From a virus: DNA of 64,000 nucleotides. The notes below the pieces were generated by a model. The model saw only the letters and a list, made by a program, of their open reading frames with translations, was not told the origin of the DNA and did not search any database. Location: positions 96,001 to 160,000 of IMG/VR virus record IMGVR_UViG_3300032246_002821; one strand, 5' to 3'. The position numbers and the translations under genes are program-made. Within the stretch, counting starts at the first letter, position 1; each line of letters begins with the position of its first letter. This document shows positions 1 to 64,000 of the stretch, piece after piece.

Positions 1-3000
1 TTTTGCCAGGACCCTTGCCGTCTCCTCTGCCTGTTCCTTCCCCGCCACCTTGTCCGCCACCAGTGCCTGTGCCCTGTCCTGGACCTCTGCCTGTGCCATC
101 GCCTTTACCTGCGCCGCCACCACGGCCGCCGCCACCGGGGCTCATATTGTATTCACGTTCACGGGGATCGCCTTTGCCGCCACCAGCTCTGCTAGCACGT
201 TGTTCAGCACTGCTGCCGAATTCCTTTTGTGCGAATTCCTCGCGGCTGATGCCACTAGTGGGTCCGCCTTTGGTGATATATGGATCAATGATTTTTCTGC
301 CCTGGTTGTCATAGGTAACAGGTCTGTTATCGTTGGGATCATCGGTAGCCAGCTCGTGACCGTTTTCAGTGTATTTGGGACCGCTTGCTCCAGGCTTGCC
401 TCTCTGAGGACTAGGCTGAACATCCACACCAGTGGGGGTATTACGCACTGTGCTGCCCTTGGGGCTGGTCATCACACCAGGTTGATCAGCAGGTGCTATG
501 GCATTGGCATCACCTGTGCCGCCTGGCACTCCGGGTTTACCAAAAGTACCACTGGGAGCAGGTCTGCCGTAACTGGGTGTAGGTGGTGTCTGAGTAGGTT
601 CTGCTTTAGGCTCAGGTGGTTTTTCCGTAGGTTTATCGAATGTGGTAGTGGGACTTGGCCTTGCATAGCTGGGTGCTTGAGGCTGTGGTTCAGTCTTTGC
701 TGGTTCTGGTGGTTTCTCAGGTGGCTTTTCCACAGGTTTATTGAAAGTGGTTGTAGGCGCAGGTCTGGCGTAACTGGGTGCCTGGGGCTGTGGTTCAGTC
801 TTTGCTGGTTCTGGTGGTTTCTCAGGTGGCTTTTCCACAGGTTTATTGAAAGTGGTTGTAGGCGCAGGTCTGGCGTAACTGGGCGCCTGCGGCTTGGGTT
901 CTGTTTTTTCTGGTTCGGTTTTCTCAGGTTCTGTAGGCGTGACCCGCTGTTGTTCAGGTTCTTTGGCCAAGAGTTCTTTGTACAACTCATCCTGAGTTTT
1001 GGGCTGTGTCTGAGGTTTAGGCGCAGGCTGTGGTTCCAGTTCCTGATCTTGTGCCAATTTATCCATCATATCTTTGAAAGCAGCCAACGCATCAGGCGTG
1101 GGTTTATCGACTGGCTGCTCTGGCTTTACAGTGACTTTTTGCTTTGGTGTGATGATGATAGGATTGTTTTCAGCGCCAGGTCCGCCTTGTCCAGGCAGCT
1201 TGCTGAAATCTTGTTGCGGTTCTTTGTCATCGGCACTGGTAGCATCAGCACTTGTAGCAGGTACTGTACCCGTTGTGCTTGATTGTGTACTGGTGTTACC
1301 AGATCCGCCTTGATCTCTGGGTGCGTGGATTTCTGGATTGTACCTTACTCTGGGATCGTGCTGCTGGGTGTCGGTGCCAGGGGGCAATTCAGGAATAGTT
1401 GTTACTCTCATCGGGGAATCAGGAGGAGGGGGTTCGTATGGTTCTAATTCAGCATCTGGATCAGGATAAATGTGAGGACCTGGCAGGTTAACATCAGGTA
1501 AATTGGGGTCTTTTGCAATACCATAAGGAAGTGGTGGAGTTTTATTTGGGTCGTTCAAACCAGCATTTTTCTTTAAGGCATCCAGTGGATCTGTTTTAAC
1601 TGGTTGTTGACCAGCAGGCTGAGGAACATCTCGTTGATCCATATCTTGTGCTTGCTGTGCTTGCTTTTCGCTAGGATCTATCTTTACTTGCACTCCTGCA
1701 TTTTTCTTGAGTGTGTCCAAGGGATCCTCAGGATCCCATAAAAAAATTTCAAACGGCTCTGTTCTTTTATATTTTACGCTATCAGGCACATTATCTATAT
1801 CTTTTGCTTTGAATGTGTCAACTTTTTTATCAGGATTTGCCTGATTCCACTTTTGCAATTCATTATGGGTATAAGATTCTGGACTAGTGGCAGGGCTCAT
1901 TGGCTGATATTCACCAGGAGGCGGCGCAGGTGACTGAGCCGGAGTACCGCCTACTTCAGATCCTGGCGTTGTGGCTTGTGAAGGACTGGGTGTCTTTTCA
2001 GCTGAACTGGGTCCACCTGTACTGGCGGCACTGTCTGGCGATCCACCGCCACCACCGCCACCGCCTTTTTTAAACACAACCACACCAGTTGGTGCGTTCA
2101 TTGCATAACTGCCACTGGGACTGGTCATCACACCAGGCTGGGATTTCAGTGGTATGGTATCCTGGCTGAATTCATCATCTGGAGTATTTTTTTTTAAATC
2201 GGGAGTAGTAGTACTAGCTGGAGGTTCAGGGTTAGTAATTACTTTGTCCTGATTACTTGCAGGAGGTGTATTAGATGGCGCCTCGGGATCTGGACTGTCA
2301 TCATTCAAGATACCAGCCAGTCTCTGTAATTCTGTCAGCTTACTGTTGTTTTTTACTGTTGCGCTTTCCTCAGGATTAAACCCACTGCTCTTGTTGAAAA
2401 CATCCAGGGTCTTTTGATCAGGTTTATCAGTCTTACTTTGTGGAGGCAAATCGTTGACATCTCGTTTATCCATAGCTTGAGCTTGAGCTTGAGCTTGATT
2501 ATCTGCAGGCTGCGGTTGCTGTTTTTGAGCAGCAGCTTGTTTTTCATTATAACCATAAACGGTTTTATCGTAGGGTATGGTGGTGATACCAGTATCTGGA
2601 TCAGGTAGAGGATCTTGACCAGGAAATTGAGATAGTGCATCTTTAGCAAGTTGTCCTGCTATAGGTGCAGCTAAAGCACCGTGAAGTGCTGCACTTACTT
2701 TTGCGCCTGGACTCATCAATGGTTTGGCAGGTGTTGCAGGCGCTGGTGGTGGCGGTGCGCTTATAGTATTACCAGGAGGATTGGGTTGGCCTGGAGACCA
2801 AGTGGGTACTTCCTGATAAGGTACAATGTTTTTTGGTGCAGAAACAGCAGATGGTTCTGCACTAGTAGTGCTGCGTGTGGTACGCATACTGGGATCCACC
2901 CGCACTTCAGGCCCGCCAGGACTGGGTCTGCTGGGCATATAACGGCTGGCTGGCACGATAGGTGGTACTTCTGGTCCCACCTTATTTCTACTACCATAAG

Positions 3001-3124
3001 GATCAGTTGGGTCGCCAGGACCCGCCTCTGCTATGCTCTGTACTTCGCGCATTTTGGCACGGTTACGCAAGTTGTGTGTGAATTCTTTAAGTGCGTTAAA
3101 GTAGTTTCTTGGATCTTGTGCCAT
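1..3124 (-). CDS. Large Pro/Gln/Gly-rich low-complexity protein (>1040 aa), probable virion protein; runs off the window start
   Basis: ATG at 3124 just after the stop of 3142-5556. Hand translation (MAQDPRNYFNALKEF...GTGRGDGKGPGK) stays open to base 1. It is probably absent from the ORF track because it has no stop in the window. Confidence 0.75.
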   Translation of the reverse strand, partial: MAQDPRNYFNALKEFTHNLRNRAKMREVQSIAEAGPGDPTDPYGSRNKVGPEVPPIVPASRYMPSRPSPGGPEVRVDPSMRTTRSTTSAEPSAVSAPKNIVPYQEVPTWSPGQPNPPGNTISAPPPPAPATPAKPLMSPGAKVSAALHGALAAPIAGQLAKDALSQFPGQDPLPDPDTGITTIPYDKTVYGYNEKQAAAQKQQPQPADNQAQAQAQAMDKRDVNDLPPQSKTDKPDQKTLDVFNKSSGFNPEESATVKNNSKLTELQRLAGILNDDSPDPEAPSNTPPASNQDKVITNPEPPASTTTPDLKKNTPDDEFSQDTIPLKSQPGVMTSPSGSYAMNAPTGVVVFKKGGGGGGGGSPDSAASTGGPSSAEKTPSPSQATTPGSEVGGTPAQSPAPPPGEYQPMSPATSPESYTHNELQKWNQANPDKKVDTFKAKDIDNVPDSVKYKRTEPFEIFLWDPEDPLDTLKKNAGVQVKIDPSEKQAQQAQDMDQRDVPQPAGQQPVKTDPLDALKKNAGLNDPNKTPPLPYGIAKDPNLPDVNLPGPHIYPDPDAELEPYEPPPPDSPMRVTTIPELPPGTDTQQHDPRVRYNPEIHAPRDQGGSGNTSTQSSTTGTVPATSADATSADDKEPQQDFSKLPGQGGPGAENNPIIITPKQKVTVKPEQPVDKPTPDALAAFKDMMDKLAQDQELEPQPAPKPQTQPKTQDELYKELLAKEPEQQRVTPTEPEKTEPEKTEPKPQAPSYARPAPTTTFNKPVEKPPEKPPEPAKTEPQPQAPSYARPAPTTTFNKPVEKPPEKPPEPAKTEPQPQAPSYARPSPTTTFDKPTEKPPEPKAEPTQTPPTPSYGRPAPSGTFGKPGVPGGTGDANAIAPADQPGVMTSPKGSTVRNTPTGVDVQPSPQRGKPGASGPKYTENGHELATDDPNDNRPVTYDNQGRKIIDPYITKGGPTSGISREEFAQKEFGSSAEQRASRAGGGKGDPREREYNMSPGGGGRGGGAGKGDGTGRGPGQGTGTGGGQGGGEGTGRGDGKGPGK
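540..900 (-). repeat. In-frame tandem repeat, 105-bp (35-aa) unit; two near-identical and two degenerate copies (PSYARPAPTTTFNKP motif)
   Basis: The identical string ggctgtggttcagtctttgctgg... starts at both 681 and 786 (period 105). Confidence 0.9.
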
Positions 3125-3141
3125 TATGATTTCCGTTTATA

Positions 3142-5556
3142 TTACTTAGGTGCGTAAGGTGTTAGCTGGCCTGCCAGTTTCATAAGTTCCAAGATACTTT
3201 CATCCATCTTGTTACCTTCCACTTTGTATGTCTTTCCACCCACTTCGAACTCATCTTTGTGTGCGGCTCTGGCTTTGGCTAGCTCTCCAGAGAATTCATT
3301 GCCTTCGTCTGTGACTTCTTCTTCCACATCTGTTTTCTTGTCGGCAGCGGCTTTCTTCATGCTTTCTTTTCTGTCGCCGTCTTTATCCAGATCGATATAA
3401 TCGGGTTTAGCAGCTTCTTTGATTCCAGCCAGGTTTTTTAAAGTATCCATTGCTTCGTCTGTCTTCTTGTCGCCACGCATCATTGCGAAATCGTCAGCAT
3501 CTATCTTGTCGTTATGGTTTTTATCCAGTTGTTTCTGTTTACCTTTCAGCATATCTTCTTCCATATCGTCCTCTGTGGCCATATGATGTACTTGGCCTTG
3601 TTCGTGACGGCTGGCCATAGTGTCAGTGGCCATAGCCAGATAGTCAGCTGCTTTGGTAATTTTAGCCTGGATCCATTCTGGCAGATTCTCATCGCTAGCC
3701 ATCAGTGCATCCAGTTCTTCAGCAGCACGAGCGATAGTGTGCAACTGTGTCTTGGCCATACCAGCTTCGCCATCATATTCATCGTGGCTGTGTGGCGCGG
3801 CCTGATCATCGTCTGTGCTCATTTCCATACCATCATCAGTGGTCTCATCTTCATCAGCATAGATGTAGTTTTCCTGGATGATGTTACGTATGCTGTATAT
3901 CATACCGTCCAGGTGTTCGCTGATCTGTTCATGTGTCCAAGGAGCAAAACTTTCTTCCATATGTTCTGCATCATATGCTTCTGTTGTTTCTGTGTGATCC
4001 TGTTCGGTTTCTGTCATTCCTGAACCGCTCCAGCACTCATCCATACCGTGTACTGGGCACATCTCACCAGCTTCTGTCATATTGCAACTGGCTTCGTTCA
4101 CAGGTTCTTCACCCATACCCATGATCTGTTCTTCGAATTCGTCTGCAGGACTACGGCTCTTTTTTGCCATTAGTTTACGAGCTTCGGGATTCTGTCTCAC
4201 CTGTTCTGCGTATGCAGGATTGCGTTTGATCTCAGCTAAATCACGCATATACTTCTGCGCCAACATGATAGCCAGCTTCTTATCTCTATTGTATTCATCA
4301 TTGGGACGTTGGCCGAAGGCTTCGCCTTCGCTGCTGACCAGGTCGCCCATCAGTGCAGCAAAGTTGGCTACATCGTCGCCGTCTGATGCGATTGTGCGGT
4401 TTGCCACATCGCCCAGCACAGCACTCAACAGTGCTTTGTTGTCTGTGTAACGACGGCTGATCATCAGGCTGTCCATTGCTGGATCAGCTTTGAGTACCAA
4501 CTGCCAATCGGGGTCCATAATTTTTTGTTCTACAGCGCCTGATGCTTCTGATAGATTTAACATTGCACTTTCCTTTAATCTTTTGTAAGCACCGGCTGCA
4601 CTGCCAATGTAATTGTCCAAATTCTCGTTGTAAGCCTGGGTGGTGAACCAGCCTTTCACTTCTGTGATGTCATCGTCAGATTCAGGCAATAGCTGCACCA
4701 ATGATTCCAGACAGTCTGTGAAATTACGGCTGTTGTTGCTCATACGTAGCAGATTGCCACGGATGCTTTCTTTCATCTGTTGAGCAGCACGGATAACGTG
4801 ACCTGCCTGTTCAGATTCGAATGTCTTGGTGCGTGTTGCGCTGGTAAATCTGCTGAGATTACGCATCTCGTTTACCGCGCGGCTGATGATCTTTCCATTT
4901 GTATCGTAGGGATTGCCACCGCGACCGATGTAATTCGCCATGGCCTTTGCCCCGCTCACACTCTTGAATGGCAGCAGGAATTTCTCACCTGACTCGTTGA
5001 CACAATAGATACGATCCACTTTGAGCAGACGATTGTTGGTGTTCTCCAGCATCTTTTCACTGTGTACAACGTGGATTGTGACATTGTTCACATTACCTTC
5101 GCTGATCTTACCACGGCGTCTCCAGTCCACACGCCCTTCCATGATGCTTTCATTCTTAATCTTTTTCTTTTCTGGATTTAGCTTAATCATATACTGCAAG
5201 TCCTGTCTGCTGAGTGTGTCTTTGGTGATGTCACGTACATCGAAGTTTAACATATGACTCTTGGCCATCCTGCGTAATTCACGCAGGAATCGGTACCAGT
5301 AGGGCTTGTCTTCTGGCAACATACGTTCGGTGATATCAGTGTCGAAAAACACTTTTAAACTGTTGTTATCCACGACACTGCACATGATATGCCCGTAGGG
5401 TCTCAGGCTTTCTTTATCTGTGTATACGAAATTAAAAAATCTGGCTTTATCTGGATCTACAGTGGTGTTGCCATCCTCGTCTCCCATATTGATCTTGGGA
5501 AAGCGATTACGCAGTTTAAAAAATAGATCTTGTGCAGCGTTGCTAATATCAGTCAT
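3142..5556 (-). CDS. Conserved phage protein with acidic C-terminal half, probable head-associated protein
   Basis: 804-aa ORF directly after terL, preceded by ATAAATA (5561-5567); EF-hand-like loops DKNHNDKIDADD and DLDKDGD. Confidence 0.6.
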   Translation of the reverse strand: MTDISNAAQDLFFKLRNRFPKINMGDEDGNTTVDPDKARFFNFVYTDKESLRPYGHIMCSVVDNNSLKVFFDTDITERMLPEDKPYWYRFLRELRRMAKSHMLNFDVRDITKDTLSRQDLQYMIKLNPEKKKIKNESIMEGRVDWRRRGKISEGNVNNVTIHVVHSEKMLENTNNRLLKVDRIYCVNESGEKFLLPFKSVSGAKAMANYIGRGGNPYDTNGKIISRAVNEMRNLSRFTSATRTKTFESEQAGHVIRAAQQMKESIRGNLLRMSNNSRNFTDCLESLVQLLPESDDDITEVKGWFTTQAYNENLDNYIGSAAGAYKRLKESAMLNLSEASGAVEQKIMDPDWQLVLKADPAMDSLMISRRYTDNKALLSAVLGDVANRTIASDGDDVANFAALMGDLVSSEGEAFGQRPNDEYNRDKKLAIMLAQKYMRDLAEIKRNPAYAEQVRQNPEARKLMAKKSRSPADEFEEQIMGMGEEPVNEASCNMTEAGEMCPVHGMDECWSGSGMTETEQDHTETTEAYDAEHMEESFAPWTHEQISEHLDGMIYSIRNIIQENYIYADEDETTDDGMEMSTDDDQAAPHSHDEYDGEAGMAKTQLHTIARAAEELDALMASDENLPEWIQAKITKAADYLAMATDTMASRHEQGQVHHMATEDDMEEDMLKGKQKQLDKNHNDKIDADDFAMMRGDKKTDEAMDTLKNLAGIKEAAKPDYIDLDKDGDRKESMKKAAADKKTDVEEEVTDEGNEFSGELAKARAAHKDEFEVGGKTYKVEGNKMDESILELMKLAGQLTPYAPK

Positions 5557-5567
5557 ACGGTATTTAT

Positions 5568-7136
5568 TTAGAAGATGACAATCGGCATAGGTGGTATGAT
5601 CTCACTTTTATCCACCTGTAGGCTCTGGCTCAAGCTGGCATCGTATTGTCTCAGATGCAGAATGATACGCACAGCCAACAGTGTAGCACTGACAAGATCG
5701 TCGGTTTCTCCTATTTTTGCCATATAACTGTTGCCGCTAGCAACAAAACTCTTGAGCTCGCTTATGAGGTTCTTGCTGTATATCTTAAGTTTATTTGTTT
5801 CCATCCACAGTTTGAACTTGCTGCAAGCTGCCAATTTGGTGCTGTTCGTAGTTGTGAAACCCTTGCGATATCTTCGTCCTGCTCCCATGGCTTTGGGCTC
5901 GCTGAGGAAGTCACCGGGTATATTTTCTTCTCCTAGATCTGCGATAGCCATCAGTGCCGCCTCGCCTATGGTGTTGTTTTCCACACTGTAATACAAGTTA
6001 GTTGGGTCATTGGTGATTCCCGCGATATATTTGCATATCTCTGACAATATACCTATCTGTTTTTGTATGGGTGTGAGGTTATGTTGCCATTCGGCCACCT
6101 GTTTCATAGTTGTGGCATTGAAAACTTCGATAGCACTGGGATCACCCCCTGTACCCAAGCTGGGATCCAGAGCTACCACGTATACGTTGCCCTTGACTGG
6201 CTTTTCATACCATCTGACCTGGCCCTGTTTCTCGATGGGATCTATTCCCACCATATCTACCAACACACTAGGTGCAATCAGTGTTTCGTCATAGATGATA
6301 AATTTGCAGTTATTCTCACGTTCGAATCTGTCGTCGCCCACGCTGGCTCTTTCTCTGGCTGCCCATTTCTCATCCCGTTCAGGATGTCTGTCCCAGGTCG
6401 CCAGGAAAGCACTAAATCCATTACGTCCTATCTGGGTTGTATTGCCGAATTCGTCGAAACACTTGTTGGCTTCTTTCCATATAGTAGCGAACATATCCTC
6501 ATCACTGTTGGGTGTGCTGGTGATGATGGCCTTACCACCTGTAGATAGTGTAGGGCTGATGGATGTCCAGAATTCTCGAGCGATAGTAGGTCTGACGAAC
6601 GCCAACTCGTCACAGTACAGCAGTGAGATACTCATACCACGTCCGGTTGTTTCGGTAGTGGTAGCTGACACTATACGACTGCTATTGTCGAAACCAATGT
6701 TGCCCTTGTTGTAGTCCACAACACCCGCCCGGATGTGGTCAGGCACGTTTTCATAGGCAAATCTGATACGCTGCATAATTTCCTGTGCGCCGGTGAACTT
6801 GTTGCTGGCCACAAGTATTGTGCTGTCTGGAATAAACATAGCATACCATAACAGATATCCTGATGCAACAGTGGTCTTGCCCATCTGACGACCCAGCATA
6901 TTGATGCTGAAGCGATTGTTATGATAGTTGTTTAACAGTTCTTCCTGATAGTCGTAAGGTTGAAATTGTTGTCTGCCTCTGGTAGGATGCTGGATATAAA
7001 AGAAATTTCTCAGGAAATAATCGCAACCGGTTTCGGGATCAGCACAGAGACTGAATTCCAATAATTCCTGTTCGCTCATCTTAGTGCGCTTATAGGCTTT
7101 TTTTACTAGTACGCCATCTAAACTTTTTTGGGCCAT
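5568..7136 (-). CDS. terL: Terminase large subunit (T4 gp17-like)
   Basis: Walker A LGRQMGKTT, Walker B LLYCDELAF, ITSTPN coupling motif, RNase H-like nuclease VALDPSLG and DDLVSA; likely start MAQKS at 7136. Confidence 0.95.
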   Translation of the reverse strand: MAQKSLDGVLVKKAYKRTKMSEQELLEFSLCADPETGCDYFLRNFFYIQHPTRGRQQFQPYDYQEELLNNYHNNRFSINMLGRQMGKTTVASGYLLWYAMFIPDSTILVASNKFTGAQEIMQRIRFAYENVPDHIRAGVVDYNKGNIGFDNSSRIVSATTTETTGRGMSISLLYCDELAFVRPTIAREFWTSISPTLSTGGKAIITSTPNSDEDMFATIWKEANKCFDEFGNTTQIGRNGFSAFLATWDRHPERDEKWAARERASVGDDRFERENNCKFIIYDETLIAPSVLVDMVGIDPIEKQGQVRWYEKPVKGNVYVVALDPSLGTGGDPSAIEVFNATTMKQVAEWQHNLTPIQKQIGILSEICKYIAGITNDPTNLYYSVENNTIGEAALMAIADLGEENIPGDFLSEPKAMGAGRRYRKGFTTTNSTKLAACSKFKLWMETNKLKIYSKNLISELKSFVASGNSYMAKIGETDDLVSATLLAVRIILHLRQYDASLSQSLQVDKSEIIPPMPIVIF

Positions 7137-7209
7137 AAAGATATTTATTGACATATATTCAGAGTAAAGTAAAATGATTAAAGTTCAATAACCGTAGTAA
7201 ATAAATGAT

Positions 7210-7719
7210 ATGTCAGACACACTGATTTTGAACGCAAACTATCAACCACTCAGCTGGCTCCCGCTCAGCGTGATCCCGTGGCAACAGGCTATCAAGTTGC
7301 AATTCATGGATAAGATCAAGGTACTGGAATATTACAATGACTGGCAGGTGCACAGTCCCAGCACCACTCTGAATGTGCCAGCGTTGGCTATTACCAAAGA
7401 CTATCATGCTTTCCAGAAAGGTGTTAGGTTCAGTCGTAGCAACCTGTATCTGCGGGATTTATTCCAGTGCCAATATTGTGCCGACACTTACGACTATCAT
7501 GAGTTGAACATCGATCACGTGCAACCATTGAGCAAGGGCGGTAAGACCAATTGGGAAAACTGTGTAACCAGTTGTATTCCTTGCAATAGCAAAAAGAAAA
7601 ACAAGTTTCAAAAACCCATCAGGGAACCATTTAAACCTGATTACTGGACACTGACAGCTAGGCGTAAGAAATTCCAGTATGATCTAAAACATCCCAGCTG
7701 GCGAGATTATATCAATTAA
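7210..7719 (+). CDS. HNH endonuclease (McrA/HNH_5-like)
   Basis: RDLFQCQYC...NIDHVQPLSKGGKTNWENCVTSCIPCNSKK. Confidence 0.9.
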   Translation: MSDTLILNANYQPLSWLPLSVIPWQQAIKLQFMDKIKVLEYYNDWQVHSPSTTLNVPALAITKDYHAFQKGVRFSRSNLYLRDLFQCQYCADTYDYHELNIDHVQPLSKGGKTNWENCVTSCIPCNSKKKNKFQKPIREPFKPDYWTLTARRKKFQYDLKHPSWRDYIN

Positions 7720-8453
7720 TCTGGATTATTGGGGTCGAAAACTTTGGCTTTATTAAAGGCATTAACCCCTTGCTGTCTACGAGATTCTTCTTCGTCTCTG
7801 GCTCGCTGTCTCAAAAATTCTTCTTCGCCTGTATTGAGATCGGTAGGTTCAAAAACGCTGCCAATAATACCTGGTACACTAGCTAGTCTAGTGCCTTTGA
7901 GTGCTGCGCCTGCTAGACCCTTGGCAATATCACCGCCCAGGTTTTTGAGTTCGTCTTTCATTTCCGGCCAACTCAATGTGCCTGATCTGGGCTGAGTCTT
8001 GGGATTGGGACCTGCGGAAAAATCAGGCGGCAGACTGGGATTATTGAACGTAGGTGTAGAACCGCCTGTGGGTTTGGGTGGCATTTCCAAGTTAGGCGGT
8101 TGTATACGGCCCTGTGGTTTGCTCTGACCCAGATTGGGTGTGTCGCCCAGAGGCGGCAATTTGCTACCAGCTGGTGTTTCAGGAGGTGCGACTGGACCAG
8201 TTGCTGCACGTACACTCATACGGGGTTTTACACCTGCTTCAGGATTGCCAGGCACTGCATTGGCAGTGTCAGCAAAACTACCAGGTATGTCTGGTAATTG
8301 AGGCATGACTTTAACTTGACCAGATACAGGTTGGCTGCCTGCGCCCGCAGGGCTGTATGGTTTTAAATTTGTGTAGTTTTCAGGACTAGGAGCAGACCAG
8401 TCTATGCCAGCTGGACCTTCTGTCAAAAGGGTCATAAATTCTTTAGCTCTCAT
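7716..8453 (-). CDS. Pro-rich putative internal head protein
   Basis: N-terminus MRAKEFMTLLTE resembles a capsid-targeting sequence; stop/start overlaps within the late operon. Confidence 0.55.
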   Translation of the reverse strand: MRAKEFMTLLTEGPAGIDWSAPSPENYTNLKPYSPAGAGSQPVSGQVKVMPQLPDIPGSFADTANAVPGNPEAGVKPRMSVRAATGPVAPPETPAGSKLPPLGDTPNLGQSKPQGRIQPPNLEMPPKPTGGSTPTFNNPSLPPDFSAGPNPKTQPRSGTLSWPEMKDELKNLGGDIAKGLAGAALKGTRLASVPGIIGSVFEPTDLNTGEEEFLRQRARDEEESRRQQGVNAFNKAKVFDPNNPD

Positions 8454-8886
8454 CAGTATCTAGTCCTTTTGTTTTATTAATTGCAGGCACTTCTGTATTA
8501 CTTTGGCTGGGACGCTTAGTAGGTACAAATTTAGCCACTGGGCTCACTTTGTTTGTGTTGCCATCTTCGTCTCTCAAATGTTTAGTATGTGCTTTGACCG
8601 CAGCCTGGCCTGTGACTTTGCTCGCACCCTGCATTATATCTATATCGGCCTGTTCATAGGGTATGATGATCAGCTTGTCGGCCAGTTGGCTCTGTTGATC
8701 GAAACCTTCGGGTTGTGGATCAGGGCTACGTGCCATCATTATGCCATAACGATACATTGTATAAAAGTTTTGGCTGGCATCAGGAACGATATAAGCATTG
8801 GGCACAGTACGAGATTCGTGTTCAGGATGATCGCTCATCAATTCCTGTTGGCTGTATTGTTCACTGATAAATTCTTTTGCTCTCAT
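8443..8886 (-). CDS. Putative internal head protein, paralogue 1 of 3
   Basis: MRAKEFISE; shared YR[YF]...Y..[AE][DE]...N[KT]xSPV pattern. Confidence 0.6.
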   Translation of the reverse strand: MRAKEFISEQYSQQELMSDHPEHESRTVPNAYIVPDASQNFYTMYRYGIMMARSPDPQPEGFDQQSQLADKLIIIPYEQADIDIMQGASKVTGQAAVKAHTKHLRDEDGNTNKVSPVAKFVPTKRPSQSNTEVPAINKTKGLDTDES

Positions 8887-9272
8887 CTGCCACGATTCCT
8901 TTTGGCACCGCTGTTGAATGGCACAGGGCTGGTCTTATTAGTATTACTCAATTCTTCGCTGCGGTTGCTGCTAAGTTTTTTCACAGGTCCAGCACCCACC
9001 ATCTTGGCAGCAGCATTGATGATATCTATCTCGGCGTCTGTGTAGGTGCTCAATAGTGGATCACCACTAAATGCACCAGCTGCTTTTGTGGGATAATCAG
9101 GAGCACCAGCCATAGCCAATCCGAAACGATATTGCAGATAGCTGCTGCCATTGCTCTTGTTCATGCTGATAGCAGGCATACTCACTGCGCCTTTGATGGC
9201 AGCACTTACATCATCAGGAGCATCTGATAGGTCTGCACCAGGCACATCTTCAAACAGTTCAAAAAGTTTCAT
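8883..9272 (-). CDS. Putative internal head protein, paralogue 2 of 3
   Basis: MKLFELFE; YLQYRFG...YTDAE...NTNKTSPVPFNSG. Confidence 0.6.
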   Translation of the reverse strand: MKLFELFEDVPGADLSDAPDDVSAAIKGAVSMPAISMNKSNGSSYLQYRFGLAMAGAPDYPTKAAGAFSGDPLLSTYTDAEIDIINAAAKMVGAGPVKKLSSNRSEELSNTNKTSPVPFNSGAKRNRGR

Positions 9273-9625
9273 TTTTTCTTCCTTTTGCCACTGTTGTGCG
9301 GCACAGGACTGACTTTATGTACACTGTCCGGCTCTTTGCCTTTTTCTTTGGTGAGCCATTTGGTTTTATGTCCCAATCCCTTGAGGCTGTCCTTCAACAT
9401 TTTATGTTCTTCATCAGTGTAAACACTGGCAAAGGGATGATCTCTGAAGTGATCGTGATCGTGAGGTGCTTTATGATGGGGATGAGCTGCTACTACATTC
9501 ATGAAACGATAGTAGTTGTAGCCAGGATCCATATCAGGAAAAACCATACTGCGAGGCATAGTGCTCACGTGCTCTGGATGAGCCTTGGATTTTTTTGCTT
9601 CTGATATGAATTCGCTGGCTCTCAT
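9269..9625 (-). CDS. Putative internal head protein, paralogue 3 of 3
   Basis: MRASEFISE; YNYYRFM...YTDEE...VHKVSPVPHNSG. Confidence 0.6.
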   Translation of the reverse strand: MRASEFISEAKKSKAHPEHVSTMPRSMVFPDMDPGYNYYRFMNVVAAHPHHKAPHDHDHFRDHPFASVYTDEEHKMLKDSLKGLGHKTKWLTKEKGKEPDSVHKVSPVPHNSGKRKKK

Positions 9626-9627
9626 TT

Positions 9628-10230
9628 TTAGCCCCAGGTTTTTACTGGTAGACTCCAGTGATTAGCAAGTGCCTGTTTGACACTGCAATCATAAGATTCT
9701 AAGAACATCCTGGGACGTTCTGGAGTGGTCTTGGTGAAGTGACATTCGAATGTCACACGAGCCTGTTCATTTGCTGGATTACGTGCAAAAACTGTCACTT
9801 CTGATTCAGGTAGCTGGTCTGTCTCTACCAATCTGGCTTCTGCTTTTTTCAGCTTATAACCTTCAGCTGCCATCTGTTCGTGTACACTGTTGCTCTTGGC
9901 GATATTGCGTACGAAGTCGGCAGTGATACCAGCTGCTTCCATAGGAGGCTGATGCATGAATTTCTTGTGTACTTTTTCTGACCCGCGATGGAATTCCAAC
10001 ACGAATTCTGCCATTTTTTGAGTGTTGCCTTCGCTCAAAAACTGCATCTGATCCATATATTTCCAAGCGTTTTCATCCAACAATACAGTCACGCTGTCTT
10101 GTGTATGTTCTACCACAGTGCTGGCGATAAGATGTATCTTGTTGATCTCAAAGTTTACAACATCACCAGTCACTGGTGCTACGCTAGCTCTGTAAGTTTG
10201 GTTAAAGTAATCTTTGAAACTCATCGTCAT
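9628..10230 (-). CDS. Hypothetical protein of the late operon
   Basis: 200-aa ORF tightly packed in the operon; starts MTMSFKDYFNQ. Confidence 0.65.
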   Translation of the reverse strand: MTMSFKDYFNQTYRASVAPVTGDVVNFEINKIHLIASTVVEHTQDSVTVLLDENAWKYMDQMQFLSEGNTQKMAEFVLEFHRGSEKVHKKFMHQPPMEAAGITADFVRNIAKSNSVHEQMAAEGYKLKKAEARLVETDQLPESEVTVFARNPANEQARVTFECHFTKTTPERPRMFLESYDCSVKQALANHWSLPVKTWG

Positions 10231-10233
10231 TCC

Positions 10234-10803
10234 TCAATCAAATGTCACTGCTACGTGTACTGGGTTATCACCACCGGCCACTTTAGGAGCAGTGAGTTTG
10301 CTTTTAGCCAAGTCATTGCCATTGGGCACAGCAGCACTGATGCCTTTCTCATATTCGTGTGGACTATTGCTGTATGGTCTATCATCGCTTGCCTCGGCAG
10401 CTACAACAGTTTCTTCATCTGGCATTCCACCTGGACTGGGCATCGCACCAGGAATGTCACCAGGAGGTGTCATTGGCAATCCAGCACCAGGTGCAGCTAT
10501 AGTTGGTTTACTGACAGGATGTGGGATGCCCATATGGTGACCAACATCCATTGGCACACCAGGCGCTGCTGCAAGGGCCATATTGTCTTGTGGACCGGCA
10601 TTGAAGTCTATGACTTCTTCTGCATTTATCATACCAGCCAATTTAAGGATCTGAGCAAGCACAGCATCGCTACCAGTTGTTGTAACCTGCACGCCTTCTG
10701 ACACTGGACCATTCATACGCTGTAAGCTGTCTATAGCACGGCCTGCTTCTGGGTTATTATCTGCTATCTCTCGCAGTTTTTTCATTACATCAATCATTTG
10801 CAT
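10234..10803 (-). CDS. Hypothetical virion-associated protein (Pro/Gly-rich)
   Basis: Tightly packed in the late operon; carries the LAQILKLAGM motif. Confidence 0.65.
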   Translation of the reverse strand: MQMIDVMKKLREIADNNPEAGRAIDSLQRMNGPVSEGVQVTTTGSDAVLAQILKLAGMINAEEVIDFNAGPQDNMALAAAPGVPMDVGHHMGIPHPVSKPTIAAPGAGLPMTPPGDIPGAMPSPGGMPDEETVVAAEASDDRPYSNSPHEYEKGISAAVPNGNDLAKSKLTAPKVAGGDNPVHVAVTFD

Positions 10804-11369
10804 TATTTGGATCTCCGTGCCATCAGCGGCGGCAATTTGTTCTTCTTTGTTCCCACTGGGCTGGTGTTGCCTTGTGGTAGATCATTGCTTGTTTTGGCTG
10901 CTTTGGTTTTAGGCGCAGCAAAGGGATGATCTATGGTTTTTTCTTTAAGGGCATTGGCCAGATCTGCAAGTAATTGTGGTGCTTTGCTAGCTGGGTACTC
11001 GCTGGTAAGCACAGGCTGCTCGTTAGGTACTATGGGAGCAGCTAAAACTTCCTGTTGTGGTGTCAGCACAAGTATGTGGCTGAGTGGTATCTCAGTTGCT
11101 TCGTGTACTGCTGCCTGTACTTCTGCAGGAGTGCAGGGATAATTCACCACGATGTCCACGATACTGATGGGAGTATTTCTCAAATGTGCAAAGCCAGGTT
11201 GTACTTCTGCGATAGGAAGTGTCTTGGGTTCACTGATAGCTTCCATATTCCATTTGGCAAGGGTGCGTTTTAGAGCTTCCATATGGTCGCTGTCTACATC
11301 GGTAGCGAATTTTACACGGAATCCGTATTTCTTTTCGCTTTCAAATAGATAATCTTTATAGGTCTTCAT
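10803..11369 (-). CDS. Putative internal head protein
   Basis: MKTYKDYLFE closely matches the T4 capsid-targeting sequence MKTYQEFIAE; ATAAATA upstream (11388-11394). Confidence 0.6.
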   Translation of the reverse strand: MKTYKDYLFESEKKYGFRVKFATDVDSDHMEALKRTLAKWNMEAISEPKTLPIAEVQPGFAHLRNTPISIVDIVVNYPCTPAEVQAAVHEATEIPLSHILVLTPQQEVLAAPIVPNEQPVLTSEYPASKAPQLLADLANALKEKTIDHPFAAPKTKAAKTSNDLPQGNTSPVGTKKNKLPPLMARRSK

Positions 11370-11390
11370 TGCAATGCCTCTATCCGATAT

Positions 11391-11858
11391 TTATTGTTTC
11401 TTGCCAAAAGTTTTAAGAAGCTCGTTGCGATCGAATACTTGAGCAGATATTTCCATGGGTTCATCGTTACCAGGTGCTGATGCTTTTTTCATAGCCAGGC
11501 TTTCTGCTCTTAGTGCCAGTTCTTGTTGTTTGAGTTTCTTTTGCACTTTGCCCAGCTTGGCTGTGACAGCGTGGCCCAACATCTTGCTGGCAGCATCGAA
11601 TATGGGCGCCGAAAATCTGGCTTCCACATTCATACCCAGGCTTTGCAAGTTCTCGAAACTCTCCATTGCCTGATCTGCCAGGCTGTCCAGTTCTTTATCC
11701 ATTGTATCATCTGGCTGCTCAGGCATACTATGGTCTATGGCTATGGCTGTCTGCAATGCCTCGCTTACTTCTCTGGAAGGTGCTGGCGGCAGATCGAATA
11801 AGGCTTCTAACTTTTGTGTCATATCGTAGTTATCGTTTCTTTTTCTTGGTGTTGGCAA
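11391..11858 (-). CDS. Helical protein, candidate terminase small subunit
   Basis: Size, helical/coiled-coil character and position next to the gp4-like gene; no diagnostic motif. Confidence 0.35.
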   Translation of the reverse strand: MPTPRKRNDNYDMTQKLEALFDLPPAPSREVSEALQTAIAIDHSMPEQPDDTMDKELDSLADQAMESFENLQSLGMNVEARFSAPIFDAASKMLGHAVTAKLGKVQKKLKQQELALRAESLAMKKASAPGNDEPMEISAQVFDRNELLKTFGKKQ

Positions 11859-12270
11859 ACATATCGTGCTCTGTTATCACACGAAAATTGATCTGATTTT
11901 GTTTACACCAGGCATTAGCTGCTGCCCATTTGGCCTGATTGGTCACAGCCATGAGTTGGTTGTGGGCACTCCTACCTGCTGCTTCCATAGTGGTTTCTTT
12001 ACTGGGTTTTATTTCCACAAGTTCTGCACGACGATTGCCTTTGGCATCCTGATACACCACGAAAAAATCAGGTATATAATTGGTGTTCCTGCCTTTTATA
12101 GGGTTATAATATGGTATGCTTATACTTTCACTGGCCCAGTGTATGATACTGGGATGGTTATCGCAAAAGCTCATAAATGCCAATTCCCAACTGCTGCGAT
12201 ATTTTATGGCGCCTTTTCCAGCATATTTGTTGAGATTTTTAGGAGTGAAGATTCCCTGGCTGTATCTCAT
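11830..12270 (-). CDS. Head completion nuclease (T4 gp4 / TnsA N-terminal-like)
   Basis: YRSSWELAFMSFCDNHPSIIHWASESISIPY...YIPDF...LVEIKP. Confidence 0.9.
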   Translation of the reverse strand: MRYSQGIFTPKNLNKYAGKGAIKYRSSWELAFMSFCDNHPSIIHWASESISIPYYNPIKGRNTNYIPDFFVVYQDAKGNRRAELVEIKPSKETTMEAAGRSAHNQLMAVTNQAKWAAANAWCKQNQINFRVITEHDMFANTKKKKR

Positions 12271-12626
12271 GCTACTATGTTTCTTTTAGCGAACGCACTG
12301 GTGCTTTGGTTCAATTGATAACCCAGCTTGCTAGTGCTGCCTTTGGTTGCATTGAAAAACGCTATCAGCAGTTGTTTAAGGTCGCTGCTATCAGCTGCTT
12401 TGCCAAAATCCGCTATAACGTCTAGTGGATTGAGATTATTGTTATATGTGAGCGTCAGTACTGCTTGGCTGAGGCTACTGGCTGCCCCGGGATCGCGCAT
12501 TTTAGTCAGGAAAAAATTATATACCTGCTGATATACCATTTCGCTGATCTGTATGGGCTGTGTGAAGTAACCATTGAAAAAAGTTTGTGTATTGGTACTT
12601 TCCACATTATTAGCTACATTAGACAA
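12267..12626 (-). CDS. Hypothetical protein
   Basis: Likely TTG start at 12626 after a GGAG Shine-Dalgarno, overlapping the upstream stop; the ORF track extends it to 12704. Confidence 0.6.
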   Translation of the reverse strand: MSNVANNVESTNTQTFFNGYFTQPIQISEMVYQQVYNFFLTKMRDPGAASSLSQAVLTLTYNNNLNPLDVIADFGKAADSSDLKQLLIAFFNATKGSTSKLGYQLNQSTSAFAKRNIVA

Positions 12627-14142
12627 TTTGAGTATCTCCACTTGTTTTATTGTAGTTAATATAATCTTGGGCCAATGGTAATAAATCGGTATCAGGAGCC
12701 ACATTCAATTGGCTCAGATGGCTGGCAGCTATGTTGATGTCATTATCGCTGTAACCCTGTTGGGCTAGCCTGGATTGCCAAGTGTTGCTTTCATAAGTGG
12801 CATTTACCTGATTGCCAGGTTCGCTGAAGTTGATGTTGGCTGGTATGTTTTCCGGTTGGCCATAATTAACTTTACCCAAGTTAAGCTGAGCCATGTTATC
12901 TGGATTATCGATATAACTCTGAGCTATGGCTAATTTATTGGTTTGCAGGTTGTCACTGTTTACCAAACCGCTGTTAGATATGGTATCGTTAGATAAAGTG
13001 TTTATATATTGATCTGCGCTGTTGATCTGGTTTTGTGTATATCCACGATCCAGCAGGCTCTGCTGATAGCTGCCATCTTGGTATACTGTGTTGTTTTGCA
13101 GAGGAGTAGCCACAGTTTCACCATTGCTCGTGGCAGGAACGGCTTGCACATTGTCAGGATTAGCAGCATTCAGGCTGTTGATGGGTATGCTGGCATCTGC
13201 CACAGGAAAATTATACAAGTTATTTGTGTTGTTGTTTCGTGTGTTTTGCACGATGCTCTGGATCTCAGGTATACTGAAATTGTTCGTGCTAGTGGGATTA
13301 TATCTGTAGGCCTGATTCTGTTGGTTGTAGAAATAATTGCTGCTTTGTCGGTTTATGTAGCGATTCCTGAATTGGTCTGTGGCAGGCACATACTGTCCTA
13401 TGGTATTATCGAACACGCTGCCCACCAGAGATCCGGTGAGATCACTGAGAGTGGGATCATAGAATTGGGGATTACCAAATCCTGGTGTACCCACAGCGTA
13501 ACCATCTTCATAGGTCACACCGTTATAATGTATAGTTACAGTTGCTTCCATTATGCCTTGACCAGCTTCGTAATCATGAGTATCGTGAGCGAAACTGGTT
13601 ATCACAGGATTCATCAGACTGATCTTGCTACTGGTACCATTGACTAGACTGTAAATTTCTATACAACTGAAGAAGGGATCGGTGCTACCATTGTCCAGAC
13701 CCCAATTTGGTGTGATCTTAGCCTGATATCTATCATCAAAATTATATTCGTTAAGCGTGTATGTGCCGTCTGCCACGTAATAGTTGTAGTAATCTTCCCA
13801 CAAACCACGCACATTGTTGGCACCATCGTCGTGGAATCTTATGGAGATGGGATCATATTTTATCTTGGTTTGTACATAACCTTTGCGATTATACTGATTG
13901 ATATCTCGAACTTCGAATGTGAATTTAGGAAGTTCTATGTTCTTAACCAGGTATGCCACGGTTCTTGTGTCAGCGTAGCTGGGCGCATTGGAACTCAGTA
14001 CAAAATTTACTTGGAAAAGATACTTGCTTTTGGGGCTTAATTCAAAATTGTTTGTGCGAAAGACATCGGCGGCGTGCGAATAATCATGCAGCCTGCCGCC
14101 GTTGCCTAACCCCTGCCATAAAAACTTGCCTAACGCACTCAT
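12619..14142 (-). CDS. Tail tube-like / baseplate tube-initiator protein (gp19/gp48/gp54 fold) with long N/Q-rich C-terminus
   Basis: LVKNIELPKFTFE...NQYNRK...KIKYDPISIRFHDD; adjacent to the tail tube gene. Confidence 0.7.
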   Translation of the reverse strand: MSALGKFLWQGLGNGGRLHDYSHAADVFRTNNFELSPKSKYLFQVNFVLSSNAPSYADTRTVAYLVKNIELPKFTFEVRDINQYNRKGYVQTKIKYDPISIRFHDDGANNVRGLWEDYYNYYVADGTYTLNEYNFDDRYQAKITPNWGLDNGSTDPFFSCIEIYSLVNGTSSKISLMNPVITSFAHDTHDYEAGQGIMEATVTIHYNGVTYEDGYAVGTPGFGNPQFYDPTLSDLTGSLVGSVFDNTIGQYVPATDQFRNRYINRQSSNYFYNQQNQAYRYNPTSTNNFSIPEIQSIVQNTRNNNTNNLYNFPVADASIPINSLNAANPDNVQAVPATSNGETVATPLQNNTVYQDGSYQQSLLDRGYTQNQINSADQYINTLSNDTISNSGLVNSDNLQTNKLAIAQSYIDNPDNMAQLNLGKVNYGQPENIPANINFSEPGNQVNATYESNTWQSRLAQQGYSDNDINIAASHLSQLNVAPDTDLLPLAQDYINYNKTSGDTQIV

Positions 14143-14153
14143 AATATTAACCT

Positions 14154-14777
14154 TTAACCGGTAATACTTGCGCCAGAAGTCCTTGTAACTGCCTTACCAA
14201 CACCAGTTCCGCCTGGCACTTGTAGAGCATTGTCATATCTGATAGTCAAACTAATTGTAGCGGGATCGTTACTGGTATAATCGAAGTTGTTGTAATTCAC
14301 TTCGCTTAAGAAACAACCATACATTTCCCAAGTTTCCAGGACGTTCGGTGAATTTGCACCATTGCCGCCATCCAGAGCTTCGAATCGGGTAAGGAATTTG
14401 TAATCGATACCTGAAACAGCACTGGCTTGTTCTGCAAAATCAAATTGTTTCTGTAACTGTTCACCTACAAGCAATCTTACGTTACCGTTGATATCGTCAC
14501 GTAGTTCTACTGTAACTGTCTGCCATTCTGGTTTGCCTGCCAGATACATTCTGCTGTTGTACAGCTGGATTTCTATCGGGCTAAACTGTAAATTTGGTCT
14601 GGTGAAAGTCATAACCTGTTTGGTAAGTTCAGTACGTGGACTTGTGACACCGAAGTTCTCAAAATTCACTCTGAAACGATACTTTAACAGGGGCATCAAC
14701 AGAGCCTGGCTGTTGGCGCTCTGATCGCTGCTTGACGCCACCGGCACTGTCATATTAAGTAATGATGCAACTGCCAT
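14154..14777 (-). CDS. Tail tube protein (T4 gp19-like)
   Basis: KYRFRVNF...GKPEWQTVTVELRDD...WEMYGCF...ISLTIRYDNA; follows the sheath gene. Confidence 0.88.
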   Translation of the reverse strand: MAVASLLNMTVPVASSSDQSANSQALLMPLLKYRFRVNFENFGVTSPRTELTKQVMTFTRPNLQFSPIEIQLYNSRMYLAGKPEWQTVTVELRDDINGNVRLLVGEQLQKQFDFAEQASAVSGIDYKFLTRFEALDGGNGANSPNVLETWEMYGCFLSEVNYNNFDYTSNDPATISLTIRYDNALQVPGGTGVGKAVTRTSGASITG

Positions 14778-14795
14778 TCTAATCTCCTATACAAT

Positions 14796-14803
14796 TATTT
14801 ATA
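14796..14803 (-). promoter_or_regulatory. T4-type late promoter TATAAATA
   Basis: Exact T4 gp55 consensus upstream of the tail tube gene. [AC]TAAATA also precedes genes at 5561, 7142, 11388, 18278, 19712, 41557, 49504 (minus) and 30475, 38000, 46804, 51150, 60827 (plus). Confidence 0.75.
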
Positions 14804-14838
14804 TAAGATCAAGGAGTTTTTTTCAGCCCCAGTCAGAG

Positions 14839-14872
14839 AAAAGCCGCTGTTTCCAGCGGCTTTATTTTTTTA
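14839..14872 (-). terminator. Intrinsic terminator after the tail sheath gene
   Basis: AAGCCGCTG-TTTC-CAGCGGCTT hairpin flanked by A and T runs right after the stop. Confidence 0.8.
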
Positions 14873-14874
14873 TT

Positions 14875-17800
14875 TTAAGCGCCTAAACCTACACTTGGCG
14901 TTGTATTGCTCAATCCACCTTGGTTGGGATTGGTACCAGCAATAGCCCCTGTGTTCAGGATACGCACCGGTACGTAGATAAATTCCACAGCCTTGGTTGG
15001 TTCGATAGCGATATCGATGTGCAATTCATTACGGTCGATGGTTGATGGTGTGTTGTTTGTGGTATCGCACACAACCAAGTAATCATAGATACCGCGTTGT
15101 GCCACCACATCATTCAACAATCCTTCGATAGCCTGCTTGGCTTCGTTACGAGTGATGGTATCATTGGGTTCGAACACCAGAGGCTTAACCAGACGTTCCA
15201 GATTGTAACGCAGGTAGTTGATCAAACGTGCCACATTGATACGATCCAACGCTGTGGCAGTCGCCTGGCGTGTATGGTTACCATAGTTCAGGATACCTTC
15301 TGTCGGGAACACTGCCACTGGATTCACGTTGTTTTCGTAAAGCAGATCACGTAGTCCCTGGTTGGTACCGATGCTGACAAACTTGCCTGAGGCACGATCC
15401 ACATATCCGATCTTGCTGACGTTGTCGATCTTACCACGAATCGTTCCAGCTGGTGCGAACCAAGGATGGCTGTTCTGGTCTGATTTAACGATCATACGCA
15501 GGATAGCGTGTGTGATTGGCACAACAACTTGTCCTACTCCATCCAATGCATTGGTATAAGCAGCACCTGGGTAGAATGTACCCACGAAACTGTCATTTAT
15601 GCTCAGTCCTTCTTCATTTGTGTTGGCCACTGAAGCAGTGTTCATCACATAATTGCTGACACTTGTTAAATCGTTGCTCAGGCCCATCGGGCTGTCTGCA
15701 AGGATGAATGCTGTATTGCGTCTGTCATTGTTCAATGTCACTAGGTTATGTGTCAACTCAGGATAACCTGGGCAAACCATAAGATTGAAATGACGTTGAT
15801 CTTCTCTGGCCATATCATTCAAATCGACCGCTTCAGCCAATTTGCTTACAACAACATTACGCACAGCCTTACGACCAAAGTATGGAACACTATTCTGGTC
15901 TTTGCCGCTCAAACTCTGCCAAGTGCTTGTGTAATCCGGCAGGGTGTTGAGTGGGTAGCTGGTGCTGTTGAATTTATCTGCAACATAAGTTTTAACGTTG
16001 AAGCTGCTGCGGCGTGTGTTGAACAACAGTGTACCACGAGGATAGATCTGAGGATTAGGTGCATCCAGATCCACGTGATCGCTTGTCAACAGACTAACGA
16101 TAGTGGGTTTGGTTCCCAGCGCAGGATCTACCATACCTCCAGCGATTGTGCTGGCGATGTCCCAACGAGCATCTGCAAACACTATACCATTTTCACTAGT
16201 GTGATCAGTGTTGTCTATTGCTACCCACTGATCTGTGCCGCTCACACGCTGCCAACGATAGATCATTGGATAGTTTTCCAAATCGCTAGTGTCCACCCAA
16301 ATGTCGCCGTAAACCAATGCAGTGCCATCGCTTTGTTTTGTTGGCGCACTCGCTTGGATGAATGGTCCCAGAGGATCGGTATTGGACAAGTTATAACCGC
16401 GGCTGTCGCTGGTCACATTGTGATAACCTTTCCAGATCGTACCATTGCTGACCATGATGTCCACTTCCAGCGGACTATTGTAATACCAGATGGTGCCATC
16501 TGGAGGTGCAATCACTGGTGCTGTGCTTTGCTGATATAGATCACTTGCATCTGCCCATAAACTCGCTGCTATCTTATTGGATCCAGCATCTATCATATAA
16601 GGTGTTGTGCTACTCGCACCATTCACACCAGCAACAGTGAATCCTGCTGTGGCTAGCGGAGTGTTAGTACCATCAGTGAATCTTATCTGACCACCAGTTG
16701 TATGTGTGAACACTATGTGACCTGTGCTGTCCAAACTGCAAGTCAAATATGGGATATTTTTAGCCAACACATCTGTGACAAAACTGCTTGCTGTTGTGCT
16801 GCTTAGTGTAACAGTCACGCCAGCGGTATAAGAGTTTGAACCAGGATTGGTCATTTCTATGGTAAATGTGCTGCTGGCTGTGAATGTGGGATTGGCTGTG
16901 GAACCAGTGACACTAGTGATGCCAGTACCAATCCTTTGGAACACTTTGAATGTGGCAGTAGATGCCACGTTTACATCATACATTATGTATAGTGTATCTT
17001 GGGCAATACCCAGACCACCTAGACTTGGATCCAACTGGTAGAGTGCTTCGCGAGGACCTGAGTAGATCGGAGTCGGAATCAATACCCACTGGCTAGTGGC
17101 ACTGTTCCAACGATATACTGGAATGCTCGCGCCATTATTGACAGCAGTCGTTTTGATCCAAACGCTGCCGCTGGGAGCAACCGTACCACCATCTGTGCTT
17201 TTCCATAATGGCACATTATAGTGATTGGCAAAAGTGAACTGTGCTGCATAATATGTGCCCGGACCGGTCCAACCACCAGCTGGATTGGTGCCAGCTGTGT
17301 AACTACCAAAGATAGCAGTCAGTGGTGTGTTGCTGCTGTTAGCGATAGCAACCTTTCCATCCACAGTGCTACCATTACTCCTAGCAAGGCTTGTGGCAAA
17401 AATGTAAAAATAACCGTTGACATAAGCAGCGGTAACACCAGGAATCGCGGCATTGTTGATCTGAGTCGCAACATTGCTTGCACTACCAGTGCTTGCAACA
17501 GTAATAGTAGTACCATTGATGGTAAATGCGTCGTTAGCTGTGACGTTTGTGCTTTGAACGTTACTGCGGAATGCAGGTGTTTTGGCCTGCCAGGCAGTGC
17601 TGCCTACCAGGTTCCAGCTGTTGTCATATGCTTTCTGATAGATGGGATTCTTAACGTCAGTGCTTACCACAGCGAATTGGCCCACAGTACCTACAGTGGT
17701 CTTGGGCACAGTTTGTCCGCTGACAAGGTCACTTGTGCTAGTGATAGTGATAGGTGCCTGTAAATTGAATGTAGGATTCGGTGTTGAACTGAAATCCTGG

Positions 17801-18249
17801 CTGAAAGTGAAGATACCCCAATTGGCAAGAGCAGTGTCCAACCATTGAGTACCACCATCAGGACTGCCATATGGGCGGCTGCTGCTGCCAGTAAGCTGAG
17901 CCATATCGATATCAGCACGTAGGATGTATGCTTGGTTGGTGATACCCAACACGCTGTGTGCTGCCATCAGGCCATATTCAGCAGTTTCACTACCAAATAG
18001 TCTGTTACCACTCGCATCCGTTGGGAAAATAGGTAATCCATAATTGCTCAATAGTTCTTTTTGGCTCGCTACCAGCTGCAATGTGTTGGCTGTAGCTGAT
18101 GTAGTATAGCTAGCTATACCACCTGCGGTGCTTGTTTTGTTCTGTGCTGTAGCTAGCAAGATAAAGGGTACTGTACCGGGACCGGTCGGAGCATAATTGC
18201 TCTGGTCAATCACTGTAACTGATACGCCTGGTGATACTAAAGTTGCCAT
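14875..18249 (-). CDS. Contractile tail sheath protein (T4 gp18-like)
   Basis: MATLVSPGVSVTVID N-terminus; PWFAPAG...RG, LYENNVNP, DRINVARL, VFEPND...TR, PTKAVEFIY C-terminal motifs. Confidence 0.97.
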   Translation of the reverse strand: MATLVSPGVSVTVIDQSNYAPTGPGTVPFILLATAQNKTSTAGGIASYTTSATANTLQLVASQKELLSNYGLPIFPTDASGNRLFGSETAEYGLMAAHSVLGITNQAYILRADIDMAQLTGSSSRPYGSPDGGTQWLDTALANWGIFTFSQDFSSTPNPTFNLQAPITITSTSDLVSGQTVPKTTVGTVGQFAVVSTDVKNPIYQKAYDNSWNLVGSTAWQAKTPAFRSNVQSTNVTANDAFTINGTTITVASTGSASNVATQINNAAIPGVTAAYVNGYFYIFATSLARSNGSTVDGKVAIANSSNTPLTAIFGSYTAGTNPAGGWTGPGTYYAAQFTFANHYNVPLWKSTDGGTVAPSGSVWIKTTAVNNGASIPVYRWNSATSQWVLIPTPIYSGPREALYQLDPSLGGLGIAQDTLYIMYDVNVASTATFKVFQRIGTGITSVTGSTANPTFTASSTFTIEMTNPGSNSYTAGVTVTLSSTTASSFVTDVLAKNIPYLTCSLDSTGHIVFTHTTGGQIRFTDGTNTPLATAGFTVAGVNGASSTTPYMIDAGSNKIAASLWADASDLYQQSTAPVIAPPDGTIWYYNSPLEVDIMVSNGTIWKGYHNVTSDSRGYNLSNTDPLGPFIQASAPTKQSDGTALVYGDIWVDTSDLENYPMIYRWQRVSGTDQWVAIDNTDHTSENGIVFADARWDIASTIAGGMVDPALGTKPTIVSLLTSDHVDLDAPNPQIYPRGTLLFNTRRSSFNVKTYVADKFNSTSYPLNTLPDYTSTWQSLSGKDQNSVPYFGRKAVRNVVVSKLAEAVDLNDMAREDQRHFNLMVCPGYPELTHNLVTLNNDRRNTAFILADSPMGLSNDLTSVSNYVMNTASVANTNEEGLSINDSFVGTFYPGAAYTNALDGVGQVVVPITHAILRMIVKSDQNSHPWFAPAGTIRGKIDNVSKIGYVDRASGKFVSIGTNQGLRDLLYENNVNPVAVFPTEGILNYGNHTRQATATALDRINVARLINYLRYNLERLVKPLVFEPNDTITRNEAKQAIEGLLNDVVAQRGIYDYLVVCDTTNNTPSTIDRNELHIDIAIEPTKAVEFIYVPVRILNTGAIAGTNPNQGGLSNTTPSVGLGA

Positions 18250-18330
18250 CTGGTAATTCCTCTGTAGGTGTTACCAGTATTTAGTGATCTGCCATAAAAC
18301 CAGCGTGTTATCGCAAGTTATAATAGTATA

Positions 18331-18915
18331 TTATAGTTTATCAGCGACCGATTTTTGTAGGTCTTGCAGTGTGCCATTGTTGAAGATTGTATGATCGAAA
18401 TCAGATTTGGCCCAGGCATATTCGCTGGAATGTATGTGTTCTGGTATTATGCTGTGTGATTTGTATTTTAAAAACCATTCCGAATCTTCACCGCGTTTGA
18501 CACACCAGACTTCACCATCCATCCGCTTGATCATATCCACTTCATTCACGAATCTGCAATCAGGTATCACGTAGTTTTTACCAGTGTCACTGAGTTTTCT
18601 CTCCATACTGGCTATCCAGATGTCTTTATGGAAACCATCGCGACATACTTCTGTGCCCCATAATTGCAATATCAACCTGGGAGTTAGATCATTAATATTC
18701 AATCGGTTGGCCCACCAGGGATCCACCTGTTCACGAAATTCTCGGCTGAGATCTGTATCGCCTTCCAGCAGGTATCTGGGCCAGCCGAACACGGATGATA
18801 CCGCATCTTTCAAACTGTCTGCAAAACTTAATTTAATAAAACCGTGTTTGTGTTGCAATATATCTGCAACTGTTCCTTTACCGGAACCAATGAATCCACA
18901 TACGCCTATAATCAT
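18331..18915 (-). CDS. Deoxynucleoside monophosphate kinase (T4 gp1-like)
   Basis: IIGVCGFIGSGKGT, SFADSLK, TPRLILQLWGTE, IPDCRFVNE, HSSE. Confidence 0.92.
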   Translation of the reverse strand: MIIGVCGFIGSGKGTVADILQHKHGFIKLSFADSLKDAVSSVFGWPRYLLEGDTDLSREFREQVDPWWANRLNINDLTPRLILQLWGTEVCRDGFHKDIWIASMERKLSDTGKNYVIPDCRFVNEVDMIKRMDGEVWCVKRGEDSEWFLKYKSHSIIPEHIHSSEYAWAKSDFDHTIFNNGTLQDLQKSVADKL

Positions 18916-18951
18916 AAGCGTAATTATACAGATTTAAATTTACAAGTCAAA

Positions 18952-19704
18952 TTATCCTATTACGAACCACATGGGTGTTTCACCAGCCATATAATTGGTG
19001 ATCTCGCCTTCCAGTTTCTCAATCTTTTCCTTGGCTCTGGCTATTAGATCAGCGCCGTTGAGGCTGGTTCCGCCCTGTGGACCTGGTAGTGTACTGAACT
19101 TGCTGCGGGCTTCACCTATCATCATCATGCACAGGGCCAGCGTATATTCACGAATCCAGGGATTGCTATAGATGTCTGTCAATAAGGTCACATCAGGACG
19201 ATAATTTTCCGTCCACAACAAGATGGTTTCCTTATCTGCCCTGGGTCTACGCATTATGGTCAGTTCTTTAGTGACATTATTGAATTTATAATTGATGTAT
19301 CCACCGAACATCTTGGCAGCTTCTTTGAGGAAACTGCTGTACAGGAAGTATGTGCTGAGACCGCCCACACGTCCTGACTGGATCATATAGAAGTTGACGA
19401 AGCCTGCTTCGAATGGCTCGTATTGGCTGCTGGTGCCTGAGTTTGCACCAATATTGCGTTTAAAACAGTTGCGTACACTGATGACTTCATTGGGTAGCTG
19501 ATATGTGTTGGTGTCCATTTGCAGTTCCAGGAAACTGTAACTTTCTTCCACACTGTTGCTGCTGCGTTGACGGAAACGAATCAGGGATTGTTTCAGTGCA
19601 GTTTCATAATGAACTGGATCCAGTTCGATATCGATCATCCCGTCACCAAGGGTATAACGGACATAATCAAATACTTCTGTTTTTAATTGCTGTATATTTG
19701 CCAT
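18952..19704 (-). CDS. Neck / head-tail adaptor protein (T4 gp13-like)
   Basis: LGDGMIDIELDPVHY...WIREYTLAL...ARSKFSTLPGPQGGTSLNG pattern. Confidence 0.8.
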   Translation of the reverse strand: MANIQQLKTEVFDYVRYTLGDGMIDIELDPVHYETALKQSLIRFRQRSSNSVEESYSFLELQMDTNTYQLPNEVISVRNCFKRNIGANSGTSSQYEPFEAGFVNFYMIQSGRVGGLSTYFLYSSFLKEAAKMFGGYINYKFNNVTKELTIMRRPRADKETILLWTENYRPDVTLLTDIYSNPWIREYTLALCMMMIGEARSKFSTLPGPQGGTSLNGADLIARAKEKIEKLEGEITNYMAGETPMWFVIG

Positions 19705-19736
19705 TGTCCAGTATTTATGTTATTTTAGTCTGTTGT

Positions 19737-21665
19737 ATGATGCCGGTAAATATTGAAATGAACATCAGTGACAAAGAAATAGAAGCTGCTATCGTCAATA
19801 ACAAAGACTGGGCGATGACCAGGACCATGGCAGATTATGTCAGAGATAAGCCGCAGAAAAACCTCACACCTGTGGTTTTCAACCCCAGTACCAAGAAAAC
19901 CAAACTGACACTGATGATGATACCCGAATGGGGAGTGTGGTTTCCGCCTTACAATCTCAGCAGACTTAGTGCAGTAGCTCGTGCAGCAGGATATCCTGTC
20001 ACAGTGTATGATGTAAATGTCAAAGCCTGGCATATAATGAAAAAACAGATGCCCTATGATGCCTGGGACCACAGCAGGGAATGGTTATGGACCAACGAAA
20101 ACTATCACAAAGAGATACATCCCTATCTGGAACCCATCCTCAACGACTATCTGGAAAAACTCATAGCAGATAAACCAGATGTGGTGGGTTTTTGCTTGTA
20201 CTATACAAATGAACGACCAGTGACCTGGCTGGCAGCCAAGATCAGGAAAGCACTGCCAGGCACCAAGATCATTGTGGGAGGGCCGCAGGCAGAAGCAATG
20301 AACCGTTATATGAAGGGAGATATGAACAGGTTCATGAAAGGTGTTTTCCATCACGTGGTTGAGGGAGAAGGTGAACAAGTGTTGCTGGATATCCTGGAAG
20401 CCATTGAAGCAGGCGCACCATTAAAACAAAAAACATTCGAAAAAAACATCAAGATACGCATAGATCTGGACAGTTTGCCTTTTCCTGACTACAGCGATTA
20501 TGATATGCAGGATTATCTCACGCCCCAGGGAATGAGCAGCGAGATCAGTCGTGGTTGTATCGCCAAATGTGTTTTTTGTACAGAAGTCCATTTCTGGAAA
20601 TATCGTGATCGCACAGCCCAGCGATTACTAAACGAACTGGAATATCAGATCAAGCACTTTGGTCTGAAATTTGTATGGTTCATAGACAGTTTAGTCAATG
20701 GCAATCTCAGGCAACTGAGAGGTTTTTGCCTGGGAGTGAAAGAACGCGGCATAGACATCAGATGGCAGGGTTATGCCCGTTGCGATGGCAGGATGGATCT
20801 GGAATATTTCCAGGACCTGGCGGCCAGCGGTTGTATGCACCTGAGCTACGGTATAGAGTCAGGAAGCCAAAAAGTATTGGATTCCATGAAAAAAGAGATA
20901 CGGTTGGGTGAGATAGAAGCCAATATGGCTCACGGCAGGCAGGTGGGCATACTGGCTCAGACAAATTGGATAGTGGGGTTCCCGAATGAAGATCCCGAAG
21001 CCTTCGCCGACACGCTGATACTGATTTGGCGCATCCGTAATGACAACCTGTTCGCCATAAGCGCGGGCATCAGTATGATGTTGAGTCCTGGCAGCGAGAT
21101 AAGCGATAACAGGAACAAATGGAACATTGCAGAAAAGGATTTCCTGAATCTGTGGACCACGACAGATCTAAAAAACACCAAAGTGCATCGTCTTATCAGA
21201 CAGAAAAGTTTCGCAATATTCATAGAACATCTGAATAGCAATAGGCACATCTATGGTTGCGAACGCCCCAATATGAAAAAAACATATGAGATAAAATACA
21301 ACGACCTTTATGTAAACACAACTATAGATCGGGAAACTTACGATTATGAAATAATAAAGACAGATCTAGGTGATTTTGCCAACACAGTGATGAATGAGAT
21401 ATGGCCCTTGTTACGGACCTTTTACCGGGCACTGAACGATTATGAGATCACAGTAAGATTCGATCCAGAGGCAGACAAGGCGGAATTTGGTGACAGGCTT
21501 GGATGCAACTATACAGCACTACACAAATTCAGCATCGATAAAACAGGCGCTTGGCAAGCTGATTTCCATTATGATTTCAAACACCTGGATCACAATGACA
21601 AACCCGATCCCTTCTGGCCAGACAGCAGCTTCACATACCACTGGACTGGCACAGGGCAGTGGTGA
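19737..21665 (+). CDS. Cobalamin-binding radical SAM protein (class B methyltransferase-like)
   Basis: B12-binding-like N-terminal region (KIIVGGPQ, VEGEGE), SRGCIAKCVFC cluster motif, LSYGIESGSQKVLDSMKK; likely start at 19737-19758, since 19503 would overlap the divergent neck gene. Confidence 0.9.
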   Translation: MMPVNIEMNISDKEIEAAIVNNKDWAMTRTMADYVRDKPQKNLTPVVFNPSTKKTKLTLMMIPEWGVWFPPYNLSRLSAVARAAGYPVTVYDVNVKAWHIMKKQMPYDAWDHSREWLWTNENYHKEIHPYLEPILNDYLEKLIADKPDVVGFCLYYTNERPVTWLAAKIRKALPGTKIIVGGPQAEAMNRYMKGDMNRFMKGVFHHVVEGEGEQVLLDILEAIEAGAPLKQKTFEKNIKIRIDLDSLPFPDYSDYDMQDYLTPQGMSSEISRGCIAKCVFCTEVHFWKYRDRTAQRLLNELEYQIKHFGLKFVWFIDSLVNGNLRQLRGFCLGVKERGIDIRWQGYARCDGRMDLEYFQDLAASGCMHLSYGIESGSQKVLDSMKKEIRLGEIEANMAHGRQVGILAQTNWIVGFPNEDPEAFADTLILIWRIRNDNLFAISAGISMMLSPGSEISDNRNKWNIAEKDFLNLWTTTDLKNTKVHRLIRQKSFAIFIEHLNSNRHIYGCERPNMKKTYEIKYNDLYVNTTIDRETYDYEIIKTDLGDFANTVMNEIWPLLRTFYRALNDYEITVRFDPEADKAEFGDRLGCNYTALHKFSIDKTGAWQADFHYDFKHLDHNDKPDPFWPDSSFTYHWTGTGQW

Positions 21666-21959
21666 TCAACTACCATATTTTAATACGAATTCCACCTGGT
21701 GTTCCTTAGACAATTCCGCACTTATTACGATATCCCAGCCCAGCTGATGATTGGGTGTGCAGATGTAAGTGGCTTGTACGATAGCTCTTTCTTTCAACCA
21801 CAGAGCTTTCTCCGTTTTTTCCCAATCGTATAATGGAAAACTGGCCATGAGATAGGGATCTTCTGAATCTCCCATTTTTAAAACTTCGACTATCATCAGC
21901 AGAATCCCTGTAAATTTTCGCTGCGGACGATCTTTGTCAGCCTCCTGATATCTGTGCAA
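21666..21959 (-). CDS. Small hypothetical protein (start uncertain)
   Basis: Last ORF of the minus-strand run, abutting the radical SAM stop. Confidence 0.45.
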   Translation of the reverse strand: MHRYQEADKDRPQRKFTGILLMIVEVLKMGDSEDPYLMASFPLYDWEKTEKALWLKERAIVQATYICTPNHQLGWDIVISAELSKEHQVEFVLKYGS

Positions 21960-22741
21960 TCCATCCAGGGCCAGATGTTGTTTTGCTGTGCCTGTTCAGT
22001 GATGTGTTTACGCAGATTGTCCTGGCTGTCAGAGACTGATGTGATCGTATCTGGACGCCAGTCGTGATCATAAGTTTTTTGCAGATAAGACAAATGCTCT
22101 TGAGGTAGTGGGTGTCCGTCGTTGAATCTCGGATGTATCGTCTGTTGATCTATATGGAATTTGCTTTGCAAATCATTATTCCACAGCACATCATAATAAC
22201 TAGCTGGTATCTTTTGTAGCACATCGCTGTACATCTTTATCAGCCTGTGCATCTGTTCAGGTGTACCAAACATACTGGCATCTGGATTCCACTGGTCCTT
22301 GCGCCTGATTATGTCCATCATGGCCATATGATGATACTGGCATCCACGTTGTTGCAGGAAAGCGTCCGTGGCTGCGATGGTAGCCAGGTCTCGGATCAGA
22401 TAGCCCAGTGGGTCGGCGCACTTGTCCACAAAATGCTGATCGTAAAAATCTTGTGTATAGATGTTGCCGCACAGCTGCCAATGATCCTGGATATACCGGT
22501 CTTCTCTACACACATTTGTCCAACAGATTATTATCAGATCCGTGCTGCGGAATTTAAAATTGGCATCAGCTTGCATCAGCATATTGAATATGTACTGATT
22601 ACCTGCTGCTATACGCCCGTAATTGTACAGTGGGACCTGCAGGTCATAGGCCACTATCTCAGGCCATCCGGTCCAGTTGTAATCTGTAAAGCTGCATCCA
22701 AATGTGAACAATCTTTGCGGTTTTTGTGCTATCAATTTCAA
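21896..22741 (-). CDS. SGNH-hydrolase-like protein
   Basis: LFTFGCSFT, NYGRIAAGN, DGHP motifs match SGNH blocks I, II and V; TTG start with GGAG upstream. Confidence 0.6.
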   Translation of the reverse strand: MKLIAQKPQRLFTFGCSFTDYNWTGWPEIVAYDLQVPLYNYGRIAAGNQYIFNMLMQADANFKFRSTDLIIICWTNVCREDRYIQDHWQLCGNIYTQDFYDQHFVDKCADPLGYLIRDLATIAATDAFLQQRGCQYHHMAMMDIIRRKDQWNPDASMFGTPEQMHRLIKMYSDVLQKIPASYYDVLWNNDLQSKFHIDQQTIHPRFNDGHPLPQEHLSYLQKTYDHDWRPDTITSVSDSQDNLRKHITEQAQQNNIWPWMDCTDIRRLTKIVRSENLQGFC

Positions 22742-22977
22742 TAATTATTCTCCCATTTAAGCAGGCAAAGAGTCAGTTGATCTCTTTGTTCAGGACCTCC
22801 GGTCACAGACCAATAGGGATTGCCATTGTTGAAATTGTAACTGATTTCTGCAGGAGATTCGATATTGTCTTCCAACCAGGCGTGTAATTCCCTGCTCTGT
22901 TCCCAGTGCCTGGCCCACTTGTATATTTTCACTTGCCATCTGCCATCAGGATGATCTGACAATTCGATAGGTTTCAA
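22738..22977 (-). CDS. Small hypothetical protein
   Basis: Probable TTG start at 22977 overlapping the upstream TGA. Confidence 0.5.
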   Translation of the reverse strand: MKPIELSDHPDGRWQVKIYKWARHWEQSRELHAWLEDNIESPAEISYNFNNGNPYWSVTGGPEQRDQLTLCLLKWENNY

Positions 22978-23264
22978 TGTAACAGTACCTTGATCCAGCC
23001 CACGGAATCCATGCTTGCAATCATCAGGCCTGTGGCCAACATACCGAAACTGCCTCTGCTCCAGGCACACCAGGCATAGATTAATGTGCCGCTGATCCAC
23101 AAAGGATACAGCAACAGGAATGGCAGATCAGGTACAGTGGCATTGACTATGATAGCACACAACAGGCTGTTTAGCCAACACAACACTTCCAGCACGAATC
23201 TGATCTTGTTTTCTGCCCAATCGTCCTTGATCCATTCCCAGATGTTTTTTATGAATCCGTTCAT
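22974..23264 (-). CDS. Small multi-TM membrane protein (paralogue of 55677-55958)
   Basis: Three hydrophobic segments; F.LE.L...YP..GW pattern shared with 55677-55958. Confidence 0.65.
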   Translation of the reverse strand: MNGFIKNIWEWIKDDWAENKIRFVLEVLCWLNSLLCAIIVNATVPDLPFLLLYPLWISGTLIYAWCAWSRGSFGMLATGLMIASMDSVGWIKVLLH

Positions 23265-23674
23265 TTTTTTTCCAGTTGCGGGTATCCCAGATAACGGCGC
23301 AGTTCCTTGTCCTGCGGTTCGAATCGTTCTCCCAGGAAGAAGATACGATAGCTCTCACTACCATACTGTCCTATGCCATATAACACATTAGCATCTGCGC
23401 CGTCCCAGGTCAAGAAGTCTATGCTCATACGGTAGATCCTTTTGGCCCGGACCTTGTACATACCCAATGGTTGTATCACAGCCTCGATGTCTATGATGCG
23501 GCTACGAAGCAATGCTTCAGGTGTGGGCCAGCGACTGAGAAATTCTGGCAGCACTGTCTTGACAGGTTTACAACCAGTCTGGTTAAGCATTATAACGCCC
23601 ACCATATGTTGCCAGGCGCCAGAGATCTGTTGCTGCACCATCAGGTCATCAGAAAGGGGCGTTGTGTTCGCCAT
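23261..23674 (-). CDS. HhH-GPD DNA glycosylase, MBD4-like
   Basis: WQHMVGVIMLNQT, FLSRWPTPEALL, IQPLGMYKVRAKRI, LYGIGQYGSESYRIF. Confidence 0.85.
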   Translation of the reverse strand: MANTTPLSDDLMVQQQISGAWQHMVGVIMLNQTGCKPVKTVLPEFLSRWPTPEALLRSRIIDIEAVIQPLGMYKVRAKRIYRMSIDFLTWDGADANVLYGIGQYGSESYRIFFLGERFEPQDKELRRYLGYPQLEKK

Positions 23675-24053
23675 CAGGTAATACCCCACTGTAACCAGGA
23701 TCACGGCCTTGCACGATAGCCTGCTTTAACCGCTCGCCCTTGTAATGGTCGGCGGTCTTACGTTCAGCATTGGTGATCTTCTGTTTGAAGCCCAGTGCAT
23801 TCAGGTATTCCTGATGCTTCTGCCAGCCACGGAGGAAACACTCACACTCAGCGAGATCGCCGGCAAACAGTTCGATACCACGGGTGTATACAGGCAGTAT
23901 GGTGCCGTCATCTTCCGGCACACGGATGAAGAAAATATCTTCATTTCCAGGAAATCCGTAACCGTGGCGACCGTGGCCCTCCAGCATGAAGCCCAGTTTG
24001 TTACAGTTGTGTTCCAGATCCATCATACGCTTATAAGTCTTGTAACCGCTCAT
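23649..24053 (-). CDS. Hypothetical protein
   Basis: 134-aa ORF with coupled start/stop in the operon. Confidence 0.65.
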   Translation of the reverse strand: MSGYKTYKRMMDLEHNCNKLGFMLEGHGRHGYGFPGNEDIFFIRVPEDDGTILPVYTRGIELFAGDLAECECFLRGWQKHQEYLNALGFKQKITNAERKTADHYKGERLKQAIVQGRDPGYSGVLPDGEHNAPF

Positions 24054-24469
24054 CTTGTTTTCTCCACTATGTCTTTGTAGCCGGTATGGCTGGGATGAAT
24101 CTGATCTGGTTGTACATTACGGATGGGAACCAAACCGTCTCCGTGCTGAGCTGCCACTTCCCGTACCCACTGCTGTATCTGTTCGATGGGCAGGTTCTGT
24201 GGAGCATGTAGGTTGCCATGTGGCAATACCCAGAACACTCGTTCAGCTGTCACACGCTGGCGTATGCGAAGCAGTTCTTCCTTTGTCCTGACACCCTTGT
24301 GATCGTTGGAACCCATGCTGATCACTACAGTGCGAGCAGTCAGTGGCATAGTATACATCTTATTGAACTGCCAGCTGTTGATACCGCCCTTGGCTACCAT
24401 CTCACAATGTGGAGCAAACTGATGGATGCCCACTGCAATGCTGTCACCTGCTATCAGACATTCAAACAT
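24050..24469 (-). CDS. SGNH/GDSL hydrolase-like protein
   Basis: LIAGDSIAVG, ISMGSND, DQIHP; paralogue of 47670-48095. Confidence 0.8.
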   Translation of the reverse strand: MFECLIAGDSIAVGIHQFAPHCEMVAKGGINSWQFNKMYTMPLTARTVVISMGSNDHKGVRTKEELLRIRQRVTAERVFWVLPHGNLHAPQNLPIEQIQQWVREVAAQHGDGLVPIRNVQPDQIHPSHTGYKDIVEKTR

Positions 24470-24823
24470 TTCTCTGCCTTTCCCATTCGTTATATCCTGC
24501 ATCTACCACAGTCATGGTCACGCCCATCTCGCTCAGCTGTTGTATCTGCTGGTATGCAGCATCGTATAGACGATTGCAGACACACATCTTCACACGATGC
24601 GCCAGCTTCATGAACTCGTAGTCTTTCATTCCATCTCTTCCAACATCGCGACGAAATCTCTGCCCACTTGGGCGAAGTATTCATCTAGATCCTTAGCCAT
24701 CTGATCCTCTGCTAGTTGCAGGTCCAGAGCAATCGTGAGGATCATCTGGGGTTTGAAAGTCTCTGGATCTACTTTTATCTCACGATTGATAAGTTTCATC
24801 ACCAATCCTTCTGCTTATAATAA

Positions 24824-24851
24824 AATGTAACACATCTTTCACAGTTGTCAA
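24824..24851 (-). promoter_or_regulatory. Sigma70-type promoter TTGACA-N11-TGTGT-TACATT
   Basis: Read on the minus strand upstream of a short-ORF run; same architecture as at 33098, 41574 and 48432. Confidence 0.7.
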
Positions 24852-25069
24852 GGGCGATATTTGCCATACCAGAATTTGCTGCTGTGCCGTAGTCTAAGAT
24901 TGCTTTCACGAATATGCTCCAGCAATGCTTTTGCCAGAGTAGCCTGATCTCTACGCCAGCTGACATCTTCTTCGTCGGTGATCTTATCCAGCAGATCCTG
25001 TACCATATCGATGTATGGGCAGGTGTCATCAGGTACCACAGGCTTCTTTATAACTGGACGGTGTGCCAT
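24848..25069 (-). CDS. Small hypothetical protein
   Basis: 73-aa ORF in a packed minus-strand run. Confidence 0.55.
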   Translation of the reverse strand: MAHRPVIKKPVVPDDTCPYIDMVQDLLDKITDEEDVSWRRDQATLAKALLEHIRESNLRLRHSSKFWYGKYRP

Positions 25070-25290
25070 GCTGCCAGTTTTTCCTCGTCCAACATCTTCT
25101 TGGCTGTCTTGACTTCTTGGGCAAAGTCGATGCCATTCTGCTCACAGTATGCTTGCAGGTCGGTCAGCAGATCTGCCACACGGTCATAGGTGTAATGCTC
25201 CACCTTGTAGCTTGCTACCATCAGCTCACCACGGCGCACACTCTTTTGATAATCGGTCATGATCTCAGTCATATACAAATCTCGCTTCAT
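25048..25290 (-). CDS. Small hypothetical protein
   Basis: 80-aa ORF in a packed minus-strand run. Confidence 0.5.
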   Translation of the reverse strand: MKRDLYMTEIMTDYQKSVRRGELMVASYKVEHYTYDRVADLLTDLQAYCEQNGIDFAQEVKTAKKMLDEEKLAAWHTVQL

Positions 25291-25531
25291 AATTGCCAGT
25301 GGGCATATCTTTAGATGTGGGATAATGATTATTTACCACTACCCAAGCTAAGTTGTGAGCATTATCGTTTTTGCCCATCCACACTGTTTCTTCGATGGTG
25401 TGTTTGGTTACCTTCTCATAGAAAGTGATACGCAACTTGCGCTGTTCTTTTTTCTTGCTATTCTTATTGTGGCGTTGCAGCCAGCCGATCTCTGTGCTAT
25501 TCCAGATCTTATCCAACTGTTGCTTGTTCAT
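25265..25531 (-). CDS. Small hypothetical protein
   Basis: Likely start MNKQQ at 25531, immediately after the upstream stop. Confidence 0.55.
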   Translation of the reverse strand: MNKQQLDKIWNSTEIGWLQRHNKNSKKKEQRKLRITFYEKVTKHTIEETVWMGKNDNAHNLAWVVVNNHYPTSKDMPTGNYEARFVYD

Positions 25532-25532
25532 A

Positions 25533-26195
25533 TCATGCCTCACCCAGGGGTTCATAATTCCGCCAGGTGGTCTCATAACTGGCTTCGAAGATGTCGGGCT
25601 TGCAGGGATAAAACTCACCCCGGATGCCTTTGATGATATAGTCGCCCAGTGTAGCGATATGTTCCACCTGTGCATCACTACCATCTTCCAGTGTGCGGAT
25701 GTGTGCTTCAGTATCAGTGACCTCTCCCAAAGCATCACCGCAGAAGTCGCGCAAAACTTCTACTGTCTCGGCAGTGAAAGGCACTGCTTGTACCACTACT
25801 GGTTTCTTAACATAGTTCTGGATCACATATTCCACTTTCAGCGGGCCAGTGACAAAGTATTCTGTGTCTGTGCTATCCCAATCTTCGTTCTCCAGACCTT
25901 CCGCACCATCTTCGTTATAGATATCTTCCAGTCGTTCGATCTCATCAGGATCCATATCATCTGGCCAGGTCCATTCCTGCCAGCAACCATCATCCTGTTC
26001 CTGATCACTGATATCACCGAAGCTGAACACTTCGGTCTGACCTTCAGGATCATGACCACTGATATCCGGTTTGATTTCATAATCCCAATGCCCCCAGCGC
26101 CAACCGATCTCCAGCTGAGCTGTGAGTTCGCCATTGGTCCAGGTTTCGATCTGGGTGATGCTTTTCTTTTCTTGTGTACTGAGACGCCAGGTCAT
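25533..26195 (-). CDS. Two-domain protein: acidic N-terminus plus PGDYG-like domain
   Basis: KKPVVVQAV...TLEDG...ATLGDYIIKGIRGEFYPCKPDIFEASYE. Confidence 0.7.
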   Translation of the reverse strand: MTWRLSTQEKKSITQIETWTNGELTAQLEIGWRWGHWDYEIKPDISGHDPEGQTEVFSFGDISDQEQDDGCWQEWTWPDDMDPDEIERLEDIYNEDGAEGLENEDWDSTDTEYFVTGPLKVEYVIQNYVKKPVVVQAVPFTAETVEVLRDFCGDALGEVTDTEAHIRTLEDGSDAQVEHIATLGDYIIKGIRGEFYPCKPDIFEASYETTWRNYEPLGEA

Positions 26196-26428
26196 TGTTG
26201 TTCCTCTTCTAGGGTTTGTGCTTCGGTATAGGGCAAATAGTATTCCATCATGATCTTGATAGCTTCAAAATATCGGATAGCAGTTTCCAGATCTTCCTGC
26301 TCAAAGTCTGGCAATTCACCACGGGCTCGCAGATCATATATCTGCCTACGCAGTCCACGATAGTCTGTGACTAAGATGTCACGGAACAGGGCATCAGCAG
26401 TTTCGTCACTGATATCAATCTGAGGCAT
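26192..26428 (-). CDS. Small acidic hypothetical protein
   Basis: Coupled start/stop overlaps. Confidence 0.6.
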   Translation of the reverse strand: MPQIDISDETADALFRDILVTDYRGLRRQIYDLRARGELPDFEQEDLETAIRYFEAIKIMMEYYLPYTEAQTLEEEQQ

Positions 26429-26606
26429 GGTCAGTCTCCTGAGGTTGTGCTTTCATTTGTTCTACTAGTACAGTCATCTCTTTGAGCCGTATGTCCAAGC
26501 TGTGTAGCAGAGCAGCGTTCATAGTGATCAGTTTCTTGTTCTGTTGTTGGAGATCAGCAATCTGCTGATCTCTGTTGTAGTTGTGGATCGCATCGTTGTC
26601 GGTCAT
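26415..26606 (-). CDS. Small coiled-coil hypothetical protein
   Basis: Coupled start/stop overlaps. Confidence 0.55.
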   Translation of the reverse strand: MTDNDAIHNYNRDQQIADLQQQNKKLITMNAALLHSLDIRLKEMTVLVEQMKAQPQETDHASD

Positions 26607-27763
26607 TTCTGTACCTTTAATAGCATAGTGTCTGCGTTGAGTCGACCATTCATTTGCACTCCAGTGGTGCTCATTTCCTCCAGCCAGCTACGCAGGGCAA
26701 CCTTGCCAGCTGCCATGAACTTCTTCATCACCACCTCGGGCTTGCGTACAGTCTTGGCCACACTGGCACTGGCATCATAACCCAGGATAGCAGTACCACG
26801 GATGCCCAGTGTACCTGAATCTGCTGCTGCCACATACTTGCCCAGCTTGCGGGTCTTTTTGTTGTAGACCCACAACTCTTTGGCGCCAATCACATCCACA
26901 GGATTGATGCTGACCAGGTTCAGTGTGGTGTCCTCAGTGCAATACTTGACCTTCTTGACCAGCTTTTCTTTGCTCACAGGCTTCTTGACGCGAGCCTTAC
27001 GCACCGCTGCCTTGACTGCACCATATGTATTCAGTGCATCTGTCAGCTTGGTATAGAACTGTTGCATACGTTTGAGGTCAGTCTTTGTGACCCACTTGTA
27101 TGCTTCTGCCAACTGGCTGTCAGCACCCTTGCCCTGGCTGGCGGTTAGCTCTGCTTCGATCTCTGCATAATAGGCAGTGATGCGGCTGACAAACTGCTGG
27201 GGCATCTTGATTTCACGAAAGTATGTGACAAAGTCCGGCAATTCAGCACCAGCAAGATAGGCGTCATACTGGGCTTCCAGTTCGCCGATGACATCATACT
27301 GCTTTTCACGCATATGATCCTGGATAGTGCGTTTGGCCTGTGGAGCTTTGACGGCTTGTTTCTCCGTCAACTTGGCTGTGCCATAGGCCAGCAATTCAGT
27401 GAGCTTGTTTGTCACATAATCCGGCACTGCATCGGGCAAGCCGTTGATCTTCATCTTGCTGAAGCTGCAAACCGTCATACCCACACGGCTGTCTTCGCAC
27501 TCTGTGAAAGCGGCTATCTCGGCCTTGCCCCACTTGAGATCGCGTTGGCCATACTGCACCACATACTTCCGCATTTCTGCGGGAGTGTGATAATAATTAT
27601 AGAAATTGTAGCTACGCAACAGGGCGAAGCGTTGCTGTTCTTCCGTGAGTTTGTCCCACTTTTCAAAGGTCAGCTCACCACCAGTGAACTTCTCGTCAGT
27701 GTATTTGGGCTGACGAATAGCGGGTTTCTTCTTGGACTTGACGCTGAGCAAACTTTTGGCCAT
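26603..27763 (-). CDS. Hypothetical protein (basic, helical)
   Basis: 386-aa ORF with an AGGAG Shine-Dalgarno. Confidence 0.75.
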   Translation of the reverse strand: MAKSLLSVKSKKKPAIRQPKYTDEKFTGGELTFEKWDKLTEEQQRFALLRSYNFYNYYHTPAEMRKYVVQYGQRDLKWGKAEIAAFTECEDSRVGMTVCSFSKMKINGLPDAVPDYVTNKLTELLAYGTAKLTEKQAVKAPQAKRTIQDHMREKQYDVIGELEAQYDAYLAGAELPDFVTYFREIKMPQQFVSRITAYYAEIEAELTASQGKGADSQLAEAYKWVTKTDLKRMQQFYTKLTDALNTYGAVKAAVRKARVKKPVSKEKLVKKVKYCTEDTTLNLVSINPVDVIGAKELWVYNKKTRKLGKYVAAADSGTLGIRGTAILGYDASASVAKTVRKPEVVMKKFMAAGKVALRSWLEEMSTTGVQMNGRLNADTMLLKVQK

Positions 27764-27786
27764 ATGGCTATCTCCTGTTTATATCG

Positions 27787-28209
27787 TCAGAATACACTGT
27801 TTAGAGCTTCTGTCAACTGATTTGTCGGCACACCGTGTGCTATGTATCCTTCAGTACACATCTGCAGATATCCCGGACTGGGTTCCTGCAGATAGTCCTG
27901 ATCTGCCATAGTATAGACCCAGGCTATTATATGGTTTCCGTGTTTGTTCATAACCCATACACGCTGGCGCAGGTAATAATCAGGAAAACCTTCAAGGATA
28001 TCAAGTGCATCCAGATCATCGTCCGACACCTGCCACAGCACGCCGTGGACAGAGTTATAATCAGCCAGTTCCACATCTGCGTGGTTACGGAATACGAAGC
28101 GATATCCGGGCAGCAACGCTTCACCCAGGCACACAGATTCAGGGCATCTGCTAGCCATCTGTTCGGGGTGAGTGTTCATTCCATACGCGAAATAAAGATG
28201 TGTGTTCAT
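27787..28209 (-). CDS. Gamma-glutamylcyclotransferase (AIG2-like)
   Basis: LYFAYGMN, VHGVLWQV, LDILEGFPDYY, AWVY. Confidence 0.9.
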   Translation of the reverse strand: MNTHLYFAYGMNTHPEQMASRCPESVCLGEALLPGYRFVFRNHADVELADYNSVHGVLWQVSDDDLDALDILEGFPDYYLRQRVWVMNKHGNHIIAWVYTMADQDYLQEPSPGYLQMCTEGYIAHGVPTNQLTEALNSVF

Positions 28210-29312
28210 CGTGGTACCTCAGTGCAAGTGTAAAATTTCTCCTGTTGCTCACGTGCATACTGAAAAAATCTACTACGGTTATGCTGCAACTCGGGTTGCA
28301 TCTGTTCATATAAGGCCACTATAGCTGACTTTTCCAGACCTGTCAACCACTTTATTATTTCACATATTTTGTCTGTGGTTTGTGATGCCATACGTTGTGC
28401 CGTGACATCGGTCACGTCCACAGGCCAATAATTCCTGAATGTGTGAAAACCCTGTGATTCCAAGTAGTTATAAATCACAGGATTAGTGTTGAGCAGGAAA
28501 GGTCTGTGTCCTATCAATGGCTTAAACAGCTTCTCGCTGATGAACATCCTGCGGGTGTTGTTGCTGTCCACGCTGTGGTGGCTGGGTTCCAGATCGTAAA
28601 ATTGGCTTTCATTTATGATATGCAGGAAGTGACGCTGCCAAAGATCCAAGTCGCCCAGGCTCCACAGATCGTGAGGTATGTTGTTGAAATTACTGGCATC
28701 TAACACATCCAGACCGCCTGTGTCTCTGTATTGTTCGGGCGTTTCAGCTATGTTCCTGCTGTATCTGCCCCACTGTGGATCTGCAGGATCCACGCCCAAT
28801 GTCACCACTCCATAGCCAGCCAGATCCTGTTCTATCAGCTTTTTTGTCAGCATCATACGATGCATCCTGGGCTTGCGGCTGTAGCTGATAAAGAGTTTTT
28901 CCGGTGTCATCTGTGACACCTGCTCATCGCTGTACTGCTGGAATTTATCCTTGGCTATGATGGCGAAACTATCGAAAAAAGCCTTATTTTCCAATGCGGT
29001 ATAACCCATTTCGGTATATGTGTAATCCGTTTCTGTGAGGTCCAAGGCTTTGAAAAGCTGCTCTATCTCACAGGGATCCACAATCGTGATGAAAAATACT
29101 TGCCAATCTGGGCTATTCAAAGCTGTCCGTATCAGTTCAGCCTGCTGTTGTATCCAGAAAAAATGATTATTTGCCTGTATTATCAATAGGTTAGCTCCTG
29201 GATACCTATACCTGGCATAGTTTTCCACCCTGCTAAACACTTGATCTTCATAGACTTTTAAACTTGTACCCACAGGATGGGTGTGGGTGTTGCCCAATTT
29301 AATGATTTCCAT
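28206..29312 (-). CDS. Glycosyltransferase-like protein (SEK/TEK family, copy 1)
   Basis: LHIINES...FISEKLFKPLIGHRPFLL...GFHTF; likely start MEIIK at 29312. Confidence 0.55.
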   Translation of the reverse strand: MEIIKLGNTHTHPVGTSLKVYEDQVFSRVENYARYRYPGANLLIIQANNHFFWIQQQAELIRTALNSPDWQVFFITIVDPCEIEQLFKALDLTETDYTYTEMGYTALENKAFFDSFAIIAKDKFQQYSDEQVSQMTPEKLFISYSRKPRMHRMMLTKKLIEQDLAGYGVVTLGVDPADPQWGRYSRNIAETPEQYRDTGGLDVLDASNFNNIPHDLWSLGDLDLWQRHFLHIINESQFYDLEPSHHSVDSNNTRRMFISEKLFKPLIGHRPFLLNTNPVIYNYLESQGFHTFRNYWPVDVTDVTAQRMASQTTDKICEIIKWLTGLEKSAIVALYEQMQPELQHNRSRFFQYAREQQEKFYTCTEVPR

Positions 29313-29325
29313 AGGAATAATTATG

Positions 29326-29353
29326 TTGACAATGGTGGCTTGTATGCTAGTAT
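29326..29353 (+). promoter_or_regulatory. Sigma70-type promoter TTGACA-N16-TAGTAT
   Basis: Heads the plus-strand operon; TG extended -10. Confidence 0.65.
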
Positions 29354-29383
29354 GAGTCATAAACACAACAAGGAGCGTGTGAA

Positions 29384-29557
29384 ATGAATGCATTGGGTTG
29401 GGTGGTATTTGTGTTAGTGCTTGCGCTTTTGGGCCCAGTTATCACTATCTGGAGTCTCAACACACTGTTTCCAGTGTTGAATATTCCTTATACCCTGGAA
29501 ACCTGGGCGGCAGCTGGTGTGCTTTTCGGCAGCGCCATCTGGAAAACCAAAGATTGA
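29384..29557 (+). CDS. Small two-TM membrane protein (57 aa), not in the ORF track
   Basis: MNALGWVVFVLVLALLGPVITIWSLNTLFPVLNIPYTLETWAAAGVLFGSAIWKTKD; AAGGAG upstream. Confidence 0.7.
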   Translation: MNALGWVVFVLVLALLGPVITIWSLNTLFPVLNIPYTLETWAAAGVLFGSAIWKTKD

Positions 29558-29562
29558 GGAAG

Positions 29563-30015
29563 ATGCCAATGACTAATTTCAAAGGTCCTGTGGTAGTTGA
29601 TGTGGACGGCACCCTTGCCAACGTGCTGCATCGTCGTCACTGGGTGGCCAGCAAGCCCAAGAACTGGGCTGCTTGGAACGCCAGTATGCATCTGGACACC
29701 TGCCACGAAGACATCAGGCAGCTGGTCGTGGAACTGAGCCTGCGTCGTGAGGTTATCGTATGCACTGGGCGTGAGGACAGTTATCGTGAAGTCACAGAAA
29801 AATGGCTCACGGATAATCAGATCCCGTTCGACCGTGTGTTCATGCGCCGAGCCAAAGATTATCGTCCAGACAGCGTGGTGAAAGCAGAGCTGCTGGATCA
29901 GATCAGGCAGTGGCACGGCGAGCCTTGGATTTGGCTGGACGATCGCAATCAGGTGGTGGATGCCATCCGTGCTGCCGGAGTACGTGTCCTGCAGGTGGCA
30001 CCCGGAGATTTCTGA
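29563..30015 (+). CDS. HAD-family 3'-phosphatase (T4 Pnk/PseT phosphatase domain-like)
   Basis: VVDVDGTLA, VCTGRE, MRRAKDYRPDSVVK, LDDRNQVVDA, LQVAPGDF. Confidence 0.9.
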   Translation: MPMTNFKGPVVVDVDGTLANVLHRRHWVASKPKNWAAWNASMHLDTCHEDIRQLVVELSLRREVIVCTGREDSYREVTEKWLTDNQIPFDRVFMRRAKDYRPDSVVKAELLDQIRQWHGEPWIWLDDRNQVVDAIRAAGVRVLQVAPGDF

Positions 30016-30284
30016 TGTGGGGTTCGCCCCTAGAACTGGAACGTCGCAACAGGATCAAACTTGCTGTTGCGGCGTACTCCTATGAATTTGAAAACCACAG
30101 CATCATGTCAGATGGAGAATTCGACGAGTTTGCCAAATTGATCGATCCTGATATCAGCACAGGTAATTACATATTGGATCAGTTCTTCCAGCAGGAATTC
30201 CAGCCTGATACTGGGCAATGGATACACCGGCATCCAGAGCTGGACAAAATCAAGCAGTTATATCTGAGGTTTTATAAAAAATGA
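30015..30284 (+). CDS. Stand-alone NAD-dependent DNA ligase subdomain Ia-like protein
   Basis: AAYSYEFENHSIMSDGEFDEFAK resembles the Y-Y...P.ISD.EYD motif of LigA domain Ia. Confidence 0.6.
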   Translation: MWGSPLELERRNRIKLAVAAYSYEFENHSIMSDGEFDEFAKLIDPDISTGNYILDQFFQQEFQPDTGQWIHRHPELDKIKQLYLRFYKK

Positions 30285-30475
30285 AAGAACGTGTTAAAAT
30301 ATTCATCGATCGTTGGTATGGTACGGGTTGTCCTCCCTACACTTGGCCCTTGACAATCACGCCCATTGTGCTAAGTTTGTTTCATATAAACGGCATAGAA
30401 AACGCCATAATCTTTTTCAGTGGCTTGTGTTTTGGTTTGCTGTGTGCTACTATGATTTACTTGCACAATCACTGA
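30281..30475 (+). CDS. Small membrane protein
   Basis: Two hydrophobic segments; coupled start. Confidence 0.55.
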   Translation: MKERVKIFIDRWYGTGCPPYTWPLTITPIVLSLFHINGIENAIIFFSGLCFGLLCATMIYLHNH

Positions 30476-30485
30476 TAAATAAAGG

Positions 30486-31865
30486 ATGCGTGTTTTGGAA
30501 TTGTTTGAGAGCGAATATCCTGCTAAAGCTGATCTAACCAACTTGGCTAAGATAATCCACAGTGAGCTGCCTGCTATCCGTCTTAAAGTAAAGGGACGTG
30601 AACGCGGCAAGGCTGTGGCACACATCCGTGCCTATGGTGTCAGCATCGCCGAACTGGTCAGCACTATGGATCAGTTGGGTTTCGCACAAGCAGATCTAGA
30701 CAAGGAACAGACTGGTCTCACTGGCAAAGCCGGTGCCACCACATTCAGTTTTGTTAGAGAAGGCAGCAAATATACCATCATCCTGATGCCCAGCGGCACA
30801 GTACAGCGCAAGGAATTCACACCAGTGAACCTGGGCCTGGCTGGCAAGAAATTCAACAGAGATCAATTGATCACTGCTGTGGTGGAAGCTGTCAGTACCC
30901 GAGTCAAAGACGCCACACTGCGAAAGGCACTGCTGGCACTGATCGACATCGCTGTGGCAGGACAGGGCAAATTGCCTCCCGAATTGAACGCTAGCATCGA
31001 TGCTGCTCGTGGCACCATCAGCCAGGACTTCGGTGAGATCCTGGCTCCCATAATGATCATGAAACCCGATGACATCGCAGAGTTTCCAGTGGGCAACAGT
31101 CCACTGGTTGATGTTACAGTGGGTGACACCAACATCAGCGTCAAGAGCCTCACAGGTTCTGGCACTAGTTTCGCCAGCATCAGCGATCTGATGGACCGAT
31201 TCGAAGCAGGTATGCAGGCAGATGATCCGCGCCGCAGCAAATACAGTATCCTGAAACAATTCCATCCCACTAGCGGTGGCAGCAACAAAGACAAGATCAT
31301 ACGTGCCGCAGGAGCGGCTGTTATTCCTGAATACCAGCAGATGCTCAAGACACTGGGTATCAGCAGACAGGTCACCGGCTGGGCGCAGATACACGCCTGG
31401 TTGCTGTCACAAGATATCGAATATGCCGGTTATGGAGAATGGTTACAGGGCGTTTATCCCATTATGATAGCAGGCGGTTGGGGTAGACCCGCAGGATTAC
31501 CGGCAGATGGTCAGCACTATATGGCCAAGCCTAATGCTCCTGATTTGCCACAACAGAAAAAAGCCGGCAAACGGGCCTTCGATCAGAATCCAGCCGCGGC
31601 AGGCGCAGACATCCTCACATACGTGCTGGGTGTGGGCTTGCTCAACTATGTCCGTAAGGGAAAAGACGCTCCAGACTACAGCCAGATGATGACAGACATT
31701 GTCAGCCAGAGCAACGCAGTGATCGGCAAGATCGACATCACGCTGGACGGCAGCTTGCGTCTGGTCACCAGACCATTCAGCGAACTGCAATTCGCTTTCC
31801 AGTATCACGCACCCAGCCATATCCCCGGCAACAATCTGCCGGGATTCATCGCACTTAATGTTTGA
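30486..31865 (+). CDS. Putative virion-packaged PD-(D/E)xK-fold endonuclease
   Basis: ATAAATA late promoter upstream, CTS-like MRVLELFE start, central DFGE...PLVD...ISVK motif. Confidence 0.5.
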   Translation: MRVLELFESEYPAKADLTNLAKIIHSELPAIRLKVKGRERGKAVAHIRAYGVSIAELVSTMDQLGFAQADLDKEQTGLTGKAGATTFSFVREGSKYTIILMPSGTVQRKEFTPVNLGLAGKKFNRDQLITAVVEAVSTRVKDATLRKALLALIDIAVAGQGKLPPELNASIDAARGTISQDFGEILAPIMIMKPDDIAEFPVGNSPLVDVTVGDTNISVKSLTGSGTSFASISDLMDRFEAGMQADDPRRSKYSILKQFHPTSGGSNKDKIIRAAGAAVIPEYQQMLKTLGISRQVTGWAQIHAWLLSQDIEYAGYGEWLQGVYPIMIAGGWGRPAGLPADGQHYMAKPNAPDLPQQKKAGKRAFDQNPAAAGADILTYVLGVGLLNYVRKGKDAPDYSQMMTDIVSQSNAVIGKIDITLDGSLRLVTRPFSELQFAFQYHAPSHIPGNNLPGFIALNV

Positions 31866-31890
31866 CATTTAACTGTTCCAGTGCTAGGAT
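31862..31890 (+). promoter_or_regulatory. Sigma70-type promoter TTGACA-N17-TAGGAT for the methyltransferase
   Basis: Directly upstream of the ATG at 31897. Confidence 0.7.
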
Positions 31891-31896
31891 GATAAA

Positions 31897-32829
31897 ATGA
31901 TAACTTTATTGAACACAGACTGTCTGCAGGCTGACGTGGCGGATAACAGCATCGATCTGCTGTTGACTGACCCCCCTTATAACATCAGTTCAGATGGTGC
32001 CAAACCCGAATGGCTGGATCCCATCACAGGTGAGAACAAGAACACCATCCACAACCAGCGGTTCAGTGAAAGTTTCGAACAGAACTGGGACGATGTAAGT
32101 CACGAAGAATTTCTTGCACAGATGACCAGCTGGAGCAATTACTGGTTCGCCAAGCTACGGCGCGGTGGCAGTTTTGCAGTTTTTATCAGCGATCAATATA
32201 TCAGTCATCTGTGGAAGATAATGGAGGCCACTGGGTTTGAACCCAAACGAGTCTGGACTTGGAAAAAGCCAGCCGCAGTGCCTTTCAATCGCCGGGTGAA
32301 TCCCGTCAGCGGTTGCGAGTATGTGCTGTGGGGTATCAAACCCGGTGGCCCGCGCACGTTCCACAGCGATGCAACTGAAGGCAGCATTGTGGAACGGTAT
32401 GCCAGTGCTGACAAGGTCAGCAGCATCGTGTACAAGATGATGAAAGACAGCACAGCACCCTATGACCTGCCAGCCATATTCGCGGCAGCGCAGGCCGAGG
32501 CTGCTCGTATGCTGGCAGACCGCAAACGCAACGGCAATGTCATACAGTGTGTGGTACCCAACACCATCACCTACAGCGGTGGCCTGGGCAAGAAGATCCA
32601 TCCCACACAGAAGCCCACGGAGATACTGGAATATTTCATCGAGCTGTTGAGCAATCCTGGCGACACAGTTTTGGATACCTTTGCCGGAAGTGGCAGCACC
32701 GGTGTTGCTGCCGATAAACTAAACCGCAACTGCATACTGATCGAACGCGATACAAAGATGTTCGCCATTATGAGCAAGCAATTTGAATCTGCCAACCACT
32801 TCAACCGTTTATTCGAACAAGAGGTATAA
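31897..32829 (+). CDS. DNA N6-adenine/N4-cytosine methyltransferase, beta class
   Basis: LLTDPPYN (motif IV), HPTQKP, VLDTFAGSGSTG (motif I) in beta order. Confidence 0.93.
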   Translation: MITLLNTDCLQADVADNSIDLLLTDPPYNISSDGAKPEWLDPITGENKNTIHNQRFSESFEQNWDDVSHEEFLAQMTSWSNYWFAKLRRGGSFAVFISDQYISHLWKIMEATGFEPKRVWTWKKPAAVPFNRRVNPVSGCEYVLWGIKPGGPRTFHSDATEGSIVERYASADKVSSIVYKMMKDSTAPYDLPAIFAAAQAEAARMLADRKRNGNVIQCVVPNTITYSGGLGKKIHPTQKPTEILEYFIELLSNPGDTVLDTFAGSGSTGVAADKLNRNCILIERDTKMFAIMSKQFESANHFNRLFEQEV

Positions 32830-32830
32830 A

Positions 32831-33091
32831 ATGTCTGACAATTTCCGTGCTGGTACCAAGCGAGTAGTACACACCCGAGCCAACACATCCTTCGCAGACT
32901 GGCGCGAAATGGTGCTGCTGGAATATACCAAGTTGGGCGTGGATCCTGGCACTGTGCGCCCGTTGCGAGAACTTCACGCCTGGGAAGGCGGTGATACCAC
33001 GCAAGGTTGGGCTACCCACGTGTGGCACAACAATAAACTTCGTGAAAGAACCAAAGAAATCAATATGTTAAACGGCAAAAAAACCGGATAA
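32831..33091 (+). CDS. Hypothetical protein
   Basis: Start MSDNF after GAGG, one base after the methyltransferase stop. Confidence 0.6.
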   Translation: MSDNFRAGTKRVVHTRANTSFADWREMVLLEYTKLGVDPGTVRPLRELHAWEGGDTTQGWATHVWHNNKLRERTKEINMLNGKKTG

Positions 33092-33097
33092 AAACGC

Positions 33098-33125
33098 TTG
33101 ACAGGCCTATTTCCTGTGTTATATT
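33098..33125 (+). promoter_or_regulatory. Sigma70-type promoter TTGACA-N11-TGTGT-TATATT
   Basis: Direct sequence match in an intergenic gap. Confidence 0.75.
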
Positions 33126-33149
33126 AAGGTATAAGCACAGGGGATAGCA

Positions 33150-33440
33150 ATGGTACAAGTTAATGGCAAGGCCACCGGTACGATTACCACTCGCGGTTTG
33201 ATGCGTGACAAATATTTCCTCAGAGGCTACAACGATGTCTCCAAGAACCGCGGTTGGGACAAGGAATACGACAGCTGGTACACAGGTGCCCAGTGGAATT
33301 ACGAGCGGGGTCGCCAGTTTGCTGCTGCCACTGCCAGCAAGCTGCCTCCCAAGGTCAAGACAATGAGCGGCAAGGTGATACTGAGCCGTGATGCCCAGTG
33401 GGCATTCGGTGACTTGTTTCGAGAAAACGCTATTATGTGA
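33150..33440 (+). CDS. Hypothetical protein
   Basis: First gene after the promoter. Confidence 0.65.
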   Translation: MVQVNGKATGTITTRGLMRDKYFLRGYNDVSKNRGWDKEYDSWYTGAQWNYERGRQFAAATASKLPPKVKTMSGKVILSRDAQWAFGDLFRENAIM

Positions 33441-33450
33441 GGAGACTAAA

Positions 33451-34050
33451 ATGCCCAATTGGTGCAATAACAATGCCATCATCCGCCACGCTGATCCAGA
33501 GATGATCTCAAAAGTGGTCAAAGGCTACGCACACGGCAAGTTGTTCAGTGAGTTCTTTCCCTGCCCTGAAGAATTGTCAGCCCCTGTAGAGATAGGTGAA
33601 AACTATAACGATCGAGTGGCGGCTCAGGAAGCAGCCAATCGCGAAAAATTCGGTTATAGCGACTGGTATCACTGGTGCACAGACAACTGGGGAACCAAGT
33701 GGGACGCTGGGAACGAAAATGACGAGGACCTAGACTGCTTAGATCCCAACAAGGTACAGCTCAGCTTCGACACAGCCTGGCAGCCTCCCGTGGCATTCTA
33801 TGAGAAGATGACGGATATAGGTTTCCAGATAGATGCTTTTTATCTGGAAGAAGGGGTAGGCTTCGTGGGCAAATACACAAGCACTGACGGTGATGAGAAT
33901 TATAACTTCGATGGTTCCGAAGATCTGGAAGACATTCCAGATGACATCCGGGAGTTCTGGGATCTGGACACCATCTGTGAATGGCGTGATGCTGAAGAAG
34001 ACGACGATGAAGAGCCTGAAGAAGACCAAGAGGAAGATGGATCCAGCTAA
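33451..34050 (+). CDS. DUF1281/YubB ferredoxin-like protein with acidic tail
   Basis: MPNWCNN, WYHWCTDNWGTKWD, LSFDTAWQPP, FYLEEG; GAGGAG Shine-Dalgarno. Confidence 0.85.
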   Translation: MPNWCNNNAIIRHADPEMISKVVKGYAHGKLFSEFFPCPEELSAPVEIGENYNDRVAAQEAANREKFGYSDWYHWCTDNWGTKWDAGNENDEDLDCLDPNKVQLSFDTAWQPPVAFYEKMTDIGFQIDAFYLEEGVGFVGKYTSTDGDENYNFDGSEDLEDIPDDIREFWDLDTICEWRDAEEDDDEEPEEDQEEDGSS

Positions 34051-34057
34051 TTAACAT

Positions 34058-34210
34058 ATGCGATGTGATCCTGCTTTTCGTATGATCTGGATAGAAGGTT
34101 ATACAGCTAAAAAGAACAATTTACCAGCTGCGGTTTGTCCTTATGACCAGGCCCAGCTGGTTTTTCATTGGCTCCAGGGGTACACAGATGCGGAATTGGA
34201 TCAGCAATGA
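34058..34210 (+). CDS. Ribosome modulation factor (RMF)-like peptide, 50 aa, not in the ORF track
   Basis: MRCDPAFRMIWIEGYTAKKNNLPAAVCPYDQAQLVFHWLQGYTDAELDQQ has the GY...CPY...WL.G[WY] pattern; its stop overlaps the next ATG. Confidence 0.65.
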   Translation: MRCDPAFRMIWIEGYTAKKNNLPAAVCPYDQAQLVFHWLQGYTDAELDQQ

Positions 34211-35313
34211 TACAACTACAAACCAAAGATTTTTGTTTCTATGGCAGCAATGTAAGTTACAACGCAAATGATTTAGCTGACGATATAGACATCTATAATT
34301 TAGATCTTAAAGATCATTTTTTATTTTTTATCAATGTAGACTTGATAACACACATAGACTGTTGTGATGAACAATTATTACAGTTGTTGAAAGACTATCA
34401 ACAAACTGCTTCAGACAATGGCAAGCGATTCCACATAGTATGTGAAAGTATATATGAGGCTCCCAGTTACTCTTATGATCTCAAAAAATTCATATCTAGT
34501 ATATGTGATAGTTTAGGTATAACGTTAGATGAGATCATATTGTTGACGGGTGCCCACGATCAACAAGGTGCTCCTGTCAAAGCAGTCAACAGTCTAGCAG
34601 TAGCAGCACATAATCTCATATTCCTTGATACCGAATCAGACACTCTACCTCAACATCATTTCATCAGTTTAGCACGTTTATTAAAATCTCATAGGATAGC
34701 CGCAACAGTTGAGATATTGGACAGAGGGTTGGACGTCTACGGCAAAATTAGCTTGGGTTCTGGTTATTATATAGATCCAGAAGAAAATAACTTCACATTA
34801 GTACCCAAGCATCATAGGCACCGTATGCCTTTACTCCTGGATGGCGATGTTAGTGGTACTACCAATCCTGCTGAATTCAAGGCAACATCGGACGCTATGA
34901 CCCATGCTTTTTGCAATCTAGTGATGGAAACCAGTTATGAAAGGGCACTGGTACAAGGCAAATGGAATTTGAATTTCGTATCTGAAAAATCTCTTAAACC
35001 TTTCGCTTGGGGGCAGGTGCCCCTGTTCGTGGCCCCCGCAGGATTCGTACAGATAATCAAAAACATGGGTTTCGATATATTCGAAGATATAATAGATCAC
35101 AGTTATGACCATGAAACAGATCCCTTCAAACGCATAACGATGGTTATAGATTGTTTAGCTGAAATATGTGGTCAAGATATTTCTCATTGGCAACAGTATA
35201 AAGAAAACAACCAATCCAGATTCGATAGCAACAGACAGATAGCTATGAAAATCAATAATGATAAGAACCGCATCACCAGAGATAATTTGTGGAATGCAAT
35301 TATTTCCACATAA
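34207..35313 (+). CDS. Glycosyltransferase-like protein (SEK/TEK family, copy 2)
   Basis: FCNLVMETS...FVSEKSLKPFAWGQVP...GFDIFEDIIDHSYD. Confidence 0.55.
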   Translation: MIQLQTKDFCFYGSNVSYNANDLADDIDIYNLDLKDHFLFFINVDLITHIDCCDEQLLQLLKDYQQTASDNGKRFHIVCESIYEAPSYSYDLKKFISSICDSLGITLDEIILLTGAHDQQGAPVKAVNSLAVAAHNLIFLDTESDTLPQHHFISLARLLKSHRIAATVEILDRGLDVYGKISLGSGYYIDPEENNFTLVPKHHRHRMPLLLDGDVSGTTNPAEFKATSDAMTHAFCNLVMETSYERALVQGKWNLNFVSEKSLKPFAWGQVPLFVAPAGFVQIIKNMGFDIFEDIIDHSYDHETDPFKRITMVIDCLAEICGQDISHWQQYKENNQSRFDSNRQIAMKINNDKNRITRDNLWNAIIST

Positions 35314-35321
35314 TTAACTAT

Positions 35322-36056
35322 ATGAAAAACATCAGCAATCACATCTGTAACATTAATCCTTTTACAGTCAGATCAGATTACTCAAAAGCCAGTCCTTTTC
35401 ACATAACAGAAGTAAAAAATTTCATACCAGAATCTTTGGTGAAAGAATTATCGCAAGAATTAGCAGATATCAGTCTGGAAGATTGCAAGCATTTCACAAG
35501 GCGCGACAGTTGTATGTATGAACACAATAAGGTGGAAGATACTCCTGTGGCGCGAGATTTCATCAACATAATGCACAGCAGTCGTATTTTAAAATGGCTG
35601 GAATGTGCCACTGGGATGGCTAAATTGATTCCTGATCCCCATCTGACAGGAGCAGGATATGTCAAGAGTTTTTCCGGAGACAGTTTGAAAATCCATAGCG
35701 ACTTCAATTGGGTGGAAGAGTTGGGTTTGCATCGCACTGTCAGTGTGGTGATCTATCTCAACGATGAATGGCAAGAAGACTGGGGCGGTAGCCTTAATTT
35801 TTATGACAAAGATAGGAAAACCGTGATAAAAAGCATAACTCCTGGTCCAGGCAATGCTGCCATCTGGGGCTACAGCCCCATAGCCTATCACGGTTATCCT
35901 GAACCCATGACTTGTCCTGCGGATTACAGCCGTAAAGCACTGAGATTGTTTTATTATACCAGCAGAGCTGAACACGATCCTGTGGATCCGCCACATCGCA
36001 GCCTATACTGGTTCGATGAAGTTGGCAATCCCGTGGACGACAGGAGCCAGAGATGA
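35322..36056 (+). CDS. 2OG-Fe(II) oxygenase (prolyl-hydroxylase-like)
   Basis: IHSDFN (HxD), VVIYLNDEW...WGGSL, YHG, RKALRLFYY. Confidence 0.9.
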   Translation: MKNISNHICNINPFTVRSDYSKASPFHITEVKNFIPESLVKELSQELADISLEDCKHFTRRDSCMYEHNKVEDTPVARDFINIMHSSRILKWLECATGMAKLIPDPHLTGAGYVKSFSGDSLKIHSDFNWVEELGLHRTVSVVIYLNDEWQEDWGGSLNFYDKDRKTVIKSITPGPGNAAIWGYSPIAYHGYPEPMTCPADYSRKALRLFYYTSRAEHDPVDPPHRSLYWFDEVGNPVDDRSQR

Positions 36057-36904
36057 ATCATCGCGGGGCCAGAGCCATACCAGATGCAGATCACAGGAAC
36101 TTTTTCCAGTCATTAAACGTGATGAAAAGTCTATATGATACAGATCTGCCTGTGAGATTTGCCAAGAAATTCCAGCGTTGGATCACAAATAATCGTTTGA
36201 ACAGTTTGGAATCCCTGAGCCAATATCAGCACATCAGCCTGTGTGCTGGCACCAGCCAGGCGTTCGATCATTTTTACATCAAACATCACACCAGGCGTTT
36301 CCGCACATTAACTGGGGAGTTCATGTATCACAGGGCTGTGTTCAAGCAAGGATACAAACATCTGGATTATCCTCTGGCGCCACTAGATCCCAACGATGCA
36401 GTGATAATCAGCGTACCTTTCAGCGACCTGGGCAGCAAGCATCCTGATACCAACGAGATACTGCGCCGTTGCAGCGAGATGGGTGTGCCTGTGCTGCTGG
36501 ATATGGCCTATGTGGTTTGCAGCAAAAACATAGTCATAGATCTGGACCAGAGCTGCATAGACACTGTGGTATTCAGTCTCAGTAAGATGTTGTATGGTGC
36601 GGAAAACCTGCGTGTGGGAATCAGATTCCAGAAGACCAACAGCGACGATGGCATAGATGTGTTCAACAGTGTGGGGATGAACAATAGGCTGGACATCGCT
36701 GTGGCTGAGCAGATCATCGACACATTTAAACCAGATTACATCTGGGGACGCTACAGTGAGAAATATCAGAAAGTGATCAAAGATATGGGCCTACAGGCCA
36801 CAGACTGCATAATGTTCGGATTAGATGATCAGGACCGTTATCCGGAATTGAATCGCGGCAATAAAACCAATCGCGTTTGTATAAGTGATCAGCTATGCAC
36901 ATAA
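36053..36904 (+). CDS. PLP-dependent transferase (fold type I)
   Basis: LLDMAY (Asp), VFSLSK (Schiff-base Lys), RVGIRF. Confidence 0.75.
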   Translation: MNHRGARAIPDADHRNFFQSLNVMKSLYDTDLPVRFAKKFQRWITNNRLNSLESLSQYQHISLCAGTSQAFDHFYIKHHTRRFRTLTGEFMYHRAVFKQGYKHLDYPLAPLDPNDAVIISVPFSDLGSKHPDTNEILRRCSEMGVPVLLDMAYVVCSKNIVIDLDQSCIDTVVFSLSKMLYGAENLRVGIRFQKTNSDDGIDVFNSVGMNNRLDIAVAEQIIDTFKPDYIWGRYSEKYQKVIKDMGLQATDCIMFGLDDQDRYPELNRGNKTNRVCISDQLCT

Positions 36905-38004
36905 CAGCCACAGACAGATACACTTTTTTCACCTTCAATAATCCCGAGCGTAGCTATCCTGCCAGGGACATCGTGGCCAACAGATATACAGGTCCAGATC
37001 ATTGTCTGATAATAGACATCTATAGCATCAATTTCAGAGAGGACAAACAATTCCAGCATATCCTGGATCATATGACGCCTTATTTCCGAGCAGATAAAAG
37101 GCATAGATTGATAATAGATGCTGCCTATGAGGCACCCACATATCGTTATCATCTCAAGACGTTCATGGATTGGATGGCAGACAATGCTGGTATACCACTG
37201 GCAGATCAGGTGATCTTTGGCGGAAGCCAACACCAATTCGATGATCCCATAAATTTTGCCCTATGCAACAGCATGGCTATTACCCATATGGTGCTGAAAG
37301 ACAGCACATATGATCTGGTACCGGAACATCATTATATTAGTCTAGCCAGGATAGTCAAACGCCATCGTTTGCTCACCACAGTGGAGATCCTGGACAGGGG
37401 ATTGGAACCCTATGGCTATATGAGCCTGGGCAGTGGTTATTACAACAGGGAGGGCGAAAACAGTCTGCTGTGGAGAGAGACTCCAGACAGATACAAGGAC
37501 AAATTCCCCTTGTATATAGAAGGGCTGATAGCACCAGGGGCACTGGCAGAAAATCAACACTATGCAGCTGACCCCAAAATGACATTGGCATTTTGCAACG
37601 TGGTACAGGAAACCAGTTATGATGCCGAAATCACACCTAGCAACTGGAACACACCTTTCATAACAGAGAAAAGCACCAAACCCTTCGCCTGGGGACAGGT
37701 TCCTGTGTATGTTGCCACATCAGGGCACGTCAGCTTTGTACGCCAACTGGGTTTCGATATGTTCGATGATATAATAGATCACGGTTATGATAATGAACAC
37801 GACGGCCGCAGACGCATATTGATGGCAGTGGATCAATTACAAAAGATCTGTGAATTGCCCATAGAGCACTGGCAGCAATACAAACAGCAAAACATTGAAA
37901 GGTTCCGACGTAACCGTGAGATAGCGCATAATCTGTATGCCAACAACCAAGAAACAATGGTCAGACCCAACACAGAAAATTTACTACGGGTTCTGGATTT
38001 ATAA
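36895..38004 (+). CDS. Glycosyltransferase-like protein (SEK/TEK family, copy 3)
   Basis: FCNVVQETS...FITEKSTKPFAWGQVP...GFDMFDDIIDHGYD; close paralogue of 34207-35313. Confidence 0.55.
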   Translation: MHITATDRYTFFTFNNPERSYPARDIVANRYTGPDHCLIIDIYSINFREDKQFQHILDHMTPYFRADKRHRLIIDAAYEAPTYRYHLKTFMDWMADNAGIPLADQVIFGGSQHQFDDPINFALCNSMAITHMVLKDSTYDLVPEHHYISLARIVKRHRLLTTVEILDRGLEPYGYMSLGSGYYNREGENSLLWRETPDRYKDKFPLYIEGLIAPGALAENQHYAADPKMTLAFCNVVQETSYDAEITPSNWNTPFITEKSTKPFAWGQVPVYVATSGHVSFVRQLGFDMFDDIIDHGYDNEHDGRRRILMAVDQLQKICELPIEHWQQYKQQNIERFRRNREIAHNLYANNQETMVRPNTENLLRVLDL

Positions 38005-38012
38005 ATATTTTT

Positions 38013-39167
38013 ATGAAACTTTCAATGATAGGATTGGGTAAACTAGGTTTGCCCTGCGCCACCGAAATGGCTCGAAAACATCAGGTTCGTGGTTATGATG
38101 TCAGCTTCATACCCACCGTATTTCCCCAGGCAGCAAGCATAGCGGATTGCATCAAGGACAGTGAATTCATATTCATTGCTGTGCCCACACCGCACGAAAC
38201 AGGTTACGGGGGCGAGACACCCACCAGCCATCTGCCTGTGAAAGATTTCGATTATACACTGGTCAAGCAAGTGCTGACAGAGATCGCCCAGCACAAGACA
38301 CCAGACCAACAGGTGGTATTGATCAGCACTGTATTGCCAGGCACCACCAGGCGCGAGCTGGCTCCTATTATTCCCGACATCATCTATAATCCCTATCTGA
38401 TAGCAGTGGGCACAGTGGCGGCAGACTTCGTGGATCCGGAAATGGTGATAATAGGTTCTGATGCCAATCCCAATGTGCCCAGATTGATAGAACTATACAA
38501 GAGTGTGCTGGTACCAGAAGCCAGATACGAAACAGGCACCTGGGAAGATGCCGAGGCCATAAAGATTTTTTACAACACATTCGCCAGCATGAAACTGGGG
38601 TTTGCCAATATGATTATGGATGTGGCCCTGGGTATTGGGCATATGGATCTGGCTAACATTACCAATGCACTGAGCAACAGCACCAAGCGCATAATGAGCA
38701 GCAAATATATGACGCCGGGCCTGGGCGATGGGGGTGCTTGCCATCCCCGAGATAATATCGCTCTGAGATGGTTGAGCGATAGGCTGGATCTGGGTTATGA
38801 TATGTTCGGAGAGATAATGCGTACTCGTGAAGTGCAGGCACGTAGATTGGCCGAACGCCTGTGCAGCTACGAATTACCTGTGGTGATACTGGGCAAAAGC
38901 TATAAAGAGAATGTGCATAACACAGATGGCAGTTACGGTCTGCTGGTGGGTCATTATGTGGAAAAACTGGCTGGCAATGTGAATTACGTGGATCCGCTCA
39001 ACAATACCGATTACGTGGCCAAGACAGCCAGCACGTTCTTGATCAGTTACCATCATGATTGGATATCAGATTATGCAGATTATCCCGCAGGCAGCATCAT
39101 AGTGGATCCCTGGCGTAGGAATCTGCAGATACCAGGATGCCGGGTGGTCAACCTTGGACAAGTTTGA
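38013..39167 (+). CDS. UDP-glucose/GDP-mannose 6-dehydrogenase family protein
   Basis: IGLGKLG Rossmann motif, IAVPTP, STVLPGT, YNP, AEAIKIFYNT, GDGGACHPRD, LGKSYK. Confidence 0.92.
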   Translation: MKLSMIGLGKLGLPCATEMARKHQVRGYDVSFIPTVFPQAASIADCIKDSEFIFIAVPTPHETGYGGETPTSHLPVKDFDYTLVKQVLTEIAQHKTPDQQVVLISTVLPGTTRRELAPIIPDIIYNPYLIAVGTVAADFVDPEMVIIGSDANPNVPRLIELYKSVLVPEARYETGTWEDAEAIKIFYNTFASMKLGFANMIMDVALGIGHMDLANITNALSNSTKRIMSSKYMTPGLGDGGACHPRDNIALRWLSDRLDLGYDMFGEIMRTREVQARRLAERLCSYELPVVILGKSYKENVHNTDGSYGLLVGHYVEKLAGNVNYVDPLNNTDYVAKTASTFLISYHHDWISDYADYPAGSIIVDPWRRNLQIPGCRVVNLGQV

Positions 39168-40254
39168 ATACCTGTGGGGTCAACACGAGAAAAATCTCGC
39201 AGATGTCCTGGAAGTATGGGCACGAACATTTCCTCCTGATAGCTTGGTAGCGGATCTGGTACAAAATGATGGCAGCGATGGATTCAATGATATCGCAGAT
39301 CTCATAGCATCCAGACTAGCACCAGGACAGACAGTGATACTGACCCATACCTGGGAGGCTGCTGAAAATTATTTGCTGGGCATAGCAGCGCGGTTATATC
39401 ACAAAGGCATAGGCAGGGATCGCATCGTGGTGATCTGCTGCGGTTATCCCAAAAAATTATATCAGCAAACCATAATAGAATACGCCAGATTATACCATCT
39501 GCCTTACTTCCTGGTACGCACCTATAACAACAACAGTTGCCTGACACCTGGCGCCAAAAAACCAGGTTTCATCTGCCTCAACCGCAGGCCCAAATTCCCA
39601 CGCAGTTATCTCATCAGCTGCTTGCTGGATCTGGGACTGGCGGATCATTGCAGCTGGGCTGGCAAAGACATCTACTTCAATGTGGGACCGGTGAGCGATT
39701 ATACCAAACAAAAGATAGACAGCGTGATGAACCTGGATCATGCACGGTCTCAATTGGACGATGGTCGATTTACCAGGTATCTCAACAACTGGCAGTGGTT
39801 CTCGTCGGCACACCACATCTCCAGCGACATCTATCCCAATGTGAATGACCACAGCACCAACAGCCCAGTGTACAACCATCTGATAAATGTCATCAGCGAA
39901 ACCTATTGCGACGATAGCAACGAAGACGGCGTGGATGCCGATGGTTTTCATAGTATATTCCTCACGGAAAAGACCTACAAGAGCATCTATGCCAAGCAGA
40001 TATTCCTGATCCAAAACAGTTGCCATACTCTTGATTATCTTAGAATGATGGGATTCAAGACATTTGAAATGCTGGATCAAAGTTATGACCGTATTCCAGA
40101 TGTCATCACACGCACGGAGAAATTAATAGATGTGCTACAGGATTGTCTGCAAAATGCAGATTTGAATATAATGACCTGCACAATACGAAATCACAATCAC
40201 AACCATATGATATCACTGGTGGAATCAGGCACATATTTGCTTGACTTAAATTAA
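39154..40254 (+). CDS. Glycosyltransferase-like protein (SEK/TEK family, copy 4)
   Basis: FICLNRRPK...INVISET...FLTEKTYKSI...GFKTF...DQSYD. Confidence 0.55.
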   Translation: MDKFEYLWGQHEKNLADVLEVWARTFPPDSLVADLVQNDGSDGFNDIADLIASRLAPGQTVILTHTWEAAENYLLGIAARLYHKGIGRDRIVVICCGYPKKLYQQTIIEYARLYHLPYFLVRTYNNNSCLTPGAKKPGFICLNRRPKFPRSYLISCLLDLGLADHCSWAGKDIYFNVGPVSDYTKQKIDSVMNLDHARSQLDDGRFTRYLNNWQWFSSAHHISSDIYPNVNDHSTNSPVYNHLINVISETYCDDSNEDGVDADGFHSIFLTEKTYKSIYAKQIFLIQNSCHTLDYLRMMGFKTFEMLDQSYDRIPDVITRTEKLIDVLQDCLQNADLNIMTCTIRNHNHNHMISLVESGTYLLDLN

Positions 40255-40268
40255 GATGATGCTATAAT
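40241..40268 (+). promoter_or_regulatory. Sigma70-type promoter TTGACT-N16-TATAAT
   Basis: Overlaps the end of the upstream CDS, directly before the ATG at 40275. Confidence 0.7.
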
Positions 40269-40274
40269 CGCCAT

Positions 40275-41132
40275 ATGAAGATTCAAATTGTCAGTGACTT
40301 ACATCTGGAACACCGCAATGACCTACCCGTGCTGCACAATGCTGGGGCTGATGTGCTGATATTGGCTGGCGACATCTGCCAGGCAGAAGATCTGTATCGT
40401 AATCCCCGTGATAAATTCACAGTGGATGGTCAAGTTGCCGATCTGTCACAGGTGATGACCGGTGATTGGCGTGGCTGGGATGCCAGACGTTTCCGTGAGT
40501 TCTTCCAGCATTGCAGCGATAACTGGCCACACGTGCTGTATGTGTCAGGTAACCACGAACATTATGATGGTCGTTGGGAGCGCACATCAGATATCCTACG
40601 CACAGAGATGGCACATTACCACAATATCCATTTTATGGATCAGGACAGCATTACCATAGATGGTATCAGGTTCCTGGGTGTGCCATTGTGGACCAGTTTC
40701 AAAGATGCAGATCCCAATGTGATGTGGGCTGTGAAAAGCTACATGAGCGACTACCGCTGGATCAAACACTTCAATGCAGGTCAGTGGGGCAGGTTGCGTC
40801 CCCAGGATACCTTGGCCAAACATCAGAGCGATGTCAGTTGGCTGACAGATCAACTTGCAATGGATCACACGCCCACGGTCATCATAGGGCATCACGCACC
40901 CAGCTATCAGAGCATCCACGAGATGTATCGCAACCAGGCGGATATGAACTATGCTTTTTGCAGCAGCCTGGATCATATGATGGTCACAAATTATCATATC
41001 CGACTATGGGTCCACGGTCACGTCCACAACTGTTTCGATTATTCAATCAATCAGGCACGTGTGGTGTGCAATCCCCTGGGTTACCCATCAGAGACCACAG
41101 GATTTGATCCTGCATTGGTTGTGGAAGTTTAG
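40275..41132 (+). CDS. Calcineurin-like metallophosphoesterase
   Basis: SDLHLE, LAGDI, SGNHE, GHHAP, HGHVH. Confidence 0.92.
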   Translation: MKIQIVSDLHLEHRNDLPVLHNAGADVLILAGDICQAEDLYRNPRDKFTVDGQVADLSQVMTGDWRGWDARRFREFFQHCSDNWPHVLYVSGNHEHYDGRWERTSDILRTEMAHYHNIHFMDQDSITIDGIRFLGVPLWTSFKDADPNVMWAVKSYMSDYRWIKHFNAGQWGRLRPQDTLAKHQSDVSWLTDQLAMDHTPTVIIGHHAPSYQSIHEMYRNQADMNYAFCSSLDHMMVTNYHIRLWVHGHVHNCFDYSINQARVVCNPLGYPSETTGFDPALVVEV

Positions 41133-41236
41133 TTACAATACCAAGTGCCAGCAATATAGGTAGCAGCATCTTCGGCATTGTTGACCGCATCTATCACATC
41201 TAATATGCTACGTATAAGTTCTGCTGCTCTCATCAT
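41129..41236 (-). CDS. 35-aa peptide with CTS-like start, possibly a truncated gene
   Basis: MMRAAELIRSILDVIDAVNNAEDAATYIAGTWYCN; GAGGA upstream, directly after 41243-41536. Confidence 0.45.
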   Translation of the reverse strand: MMRAAELIRSILDVIDAVNNAEDAATYIAGTWYCN

Positions 41237-41242
41237 GATTCC

Positions 41243-41536
41243 TCAGCTACTCTGCACCACAGCGATAGTGCTGGCAGCTACATAACCCACATTGGCCACA
41301 ACCACTTCAGCAGTGCCGGCGGTAGTGATGAATGCGATCTTGTTGCCCAGTCCTTCCATATTGATGTCTCTGGTAGCACCAGCTGGAACCACCATACAGT
41401 TGCCTGTGAAGGCGGTGGGATTAGCACCTACAGCATAGTGTACGCTGACGTTGCTGGTCACTTTGACTTTGGTGGTCTGTACAGCAGCACTCTGGGTGCT
41501 TGTTCCACTAACCGTAAGAACTTGTGCGGTGGCCAT
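41243..41536 (-). CDS. Small beta-rich protein, probably virion-associated
   Basis: ATAAATA and AGAGGA upstream; T/V/A/S-rich sequence. Confidence 0.65.
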   Translation of the reverse strand: MATAQVLTVSGTSTQSAAVQTTKVKVTSNVSVHYAVGANPTAFTGNCMVVPAGATRDINMEGLGNKIAFITTAGTAEVVVANVGYVAASTIAVVQSS

Positions 41537-41573
41537 TTATGATATCCTCTTTAGTATATTTATGACAAAGCTG

Positions 41574-41601
41574 TTGACAAGTGAAATGTCTGTGTTATAG
41601 T
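41574..41601 (+). promoter_or_regulatory. Sigma70-type promoter TTGACA-N11-TGTGT-TATAGT
   Basis: Direct match, upstream of AGGAGG-TTG. Confidence 0.75.
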
Positions 41602-41633
41602 TAAAAATGTAACAGTCACAAGGAGGACGGACC

Positions 41634-42017
41634 TTGTTACCAGTACCCTATCACCCTGCACAAGTGCAGCGATATTTCCACGAATACCACAATTATGAGT
41701 ATTTTCCACAAGCCGAAGCCATCGAAGTTCGCGAGTACCGCAGGATCGATCCTGCTGACGTCAAAGCCCGTATCCTGGATTATCTGGGAGAGGTGCTGGC
41801 TCGTTGCTGGTGCAACAAGGACCTTATGGCACTGCTCAAGCAGAATCCCCACGAGTGTTTGCTTCAGTTGGGCATCATCCTGCCGGAAGAGCTGAACATC
41901 CTGGTGGAAGAACGCCGGAATAATCCCAATCGTCCCAGATTGGTTGTGTATGAAAAGCAGGGCAAGATGACCAAACGTGTGTGCCACCTGCAACTGATGA
42001 TGACCGCTGGCAGGTAG
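41634..42017 (+). CDS. Nitrile-hydratase-like leader peptide (NHLP) domain protein
   Basis: LARCWCNKDLMALLKQNPHECLLQLGIILPEELNILVEE fits AxAWxDxxFxxxLxxDPxxxLxxxGxxxPxxxxIxVxE. Confidence 0.6.
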   Translation: MLPVPYHPAQVQRYFHEYHNYEYFPQAEAIEVREYRRIDPADVKARILDYLGEVLARCWCNKDLMALLKQNPHECLLQLGIILPEELNILVEERRNNPNRPRLVVYEKQGKMTKRVCHLQLMMTAGR

Positions 42018-42052
42018 TTTCTGCATACCAGATGTCACAGGAAAAATGTCGA

Positions 42053-42086
42053 TTGTAATATGATTGTAACATTCGTAATCCATAAT
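42053..42086 (+). promoter_or_regulatory. Pho-box-like direct repeat TTGTAAT-ATGA-TTGTAAC plus -10 CATAAT
   Basis: 7-nt repeats at an 11-nt period, 10 nt upstream of a -10-like hexamer, ahead of olsB. Confidence 0.65.
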
Positions 42087-42111
42087 ACGGTAAGTAAACG
42101 AAGAGGTTTGA

Positions 42112-43020
42112 ATGATGCAACCCGTATTTCCAGATTTTAAATTCATGATAAATGCTTTAAATCGCGATCTGGAAAAGAGTATATTTGGTAAGATACCTTT
42201 CGTCATACCCAAGAGTTATACGGTGGTGCTGGGTCGCATAGGTGATCTGGAGATCCGGCTGGCACAGACTCGTAAAGAGATCAAGCAAGCACAGAAACTC
42301 AGGTATCGTATATTCTTCAAAGAGCAAGGTGCCATCGCCACATTAGAGGCGATGATGAAACAGAGAGACATAGATCCATATGATGCATATTGTGATCATC
42401 TACTGGTGGTGGATACGAAGTATCCTAGAAAGAAGATGCCAGGAGTTAAAGAACTTTATAAAGAACAAGTGGTAGGCACCTATCGCCTACTCAGACAAGA
42501 TGTAGCAGAAAAGTATTCGGGTTTCTACAGCCAAACAGAGTTTGATGTAGCGGCCTTGATCCAGCGACACCCAGGCAAGCGTTTCTTAGAGCTAGGGCGT
42601 AGCTGCGTTGATAGCGCATACCGCGACAAACGCACCATAGAACTATTGTGGCGTGGCATCTGGTGGTATGTGAACGAGTGTAAGATAGATGCCTTGTTCG
42701 GCTGTGCCAGTTTCGAAGGCACAGATGTTAAAAAATTGTCTGAACAACTGAGCTTGCTACAAGATGCTGCCAGTGCTGCACCTGAATGGCAAACCCAGGC
42801 ACATCGTTCGGATTATGACAACACAGATAGGGTGACAGATTATGATGCTAAAAAAGTGTTGCATCAGTTGCCCACACTGATAAAAGGTTATATGCGCTGT
42901 GGTGCCAGGTTCGGCACAGGCGCTGTGATAGATAGAGAATTCAATACCACCGATGTGCTAGTGGTATTGCCTGTCACAGACATCACACCCAGATATCGTG
43001 AACACTTTACCATGCAGTGA
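42112..43020 (+). CDS. olsB: Ornithine-acyl-ACP N-acyltransferase (OlsB-like GNAT)
   Basis: AQKLRYRIF, DPYDAYCDHLLV, VGTYRLL, FYSQTEFD, LELGRSCV..AYR, LLWRGI, LFGCASF, LIKGYMRCGA, IDREFNTTDVLVVL. Confidence 0.9.
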   Translation: MMQPVFPDFKFMINALNRDLEKSIFGKIPFVIPKSYTVVLGRIGDLEIRLAQTRKEIKQAQKLRYRIFFKEQGAIATLEAMMKQRDIDPYDAYCDHLLVVDTKYPRKKMPGVKELYKEQVVGTYRLLRQDVAEKYSGFYSQTEFDVAALIQRHPGKRFLELGRSCVDSAYRDKRTIELLWRGIWWYVNECKIDALFGCASFEGTDVKKLSEQLSLLQDAASAAPEWQTQAHRSDYDNTDRVTDYDAKKVLHQLPTLIKGYMRCGARFGTGAVIDREFNTTDVLVVLPVTDITPRYREHFTMQ

Positions 43021-43043
43021 AAAAATATTTTTAATATCAGTGA

Positions 43044-43061
43044 TTGTAACACGATTGTAAT
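43044..43061 (+). promoter_or_regulatory. Second Pho-box-like repeat TTGTAAC-ACGA-TTGTAAT
   Basis: Same heptamers and 11-nt period as 42053-42070. Confidence 0.6.
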
Positions 43062-43126
43062 ATTGCCGGTCTTAAATATTTGTGGTAGATGGTCTACCGC
43101 TTTTATTTTTTCCCAGGGGAAACAAA

Positions 43127-43441
43127 ATGAATCTTGATATGGTTGAACACGGTCTAGTGGTTAGTGTTAGTTTTGCGGAAGCAGACGATTTCGACAATGG
43201 TCCTGTTCTGGCAGCTATCAATGCTCTTGTAGAAGCATTGAAAGATTGTGCAGAAGTTAGTGTAAGCATCAGCAGCGAATATGTTGATGATAATGAAGAA
43301 GACTTAGTCCAGGAAGATGCAGATGATGAATTCGCTGATGATCAAGAAGATGATGAAGCAGATGAATCAGAACATGATGCAGAAGATGCATCAGAAGATA
43401 CAGATGCTGATGCAGAACACAAAGAAGATGACTTGCACTAA
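43127..43441 (+). CDS. Small highly acidic protein
   Basis: Likely start MNLDM after CAGGGGA; D/E-rich C-terminal half. Confidence 0.7.
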   Translation: MNLDMVEHGLVVSVSFAEADDFDNGPVLAAINALVEALKDCAEVSVSISSEYVDDNEEDLVQEDADDEFADDQEDDEADESEHDAEDASEDTDADAEHKEDDLH

Positions 43442-43467
43442 CAGCGTGATTTGAACTCGACAAATCC

Positions 43468-43497
43468 AGAGCAGTATGTTATACTGCTCTTTTTTTT
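43468..43497 (+). terminator. Intrinsic terminator
   Basis: AGAGCAGTAT-GTT-ATACTGCTCT followed by a T run. Confidence 0.85.
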
Positions 43498-43511
43498 GGT
43501 AAATAGCAGAC

Positions 43512-44285
43512 ATGAAACAATACAAAAGCATATTCATCAGCGACGTACACCTGGGCACCAAAGGCAGCAAAGCCGAACTATTACTGGCATTCCTACGAGA
43601 AGTAGAATGTGAAAACCTGTTCCTGGTGGGAGACATCCTGGACGGTTGGAGGATGAAGAAAAACTGGTACTGGAACGAACACCACAGCACAGTGGTGCAG
43701 AAGATACTCAGGATGGCTCGTAAAGGCACAAAAGTTTATTATATCCCTGGCAATCACGACGATTTTATGCGTGAATTCTTGGAATATAATTTCGGTAGCA
43801 TAGAGCTGCACAACGAAATGATTTATACAGGCGTCAATGGCAATCAATACATTGTGATACATGGTGACAAGTTCGATATCGTGACACTGAATGCCAAATG
43901 GCTAGCACACATCGGGGACTGGGCCTATACAGCTCTATTGGATCTCAACACAACATTGCATTGGGTAATGCACAAGCTAAAGTTGCCCTATTGGAGCCTG
44001 AGCAAATGGGCCAAGAACCAGGTCAAGCAGGCTGTCAGCTTTGTAGGAGATTATGAAACCAGTCTGGTGAATTATGCCAGGTTGAAAAAAGCAGACGGCA
44101 TCATATGTGGACACATCCACAGTGCCCGGATAGGAATGATTAACGATATAGAATACATGAACTCAGGCGACTGGGTGGAGAGTTGCACGGCCCTGGTTGA
44201 ACATACCGATGGTCTCTGGGAGATAATTACTTGGACAACAGACACTGATGTGGTTATTGATACTACTGGCAGTCAAGATAGGTGA
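43512..44285 (+). CDS. plcP: LpxH-family metallophosphoesterase, PlcP-type phospholipase C
   Basis: SDVHLG, LFLVGDILDGW, W...HSTVVQKIL, YIPGNHD, IHGDKFD, CGHIH, NSGDWVESCTAL; lies upstream of a GT4 gene as in plcP-agt operons. Confidence 0.75.
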   Translation: MKQYKSIFISDVHLGTKGSKAELLLAFLREVECENLFLVGDILDGWRMKKNWYWNEHHSTVVQKILRMARKGTKVYYIPGNHDDFMREFLEYNFGSIELHNEMIYTGVNGNQYIVIHGDKFDIVTLNAKWLAHIGDWAYTALLDLNTTLHWVMHKLKLPYWSLSKWAKNQVKQAVSFVGDYETSLVNYARLKKADGIICGHIHSARIGMINDIEYMNSGDWVESCTALVEHTDGLWEIITWTTDTDVVIDTTGSQDR

Positions 44286-44481
44286 TCCTGCAGATGTTCC
44301 TGGTCGTGTGACCCTGGAATTTCCCACAGAGCAAGCCTGTCAGGCCAGTTTGAAAACAATGACCTATTGGTTGAAATTCGATAGTTTCAAAGTCACAGGA
44401 GCCTGCAAAAGAAATGAAAATAACACTGGTAACAGACACCTGGAAACCCAGCATAAATGGGGTAGTGACAACACTAACTAA
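44248..44481 (+). CDS. Small hypothetical protein
   Basis: Bridges plcP and the GT4 gene with overlaps. Confidence 0.45.
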   Translation: MWLLILLAVKIGDPADVPGRVTLEFPTEQACQASLKTMTYWLKFDSFKVTGACKRNENNTGNRHLETQHKWGSDNTN

Positions 44482-45424
44482 CACCGTACAGCATCTCATA
44501 CAGCAGGGTCATGATGTACAGATCATAGAGCCTGGCCAGTTTCACACTGTAGGTGCACCTGGATATGCGGAAGTCAGACTCAGCTGGAACCTGTGGCAAG
44601 TGGGCCGGATGATCGAACAGTTCGATCCTGATGCCATACACATCGCCACAGAAGGTCCACTGGGATTAGCAGCCAGATGGTACTGCAAGGTGGAAAAGCG
44701 TAGCATACCACACAACACCAGCTATCACACCAAGTTTCCTGAATATCTCTATCAGCATTATCACATACCGGAAAGCTGGACCTATCGCTGTATGCGGGTG
44801 TTCCACAAGTTCAGCACCCGTGTGCTGGTGACCAATCAGGATATGATGACCGATCTCGGTGAACGTGGTTTTGAAAATCTCAGCATCTGGAATCGTGGTG
44901 TGGATCGTGAGCTATATCATCCTGATCGTCGTCGTAGGCTCAGCTATCGCAGGCCCATAATACTGTGTGTTAGCCGTGTCAGTAAAGAAAAAGGACTGGA
45001 CGACTTCTGCAGTCTACGTGTCAAAGGCACCAAAGTACTTGTGGGAGATGGACCTATACTTCCGGAATTGAAAAGACGTTATCCAGATGTGGTATTCGCA
45101 GGTGCCAAGACAGGTACTGCACTGGCTGAATACTATGCTGCCGCGGATGTATTCGTGTTTCCCAGCCAGACCGATACTTTCGGTGTGGTGATGTTGGAAA
45201 GTATAGCGTCAGGTACACCTGTGGCTGCTTACCCTGTGACAGGTCCCCGAGACGTGGTGATAAATGACGTCAACGGTTACATGGATTCAGACTTGACTGT
45301 TGCTGTGGAACGTGCTATGTTATGTGATAGAGTGGCGGTCAGGAACAGCAGCGAGCAATACGACTGGGCAGCTTGCACCGAAACTTTTGTAAAAAATCTG
45401 AAAATAATCGAAAAAAATAGTTGA
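44414..45424 (+). CDS. GT4 glycosyltransferase, Agt-like diacylglycerol glycosyltransferase
   Basis: LVTDTWKPSINGVVTTL, IHIATEGPLG, SYHTKFPEY, RGVD, VSRVSKEK, VFPSQTDTFGVVMLESIASGTPVAAYPVTGP. Confidence 0.85.
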   Translation: MKITLVTDTWKPSINGVVTTLTNTVQHLIQQGHDVQIIEPGQFHTVGAPGYAEVRLSWNLWQVGRMIEQFDPDAIHIATEGPLGLAARWYCKVEKRSIPHNTSYHTKFPEYLYQHYHIPESWTYRCMRVFHKFSTRVLVTNQDMMTDLGERGFENLSIWNRGVDRELYHPDRRRRLSYRRPIILCVSRVSKEKGLDDFCSLRVKGTKVLVGDGPILPELKRRYPDVVFAGAKTGTALAEYYAAADVFVFPSQTDTFGVVMLESIASGTPVAAYPVTGPRDVVINDVNGYMDSDLTVAVERAMLCDRVAVRNSSEQYDWAACTETFVKNLKIIEKNS

Positions 45425-45450
45425 CATCGTCTGACGATAGTGTATAAATA
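45421..45450 (+). promoter_or_regulatory. Composite promoter: TTGACA-N16-TATAAA overlapping a T4 late TATAAATA (45443-45450)
   Basis: Direct sequence match; heads the tRNA region. Confidence 0.7.
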
Positions 45451-45479
45451 GATAGTAAGTTAAACAAACGGAAAAGAAT

Positions 45480-45557
45480 ATGTTTATGTCGCAAGAACCA
45501 AAATCACCCATTTGTAACTGGTATGGTCGTCATACCTGTGGGGTCCTTGTGGCGTGA
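45480..45557 (+). CDS. Putative attenuator leader peptide MFMSQEPKSPICNWYGRHTCGVLVA
   Basis: 25-codon uORF between the promoter and terminator; its 3' end overlaps the antiterminator strand. Confidence 0.6.
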   Translation: MFMSQEPKSPICNWYGRHTCGVLVA

Positions 45558-45612
45558 TGTGATCACACATCAATAGTTTACAAGAACCCCGGTGTCAAAC
45601 CCGGGGTTTTTT
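45540..45612 (+). terminator. Alternative terminator/antiterminator pair
   Basis: Terminator AACCCCGG (45585-92) / CCGGGGTT (45601-08) plus T run; GGGGTCCTTGT (45540-50) pairs 10 of 11 with ACAAGAACCCC (45580-90). Confidence 0.8.
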
Positions 45613-45614
45613 GT

Positions 45615-45745
45615 TGGCAGGCAGTTGCTCCCTAAACATAAGAGCAACCTCCGACTGGTACTTGAGCCGAATGGCTGAATAGGTGGTTTCCAGCGGAGCA
45701 GGAGAGATTGTCTCTCCACAGATACATTTGTGTGTATCTGTAAAG
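45615..45745 (+). ncRNA. Multi-hairpin structured segment
   Basis: Stems GTTGCTC/GAGCAAC, AGCC/GGCT, GGAGAGA/TCTCTCC, CAGATACA/TGTATCTG. Confidence 0.4.
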
Positions 45746-45755
45746 TGACAATCAA

Positions 45756-45832
45756 CCGCCCTTAGATAACGCTGGCTATATCACTACCCTTTCAAGGTAG
45801 AGTAACGGGATCGACACCCGTAGGGCGGACCA
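45756..45832 (+). tRNA. tRNA-Glu(TTC)
   Basis: CCGCCCT/AGGGCGG acceptor, CTACC-CTTTCAA-GGTAG, encoded CCA. Confidence 0.88.
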
Positions 45833-45838
45833 GTTAAA

Positions 45839-45913
45839 GGACCAGTAGTTCAGAGGGAGAACAACCGACTCTTAATCGGTGTGTCGCAGGTTCGATCCCT
45901 GCCTGGTCTGCCA
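45839..45913 (+). tRNA. tRNA-Lys(CTT)
   Basis: ACCGA-CTCTTAA-TCGGT, TTCGA T-loop, CCA. Confidence 0.93.
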
Positions 45914-45964
45914 ATATTGACTTTATCAGTGACATTGTATAAAATCAAAGAAAAGGACAATGTT

Positions 45965-46672
45965 ATGGATATATTTTGGAGTGTGGCAGAATGTGCCAGC
46001 ATACCACATATAAGTTATGAAGAACCCAGGCCGGTTTTGGCAGAAATATCAAAAACCATTCCTGAGTTCCAAAATCCAAAAAACCGTATAACCAGCTGCC
46101 CTGCTTTCCGTGACAGTTGTAAAAACACCTATAGTTTACACGTACCCATAGAGTATGAATTGACTTATGCTAATAACGACATCAGCACCACAATGTGGGA
46201 CAGAGAATTTTTTACAGATGTGGTCACAGTCAGAGATTTCAAATATCCCAACTGGACCAGTATGCAGTTCAAATACATATTTGTTGCAGAGGGAGATCTG
46301 GAAATAGAAGTGCTGCCTTGTTTCCTGACTAGCAACAGTTTCACAGACAATGCAGACATCATACCTGGCCGGATGAACATTGGCAAATGGTTCAGACCTG
46401 TGGAATGTGCGTTCGTAGTTAAGTCAGGCGACAGGACCATAACATTCAACCAGGGCGATGCATACAGTTTTGTCAGGTTTTTGACTGATGAAAAGATCCG
46501 TTTACGTAGGTTTTTCATGACACCCGAATTGAATCACATCACCAGCAGCAACATAAGCGCCAGAGATTACAAACGCAGATTGAATCCGCTGAGTTATTTT
46601 TACAATCTGTACGAACGCAGCCATATGCACAGCAAAGTGCTAAAAGAAGTAAAAAATAACCTGATGGAATGA
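45965..46672 (+). CDS. Hypothetical protein (beta-rich)
   Basis: Likely start MDIFW after AAGGA; promoter TTGACT-N17-TAAAAT at 45917-45945. Confidence 0.65.
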   Translation: MDIFWSVAECASIPHISYEEPRPVLAEISKTIPEFQNPKNRITSCPAFRDSCKNTYSLHVPIEYELTYANNDISTTMWDREFFTDVVTVRDFKYPNWTSMQFKYIFVAEGDLEIEVLPCFLTSNSFTDNADIIPGRMNIGKWFRPVECAFVVKSGDRTITFNQGDAYSFVRFLTDEKIRLRRFFMTPELNHITSSNISARDYKRRLNPLSYFYNLYERSHMHSKVLKEVKNNLME

Positions 46673-46814
46673 GTTGTGGGTGGAGGTAACCCTCAGTGGA
46701 GCAGGCCACTCAGAAACCATCCTGCTGAGTAGGATCCATCACAGGATCTGGGCAAGGGCGATCATAAGCCAGTGTGGCAGCGGTAGAGGGGGCTGGTCAC
46801 ACACTAAATATCCG

Positions 46815-47123
46815 ATGCGTATAGCCGAGATATTGACAGAATTGGATTTCATGGGCAGTCCTTGCACCAAAGATTGCAGTGGACACCAGGCAGGTTATAT
46901 GTGGAGCCTGAACAAGGGCGGCAAGGTTGCCAACAGCTGGAGCAACAGTTTCAACAACGGTGCTGCCATAGGTCACAAACAGGCCACACAGCGTCCACAG
47001 GGCGGAGGTAAACGTGCTGGTTATACCAGCCAGACTCCAGGTGCTATGAGACGCAGGAATCAGAGATTGGCTGCACAACAGGCTGCTCAGGCAGCGGCAG
47101 CACAACAACCACCACAAGTTTAA
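46815..47123 (+). CDS. Small CTS-bearing protein (CTKDCSGH motif)
   Basis: CTAAATA upstream; starts MRIAEILTE; the ORF track extends it to 46674. Confidence 0.6.
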   Translation: MRIAEILTELDFMGSPCTKDCSGHQAGYMWSLNKGGKVANSWSNSFNNGAAIGHKQATQRPQGGGKRAGYTSQTPGAMRRRNQRLAAQQAAQAAAAQQPPQV

Positions 47124-47133
47124 AACTTTATAT

Positions 47134-47208
47134 GTAGGGATAGTTTAATAGGCAAAATCTTGGTCTCCAAAACCAAAGTTCCCAGATCGTTGCTGGGTCC
47201 CTATGCCA
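47134..47208 (+). tRNA. tRNA-Trp(CCA)
   Basis: TTGGT-CTCCAAA-ACCAA; GTAGGGA/TCCCTAT acceptor; non-canonical T-loop ATCGTTG; CCA. Confidence 0.85.
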
Positions 47209-47377
47209 TTACACTGTTACAAACCCTCCAAGTGATAGCGATCTTGTCATAGGTTTTGTAACATTTTCACTTGGGCAGGCCTGCTAAACTATGATCTGCC
47301 TCCGCCACACACGAAACGCAGGATGGGCTGTGTGTGCCAGGCTGTGGAGTGCCTGAACAAATACTCCACACTAATTT
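47209..47377 (+). ncRNA. Candidate structured RNA with pseudoknot potential
   Basis: TGTTACAAA/TTTGTAACA, CCAAGTGA/TCACTTGG, GGCAG/CTGCC, CACACAC/GTGTGTG, TGTGGAGT/ACTCCACA. Confidence 0.45.
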
Positions 47378-47451
47378 GGTCTGGTGTCGGAGTGGTTACG
47401 GAGCGGTCTGCAAAACCGCCTACGAGAGTTCGATTCTCTCCCAGACCTCCA
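47378..47451 (+). tRNA. tRNA-Cys(GCA)
   Basis: GCGGT-CTGCAAA-ACCGC; U73; CCA. Confidence 0.93.
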
Positions 47452-47455
47452 ATCT

Positions 47456-47531
47456 GCTTAGATAGCTCAGCTGGTAGAACACTGCGCTGAAGACGCAGGT
47501 GTCAGCGGTTCGATCCCGTTTCTAAGCACCA
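47456..47531 (+). tRNA. tRNA-Phe(GAA)
   Basis: CTGCG-CTGAAGA-CGCAG; CCA. Confidence 0.95.
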
Positions 47532-47532
47532 T

Positions 47533-47609
47533 ACACCCTTAGCTCAGCTGGATAGAGCATCTGACTACGAATCAGAAGGCCGGGAGTTCGAATCTCTCAG
47601 GGTGTGCCA
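47533..47609 (+). tRNA. tRNA-Arg(ACG)
   Basis: TCTGA-CTACGAA-TCAGA; CCA. Confidence 0.95.
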
Positions 47610-47669
47610 AAAATAAGTATTGACATATATGTTAGATGTAGTAATATGACATATACAGGAGATTAGGCG

Positions 47670-48095
47670 ATGATGGAATGTTTGATCTTGGGCGACAGCA
47701 TCGGACGCGGCATCAGCAGTGTCATGCGCGATTGTGTTCAAATCACAGAAATCGGCATCAATACTGATAACTGGTACAAGAAATATCACGATCGTCCCAT
47801 ATTCGATATGCAACAATATCGGTATGTGGTGGTCAGTCTGGGATCCAACGACATCGCAGATAGCAGTGCCACCATGCGCCGCATACGCAAGAAATTCAGT
47901 GCTGCCAAAGTCATATGGGTATTGCCCAGCGATCAGGTCAAAGCGCCACAGCGAGCCATAGTGGAAAATGTAGCTGCAGAATTTGGCGATTGGGTTTTAA
48001 GTATCACTGACCGGGTGGGGGCGGACAAGGTGCACCCACCCACAGTGGAAGCATATGAAAAGATAGCAAAAAACATAAAGGACAGTGTAAAATGA
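47670..48095 (+). CDS. SGNH/GDSL hydrolase-like protein
   Basis: LILGDSIGRG, VSLGSND, DKVHP; promoter TTGACA-N16-TAATAT at 47620-47647. Confidence 0.8.
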   Translation: MMECLILGDSIGRGISSVMRDCVQITEIGINTDNWYKKYHDRPIFDMQQYRYVVVSLGSNDIADSSATMRRIRKKFSAAKVIWVLPSDQVKAPQRAIVENVAAEFGDWVLSITDRVGADKVHPPTVEAYEKIAKNIKDSVK

Positions 48096-48427
48096 TCAAG
48101 CGTATTGTTATGGCTACCTGTTTGATTGCATCACCAGCTGTTGCGGAAACCTGGGCCACTGCTGATTGCACGTTGGCCAACGGTGGCAAGATCCGCTACG
48201 CGGTACACGACAGCAAAGGTTTTATCTCTTATGATGGAGAAGGACCCTATGAGATGTTTACCAAACGCGATGGTAATATGGGCATTGTCACACACATCGG
48301 CAACCGTGGTAACACAGTGTTGGCAGTGGATCTGGATAGCGGCCGAGGGTATATTATCACCAAGTTTGATAATGGTCACACCAGAGAAATGAATGTCAGT
48401 TGCCGTTTGGGCGTCACAGAAAAATAA
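48092..48427 (+). CDS. Small secreted/periplasmic beta-rich protein
   Basis: Signal peptide MIKRIVMATCLIASPAVA. Confidence 0.7.
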   Translation: MIKRIVMATCLIASPAVAETWATADCTLANGGKIRYAVHDSKGFISYDGEGPYEMFTKRDGNMGIVTHIGNRGNTVLAVDLDSGRGYIITKFDNGHTREMNVSCRLGVTEK

Positions 48428-48431
48428 CCGG

Positions 48432-48459
48432 TTGACAACTATCTTAACTGTGTTATATT
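48432..48459 (+). promoter_or_regulatory. Sigma70-type promoter TTGACA-N11-TGTGT-TATATT
   Basis: Upstream of tRNA-Asp. Confidence 0.75.
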
Positions 48460-48474
48460 CATAATATAGAGTTT

Positions 48475-48551
48475 GGTCAAGTAGCTCAGTTGGTTAGAGT
48501 GCCGGCCTGTCACGCCGGAGGTCGCGGGTTCGAGCCCCGTCTTGATCGCCA
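48475..48551 (+). tRNA. tRNA-Asp(GTC)
   Basis: CCGGC-CTGTCAC-GCCGG; G73; CCA. Confidence 0.95.
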
Positions 48552-48555
48552 AATT

Positions 48556-48790
48556 AGAGTCGCTGGATTACTATAGAGACGGTCACCGCGGTCTGTCTCT
48601 TGTGCGTACCAGTGCTGGAGGCCCGTCAAACCAGCATAAACAAACGTGGCAGGAATTGGCAAGGGGAACTACTCGGCAGTCGCATCGCAAGATGTCGCAA
48701 CGGAGCCCCTTGCCGTCGAGGCCAGAGGGATTGTAGGTGGACCTGTATTATATGCCCTTGGGGTGTTGTGACTGGGCTTGTAACCTTCAT
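48556..48790 (+). ncRNA. Candidate multi-helix ncRNA (~230 nt)
   Basis: AGAGACGG/CTGTCTCT, TGCTGG/CCAGCA, GGCAAGGGG/CCCCTTGCC, GCATC-GCAA-GATGT, terminal AGTCGC/GTGACT. Confidence 0.55.
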
Positions 48791-48799
48791 AAATTTTAA

Positions 48800-48875
48800 G
48801 AACCCATAGCTCAGTAGGTAGAGCACCTGACTTTTAATCAGGGTGTCGCCGGTTCGACCCCGGCTGGGTTCACCA
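48800..48875 (+). tRNA. tRNA-Lys(TTT)
   Basis: CCTGA-CTTTTAA-TCAGG; CCA. Confidence 0.95.
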
Positions 48876-48876
48876 A

Positions 48877-49107
48877 TTATGCAAACTTGCTGGCTATGCT
48901 GATAGCAGTTATCAACGCAGCTTTAACGGCCATATCGTCAGCTTCTTCGTTCAAACGATCGGTTGCGATAAGGTCTTCCATAAGTTCAGCTGCTTCTTCA
49001 GGTGATAATGCGCCTGAGTTGCGTTGCTTCTGGATGTCTAGGGCCATCTTAGCGCGAGTTTCTGCCCAACCTGATCCGCAGTGTGCTAGTTCTTGTAGTG
49101 ATGCCAT
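48877..49107 (-). CDS. Small helical hypothetical protein
   Basis: Coupled to the lipoprotein gene. Confidence 0.65.
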   Translation of the reverse strand: MASLQELAHCGSGWAETRAKMALDIQKQRNSGALSPEEAAELMEDLIATDRLNEEADDMAVKAALITAISIASKFA

Positions 49108-49499
49108 TAGAATCTCCCTAAAACGGCTTTGCTTGATAGTTCAGCTTGTTTAACTAATATGTCTTTCTTAATCCGGCAATAGGCAGCACTGGGTTCTTTT
49201 TCTTTGCTACGGTCTGCCCATTCGTTCACTGTCTTTTGCATAGGAGCGATCAGTTCCAGCACATCGTGTTGCAGATAGCCTTTGCTCTCGCTGTACAGTT
49301 CAAACCATTGAAGTTCTTTTTGTATTTGTACAGCTTGAAAGTTTTGTGTATCTTCACAGTTGATGTTAACAATCAGTTGTCTGGCTGTTATGATGCTCCT
49401 GGATTGGTTGTCATCCCAGAAGCTGGGCACGAATGTTGCTACCGTTGCATTGCAACCGGCTAATACTAAGAAACTCAATACCGCGATGATTTTTTGCAT
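49107..49499 (-). CDS. Lipoprotein
   Basis: Lipobox LAGC at residues 13-16; CTAAATA upstream. Confidence 0.75.
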   Translation of the reverse strand: MQKIIAVLSFLVLAGCNATVATFVPSFWDDNQSRSIITARQLIVNINCEDTQNFQAVQIQKELQWFELYSESKGYLQHDVLELIAPMQKTVNEWADRSKEKEPSAAYCRIKKDILVKQAELSSKAVLGRF

Positions 49500-49530
49500 A
49501 CAGTATTTAGTTTTTGATAACTACCATAAC

Positions 49531-49606
49531 GCCCAATTAGCTCAGATGGTAGAGCAGTTGATTAGTAATCATCAGGTCGGCGGTTCGAATCCGTCATTGG
49601 GCACCA
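49531..49606 (+). tRNA. tRNA-Thr(AGT)
   Basis: GCCCAAT/ATTGGGC acceptor; GTTGA-TTAGTAA-TCATC anticodon arm (one mismatch); CCA. Confidence 0.85.
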
Positions 49607-49621
49607 TTATTAAGGTTCGCT

Positions 49622-50740
49622 ATGTTCGTAAAATGCATCAGGATGGAAGCCTATTTCGGAGCCAGTTATAACTTCGAAAGATTGAAGGAAAATATACAAA
49701 AAGATCTGGCACAGACAAGAGCAGCTGGTACTGAACCCTATTTCTTCCTCAGTTATTGTTGGGAGAATTTTCCTGAATTCTATTGGTACGACAATGTCAC
49801 TCAAAATATCCGTAGCATATTGAAAGACCTGGGCATAACACATTATAAATTCGTGTTTCCCACCAGTTTTTTACACAATAGATATCCAGTGTACACTGGC
49901 CAGATAGACCAGTCGGATATGATCTTCCTGGAGTTTTTTGCTCTATACAGTTTCCATAAGATATTCGGAGATCAAAAGAAATATCGCAGCTGGAATTATT
50001 CGGGAGAGGTGTTGGCCAATCCTGCCTGGAACAGTGACAGCGATCGCGCCCTGTTGCTATTGGGCAAGATAGCCAAATTGAACCGTATGCCATTGCTGGC
50101 CGAATTCTACAGAGCCAATAACCTGTCGCGCATAGACTGGAGTTTGTATCTGAACGATAACATCAAAGCCGATGCCAGGCATCTGGCCCCAGAATTTACA
50201 GATGAGGAATATGAAATATTCATATCCCAGATGACCAAGAGACTGGATCCCATAGACGTGCAGATGCAGGAACGCAGCAGCCATTACTGGGGTTTTCCTT
50301 ATGATGTAAACTTATACAAAAACACTTGCCTGAGTGTCATAAGCGAAACCAACTTCATGTATAACCAGACAGTGTGGGTTACAGAAAAAACCTATCGTGC
50401 CATAGCCAATAGGCATCCTTTCGTCATGGCTGCGCCTCCTGGTAGTTTGAAATACATCAAGACCCTGGGTTTCAAGACTTTCGAAGAATATATGCAGATA
50501 ACAGATTATGATGATATAGAATATGACAAGCAAAGATTGGGCAGTATAATGACCAATACCATGTATTTTCTTGATACTAAACACACAAATCTAGAAGAGA
50601 TAAATGCAGATGTGGAGCATAACTACCAGAACCTTATAGATTTCGTCGATAGGGAAATTTTAAAACTTGACAAAGTGCTGGATTCAGTGCATAATAGACA
50701 GGATAAAGAAACAAGTTGGTCCTTATTGGCCCAGATGTAA
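49622..50740 (+). CDS. Glycosyltransferase-like protein (SEK/TEK family, copy 5)
   Basis: LSVISET...WVTEKTYRAIANRHPF...GFKTFEEY...DYD. Confidence 0.55.
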   Translation: MFVKCIRMEAYFGASYNFERLKENIQKDLAQTRAAGTEPYFFLSYCWENFPEFYWYDNVTQNIRSILKDLGITHYKFVFPTSFLHNRYPVYTGQIDQSDMIFLEFFALYSFHKIFGDQKKYRSWNYSGEVLANPAWNSDSDRALLLLGKIAKLNRMPLLAEFYRANNLSRIDWSLYLNDNIKADARHLAPEFTDEEYEIFISQMTKRLDPIDVQMQERSSHYWGFPYDVNLYKNTCLSVISETNFMYNQTVWVTEKTYRAIANRHPFVMAAPPGSLKYIKTLGFKTFEEYMQITDYDDIEYDKQRLGSIMTNTMYFLDTKHTNLEEINADVEHNYQNLIDFVDREILKLDKVLDSVHNRQDKETSWSLLAQM

Positions 50741-50742
50741 TT

Positions 50743-50817
50743 GCGGTTGTAGCTCAGTGGTAGAGCGTCACGTTGCCAACGTGAATGTCGTCGGTTCGAC
50801 CCCGATCAGCCGCTCCA
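50743..50817 (+). tRNA. tRNA-Gly(GCC)
   Basis: TCACG-TTGCCAA-CGTGA; U73; CCA; promoter TTGACA-N17-CATAAT at 50667-50695. Confidence 0.95.
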
Positions 50818-50821
50818 ATTT

Positions 50822-50895
50822 TACTGCTGTCGGTGTTGATGGGAAACACAGATGGACAACACTAGGACACCGTTCGAATCGGAGCAGCAGTACCT
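50822..50895 (+). pseudogene. tRNA-like element with a stub anticodon arm
   Basis: TACTGCTG/CAGCAGTA acceptor, GTGT/ACAC D-stem, TTCGAAT T-loop; ends ACCT rather than CCA. Confidence 0.55.
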
Positions 50896-50900
50896 GATTA

Positions 50901-50974
50901 GCGGGCTTGGTATAGTGGTATTATGACAGCCTTCCAAGCTGACGAGACGGGTTCGATTCCCGTAGCCCGCTCCA
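50901..50974 (+). tRNA. tRNA-Gly(TCC)
   Basis: ACAGC-CTTCCAA-GCTGA; U73; CCA. Confidence 0.95.
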
Positions 50975-50980
50975 AAATTT

Positions 50981-51054
50981 GCTGTCTTGGTGTAATGGAA
51001 GCACACGAGTTTGTGGAACTCGTAGCACAGGATCGATACCTGTAGACAGTGCCA
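50981..51054 (+). tRNA. tRNA-His(GTG)
   Basis: CGAGT-TTGTGGA-ACTCG; CCA; no encoded G-1, G at position 73. Confidence 0.88.
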
Positions 51055-51059
51055 TATAA

Positions 51060-51142
51060 GGGGCGGAAGTATCAAGGTGATACCGTGGACTGTAAATCCA
51101 CCGCTTATAGCACGCCTGGTTCGATTCCAGGACGCCCCACCA
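51060..51142 (+). tRNA. tRNA-Tyr(GTA)
   Basis: GTGGA-CTGTAAA-TCCAC; long variable region; CCA. Confidence 0.93.
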
Positions 51143-51182
51143 CTACACACTAAATAAAAGGTCAATTGAACAAAGGTCATCA

Positions 51183-51827
51183 ATGAAAGGCAAGATAGCC
51201 TTATTCCTGCACCAGCCCAAATGCTCGGTACAATCGGGCAATGGAATTATGCAGGCATTGCATCCAGATTATCAGTTCAAGATCTTCACAAAACATCGAG
51301 TGGAAAAAGATTTCTTCGATGATGTGGATATGATCGCTGTGCCAGGAGGACTGGGAGACAGCGACAGCTATGCCAGTCTGATGCGTGAAAACGCTGGTCG
51401 CATACAGGACTTTGTTGCTAAAGGTGGCAGGTACTTGGGTATCTGTATGGGTGCTTACTGGGCAGGATATCACTATCTAGACATACTAGACGGCGTCCGA
51501 GCCTATCAATATATCACACGCCCCAACACAGACACTCGTAGACCACACGCCAAAGCCATAGACGTGGATTGGCTGGGACAACCAGAGAAGATGTACTTCT
51601 ATGATGGCCCAGCATTGGTGGGCGATAAAAACAAGTTTACCACCGTCAGCACATACGTAAACGGTGACGCCATGGCCATATATCAGGATCGTATAGGACT
51701 GATAGGTTGCCATCCTGAGGCAAATCTGCACTGGTACCAGGCATATCCCTATATGCTCAAACACTGGCATAAAGGTGCTCATTACAGTTTGTTGAAAGAT
51801 TTTGTTGACAAACTGATGCTTCAGTAG
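51183..51827 (+). CDS. Class I glutamine amidotransferase-like protein (BPL_N family)
   Basis: IAVPGG, FVAKGGRYLGICMGAYWAG, FYDGP, IGCHPE. Confidence 0.85.
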   Translation: MKGKIALFLHQPKCSVQSGNGIMQALHPDYQFKIFTKHRVEKDFFDDVDMIAVPGGLGDSDSYASLMRENAGRIQDFVAKGGRYLGICMGAYWAGYHYLDILDGVRAYQYITRPNTDTRRPHAKAIDVDWLGQPEKMYFYDGPALVGDKNKFTTVSTYVNGDAMAIYQDRIGLIGCHPEANLHWYQAYPYMLKHWHKGAHYSLLKDFVDKLMLQ

Positions 51828-51842
51828 TATTATAAGGAATAT

Positions 51843-51919
51843 TGCGGGGTAGAGAAGTGGTCATCTCGTTAGGCTCATAACCTGAAGATCGGAGGTTCGA
51901 ATCCTCCCCACCGCAACCA
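51843..51919 (+). tRNA. tRNA-Met(CAT), initiator-like
   Basis: TGCGGGG 5' end, TTAGG-CTCATAA-CCTGA; CCA; promoter TTGACA-N17-TATTAT at 51805-51833. Confidence 0.85.
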
Positions 51920-51924
51920 AGTTA

Positions 51925-52002
51925 CTCGGTGTAGCGCAGTCTGGCTAGCGCATCTGGTTTGGGACCAGAGGGTCGGGAGTTCGAATCTCTCCACCGAGAC
52001 CA
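51925..52002 (+). tRNA. tRNA-Pro(TGG)
   Basis: TCTGG-TTTGGGA-CCAGA; CCA. Confidence 0.95.
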
Positions 52003-53171
52003 AATAAAGCAGCATACTCAGGCATCATTTGGGCAAAGTTTTCGCCTCGTAGTTGGTCCAGTTTGCTGACGGTAGTTATAAAACTATCCTTTTTGCTAGC
52101 CCAGTCAGTGGGTTCATTTGCTAAAAATCTCAGTGTGCAATCACGCTGATCGATCCAGCTTTGAACGTACTGACTGGGCTTGTGTGCAAGCAGCTTATCA
52201 CGCACAGCCTGTTTTATATCTGGTGGCAGATAGCATATATTTGCGTCAGCCTTGTCTGTGACGCGGTTTGTAAATCCAATGATGTAGCCCAGATCGCTGA
52301 AAAACTCGAATGCTTCTGGAATATAAAATACATTATGGCTCATTGTACAGTATTGCACTTGAACGGACAGATTATCATATTTGGCAAAATCTGTAGTGTA
52401 GCGTTGTAGATTCTCCAGCACGGTCGCCCACTGGCTACCAGCCCTGATATAGTCATTGTGAGCACCTACACCATCTATGCTATATCCCAATGACCCACTT
52501 TTGAATTTGCTCATTTTATCGGCTAAGTCAGGTTTGTATATGGTACCATTGGTGTGCATCTGTACGTCTTGCGTGGGTATACCACTGTCCAAGATCTTAT
52601 ATGTCAATGGATGTAGCAATGGTTCTCCACCATACAAGTCAAAGAATATAATACTGTCGTGCCATTCAGCCAGAGTATCTTCTAACTCAGTGTTGTTGAT
52701 ATAGCTGGTTTCATAACTGACAAACTTTTGTAACCAGGTTTTGAACGGCACAGCTGGTTGTTCTAAATTGTAAGCGTCTTTGTACCATTGAGTGCTGCTA
52801 TATGGATTACAACTGCGACAGGCACAGTTGCATTTGTTGCCGTGCTTTAATATCAAGATCCTGGGTTGATCAGGCAATGACTCTACATCTGCAAGCAGGC
52901 GATTGTATTTTTGCCTGACGCTTTGGTTGCCAGCTTTTTCGTTGTTCCAGCAGTTGGAACAATAAGGGTTGGGAATTCCCTTAGCCAGCGTATTGAGAAA
53001 TTTACTTCTGCTTTCACTATTCCAGGCCCGTTTCAATGAACCTGTGTCCAATGTAATAGGTTTACCACTGCTGTCTTTGAGATAAAGGCTGTTGTAATTA
53101 CATGGAGTCACTCGTCCACTCATATCCAGGTTTAGAGTTATTTCTGCTAATTTGCACTTGATGGGTTCCAT
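51945..53171 (-). CDS. Radical SAM protein with N-terminal SPASM/twitch-like domain
   Basis: GRVTPCC-like motif, CSNCW, GNKCNCACRSC cluster motif, YGGEP, HTNGT; likely start MEPIK at 53171. Confidence 0.85.
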   Translation of the reverse strand: MEPIKCKLAEITLNLDMSGRVTPCNYNSLYLKDSSGKPITLDTGSLKRAWNSESRSKFLNTLAKGIPNPYCSNCWNNEKAGNQSVRQKYNRLLADVESLPDQPRILILKHGNKCNCACRSCNPYSSTQWYKDAYNLEQPAVPFKTWLQKFVSYETSYINNTELEDTLAEWHDSIIFFDLYGGEPLLHPLTYKILDSGIPTQDVQMHTNGTIYKPDLADKMSKFKSGSLGYSIDGVGAHNDYIRAGSQWATVLENLQRYTTDFAKYDNLSVQVQYCTMSHNVFYIPEAFEFFSDLGYIIGFTNRVTDKADANICYLPPDIKQAVRDKLLAHKPSQYVQSWIDQRDCTLRFLANEPTDWASKKDSFITTVSKLDQLRGENFAQMMPEYAALFGLGGEIRTPDPLVPNQMR

Positions 53172-53187
53172 ACTGATATATATTAAT

Positions 53188-54240
53188 ATGACCGTTTTTC
53201 CCGATAAAAATCTGTCAGGATTAGTATGTACAGAACCGTTCCGTACGGTCAATATAGATCCCGTGGGCAATGTACAACTCTGTGGATGCAGTGATTGGAT
53301 GCCACAGATAGCCGGCAACATAAACAATGCCAGCTTGCAAGACATACTCAACAGCCCAAAAGCTCAGCTAATGCGTGAGAGCATCAGAGATGGCAGTTAC
53401 AGATATTGTAACGCAGATAAATGTGGTGTTATAAACAACAAGTGGTTGATACCCCACACAGATGCCCCTGGTCATAATCTCGATCCAGAATGGCGGTTAT
53501 ACAGGAAAGAAAGCAGTAAAAAAATACCTACCAAATATTTTATAGCTGGTGATAAGACCTGTAATCTCAGTTGTCCCAGTTGTAGAAACACAGTGATTAA
53601 AAATACCATTGGCGACACTGGTAACAATATCAGAGTGATGAATCTGTTAAACCAGAACGTGTTTGCCGGCAAAAGCCATTTGCCTATTGAAATAATGTTG
53701 AGCACTAGCGGAGAGATTTTTGCCAGCAAATTCCTTTTGGAATTTTTACAAACTTTCCCTATAAACAATTACCCAAATGTTATTTTTCACTTACAAACCA
53801 ATGGTTTGTTGTTAAAGAAAAACTGGCATTTACTTGCTAATATACATAAAAATATCAAAAGTATCACGGTGACTACTGATGGTTGCACCGCAGATACATA
53901 TGAACATCTGCGTCGTGGAGGTAGATTTACAGATATACTGGACAATCTCAAGTATATGCAACAATTAAAACAACAGCATAACTTCGTGACACACAATCGT
54001 ATGGTAGTCCAGCTGGCCAATTACCAGCAGATAACAGATTTTTATCACTGGAGCAAGCAACTGGGATTCGATACTGTGGAATACAGCAGATTGCAGGATT
54101 GGAAAACATATACCGGTCCGGAATTCGCAGAACTCGATGTATTGAACCCGGAACATCAAGCATATAATGCTGCTACGGATAGTATCAAGGAACTATTATC
54201 AGAGGGTTCTAGTGTGGTACTTTTGGGGTTTAGTATCTAG
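53188..54240 (+). CDS. Radical SAM protein with N-terminal SPASM/twitch-like domain
   Basis: CTEPF...GNVQLCGC, DKTCNLSCPSC, TSGEIF, QTNG. Confidence 0.85.
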   Translation: MTVFPDKNLSGLVCTEPFRTVNIDPVGNVQLCGCSDWMPQIAGNINNASLQDILNSPKAQLMRESIRDGSYRYCNADKCGVINNKWLIPHTDAPGHNLDPEWRLYRKESSKKIPTKYFIAGDKTCNLSCPSCRNTVIKNTIGDTGNNIRVMNLLNQNVFAGKSHLPIEIMLSTSGEIFASKFLLEFLQTFPINNYPNVIFHLQTNGLLLKKNWHLLANIHKNIKSITVTTDGCTADTYEHLRRGGRFTDILDNLKYMQQLKQQHNFVTHNRMVVQLANYQQITDFYHWSKQLGFDTVEYSRLQDWKTYTGPEFAELDVLNPEHQAYNAATDSIKELLSEGSSVVLLGFSI

Positions 54241-54317
54241 GCACCCGTAGCTCAGCGGAACAGAGCTTCGCGCTTCGAACGCGACGGTCGGGAGTTCGAA
54301 TCTCTCCGGGTGTGCCA
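54241..54317 (+). tRNA. tRNA-Arg(TCG)
   Basis: TCGCG-CTTCGAA-CGCGA; CCA. Confidence 0.92.
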
Positions 54318-54327
54318 AAAATAGTTG

Positions 54328-54355
54328 TTGACATATGTTAACAATCATATATACT
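54328..54355 (+). promoter_or_regulatory. Sigma70-type promoter TTGACA-N16-TATACT
   Basis: Upstream of the Asn-to-Ser tRNA run. Confidence 0.7.
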
Positions 54356-54372
54356 GATGATATAAAGTTTAT

Positions 54373-54449
54373 TCCGAGTCGGTCACAAGGTGGGACAGCA
54401 GACTGTTAATCTGTTCATCAGGTTGGTTCGATTCCAACACTCGGAGCCA
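54373..54449 (+). tRNA. tRNA-Asn(GTT)
   Basis: GCAGA-CTGTTAA-TCTGT; G73; CCA. Confidence 0.92.
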
Positions 54450-54452
54450 AGT

Positions 54453-54525
54453 TTAGATGTGCGAGGAAGGCGATATGTTTGAACAACTGCTCGCCGCAGG
54501 TTCGACTCCTGCCGCATCTAATCTA
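54453..54525 (+). ncRNA. tRNA-like element: acceptor stem and T-arm with one irregular hairpin replacing the D and anticodon arms
   Basis: TTAGATG/CATCTAA, GCAGG-TTCGACT-CCTGC, GCGAG/CTCGC; no CCA. Confidence 0.55.
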
Positions 54526-54531
54526 ATAAAT

Positions 54532-54608
54532 GCCCCAGTAGTCCAATTGGTAGAGGCACTGGTTTTAGGTACCAGGTGGTGGGGGTTCGAGTCCCTCCTG
54601 GGGCACCA
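54532..54608 (+). tRNA. tRNA-Leu(TAG) with short variable loop
   Basis: CTGGT-TTTAGGT-ACCAG; 5-nt variable loop; A73; CCA. Confidence 0.88.
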
Positions 54609-54615
54609 CTAACGA

Positions 54616-54691
54616 TGGCGTGTAGCTCAGCTGGAAGAGCATTCGACCGATAATCGAAAGGTCACTGGTTCGAGACCAGTCACGCCAACCA
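54616..54691 (+). tRNA. tRNA-Ile(GAT)
   Basis: TTCGA-CCGATAA-TCGAA; CCA. Confidence 0.94.
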
Positions 54692-54697
54692 AGATAT

Positions 54698-54774
54698 GCT
54701 AGCAGGGCGGTAGTGGAATCGCGCCCGCCTCATAAGCGGGTCCAAAGCTGGATCGAAGCCAGCTGTTAGCACCA
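54698..54774 (+). tRNA. tRNA(CAT), elongator Met or Ile2
   Basis: CCCGC-CTCATAA-GCGGG; CCA; identity cannot be resolved by eye. Confidence 0.8.
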
Positions 54775-54782
54775 ATAGTAGT

Positions 54783-54856
54783 TGGGATGTCGTCTAAAGG
54801 TAGGACAACGGATTTTGATTCCGTTTATCGTGGTTCGAATCCATGCATCCCAGCCA
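54783..54856 (+). tRNA. tRNA-Gln(TTG)
   Basis: ACGGA-TTTTGAT-TCCGT; U1-A72; G73; CCA. Confidence 0.94.
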
Positions 54857-54872
54857 AGCTATATATGATAAA

Positions 54873-54962
54873 GGAGAGGTGGTCGAGTGGTTGATGGCTC
54901 TGGTCTTGAAAACCAGCGAGGGTTCAAGCCCTCCGTGGGTTCGAATCCCACCCTCTCCGCCA
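54873..54962 (+). tRNA. tRNA-Ser(TGA)
   Basis: CTGGT-CTTGAAA-ACCAG; long variable arm; G73; CCA. Confidence 0.96.
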
Positions 54963-54973
54963 ACAAACGATAT

Positions 54974-55693
54974 TTGATAGAATATCTGGGAGGCTGCAAG
55001 GGCGAGCTGTTTTGCAGATTCCTCAACAAAGATACTTTTATCAAAGATATATACAATAGATTTCCCAGTTTTATCAAAGATGAGAATGATTTGCGTAAAA
55101 TCAGTCAATTAGCAAATACAAAAGGTTTTAATAAAGATTACGATGTATCATATTTCCGACGGTATTTCGACCAATATGATGCTGGGAAAAAATTTTTAAG
55201 ATGTCATGACATAGAAAATATTTTTCCTTTAATGGAATTATTTACAAAACACAATATCCAAGTAGTCAAAATCAAATTCCATAAAGAAAGTTACGCTAAT
55301 ATTTTTATCGAAGGAACTTTAAAAAATATAGATAGGCCAGCGGAGACGCACTATTATTACACAATGGATAAGGAGTTGCTGGACAATGATGTGCCATTGA
55401 ATGATACACATAGATGCGAGTGGTTATATAAAAGATTGAAAGGCCAAGACGATCAAAGATCCAGACACTTTCAAAGTTATGACCACTTCAATAAAAAGTT
55501 ATTCGATAAACACAAAAAAATAATATATTATGAGGATATATTTTTGAAATTAGATCTAGAACACGAAATATTTCAAGATGTGGATACTGAGGATTACAAA
55601 AATTTTGTTTCTCAGACCTGGCTACCTGAAAAGATAATTCTTTTCGGACAAGAGTGGTATCCCAAGGATTACGGTTATGAAGCACATATATAA
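54974..55693 (+). CDS. AT-rich hypothetical protein (start uncertain), possibly sulfotransferase-like
   Basis: The frame is open from inside tRNA-Ser; the first start codon after the tRNA is TTG at 54974 (LIEYLGGCKGE). Confidence 0.55.
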   Translation: MIEYLGGCKGELFCRFLNKDTFIKDIYNRFPSFIKDENDLRKISQLANTKGFNKDYDVSYFRRYFDQYDAGKKFLRCHDIENIFPLMELFTKHNIQVVKIKFHKESYANIFIEGTLKNIDRPAETHYYYTMDKELLDNDVPLNDTHRCEWLYKRLKGQDDQRSRHFQSYDHFNKKLFDKHKKIIYYEDIFLKLDLEHEIFQDVDTEDYKNFVSQTWLPEKIILFGQEWYPKDYGYEAHI

Positions 55694-55958
55694 ATTTTTC
55701 TATAACAGTTATCACACAGACAAGACCTGTTTCTATCTGGAGATGTTAGCTGCCGTCATAACCATCTGCGCCAGCCTGGCATTGGCTGTTACTGCCAGAC
55801 ACCCGGATATGACAGTGATCTATCCGGGTTTTTTCGTGGGCAGTTGCATCAGCGCCTACACCAATATCAGACGCGACCTAGCTTGGCCAGCAATCTTGAC
55901 TTTTTATTTCGCCAGTGTAAATATCTATGGCTGGTTCAGGGCCATGGGCTACATTTAA
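55677..55958 (+). CDS. Small multi-TM membrane protein (paralogue of 22974-23264)
   Basis: Three hydrophobic segments. Confidence 0.65.
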   Translation: MKHIYKFFYNSYHTDKTCFYLEMLAAVITICASLALAVTARHPDMTVIYPGFFVGSCISAYTNIRRDLAWPAILTFYFASVNIYGWFRAMGYI

Positions 55959-56126
55959 GGAAAGTTAGATGAGTTATAGCATCCTCAAGATGATCGAATT
56001 TAGCCTGGATTACCTGCTAAGGAACGAACTAAGAGAGGATGTGGAAATACCCGAGGGTCCTGAAGCCAAAGCGATCATTATAGGATATGTTCGCAGACGA
56101 ATATCAGAGATCCAAAAACAGACTAA

Positions 56127-56396
56127 ATGAATACAGAAATACACATAAAAGAACCAGTCAAATTACATCAAAATTGGTACATAAAGATACAGACCAACTT
56201 TTTCCTGCCACTGCAATTCATGAACAGCGAAGTGGTGGAACACACCGTGGGCCGCCCATTAAGAGACTGGCTGGACGATTGCCTCATAGGTGATTATAAT
56301 CTGAATATGCACTTCAACACTGGCGATCCCTATTACAACTTATTGTTAGAAAACGAAGCAGACGTCTTGACCGTCATGATGAAATATGGTAATTGA
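56127..56396 (+). CDS. Small hypothetical protein
   Basis: Last ORF of the plus-strand run; resembles 22738-22977 (Y.LNxHFNxGxPY). Confidence 0.5.
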   Translation: MNTEIHIKEPVKLHQNWYIKIQTNFFLPLQFMNSEVVEHTVGRPLRDWLDDCLIGDYNLNMHFNTGDPYYNLLLENEADVLTVMMKYGN

Positions 56397-56997
56397 CAAA
56401 AACTTTCACATCGCTAGTTTTATAATCTTGAAATACAGCAGGTTTCTTCAAACCTAAATACTCACACAACAATTGATTATCGGATATTTGCCCACAGATC
56501 CGACTGAATTCCAACAATTTTGAGTTTTGGTTGTCTATATGAACTGCCATGGTTTTTAAATCTCTATAATAAGAATAACAAGGGTATGTGATATCAAAAT
56601 GTCCACACCTTACCCACCATCCTAGACAAGCATCATCTGGTCTATGAGCGATTATTATGGGACAATCAGGCCAGGTTTGTCTGATAAAATCCAAATGATA
56701 ACTGAACACGTGGCTTTTTATCAATCTCACACCTGTAGCACTGAAGGGTTTATCGAATTCTTGTTCCAATTCTTCTTTAGTATATAGATTCAAATCACAG
56801 AAATCACTTCCAAATTCCATCTGTGGATCCCAGTAGGCACCCATATGCATCAATAAGTTTTCGCCCCAGGCGCTGTGCCAATATTGCCTGGCAGGCGATT
56901 GGTCGCTGGTATCGAAGCTATCACTGGTGTATAGATTTTTAGCCACACTGCTCCATTTGCTGCCAGGTGCGCCTGCCAGGAAAACATATTTGAACAT
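56374..56997 (-). CDS. P-loop / sulfotransferase-like protein
   Basis: FLAGAPGSKWS, LIKSHVF, IIIAHRP; start MFKY at 56997. Confidence 0.55.
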   Translation of the reverse strand: MFKYVFLAGAPGSKWSSVAKNLYTSDSFDTSDQSPARQYWHSAWGENLLMHMGAYWDPQMEFGSDFCDLNLYTKEELEQEFDKPFSATGVRLIKSHVFSYHLDFIRQTWPDCPIIIAHRPDDACLGWWVRCGHFDITYPCYSYYRDLKTMAVHIDNQNSKLLEFSRICGQISDNQLLCEYLGLKKPAVFQDYKTSDVKVFVNYHISS

Positions 56998-57200
56998 CAC
57001 ATCCTCTTCAATATAGGCAACCACAACCGTTCGTGACAATAGTACAGGAAGATCTTTGTGAAGAATTCTATACCTGATATGGCCAGTGCGATATGTGGTT
57101 GCCCTGTTATCAGATAACTTATCACGAATGTATCCAGTGTGCCTACCACACGCCAGCTGACTGTTTTGATCAATAACAACAGATCTCTGGTGAATTTCAT
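56997..57200 (-). CDS. DUF2061 membrane protein
   Basis: KTVSWRVVGTLDT...IEFFTKIFLYYCHERLW. Confidence 0.9.
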   Translation of the reverse strand: MKFTRDLLLLIKTVSWRVVGTLDTFVISYLITGQPHIALAISGIEFFTKIFLYYCHERLWLPILKRM

Positions 57201-57886
57201 ATGGAATATCTCACGTCAGGTCCGGCTCTTTGTAATAAAAACCTGGTGCGATCTGATTTACGTCCGGTTATTTGCAATGTAGGTCTGATGCTCCTGCTGG
57301 CATTGGCCGTTGCGTGTGGCACATTGGGCCAGTCGAATATGTGTGCGTCTCCTGCTCGCCAACGATCATAGATGTAATTTCCATACATATAGAATTGTCC
57401 CGGTTCCCAATCTTCCAACATGACTGTCAGACGTATGACATTGTCGGGATTTTCATCTATGTCCCACAGCTTGTCTATGTGCAGATTGAACATATCTCCC
57501 AGCTTTTGGATATGTATGCGTATCTTGGGCTTCTCTATCTGGAAGTAATCTACCATCTTCTGCAACGTGGGATATCCTGTGAGATCGTCCCACATATGAG
57601 TGATGGTCATCTTGGGATCTCCGCCCACAGCAGCTATGTCGCGTTCTTCCTGTGCCAGCATAGGGCTGTAGTTAGGGCTATCTTTTCCATAAAATTTTCG
57701 TGTCTCCCAATTCATAGGAGCAGCTTTGTGCTTGATATCGTCGATCTCTGACTGCCAGTCTCCGGTAAATCTACCTAAACGTGTGAACCATTCACCATCA
57801 GCATCTTTCCGCCATTTGTCGAAATGATAGTTGCTTCGTTCTACAGTCCATTCCCAACTGCTATCGTACTCATCTAGATTCTTCAT
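57197..57886 (-). CDS. Cupin/DSBH dioxygenase-like protein
   Basis: FNLHID, LEDWEPGQF, WPNVPHATAN, RPTLQITG. Confidence 0.65.
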   Translation of the reverse strand: MKNLDEYDSSWEWTVERSNYHFDKWRKDADGEWFTRLGRFTGDWQSEIDDIKHKAAPMNWETRKFYGKDSPNYSPMLAQEERDIAAVGGDPKMTITHMWDDLTGYPTLQKMVDYFQIEKPKIRIHIQKLGDMFNLHIDKLWDIDENPDNVIRLTVMLEDWEPGQFYMYGNYIYDRWRAGDAHIFDWPNVPHATANASRSIRPTLQITGRKSDRTRFLLQRAGPDVRYSI

Positions 57887-58523
57887 CGTTTTTCCTCAAC
57901 CATGGTGGTGTGTTAATATTTCTTACGTGGTCATCTAACCAATAGGGATCCGCCGCGTGTATGTATTTGCTGTTGGCATCGTCCTTCAAGATGTCATCTA
58001 TGCAAGGATCAGTATCAGCTACAGGAAAATCCAGCCAATGACCCAAGCTCTTGACATACTGGCGCCTGTACAGATACAACAGCTCTTGGCTTACGAAGAA
58101 CGGAGGAGTCTGGAACCAGCGTATCAGCTGTGGTAGTGTGCCCCAGCTGGGTCCTCCTCGCACTCTGGTCTGTTGATGTGTCAGTATGTTCTGATCACGA
58201 CCAATTATCACAGGCTGTACCGTGATGCCTGCTGATTGGGCTGCGTGAATAAAATCAAACAGAGGAGGTATGCGAGGCATCCAGTCCTGTATGTAAGGAC
58301 AGCTGATGCTTGTGACAGCATACTGTTTGCCCTGCATCATCTCTGTCGTGATTGTATCAGGATCCCGCCAATAGTCATTGAAAGGTTCCTGTATGTGTGG
58401 TATGAAGTAACCATCTGGTTCCAGCAGTGCTTGCCAGCCCAGCACATCTGTATGTAGGCTGAATATCTTGCTGAACAGATGATTTCCCGAGCCTTGTGGC
58501 CCCACAAGGACCAGTATTTTCAT
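57870..58523 (-). CDS. Sulfotransferase-like P-loop protein
   Basis: LVGPQGSGNHLFSKIF, VIIGRD. Confidence 0.55.
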   Translation of the reverse strand: MKILVLVGPQGSGNHLFSKIFSLHTDVLGWQALLEPDGYFIPHIQEPFNDYWRDPDTITTEMMQGKQYAVTSISCPYIQDWMPRIPPLFDFIHAAQSAGITVQPVIIGRDQNILTHQQTRVRGGPSWGTLPQLIRWFQTPPFFVSQELLYLYRRQYVKSLGHWLDFPVADTDPCIDDILKDDANSKYIHAADPYWLDDHVRNINTPPWLRKNDEESR

Positions 58524-59992
58524 ACTTCTGTAGCTGCCAACTTGTCTGTGTTATTGTCCGCGTAACTGATGATAACGCTCAGCAATCCGCTGCCGAACAC
58601 TGCCAGCATGGTACCTGCGAATATCATATCCTTGCCGCCGCCCCAGTACTGTCCATACACATACAGGGGGAAGCCCACGAGGAACGCACTGAGTATACCC
58701 CAGAACATCCCACGCTCTGTGATGGCGTTCTCATTCCAGATGCTGATCATAATGGGCAGCCACACACAGGCTCTCATTATACCGAAGAACAGGAATATGG
58801 TCTGCAAGGTCATTCCTGGCCAATTGGCCATAATTAACCCAGCTATCACCAGTATCATCATTCCTGTCCTGGCATAACTGATGCTGTGTTCTTCTGTGCT
58901 ATTGAAACGATTATAGACATCGTGTCCTGCTATGTTGGCTGCACTACTCAGTTGGCTATCCAACACACTGACCAGACCGGCAAACAGCATGAACAGATAC
59001 AACATACTGCACCAGGCTGGCAACAGACTGCCCACTGTTACGATATTGGTATAACCTACCAGTGCTGCTGGTATCTGGTATTTTAGGCCTGCTGCCAAGA
59101 AACCCAGCACACCACTCATTACAGGGATGCAAAGGAATATCATTGCGCCTATCCAGAATGCCTTACGCACCTGTTGCTGATCGATGGCAAACGCACGTTG
59201 ATAGAAACTGTTGTCGCCCCAGGGGCCTCCCATATGTCCTATGAATGTGACGAATCCCACGCCCATGAAAACACCAGTGGCGAAGTCTGTGCCTAATATG
59301 TTGGCACCTTTGCCTGTGATGCCGCCCAGTCCTGACAACACTATGTCCCAGCCACCTGCGCTGCTGACCGCACTGGGTACCAATACCACTAATCCTATCC
59401 ACAACACACTGAGTTTCAATACTTCGGTGACAACACTGGCTTTCAAACCGTTGCCGAAAGCATACACCAGTGCCAGTACTGCCAGACAATAACTCACGAT
59501 GTGATAGTCCAAGCCTGTCAGCACTTCCACGCTCTTGCTGCCTGCCAACACATTGATAGCGAACGCACACACTGCCAGCATGGCCATCTCCACACTGAGC
59601 AGTGCCTGCACACGTGGACTGAATTTTTCACGGAAATATCCCGCGATAGTGAATCCATCTGGCTTGCGTTCTCTCAGCAGTTTAGCGAAATATCCGAACA
59701 AGAACAACGTGAGGAAATTACCAATGGTGAACCAGAACAAGCCTACCAGACCGTTCTGATATGCCTGTTGTGCGCTGATGAACATACCGGGCGCCCATAC
59801 CCAGGCTGCACCCACGCTGAGTGCTCCGGGCAACAGGCCTACACCACGGCGTGCTACCAGATAGCTTTCTTTATTGGTATTGAAACCAGTGGCAAAATAA
59901 TATGTCAGTGTCAGTGCCACTAAGGCATATGCTGCCAGAACCATACTGCCCGTTTCAGGAGCAAATAAGGGAAATAATTTTGAGAAGTCCAT
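58520..59992 (-). CDS. Sodium:solute symporter family transporter (DUR3/PutP-like)
   Basis: About 13 TM segments; ESYLVARR, AWVWAPG, GLKASVVTE, WGDNSFYQRAFA, LVSVLDSQLSS. Confidence 0.9.
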   Translation of the reverse strand: MDFSKLFPLFAPETGSMVLAAYALVALTLTYYFATGFNTNKESYLVARRGVGLLPGALSVGAAWVWAPGMFISAQQAYQNGLVGLFWFTIGNFLTLFLFGYFAKLLRERKPDGFTIAGYFREKFSPRVQALLSVEMAMLAVCAFAINVLAGSKSVEVLTGLDYHIVSYCLAVLALVYAFGNGLKASVVTEVLKLSVLWIGLVVLVPSAVSSAGGWDIVLSGLGGITGKGANILGTDFATGVFMGVGFVTFIGHMGGPWGDNSFYQRAFAIDQQQVRKAFWIGAMIFLCIPVMSGVLGFLAAGLKYQIPAALVGYTNIVTVGSLLPAWCSMLYLFMLFAGLVSVLDSQLSSAANIAGHDVYNRFNSTEEHSISYARTGMMILVIAGLIMANWPGMTLQTIFLFFGIMRACVWLPIMISIWNENAITERGMFWGILSAFLVGFPLYVYGQYWGGGKDMIFAGTMLAVFGSGLLSVIISYADNNTDKLAATEV

Positions 59993-60067
59993 AAAAATTC
60001 CTTTGCAAGTGAAAATTACTTTTTATTTAGTGATTTTTTCTTTACATAAATAAAAAATATAGATTAT

Positions 60068-60811
60068 ATGGAAAAAAATATGAATATCAAAATTTATAAC
60101 CATCTATTGGAAAAATTATCTGATTGTTTCGCTTTGGAAAAATATCAGGGAATCCAGGATAGTTTCGATAAAGAAACCATCGTGGATCAGCTGCCCTGGA
60201 CTCCCAAACGCTGGCAAAATTTCCAAGAGCAAATCAATCAGACATTTGATCTGGATGTCAATTATACCGGATCATTACAGGACATCGTGGATGATATAGA
60301 TGAAAAGTACAAAACTAGATTCTGGGGCGAAGGTGTCTGGCAGCCCAGGACCAACCAATTCCAATACACAGGCTGGCAGATAGCAGAGGAGATCAACAAG
60401 CGCAATCCTGCTGCTGTGCTGGATGTGGGCTGCGGCTACAATCAGTTCAAGAGCCAGATAGCCAATCTCACAGGCATAGACAAATACAACAACAATGCCG
60501 ATTTCATGGTGGGCATAATGGAGTACAACGTGCCGGAAAAGTATGACGCCATCATAGTGTTCGGTAGCATCAACTTCGGCACTTACACAGACATAGGTGA
60601 ACAATTTGCCAAAGTTTTCAGTCTACTTGCTCCTGGCGGCAGGATCTATGTCAGGGCCAATCCTGGTATCAGCCACAAGAACGGTCCCTGGATAGACATT
60701 TTTGCCTATGACTTCGAGACAGCAGACAAGATAGCCAGGGAAAACCTGGCCCGTATGGTAACCTTCAAGAAAGACAACGGCGACAGATTGTATTTCGTAT
60801 ACGAAAAATAA
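60068..60811 (+). CDS. Class I SAM-dependent methyltransferase with helical N-terminal extension
   Basis: VLDVGCG, GIDKY, YDAIIVFGSINF, LLAPGG. Confidence 0.85.
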   Translation: MEKNMNIKIYNHLLEKLSDCFALEKYQGIQDSFDKETIVDQLPWTPKRWQNFQEQINQTFDLDVNYTGSLQDIVDDIDEKYKTRFWGEGVWQPRTNQFQYTGWQIAEEINKRNPAAVLDVGCGYNQFKSQIANLTGIDKYNNNADFMVGIMEYNVPEKYDAIIVFGSINFGTYTDIGEQFAKVFSLLAPGGRIYVRANPGISHKNGPWIDIFAYDFETADKIARENLARMVTFKKDNGDRLYFVYEK

Positions 60812-60848
60812 GCTATCTGTTCCTAGATAAATATATCTAGGAACTCAT

Positions 60849-61931
60849 ATGCCCAGATTAAGTCTATACCGTGAAAATCACAGCAACGATTACAAATTCC
60901 AAGACAAACGCATCCAGGAAGTGTTCACTGCCGGCGGCGTGGGTATAAACGTACACAAATATCTGGGTCCAAAAGATAACGGTGCCACCACAGATTACAC
61001 CGAACCACAGTATGCCAATCAGAGTGAAAAGAACATACAGGATTTGCTGTTCCTGGAAAACCGTGATCGCAAATATGATCTGGACGTTTACAACCTGCGT
61101 GGCCACTATACCATTCAGGACATAGATTTCAATCTGGCTCAGTTCGGACTGTTCATCAACAACGACACATTATACATCACATTCCACTACAATGATATGG
61201 TGGCCCGACTGGGACGCAAGATAATGCCAGGCGATGTATTCGAGATGCCGCATCTGAAAGATTATCATCCACTGGACGACACTATACCAGCAGCATTGAA
61301 AAAATACTACGTGGTGCAAGAAGCCACCCGTGCAGCTGAAGGTTATGCACCCACTTGGCACTATCATCTGTGGCGCTGCAAAGTGGTACCAATGGTGGAT
61401 GGTCAGGAATATAAAGACATACTAGATCAACCAGTGAGCGACGACAGCACCTTGAATTTGCGCGACATAATGAGCAATTACAACCAGAATATACAAATCA
61501 ATGATGCTGTGGTCGTACAAGCAGAAACAGATGTGCCTTTCAGTGGTTACAGCACCACTAGCCTGTATATACTACCCAGCAACAGTGCCATAAGTCCCAC
61601 ACAGGGCATACAGGGTTACCTGACAGGTGATGGCAACGCACCTAATGGTTTGAGTGTCACTGCCGACGTGGCATTTCCTGTGCATCCCACACTGGGCCAA
61701 TATGTACTACGCACAGACTATTTTCCCAATCGCCTGTTCCGTTACGATGGACAACGTTGGATAGCCATACAGGATGTACAGCGCCAGAATATGACAGGTG
61801 CCAACAACAAGAGCTTGCTGGGCACATTCATAAACAACAGCGCAACAACTCATCTGAGCAATGGTTTCGTCACCAGCCAGAAACAAGCACTGAGCAACTT
61901 GCTAAAAATAGCACCAGACAAGCTAGGATAA
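60849..61931 (+). CDS. Neck / head-closure protein (T4 gp14-like)
   Basis: IQDLLFLENRDRKYD, FGLF...DTL, GRKIMPGDVFEMP; ATAAATA upstream. Confidence 0.75.
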   Translation: MPRLSLYRENHSNDYKFQDKRIQEVFTAGGVGINVHKYLGPKDNGATTDYTEPQYANQSEKNIQDLLFLENRDRKYDLDVYNLRGHYTIQDIDFNLAQFGLFINNDTLYITFHYNDMVARLGRKIMPGDVFEMPHLKDYHPLDDTIPAALKKYYVVQEATRAAEGYAPTWHYHLWRCKVVPMVDGQEYKDILDQPVSDDSTLNLRDIMSNYNQNIQINDAVVVQAETDVPFSGYSTTSLYILPSNSAISPTQGIQGYLTGDGNAPNGLSVTADVAFPVHPTLGQYVLRTDYFPNRLFRYDGQRWIAIQDVQRQNMTGANNKSLLGTFINNSATTHLSNGFVTSQKQALSNLLKIAPDKLG

Positions 61932-61934
61932 TCA

Positions 61935-63329
61935 ATGGGTCAGTTTTTTTACGACAAACAGATACGTAGATTTGTCAACCAGTTTGTAAGATTTTTCAGT
62001 GAGATGTACGTGGAGTACGGCAACGATCTCAACGGCAATCCAGTGTTGTACCGCGTACCTGTGCGCTATGCAGATACAAACAGGCAAGTGGCTGCTATAC
62101 TCAAACAGAACAGCGACAACAGCGTCAACAGTGTGCCTGCCATGGTTGTCTATATTACCAAGGTGGATTATGACCGCACACGTATGCAGAATCCCACACA
62201 CGTGGATCAGAGACAGATCAGGACCAGGGCCAGCGATCCCACTACTGGTACAGTGGGAACCACGCAAGGACAGGCTTTGAGCGTAGACAGGCTGATGCCT
62301 GTGCCATACAAGATAACGATGGTAATGGAATTGTGGACCACGAATTTTGATCAGAAATTGCAGTTGTGGGAGCAGATATGCAGCCAATTCAATCCGGATA
62401 TGGAGATACAGAGCACAGATAACTGGCTGGACTGGACCAGCCTCAGTTATATCCTATTGACTGCCACCAATTGGACCACACGCAACATACCTGTGGGCAC
62501 AGACGATCCCATAGATGTTGCCACACTCACTTTCGAATTACCCATATGGCTCACCACTCCTGCCAAGCTGAAAAGGCTGGGCGTCATACAGAGCGTGGTG
62601 GGCAGCGTTTACGATGCCAACGGCGATCTGATACAGGCTGTGGTGGACCAGATCAATCTATTGGGAGACAGGCAGTATTTCACGCCCACTGGCTATCAGA
62701 TAGTGGTGAACAATGGCGTTGCAACCCTGTTCAACAGGGCAGGACCGGTGTTGAACAACACGAATTTCACCATACCCACAACCAACAGCAACCAGATCAA
62801 ATGGGCACCTGTGATAAACAGTTTCGGCGAGATCAAGAACGGTTACAGTCTCTTGTATCTCACAGACAGCATCACACAGCGATTGGTCACAGGTACCATC
62901 AGTTACAATCCCACCAATGAATACGAACTTTTATTCACTGTAGATCCAGCCACGGTTCCCACAAACAACGTCAGTGCCATAAATGCCGTGGTAGATCCGG
63001 CTGTGAACGGTCCAGGAGTAGGCTTGCCCGCTGCTGCGATAGGACAACGATACCTGCTGGTAAATGATCTAGGTAATGCCAACAACCAGGCAGGAAACAG
63101 CCCACTGGCCTGGCAGAATTCAGACGGCAGCGGTCCCATAGCACAGGCCAACGACATCATACAGTATGATGGCAATAATTGGAACATAGATTTGCATCCT
63201 GTCAGCACCACGCCCACTAAGTATGTTACAAATACCTATTCAGGTATCCAATATATGTGGAACGGCGAACAATGGCAAAAAAGCTGGGAAGGACTGTATC
63301 CCGAAGGATTCTGGTCCATCGTGATCTGA
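61935..63329 (+). CDS. Tail terminator / tail completion protein (T4 gp15-like) with C-terminal extension
   Basis: FFYDKQIRRF, VPVRY, MPVPY, DQKLQLWEQI...FNP, TLTFELPIW. Confidence 0.8.
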   Translation: MGQFFYDKQIRRFVNQFVRFFSEMYVEYGNDLNGNPVLYRVPVRYADTNRQVAAILKQNSDNSVNSVPAMVVYITKVDYDRTRMQNPTHVDQRQIRTRASDPTTGTVGTTQGQALSVDRLMPVPYKITMVMELWTTNFDQKLQLWEQICSQFNPDMEIQSTDNWLDWTSLSYILLTATNWTTRNIPVGTDDPIDVATLTFELPIWLTTPAKLKRLGVIQSVVGSVYDANGDLIQAVVDQINLLGDRQYFTPTGYQIVVNNGVATLFNRAGPVLNNTNFTIPTTNSNQIKWAPVINSFGEIKNGYSLLYLTDSITQRLVTGTISYNPTNEYELLFTVDPATVPTNNVSAINAVVDPAVNGPGVGLPAAAIGQRYLLVNDLGNANNQAGNSPLAWQNSDGSGPIAQANDIIQYDGNNWNIDLHPVSTTPTKYVTNTYSGIQYMWNGEQWQKSWEGLYPEGFWSIVI

Positions 63330-63748
63330 CAGCGGCAGGTGCTCTGATAATCAGTGCCAAGACAGGCCGTGGTTTATTCCTGCTCAGGGATCAGGACACT
63401 TACAGCGATACCTGGGGCCTGGTGGGCGGACAGTTGAATTTCGACGAAACACTGCAACAGGGTCTGGCCAGAGAGATAACCGAAGAGATAGGTTTCCTGC
63501 CCATCATATTGAAAACCATACCACTGGAATTGTTCAGCAGCCCCGATGGGCATTTCAATTACCACACATTCGTGCTGATAGTAAAGAATGAATTCATACC
63601 TGAATTAAGCAGCGAGCACAAAGGCTATGCCTGGTGCAATCTGAACAATCATCCCAGACCCTTGCATCCTGGCCTATACAACAGTTTAAACAACAGTATC
63701 ATACAGGAAAAGCTGTCCCTGATCTTGGACCTATTAGAAGTCGCCTAG
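63257..63748 (+). CDS. Nudix hydrolase (start uncertain)
   Basis: WGLVGG...ETLQQGLAREITEEIG Nudix box; LSSEHKGYAW. Confidence 0.9.
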   Translation: MERRTMAKKLGRTVSRRILVHRDLTAAGALIISAKTGRGLFLLRDQDTYSDTWGLVGGQLNFDETLQQGLAREITEEIGFLPIILKTIPLELFSSPDGHFNYHTFVLIVKNEFIPELSSEHKGYAWCNLNNHPRPLHPGLYNSLNNSIIQEKLSLILDLLEVA

Positions 63749-64000
63749 CAGCACGGCTTCCCTTACACTGACTTCAGTATAATTGGGTAGAGTTGAAAGA
63801 TCTACATTTGTTTTGCCAGTATATTGGGTTTTTACCCTATAAAATTGTGTATCAGGATATAATTTAATCAAATCATATAGAAACATATGGAATTTATTAA
63901 AACATTCAGGAGAGACTGGATCAGTATATCCTGGGGTATTGGAATATACGTTGCCTACTTGGAGACCATCTGTTCCATCCATACCAAATAAAAATATTTT
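63734..64000 (-). CDS. Hypothetical protein, 3' part only
   Basis: Open frame entering from the window end. Confidence 0.55.
   Translation of the reverse strand, partial: KIFLFGMDGTDGLQVGNVYSNTPGYTDPVSPECFNKFHMFLYDLIKLYPDTQFYRVKTQYTGKTNVDLSTLPNYTEVSVREAVLLGDF

Follow-up and report, generated by a model that had tools for sequence, protein, structure and literature searches.

Within the window, the 64,000-nucleotide stretch of viral DNA analysed here (positions 96,001 to 160,000 of its record), positions 42112-45424 hold three intact, co-oriented open reading frames on the + strand. The first, olsB (42112..43020, 302 aa), encodes a protein of the ornithine (aminolipid) N-acyltransferase type, which carries out the first step of ornithine-lipid synthesis; the second, plcP (43512..44285, 257 aa), a metallophosphoesterase of the LpxH superfamily and of the PlcP (phospholipase C) type; and the third (44414..45424, 336 aa), a GT4 glycosyltransferase of the agt type, that is, of the diacylglycerol glucosyl/glucuronosyl transferase type. 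A first-pass annotation had read the locus as an OlsB-type GNAT, an LpxH-family metallophosphoesterase and a GT4 in the same orientation, and the Pfam domains match, confirming that the three-gene cluster is real. The parent IMG/VR virus record, IMGVR_UViG_3300032246_002821 (182,953 bp, ~54% complete), is a 183-kb fragment of a true jumbo myophage with hallmark genes for the large terminase (7e-117), tail sheath (4e-187) and tail tube; the whole phage genome would measure roughly 340 kb. Phage genes and a tRNA array border the module on both sides, with 22 tRNA genes just downstream. The dN/dS ratios of the module genes, 0.06-0.11 (olsB 0.107, plcP 0.058, GT4 0.096), indicate purifying selection. 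Lying inside a true phage genome and under such selection, the module consists of phage auxiliary metabolic genes. An ORF of 127 aa (41634..42017, + strand), mentioned for context only, is conserved upstream of olsB in the closest relatives, with 86-99% identity in five contigs and a dN/dS of 0.08, and found no match in Pfam and PHROG searches; a weak Atlas lead (0.82) points to a nitrile-hydratase-alpha/NHLP-like domain.

The olsB product matches the Acetyltransf_5/GNAT family (PF13444, 1.5e-29) and reaches 335.4 and 336.4 bits with NF052555, the NCBIfam equivalog model for OlsB. Both scores exceed the curated cut-off of 320 bits and uphold the OlsB identity proposed earlier. Across 23 aligned OlsB sequences, phage-type and cellular, 75 columns are invariant. 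In the tree, the phage sequences form a clade with 100% support nested among Hyphomicrobiales OlsB, and the stem leading to it is long, at 0.91 changes per site; owing to this length, the amino-acid specificity of phage OlsB may have shifted. The gene is the rare part of the module and confined to this phage lineage: none of 50,697 deposited phage records carries olsB, and in none of 80 cellular loci was it joined to plcP-agt within 6 kb. The first-pass annotation found no olsA in the window, and the absence extends to the whole 183-kb record (~54% of the genome), which contains no olsA-type (PlsC/OlsA, PF01553) acyltransferase. Phage OlsB alone would be expected to yield only a lyso-lipid unless the host brings OlsA; formation of lyso-ornithine lipid from ornithine and 3-hydroxyacyl-ACP is predicted from its family, and sequence does not reveal its amino-acid specificity.

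The plcP product has a Pfam Metallophos domain (7.8e-12) with the metallophosphoesterase motifs DxH, GD, GNHD, HGD and GHxH intact, and the residues D11/H13, G40-D41, G80-N81-H82-D83, H117, G200-H201 and H203 do not vary among 25 aligned sequences. It is 49-56% identical to alphaproteobacterial plcP products, including that of A. tumefaciens; no reference in this comparison was taken by name as an experimentally characterised PlcP. Viral and cellular PlcP are separated by one branch with support of 97-98%. Among the alphaproteobacterial relatives, 61 of 80 plcP loci have a Pho box no more than 300 bp upstream (0.03 expected), and 55 of the 80 have an agt-type GT4 downstream. These comparisons support assignment of the phage phosphoesterase to the PlcP type, from which hydrolysis of phospholipids to diacylglycerol is inferred.

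The GT4 gene starts 128 bp past the end of plcP and encodes a two-domain protein (Glyco_transf_4, PF13439; Glycos_transf_1, PF00534/PF13692), 41-49% identical to the GT4 located directly downstream of plcP in those 55 alphaproteobacterial loci. In one A. tumefaciens genome just one homologue is strong (46% identity, 303 bits, against 27 bits for the next); it lies ~0.6 Mb from plcP and is consistent with atu2297, the locus tag being unconfirmed. The Agt/GTcp clade, two-domain GT4 proteins of ~334 aa, is marked by the signature FPSxTDTFG, with Asp replacing the usual GT4 Glu (PMC8231724). The phage protein reads FPSQTDTFG at residues 249-257 with the diagnostic Asp254, and this Asp is present in 28/28 viral and 52/54 cellular GT4 sequences. 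Mutagenesis has shown Gly16, Gly82, Gly85, His104, Arg163, Arg190, Lys195, Asp256, Thr257, Phe258, Gly259, Glu264 and Trp320 to be essential in GTcp (PMC8231724). Counterparts of all 13 were found in the phage GT4 (G16, G81, G84, H105, R161, R188, K193, D254, T255, F256, G257, E262 and W318), matched by position and motif without alignment to GTcp itself, and across 82 GT4 sequences the 13 positions vary little or not at all. The first UDP-sugar motif is altered: SRVSKEKG (187-194) stands in place of GRVAxEKN, keeping the Arg and Lys shown to be essential, and three other positions differ. The relaxed form GR[VIL]xxEKN is met by 7 of the 28 viral sequences. Viral GT4 sequences are split from the cellular ones by one well-supported branch. 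The gene is thus supported as the syntenic counterpart of bacterial agt, as had been claimed, by its position beside plcP and by the retained essential residues of the Agt/GTcp clade; glycosylation of diacylglycerol is a prediction from this kinship. A small ORF (44248..44481, + strand) overlaps the end of plcP and the start of GT4, and its first 56 codons specify a virus-specific protein whose N terminus is hydrophobic and in which two Cys are conserved. This protein recurs at 46-77% identity in 10 viral plcP loci, two of them without GT4, and in none of the 80 cellular plcP loci.

Two Pho-box-like direct repeats, both on the + strand, accompany olsB. Repeat 1, TTGTAAT-ATGA-TTGTAAC (42053..42070), is followed after 10 bp by the -10-like hexamer CATAAT (42081-42086), ~40 bp before the olsB start; the interval given by the first-pass annotation, starting at 42020, already spans this repeat. 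Repeat 2, TTGTAAC-ACGA-TTGTAAT (43044..43061), lies after olsB and is likewise followed after 10 bp by TTAAAT (43072-43077). The two are the only matches in the whole 183-kb record. Both predicted sites, for which there are no PhoB binding data, meet the geometry of a Pho-box promoter, defined as two 7-bp direct repeats 11 bp apart that replace the -35 element and precede the -10 hexamer by 10 bp. The boxes in the window read TGTAAY and not the canonical TGTCAY, and half-sites of the TGTCAT type occur in relatives. At the position of repeat 1, 11 related contigs have TTGTAAT/TTGTAAC, CTGTAAT/CTGTAAT, TTGTCAT/CTGTYAT or TTGTAAT/CCGTCAT; the repeat has a counterpart upstream of olsB in every relative and is kept despite diverging flanks. 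Counterparts of repeat 2, after olsB or pstS, are present in most relatives, with the forms TTGTCAT-CATA-GTGTCAT in L005 and L175 and TTGTAAC-ACGA-CTGTTAC in L174, each followed by 10 bp and TTAAAT.

Directly after repeat 2 come a terminator-like hairpin with a T run (43082..43100, + strand) and an acidic (D/E-rich) ORF of 104 aa (43127..43441, + strand), which sits where relatives hold pstS. This ORF is conserved in L172 and L174, similar acidic ORFs stand ahead of plcP in eight further loci, and no family match was found for it. A second terminator-like hairpin (43468..43490, + strand; 10 bp stem and T8) lies between the acidic ORF and plcP. It is overlapped by a sigma-70-like promoter (43457-43485), after which comes GGTAAATAG; in several other viral loci the motif GGTAAATA stands just ahead of plcP. 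The Pho-like site closest to plcP lies 450 bp upstream of it. Because the two hairpins intervene between repeat 2 and plcP, the sequence does not show that plcP-GT4 are under Pho control in this phage. The predicted Pho-like sites would serve olsB and the small acidic ORF, not demonstrably plcP-GT4, for which separate promoter signals seem to be present.

A survey of viral contigs for this synteny, proposed in the first-pass annotation, found the module again in at least 11 further contigs related to this one; their remaining genes also match those of this phage, tail sheath included. In sister phage contigs pstS is inserted between olsB and plcP. The 183-kb record itself contains no pstS, phoH, alkaline phosphatase or phosphate porin. 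Among viruses at large, plcP occurs in at least 277 IMG/VR loci, and the plcP-GT4 pairing in 27 of 80 viral loci sampled, about a third. The cultured phages Mosig and S-SRM01 carry a PlcP homologue labelled "LpxH", and in the pelagiphage Mosig plcP adjoins pstS. The conserved Pho-type sites before olsB and the presence of pstS in or next to the module tie the module to phosphate stress. We found no paper describing this phage-borne olsB/plcP/agt module.

The module is likely to be an auxiliary-metabolism cluster through which the infected cell would swap phospholipids for phosphorus-free lipids, in line with the established bacterial lipid-swap pathway and its phosphorus-saving role (PMC4796936, PMC12971839). 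Judging by family membership, PlcP would cut the phosphate head group off glycerophospholipids to leave diacylglycerol, which the Agt-type GT4 would combine with UDP-glucose or UDP-glucuronate to form glycolipids; we propose that glycosylation of the PlcP-made diacylglycerol therefore keeps the bilayer. OlsB would N-acylate ornithine with a 3-hydroxyacyl chain, and host OlsA would have to complete the ornithine lipid. The conserved sites suggest that host PhoB may act at Pho-box promoters to induce olsB and, in sister phages, pstS. After the action of host phosphatases (no phage phosphatase for the released head groups was identified), the head-group phosphate could feed nucleotide synthesis for the ~340 kb genome when phosphate is scarce. 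Since the phage encodes its own lipid-swap enzymes and bears phosphate-starvation sites around olsB, it probably draws phosphorus from the host membrane to build its DNA; this purpose is inferred. Each sequence-level test of the lipid-remodelling interpretation put forward earlier came out in its favour, enzyme activities and purpose remaining matters of inference.

The same enzymes might instead benefit the phage by changing the cell surface, blocking superinfection or tuning membrane stability and lysis, given that shifts in aminolipids and glycolipids would alter outer-membrane proteins and charge. In Ruegeria pomeroyi, loss of aminolipids lowers attachment by phage and also alters the make-up of the membrane proteome (PMC9938194); viral plcP is accompanied by the small membrane-type protein specific to viruses, and the promoter signals of plcP-GT4 appear to be their own and not a Pho box. 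Against this stand the conservation of Pho-box-type sites before olsB and the company of pstS, within the module in sister phages and beside plcP in Mosig, and we regard a surface benefit as the main advantage as unlikely, if still worth keeping in view. Such a benefit and phosphorus supply are not mutually exclusive. Improbable, though conceivable, is an action of OlsB alone: a surfactant-like, single-chain lyso-ornithine lipid would perturb or permeabilise the membrane, as an aid to lysis or for exclusion, without serving as a bulk substitute. The lack of a PlsC/OlsA-type acyltransferase from the record and the long stem of the phage OlsB clade are compatible with it, and lyso-ornithine lipid has been called a biosurfactant (PMC11279095). 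However, the record covers just ~54% of the genome, OlsA is available from OlsBA hosts, and olsB shares its locus with pstS and plcP-agt behind a Pho-type promoter.

A reading of the phosphoesterase as genuine LpxH and of the GT4 as a lipopolysaccharide glycosyltransferase, together modifying lipid A or LPS, is very hard to sustain. The phosphoesterase and LpxH share a fold family, and the deposited annotations of its homologues in Mosig and S-SRM01, like JGI names, read UDP-2,3-diacylglucosamine hydrolase/LpxH. However, the phage protein scores only 52.5 bits against the LpxH equivalog NF003743 (cut-off 134) and 46.6 bits against TIGR01854 (cut-off 190.35), and matches solved LpxH over the N-terminal half only, with 27 bits. 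In PlcP trees E. coli LpxH lies far off, as an outgroup on a very long branch; the phylogenetic check suggested earlier thus grouped the phage protein with alphaproteobacterial PlcP. The GT4 bears the Asp signature of the Agt clade, and the closest cellular relatives are plcP-agt operons preceded by a Pho box. LpxH identity was rejected on the failure of both equivalog cut-offs and on phylogenetic remoteness. Host DNA mis-assembled onto the phage, or a recent non-functional capture, is scarcely credible: the three genes do have close cellular homologues (50-57% identity), but their viral copies group apart from the cellular ones, the module recurs in the related contigs, phage genes and tRNAs flank it, and its dN/dS is low.

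The first-pass annotation also suggested a proteobacterial, probably alphaproteobacterial, host in P-poor water. The host assignment stands only in so far as olsB is nested among Hyphomicrobiales sequences and the terminase has relatives pointing the same way; plcP and GT4 say little about the host because their clade is pan-viral and has a cyanophage among its members. Any inference of a proteobacterial host, perhaps an alphaproteobacterium, rests on olsB and the terminase relatives alone.

The closest known system is the bacterial plcP->agt operon, the 'type 2' layout of Sebastian et al. 2016 (PMC4796936), represented by PlcP and Agt/GTcp of SAR11 HTCC7211 (PMC8231724). The phage pair has the families, order and orientation of this operon, with A. 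tumefaciens Agt (atu2297) as a further member, and keeps both its metallophosphoesterase motifs and the residues for catalysis and binding typical of the Agt clade. It differs in being virus-encoded, with viral copies on a separate supported branch in each tree, in the virus-specific small protein wedged between plcP and GT4, in the altered first UDP motif and in the addition of olsB. LpxH, the UDP-2,3-diacylglucosamine hydrolase, shares the superfamily and metal-binding motifs of phage PlcP, whereas the phage protein falls below both of its equivalog cut-offs and is distant in trees. Bacterial PhoB-regulated ornithine-lipid synthesis likewise places an OlsB-type N-acyltransferase behind a Pho-box-type promoter; the gene described here is phage-borne, belongs to a long-stemmed clade of its own and has no OlsA partner in the record. 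Other viruses also encode lipid metabolism, such as the lipid desaturases of cyanophages and the sphingolipid synthesis of coccolithoviruses. In these a virus rewrites host membrane lipids, as proposed for the module, with different enzymes, different lipids and a different trigger; none of them is known to remove lipid phosphorus. The phosphate-stress genes of cyanophages and pelagiphages (pstS, phoA, phoH) resemble the module in being host-derived, tied to phosphate scarcity and associated with Pho-box-type promoters, and pstS itself lies within sister modules and adjoins plcP in Mosig. Zeng and Chisholm (2012) are said to have described control of phage phosphate-stress genes through host PhoB. 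Whereas those genes aid the uptake or scavenging of external phosphate, the module would mobilise the phosphorus of the cell's own membrane and rebuild that membrane.

The phage that carries the module is represented by a 182,953-bp IMG/VR record, about 54% complete according to CheckV, which puts the full genome near 340 kb; the window spans bases 96,001-160,000 of it. Among the genes of the record are those for a tail tube, a tail sheath of 1,124 aa (4e-187) and a large terminase (phrog_36964, 7e-117). Compared with its counterparts in other phages, the terminase shows 54% identity for the Pseudomonas jumbo phage PA5oct and around 50% for both Sinorhizobium phage Phosso and Agrobacterium phage Atu_ph07. 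An array of 22 tRNA genes interspersed with small ORFs (45756-54962, + strand) begins right after the module, its first gene lying 330 bp past it. With phage hallmark genes and the tRNA array around the module, the three genes are directly observed to reside in a genuine phage genome. The first-pass annotation had placed here a co-oriented OlsB-type GNAT, a metallophosphoesterase and a GT4 glycosyltransferase, and three ORFs with their family scores confirm these identities at the family level.

The calcineurin-like metallophosphoesterase (plcP, 43512-44285, + strand) can be read either as PlcP or as the lipid A enzyme LpxH. Its top NCBIfam matches are two LpxH models, which require 134 and 190 bits and give it 52.5 and 46.6, and among solved structures LpxH is matched by the N-terminal half alone, with 27 bits. 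The best 80 genomic loci for the phosphoesterase are almost all alphaproteobacterial, including those of Agrobacterium tumefaciens, Rhizobium, Bradyrhizobium, Azospirillum and Caulobacter, and match over the full length at 49-56% identity. In 55 of these 80 cellular loci, plcP is followed at once by a GT4 sharing 41-49% identity with that of the phage, and 61 of the 80 display TGTCAY-N5-TGTCAY within 300 bp 5' of plcP, typically at -70 to -100 (at most two mismatches allowed; background expectation 0.03 per equal length). This is the 'type 2' plcP-agt arrangement with Pho boxes described by Sebastian et al. (PMC4796936); deletion of plcP in Phaeobacter MED193 proved the pathway, and SAR11 agt in E. 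coli made MGDG and GADG (PMC4796936). We rooted the PlcP trees with E. coli LpxH (from L171), which forms a very long branch. In the full tree the viral phosphoesterases, 68 in all, make up a single clade (SH-aLRT 97) whose sister is a Rhodospirillales/Caulobacter group; for 27 of them, a quick tree under a site-heterogeneous mixture model recovers one clade too (support 98). The phylogenetic check of PlcP against LpxH proposed in the first-pass annotation is thus passed, with the viral clade standing apart from E. coli LpxH and the LpxH models remaining below their cut-offs. The metal-binding motifs are invariant in the alignment. Orthology to plcP-agt operons, with no direct comparison to a characterised PlcP, supports the phosphoesterase as putatively of the PlcP type.

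The GT4 glycosyltransferase (44414-45424, + strand, 336 aa) comes close to the cut-off of no NCBIfam model. In GTcp, a glycosyltransferase of the Agt/GTcp clade of GT4 defined by Wei et al. (PMC8231724), mutation of any of 13 residues caused complete or near-complete loss of activity; the phage protein has an equivalent for each, and the 13 columns are invariant or nearly so across 28 viral and 54 cellular plcP-linked GT4s. The motif FPSQTDTFG occupies positions 249-257, and the first GT4 motif is altered to SRVSKEKG, with the essential Arg and Lys retained. One A. tumefaciens genome contains a single strong GT4 homologue (46% identity, 303 bits; the runner-up reaches 27 bits), situated about 0.6 Mb from plcP and compatible with atu2297, a locus tag that remains unconfirmed. 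In the GT4 tree, a single branch with a support of 99 parts viral from cellular sequences.

The olsB ORF (42112-43020, + strand) encodes an Acetyltransf_5 GNAT domain and exceeds the cut-off of 320 bits on the NCBI OlsB equivalog model (335.4 bits, and 336.4 in a second scoring). No relative of it was found among 50,697 deposited phage records, and PHROGs hold no such family; close copies are present in only two other IMG/VR contigs, and nine more came from a scan of JGI metagenomes. The remaining genes of these contigs match genes dispersed across the record of this phage, tail sheath included, which identifies the contigs as one phage lineage with a mobile module position. Phage-type OlsB sequences (about 20 clusters, 66-95% identity) come together as a single clade (support 100%) in the protein collection tree, nested among the OlsB of Hyphomicrobiales (Microvirga, Bosea, Hyphomicrobium; 49-57% identity) and attached by a long stem, in view of which the substrate may be an amino acid other than ornithine. 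A distant OlsB-like GNAT, 31-35% identical, is seen in three viral contigs (L006-L008; IMG/VR contigs 3300044230-3300044233). Since olsB does not occur within 6 kb of plcP at any of the 80 cellular loci, the three genes were apparently brought together in phages. The lack of olsA in the window, pointed out earlier, extends to the whole 183-kb record, about half of the genome, where a family search found no olsA-type acyltransferase. In S. meliloti, Gao and co-workers reportedly identified OlsB in 2004 as the step that limits the pathway and is regulated by phosphate, which would explain why olsB alone suffices for the phage.

The module is under purifying selection: between the window and the related contig L004, dN/dS amounts to 0.107 for olsB, 0.058 for plcP and 0.096 for the GT4. 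Another relative, L005 (IMGVR_UViG_3300002091_000847), has olsB and GT4 genes 74-75% identical to those of the window, and its plcP (10261-11040 of that contig) is just 58% identical and belongs to a different viral subclade; plcP has apparently been swapped inside the module. A 127-aa ORF (41634-42017, + strand) stands directly 5' of olsB in the closest relatives, with 86-99% identity and a dN/dS of 0.08. A weak language-model lead connects this ORF to a nitrile-hydratase-alpha/NHLP-leader-like domain.

The interval between olsB and plcP differs among relatives. It contains a 305-aa PBP_like_2 protein (PstS, 1.9e-38) in L004, L005, L173 and L175-L178, and a D/E-rich ORF of about 100 aa at the pstS position, without pstS, in the window, L172 and L174; L005 has both. 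In the window, this acidic ORF of 104 aa (43127-43441, + strand) has no family match. The 490-bp gap between olsB and plcP retains no remnant of pstS, and family searches of the record, about half of the genome, found no pstS, phoH, phosphate porin or alkaline phosphatase. D/E-rich ORFs also end just 5' of plcP in many unrelated viral loci (L005, L036, L042, L057-L059, L077, L079). A small ORF (44248-44481, + strand) overlaps the end of plcP and the start of the GT4. Its first 56 codons specify a hydrophobic N terminus, PGR..LEF, two conserved Cys and YWLKFD; this region is 46-77% identical in 10 viral plcP loci, two of which have no GT4, and the ORF is found at none of the 80 cellular plcP loci. 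The stop of the small ORF overlaps the GT4 start in L005 (ATGA), and is lost in the window, where the frame extends by 21 codons.

The 183-kb record contains just two instances of the pattern TTGTAAY-N4-TTGTAAY, each on the + strand: 5' of olsB (site 1, 42053-42070), with CATAAT after 10 bp, and 3' of olsB (site 2, 43044-43061), with TTAAAT after 10 bp. A repeat followed by 10 bp and a -10 hexamer is the geometry of PhoB-dependent promoters. The pattern was derived from this same sequence, so its count alone is little proof; the comparative evidence is independent. Eleven related contigs carry a 7-4-7 repeat, 10 bp and a -10-like hexamer at the same position before olsB, within differing flanks. 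The repeat takes the forms TTGTAAT/TTGTAAC, CTGTAAT/CTGTAAT, TTGTCAT/CTGTYAT and TTGTAAT/CCGTCAT, the third being close to the canonical Pho box. The half-sites of this phage are non-canonical. Site 2 is kept 3' of olsB or pstS in most relatives, less clearly in L176 and L178. One terminator-like hairpin (43082-43100, + strand) lies immediately 3' of site 2, and another (43468-43490, + strand) closes the acidic ORF. A sigma-70-like promoter and a GGTAAATA motif, the latter recurring before plcP in other phages, are located 5' of plcP. None of 59 viral loci has a strict Pho box within 250 bp 5' of plcP, and most viral plcP genes come after other coding sequence or a TAAATA-type motif. Given the observed conservation of the operator-like sites before olsB, the two hairpins and the separate promoter signals of plcP, putative Pho control has good support from sequence comparison for olsB and, among the relatives, for pstS; it remains open for plcP and the GT4.

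The window has a (G)GTAAATA / TATAAATA-type motif at 43499-43507; such motifs lie 8-15 nt 5' of the plcP start in many viral loci, L005, L016, L017, L020, L022, L024, L026, L029 and L065 among them, and resemble T4-type late promoters.

A co-oriented cluster upstream of the module (34168-41132, + strand), three ORFs of which have no match, includes a 2OG-Fe(II) oxygenase (35289-36056), a weak aminotransferase-like ORF (36053-36904), a divergent nucleotide-sugar (UDP-sugar) dehydrogenase-like gene (38013-39167) and a second metallophosphoesterase (40275-41132), all on the + strand. The dehydrogenase could supply UDP-glucuronate to the GT4, but it scores 143.8 bits against a family cut-off of 189.8 and is not found beside the module in relatives. 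The second phosphoesterase was set aside as a candidate for the head-group phosphatase that the module lacks: it is a member of the common phage family phrog_1649, has no informative solved relative and is unlinked to the module in L005. Farther out are a DNA methyltransferase (31897-32829, + strand; phrog_67, 1e-55), preceded by a 459-aa ORF without a match, and a radical SAM/SPASM protein (53152-54240).

Viral relatives of plcP are present at no fewer than 277 loci in IMG/VR. The survey of viral contigs suggested in the first-pass annotation bears out the synteny, with a GT4 directly 3' of plcP in 27 of 80 sampled IMG/VR loci; pstS is nearby in 6 of the 80. Pelagibacter phage Mosig has a plcP (50% identical) that adjoins pstS and is annotated as UDP-2,3-diacylglucosamine hydrolase, and Synechococcus phage S-SRM01 also has plcP. 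Deposited records and JGI names call viral plcP the lipid A gene lpxH, a label that is corrected here for two cultured phages and no fewer than 277 viral contigs. In the literature that could be searched, no paper brings plcP together with auxiliary metabolic genes, or olsB together with phages and such genes. The gene is not mentioned in the genome papers of Mosig and S-SRM01 or in the pelagimyophage survey, which assigned the glycosyltransferases and UDP-glucose dehydrogenase of phages to O-antigen modification; copies encoded by phages also go unmentioned in a review of lipid renovation in Pseudomonas and phage therapy.

By inference from the bacterial pathway (PMC4796936, PMC8231724, PMC12971839), PlcP would convert phospholipids to diacylglycerol and phospho-head groups. 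Agt would then turn diacylglycerol into glucosyl or glucuronosyl lipids, OlsB would start ornithine-lipid synthesis for the host OlsA to finish, and host phosphatases would free phosphate for nucleotide synthesis. The proposed lipid-remodelling role is supported at the sequence level, the enzyme activities being inferred. What is new lies in the phage context, the olsB arm and the virus-specific accessory ORFs; the enzymes themselves belong to families already known. Tentatively, and with slightly less than even confidence, we suggest that a lineage of large phages runs a three-armed lipid swap (an ornithine-type aminolipid plus glucosyl and glucuronosyl glycolipids) under the host phosphate-starvation regulator, helped by a small two-Cys membrane protein encoded 3' of plcP and an acidic protein encoded 5' of it, that membrane phospholipid is a quantitatively important, phage-controlled reserve of phosphorus in phosphate-poor waters, and that the widespread viral 'lpxH' of virome surveys represents this pathway. 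Such a swap bears on how large phages cover the phosphorus demand of their DNA, and on the lipid signatures measured in phosphate-poor waters. The olsB arm indicates that separate bacterial lipid pathways can be gathered by phages into one starvation-controlled module. Phages are known to carry genes for the uptake of external phosphate; freeing the phosphorus locked in the host membrane, and rebuilding that membrane with sugar and amino-acid lipids, would differ from this strategy.

Follow-up and report, generated by a model that had tools for sequence, protein, structure and literature searches.

The enterobacterial leader-peptide transcription attenuators include trpL, hisL, pheL, thrL, leuL, ilvL, and pheST, and classical attenuators of this type gain their sensitivity from codon runs. 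The accessible sections of three reports describe upstream open reading frames (uORFs) that sense stalling, namely, toiL of E. coli, located before topAI-yjhQ (PMC12121999), and those of B. subtilis vmlR (PMC9226507) and of mef/mel (PMC4335068). Phage tRNA genes, for their part, have been reported to counter tRNA-targeting host defenses (PMC10264068, PMC11555353, PMC11464382). Control of phage tRNA-gene expression has been little studied; the papers that we found treat the tRNAs themselves, and one of them (PMC10264068) makes no mention of attenuators, leader peptides, terminators, or promoters. A full-text search of the literature found no description of an element like the one reported here or of such control of tRNA genes.

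Here we describe a self-contained element of ~190 nt in a 64,000-nt stretch of viral DNA (the window, meaning the whole stretch that was analyzed), which belongs to a 183-kb contig of a lake phage. On the evidence of its sequence, we consider it likely that this element is a ribosome-mediated (leader-peptide) transcription attenuator that heads the phage tRNA region and whose leader samples many codon classes. The features of the element and of the genes immediately behind it are as follows.

45421..45448, + strand: sigma-70-type promoter, with -35 TTGACA at 45421-26, a 16-nt spacer, and -10 TATAAA at 45443-48
45470..45472, + strand: weak Shine-Dalgarno element GGA, 7 nt 5' of the start codon
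45480..45557, + strand: leader ORF, with 25 codons at 45480-45554 and stop codon TGA at 45555-57
45488..45499, + strand: segment 1 (codons 3 to 7), which pairs with segment 2 in the minimum-free-energy fold as an anti-antiterminator
45520..45536, + strand: small hairpin within the ORF (codons 14 to 19), predicted by folding; the stem is kept and the loop is altered in relatives L082 and L125
45540..45553, + strand: segment 2 (codons 21 to 25), with the antiterminator 5' strand at 45540-50 and the alternative partner of segment 1 at 45542-53
45556..45571, + strand: hairpin H, predicted by folding, which begins in the stop codon and lies between it and segment 3
45580..45590, + strand: segment 3, the antiterminator 3' strand, which overlaps the 5' arm of the terminator by 6 nt
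45585..45612, + strand: intrinsic terminator, with a stem of 45585-92 and 45601-08 and a T run at 45607-12
45619..45755, + strand: conserved structured RNA, the first product after the terminator, found on 13 contigs with covarying helices
45756-45832, + strand: tRNA-Glu(UUC), among the first tRNAs that read-through would reach
45839-45913, + strand: tRNA-Lys(CUU), likewise among the first tRNAs that read-through would reach

The promoter, the 25-codon uORF, the terminator, and the antiterminator had been noted in an initial annotation of this DNA, and each is present in the sequence where it had been placed. The promoter hexamers and their spacing are unchanged in relatives L082, L125, L121, and L107, and transcription would start at ~45455. 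A consensus scan of the window did not list this promoter, because the rule applied demands a T at the last -10 position. The same scan did not list the terminator, although its hairpin (-15.3 kcal/mol) is clear on folding. The GGA preceding the start codon is a weak element; within positions -16 to -5, GGA is found upstream of 39% of the long ORFs of this contig versus 11% of the background. It precedes the leader start in 12 of 13 family members and is extended to AGGA in most of clade C; no GGA was found before the L121 leader start in the stretch read. Separately, a T4-type late promoter with TATAAATA as its -10 region was considered and rejected; with 3 occurrences versus 2.1 expected, this word shows no enrichment in the window.

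The predicted pairings 1:2, 2:3 (the antiterminator), and 3:4 (the terminator) are mutually exclusive. The antiterminator joins 45540-50 to 45580-90 by 10 pairs out of a possible 11, the exception being a C.A mismatch; its 5' strand lies under codons 21 to 24, and of the 8 nt in the 5' arm of the terminator, the helix takes up 6. The energy of this duplex in the window is -20.3 kcal/mol, compared with -12.2 ± 2.8 kcal/mol for dinucleotide shuffles (P = 0.007). The 1:2 helix (45488-99 with 45542-53), which was missing from the initial annotation, is the minimum-free-energy fold and brings the number of competing pairings to three, as in the trp layout. Its duplex energy is -22.4 kcal/mol versus -14.4 ± 3.1 kcal/mol for shuffles (P = 0.02 in the window and P = 0.002 in L125). 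P values for 1:2 pairing range from 0.002 to 0.06 in the window's clade and from 0.05 to 0.76 elsewhere, where the pairing is weak or absent; the helix is significant in the window's clade only, and no consensus for it emerged in clade C. Hairpin H keeps its stem, with loop changes, in L082, L125, and L121, and every clade has a hairpin at that place. When equilibrium folding was modeled with a masked ribosome footprint, the differences among stall positions were modest and the expected direction was weakly seen: the terminator was favored when the last codons were masked, and the antiterminator stayed partly formed when the ribosome was omitted.

We propose that the element works as follows. 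The sigma-70-type promoter would start a transcript with the 25-codon ORF and four pairing segments, of which segment 3 overlaps the 5' arm of the terminator and segment 4 comprises its 3' arm and the U run. If the ribosome is absent, formation of 1:2 would keep segment 3 available to the terminator. Once a ribosome has reached the last codons or the stop codon, segment 2 would be covered, the terminator would again form, and the transcript would end at ~45612. A ribosome stalled at about codons 2 to 16 would instead cover or melt segment 1 and free segment 2, which could then capture segment 3 as it emerges, leading to antitermination. RNA polymerase would then continue through the structured RNA and the genes for tRNA-Glu and tRNA-Lys and probably beyond them in the array. 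What such a leader would detect is sluggish decoding across many codon classes, not the supply of a single amino acid, and the response would be more phage tRNA; loss of tRNA to host anticodon nucleases, decay of host tRNA, and general elongation stress are possible triggers. In this phage, no promoter-like site was found between the terminator and the structured RNA, either by consensus scan or by eye, and production of the structured RNA and the first tRNAs should therefore depend on read-through. The next promoter-like site after tRNA-Lys is at 45917-45945, and the consensus scan listed no + strand terminator before ~52814.

The leader ORF encodes 19 kinds of amino acid in 25 codons, with Asp alone missing, exactly as the initial annotation had it. 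Each amino acid occurs once or twice, none of them in tandem, and a regulatory codon run is absent. Single or paired codons for almost every amino acid, with no run among them, would be expected to report slow decoding across codon classes, although the lack of runs, the source of sensitivity in classical attenuators, counts against the proposal. Under the amino acid composition of this phage, the probability of at least 19 kinds in 25 residues is ~4e-4, and windows drawn from its real proteins give P = 2.5e-4 for 19 kinds. Only 1 of 229 short ORFs on the contig has 19 kinds, and that one is presumably the leader itself. A terminator follows a short ORF in only ten cases across the whole 183-kb contig, and the next most diverse of these has 15 kinds. 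The leader peptides matched no Pfam or PHROG family; one EGF-like match was below threshold and was judged spurious.

Ribosome-footprint geometry sets bounds on what this leader could sense. Only codons up to about codon 16 can free the antiterminator, and six kinds (A, H, L, R, T, and V) are confined to the last nine codons. The earlier idea of a ribosome-dependent attenuator that samples many amino acids is supported by comparison with relatives, but the idea that stalling on almost any tRNA would suffice is not supported, since the sensing part contains ~13 kinds. It had also been argued that Val and Ala are placed in the tail of the leader and have no tRNA in the window. The window indeed contains no tRNA for either, but the argument from placement does not hold: a tRNA-Ala(tgc) is present on the same contig outside the window, L082 has Ala at leader codon 16, and both Ala and Val are found mid-peptide in the leaders of other clades.

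Relatives were collected chiefly by means of the downstream RNA motif, which yielded 13 distinct relatives; two more came from other jumbo phages, in which they precede tRNA arrays. Two exact leader patterns matched only one close relative, and a blastn search of the GenBank phage collection returned tRNA matches only, indicating that there is no cultured relative in that collection. A composition-blind retrieval gave 37 distinct tRNA-linked leaders among the matches listed. The members of the family are related, and the counts that follow are not counts of independent events. In all 13 relatives and the two distant genomes, an intrinsic terminator follows a short ORF, and the final codons of the ORF pair with the terminator 5' arm. 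Relative to shuffled sequences, the antiterminator duplex (last codons and stop codon against the terminator 5' arm) is stronger in 12 of 13 members (P ≤ 0.012) and in the two distant genomes (P = 0.002 and 0.022), and its sequence differs from clade to clade. In 13 of 13 members, its 5' strand begins 6 to 28 nt upstream of the stop codon and ends -2 to +3 nt from the first base of that codon. The gap between stop and terminator is 26 to 31 nt in the 13 members and 21 to 35 nt (median, 25) in the 37 further leaders among the matches listed. The conserved uORF that had been predicted upstream of tRNA clusters was recovered in many lineages whose sequences are unrelated, together with the helix competition and the stop-to-terminator spacing.

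Compensatory changes of the kind anticipated for the antiterminator stem were also found, both in clade C and in the wider family. The clade C antiterminator has 13 pairs, 6 of them with double-sided changes, and 85.6% of cells are paired; RNAalifold picks this helix unprompted. When the partner strand was slid by 1 to 3 columns as a control, the value for the whole structure fell from 87% to 28 to 43%. In the wider family, the flanks of the imposed core pair at -3.4 kcal/mol within loci versus -1.4 kcal/mol between loci, and 0 of 5,000 permutations gave a value as low.

A same-strand tRNA array stands behind the module wherever the downstream sequence reaches far enough, whatever lies upstream. 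Relatives of the upstream glycosyltransferase gene mostly lack the module (a DNA search of 48 records gave the one close relative noted above), which indicates that the module is unlinked to that gene. As judged from these sequences, the module travels with the tRNA array rather than with the upstream gene. With a diverse leader placed between a promoter and a switchable stop, a design kept in dozens of relatives, slowed ribosomes probably lead this phage to raise its tRNA output.

We regard it as unlikely that the unit is instead a stand-alone small gene, encoding a micro-protein or a small RNA (sRNA), that has its own promoter and terminator and merely adjoins the tRNA array. In that case, pairing between the end of the ORF and the terminator would serve mRNA stability or 3'-end formation without being regulatory, and the downstream RNAs would arise by leaky termination or be driven by other promoters. 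Clade C, L107, and G036 have a strong promoter-like site between the terminator and the structured RNA; the array in those phages should therefore be independent of read-through, and the ORF-terminator unit looks self-contained. There are also signs of purifying selection on the peptide in the window's clade, in which variable leader columns are distributed 2:4:14 over the three codon positions (binomial estimate, ~9e-4) and synonymous codon changes equal or exceed nonsynonymous changes in every pair (5:5, 8:3, and 7:3). L082 and L125 have the same leader frame and length as the window. This third-position bias is also a coding signature and as such speaks for translation of the leader, as the attenuator would require. 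Clade C leaders show partial conservation of the peptide, keep the frame and the start codon, and have indels in multiples of three; a third-position bias is absent there (14:14:10). Across clades, however, the peptide ranges from 23 to 63 codons and differs widely in sequence, whereas the features retained are the RNA switch, the stop-codon position, and the amino acid diversity. The GGGGTC core of segment 2 is maintained in the wider family 10 to 28 nt before the stop, and it occurs in all three reading frames (17:11:9; both figures are for the 37 leaders among the matches listed), which points to a constraint on the RNA and on stop position rather than on the peptide. Moreover, the alternative helix overlaps most of the terminator 5' arm and covaries, the peptide belongs to no matched protein family, and the downstream RNA of this phage has no promoter of its own. 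These observations favor the attenuator over a self-standing gene.

The amino acid diversity expected of such uORFs recurs among relatives far beyond chance. All 15 leaders are above the null mean, and three of the four nondiscovery clades lie in the upper tail; the L121 clade, with 16 kinds in 31 codons, is unremarkable. All 20 amino acids are present in 23 of the 37 tRNA-linked leaders, versus 1.5 expected (~15-fold, among the matches listed), while control matches lacking tRNAs mostly had no ORF, and none of those listed had all 20. A near-complete set of amino acids is, on these sequence comparisons, a trait of the family. The question is what the trait means. It is decidedly improbable, in our view, that the switch is real and ribosome dependent but gauges the general pace of translation and transcription (ribosome availability or coupling) rather than individual tRNAs, with the varied composition arising as a by-product of avoiding codon runs or of accommodating three overlapping helices. 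The other five frames are likewise slightly more diverse than the null, at ~16 kinds, as would be expected in that case, and single codons are weak sensors. The tail, in which stalling is not expected to yield read-through, contributes part of the diversity. Leader codons also match the anticodons of phage tRNAs no better than synonymous expectation (618 codons read by the array's own tRNAs observed versus 608 expected; z = 1.1), a lack of enrichment that is weak evidence given that the arrays are partly incomplete. Yet frame 0 is the most diverse of the six frames in 12 of 13 members, exceeding the others by 2 to 4 kinds, diversity within sequences falls when residues are shuffled within columns (P of ~0.01), and the excess of complete sets described above likewise argues for sampling of many codon classes by the attenuator.

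An RNA-only switch (a riboswitch or a T-box-like tRNA-binding leader) with an incidental ORF is very improbable. The module does precede tRNA genes, and a GGUGGU stretch in the conserved RNA behind the terminator bears a faint resemblance to the T-box motif. Against this, no Rfam family, T-box included, matched the module at E ≤ 1, none matched the structured RNA, and the region from 44000 to 56000 had no T-box match at that threshold; every member retains the ORF together with its start and the position of its stop; and variation in the window's clade is biased toward third codon positions. Just as remote is a dual function, in which cis attenuation would be combined with a trans-acting terminated leader RNA or peptide: the terminated product would be a stable RNA of ~155 nt, structured by folding, and the accessible parts of two reports give a precedent in rnTrpL and peTrpL of Sinorhizobium, a leader RNA and peptide that act in trans (PMC7968998, PMC7298713), but there is no sign of a target, and the peptide sequences are not conserved across clades.

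Whether large phages from lakes and other habitats in general exert feedback on their own tRNA supply through a test ORF of all amino acids is, judging by the sequences collected, a proposal that we see as evenly balanced between right and wrong. If it is true, many large phages would gauge the decoding capacity of the infected cell by means of a short test ORF and answer with tRNA, and phage tRNA arrays would be tied to tRNA-cutting defense systems. The papers on phage tRNAs as antidefense factors, whose subject is the tRNAs themselves, supply a reason to raise the supply of tRNA when host tRNA is cleaved. The element would be the first attenuator known for tRNA genes, and its leader would be the first one built for sensing all amino acids instead of one.

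The proposed element resembles T-box riboswitches in that a choice between terminator and antiterminator would respond to the state of tRNA. T-box riboswitches, however, bind uncharged tRNA directly and do not require an ORF, whereas the phage leader has a conserved ORF and stop position. With toiL, vmlR, and mef/mel, it shares a short ORF that would report translation stress beyond a single amino acid and alter downstream expression. As far as the accessible sections of those reports go, these three systems differ in that they are triggered by antibiotics, regulate genes for resistance or toxins, and act partly through Rho or translational attenuation, and neither a near-complete amino acid set nor control of tRNA genes is described for them. 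The phage element also resembles the trpL-type attenuators, which have the same promoter-proximal short ORF, the mutually exclusive 1:2, 2:3, and 3:4 pairings predicted here, and an intrinsic terminator, and in which the antiterminator 5' strand is masked once a ribosome has come to the ORF end. Unlike them, the phage leader has one or two codons for each of 19 amino acids in place of a regulatory codon run, its putative targets are tRNAs and a noncoding RNA rather than biosynthetic enzymes or a synthetase, and it is phage encoded and has an extra hairpin within the antiterminator loop. Leader-peptide attenuation, classic for single amino acids, would in this way be extended to a sensor of all of them.

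The contig that carries the window comes from an uncultivated virus; it is 183 kb long and is estimated to cover about half of a jumbo-phage genome. The promoter, ORF, terminator and antiterminator named in the initial annotation were all found in the sequence, in the following arrangement.

42112-45424: three co-oriented genes just upstream of the leader, for a GNAT acyltransferase (PF13444), a calcineurin-like phosphoesterase (metallophosphoesterase) and a GT4 glycosyltransferase
45421-26 (TTGACA) and 45443-48 (TATAAA): predicted promoter, read from the sequence
45480-45557: leader ORF of 25 codons, read from the sequence
45540-50 with 45580-90: antiterminator, 10 pairs over 11 nt, overlapping the 5' arm of the terminator
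45585-45612: GC-rich terminator hairpin with a T run, read from the sequence
Downstream, same strand: a structured RNA, tRNA-Glu, tRNA-Lys and 20 further tRNAs

The leader folds more stably than shuffled sequences (z-score, -2.75). Folding also revealed a helix that the initial annotation lacked, between segment 1 (45488-99, codons 3 to 7) and segment 2 (45542-53), and the leader therefore has a complete trp-attenuator-like set of three competing pairings (1:2; 2:3, the antiterminator; and 3:4, the terminator). Relative to dinucleotide shuffles, both the antiterminator duplex (-20.3 versus -12.2 ± 2.8 kcal/mol; p = 0.007) and the 1:2 duplex (-22.4 versus -14.4 ± 3.1 kcal/mol; p = 0.02) are unusually stable.

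The structured RNA (45619-45755), which lies right behind the terminator, contains helices that covary, as well as an invariant core (GACUGGUACUUGAGCC ... GGUGGUUUCCAGC), and it matched no family in Rfam. Using this core as a query against virus and metagenome contigs, we recovered 13 distinct members that conserve it: three in the window's clade (the window, L082 and L125), the single contigs L121 and L107, and eight in clade C. Besides the window, L082, L125, L121 and L107, contigs of the L103-L113 series carry the RNA. All 13 have a short ORF and then a terminator just 5' of the structured RNA, and a same-strand tRNA array follows in every member with enough sequence. Similarity to the window region in the GenBank phage collection was confined to tRNAs, and among 80 virus contigs with a relative of the upstream glycosyltransferase, the module was present only in the closest, L002 (the same contig as L082). 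Because the upstream gene varies between clades, the module belongs to the tRNA array. We also checked upstream of the tRNA arrays in five jumbo-phage genomes without the RNA motif; two of these have a similar leader with a 43-codon ORF, using 20 kinds of amino acid in G036 and 19 in G021, and a stop-to-terminator distance of 27 nt in G036 and 29 nt in G021.

The geometry of the switch is conserved. The gap from the stop codon to the 5' arm of the terminator is 26 to 31 nt in all 13 members, with varying intervening sequence, and the same antiterminator helix is built from different sequences in different clades. In 12 members, the strongest pairing that the last codons plus stop can form with the terminator 5' arm region beats shuffled sequences (p ≤ 0.012) and overlaps that arm by 9 to 12 nt; the exception is L107 (p = 0.46; 8 of 11 nt). 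The corresponding values for G036 and G021 were p = 0.002 and p = 0.022. In clade C, RNAalifold picked the antiterminator as the consensus structure. Its alignment there contains 13 pairs, with 85.6% of cells paired, and sliding the partner by 1 to 3 columns reduced pairing across the whole structure from 87% to 28 to 43%. Six pairs have changed on both sides, the kind of covariation that the initial annotation had proposed looking for.

We then searched virus contigs with a pattern that carries no ORF, amino acid or tRNA information, consisting of GGGGTC, a gap, GACCC, a gap and GGGTTTTTT (antiterminator core, terminator arm and T run). The pattern matched at least 118 stretches, 80 of which were examined. 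Among these listed matches, 43 loci are followed within 4 kb by two or more tRNAs on the same strand (10 to 27 in many cases), and in 41 of the 43 an ORF of 23 to 63 codons runs through the core. All 20 amino acids occur in 23 of the 37 distinct tRNA-linked peptides among the matches listed, versus 1.5 expected; of 17 listed tRNA-less controls with at least 2 kb downstream, 4 have such an ORF and none has the full set. Within the listed tRNA-linked loci, the core is used in all three reading frames (17:11:9) and always lies 10 to 28 nt 5' of the stop codon, and the terminator arm begins 21 to 35 nt past the stop (median, 25). Outside the search pattern, the nine nucleotides on either side of the core pair better within a listed locus than between loci (-3.4 versus -1.4 kcal/mol; none of 5,000 permutations was as low). 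Frame use, stop distances and locus-specific flank pairing thus indicate constraint on the RNA helix and on the end point of translation, not on the peptide. Many of the longer leaders (L145, L150, L153, L157, L166, L170, L171, L203, L209, L211 and L221) share a stretch, S-Y-D-R-T-P-E, shortly before the core, which could stem from a requirement of the RNA or from an effect of the nascent peptide.

In the window's clade, the pattern of change suggests that the leader is translated: length and frame are invariant, variable columns fall at codon positions 1, 2 and 3 in the ratio 2:4:14 (binomial estimate, ~9e-4), and synonymous and nonsynonymous codon changes per pair number 5:5, 8:3 and 7:3. 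Third-position bias is absent from clade C (14:14:10), where the start codon, the frame and a good AGGA-type ribosome-binding site are kept and the two indels inside the reading frame have lengths divisible by three. The window has a weak ribosome-binding site (GGA, 7 nt before the start); about 39% of long ORFs on the contig have GGA in that region.

The window leader has 19 kinds of amino acid among 25 residues (P ~4e-4 given the phage's own composition), and of the ten short ORFs with a terminator behind them on the whole contig, it alone has more than 15 kinds. It is the shortest leader with a near-complete set heading a tRNA array among those compared, apart from three shorter but poorer leaders, two of 23 codons and one of 22. 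Diversity exceeds the null mean in 15 of 15 leaders (the 13 members, G036 and G021). With the discovery clade left out, the P values per clade were ~0.45, 0.001, 0.03 and 0.05 (Fisher combined, ~4e-4); the composition of L121 is ordinary. Frame 0 is the richest of the six in 12 of 13 members, and since the other frames average ~16 kinds, part of the diversity reflects complex nucleotide sequence. Shuffling residues within alignment columns lowered the mean from 18.9 to 18.2 ± 0.3 kinds (p ~0.01), which suggests that an amino acid lost at one position is regained at another. For example, some members have His at position 2 and others have it at position 9. Leader codons are not matched to the array's own anticodons.

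These comparisons support the core of the initial interpretation, a putative ribosome-dependent attenuator with an amino-acid-sampling leader. We infer its ribosome-dependent steps from the geometry and from what is established for leader-peptide attenuators. Assuming a footprint of ~12 nt beyond the A site, only stalls at codons up to ~16 would leave segment 2 free. The claim that a stall on almost any amino acid gives read-through was accordingly too broad: up to that codon the window leader has 13 kinds, and A, H, L, R, T and V are confined to the tail. The argument from Val and Ala, noted as confined to codons 22 to 25 and as having no tRNA in the window, also fails, since a tRNA-Ala lies on the contig outside the window and Ala is at codon 16 in L082. 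The reading is weakened further by codons that are single, not in runs, and by an equilibrium model that gave only a modest effect.

What read-through would control appears to differ between clades. A strong promoter-like site lies directly behind the terminator in clade C, L107 and G036, and read-through there could only add to transcription of the array. In many relatives the site, between the terminator of the leader and the structured RNA, is close to the sigma-70 consensus (TTGACA or TTGATT, 17 nt, TATATT), as in the following contigs.

L105, 3975-4030: second promoter-like site
L134, 425-470: second promoter-like site
L107, L110, L112 and L113: second promoter-like site also present

The site is absent from the window's clade and L121, and the structured RNA and first tRNAs of the window phage are predicted to depend on read-through. 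ORFs and promoter-like sites lie among the 20 further tRNAs.

The tRNA region itself is undergoing rearrangement between close relatives. Against the Rfam tRNA model (threshold, 29), the window's tRNA-Glu(UUC) (45756-45832) gave a partial match of just 29.7 bits; in L125, a tRNA-Glu(UUC) was nevertheless called at the equivalent position after the structured RNA. In L002, about 900 nt are missing (L002:4355-4375 versus window 45750-46672), namely, the tRNA-Glu interior, tRNA-Lys(CUU), a promoter-like site and ORF 45965-46672. What is left of tRNA-Glu is its two acceptor-stem halves, fused. Directly after this remnant is a second conserved noncoding stretch of ~130 nt (L002:4372-4500; window 46672-46801; close to 90% identity). 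In the window it falls inside a listed TTG ORF (46674-47123), the 5' end of which is probably not real. The window also encodes a tRNA-Thr with anticodon AGT (49531-49606). ARAGORN calls in related arrays (L125:10982-11050; L131:8740-8814) include anticodons tca (labeled SeC, 69 nt) and cta (labeled Pyl), which may belong to suppressor tRNAs.

A T-box identity was rejected, as the Rfam search of 44000-56000 gave no T-box match at E ≤ 1. Our full-text literature search returned no description of such an element ahead of tRNA genes, and PMC10264068, a key study of phage tRNAs in relation to host nucleases, makes no mention of attenuation. We regard the module as a known mechanism in a new form, apparently unpublished. 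Its layout in the window has the structural features of leader-peptide attenuators. The codon run that defines amino-acid-specific attenuators is missing from the window leader, and, unlike those attenuators, this candidate governs tRNA genes. Its closest functional analogues are upstream ORFs reported to sense general ribosome stalling (PMC12121999, PMC9226507).
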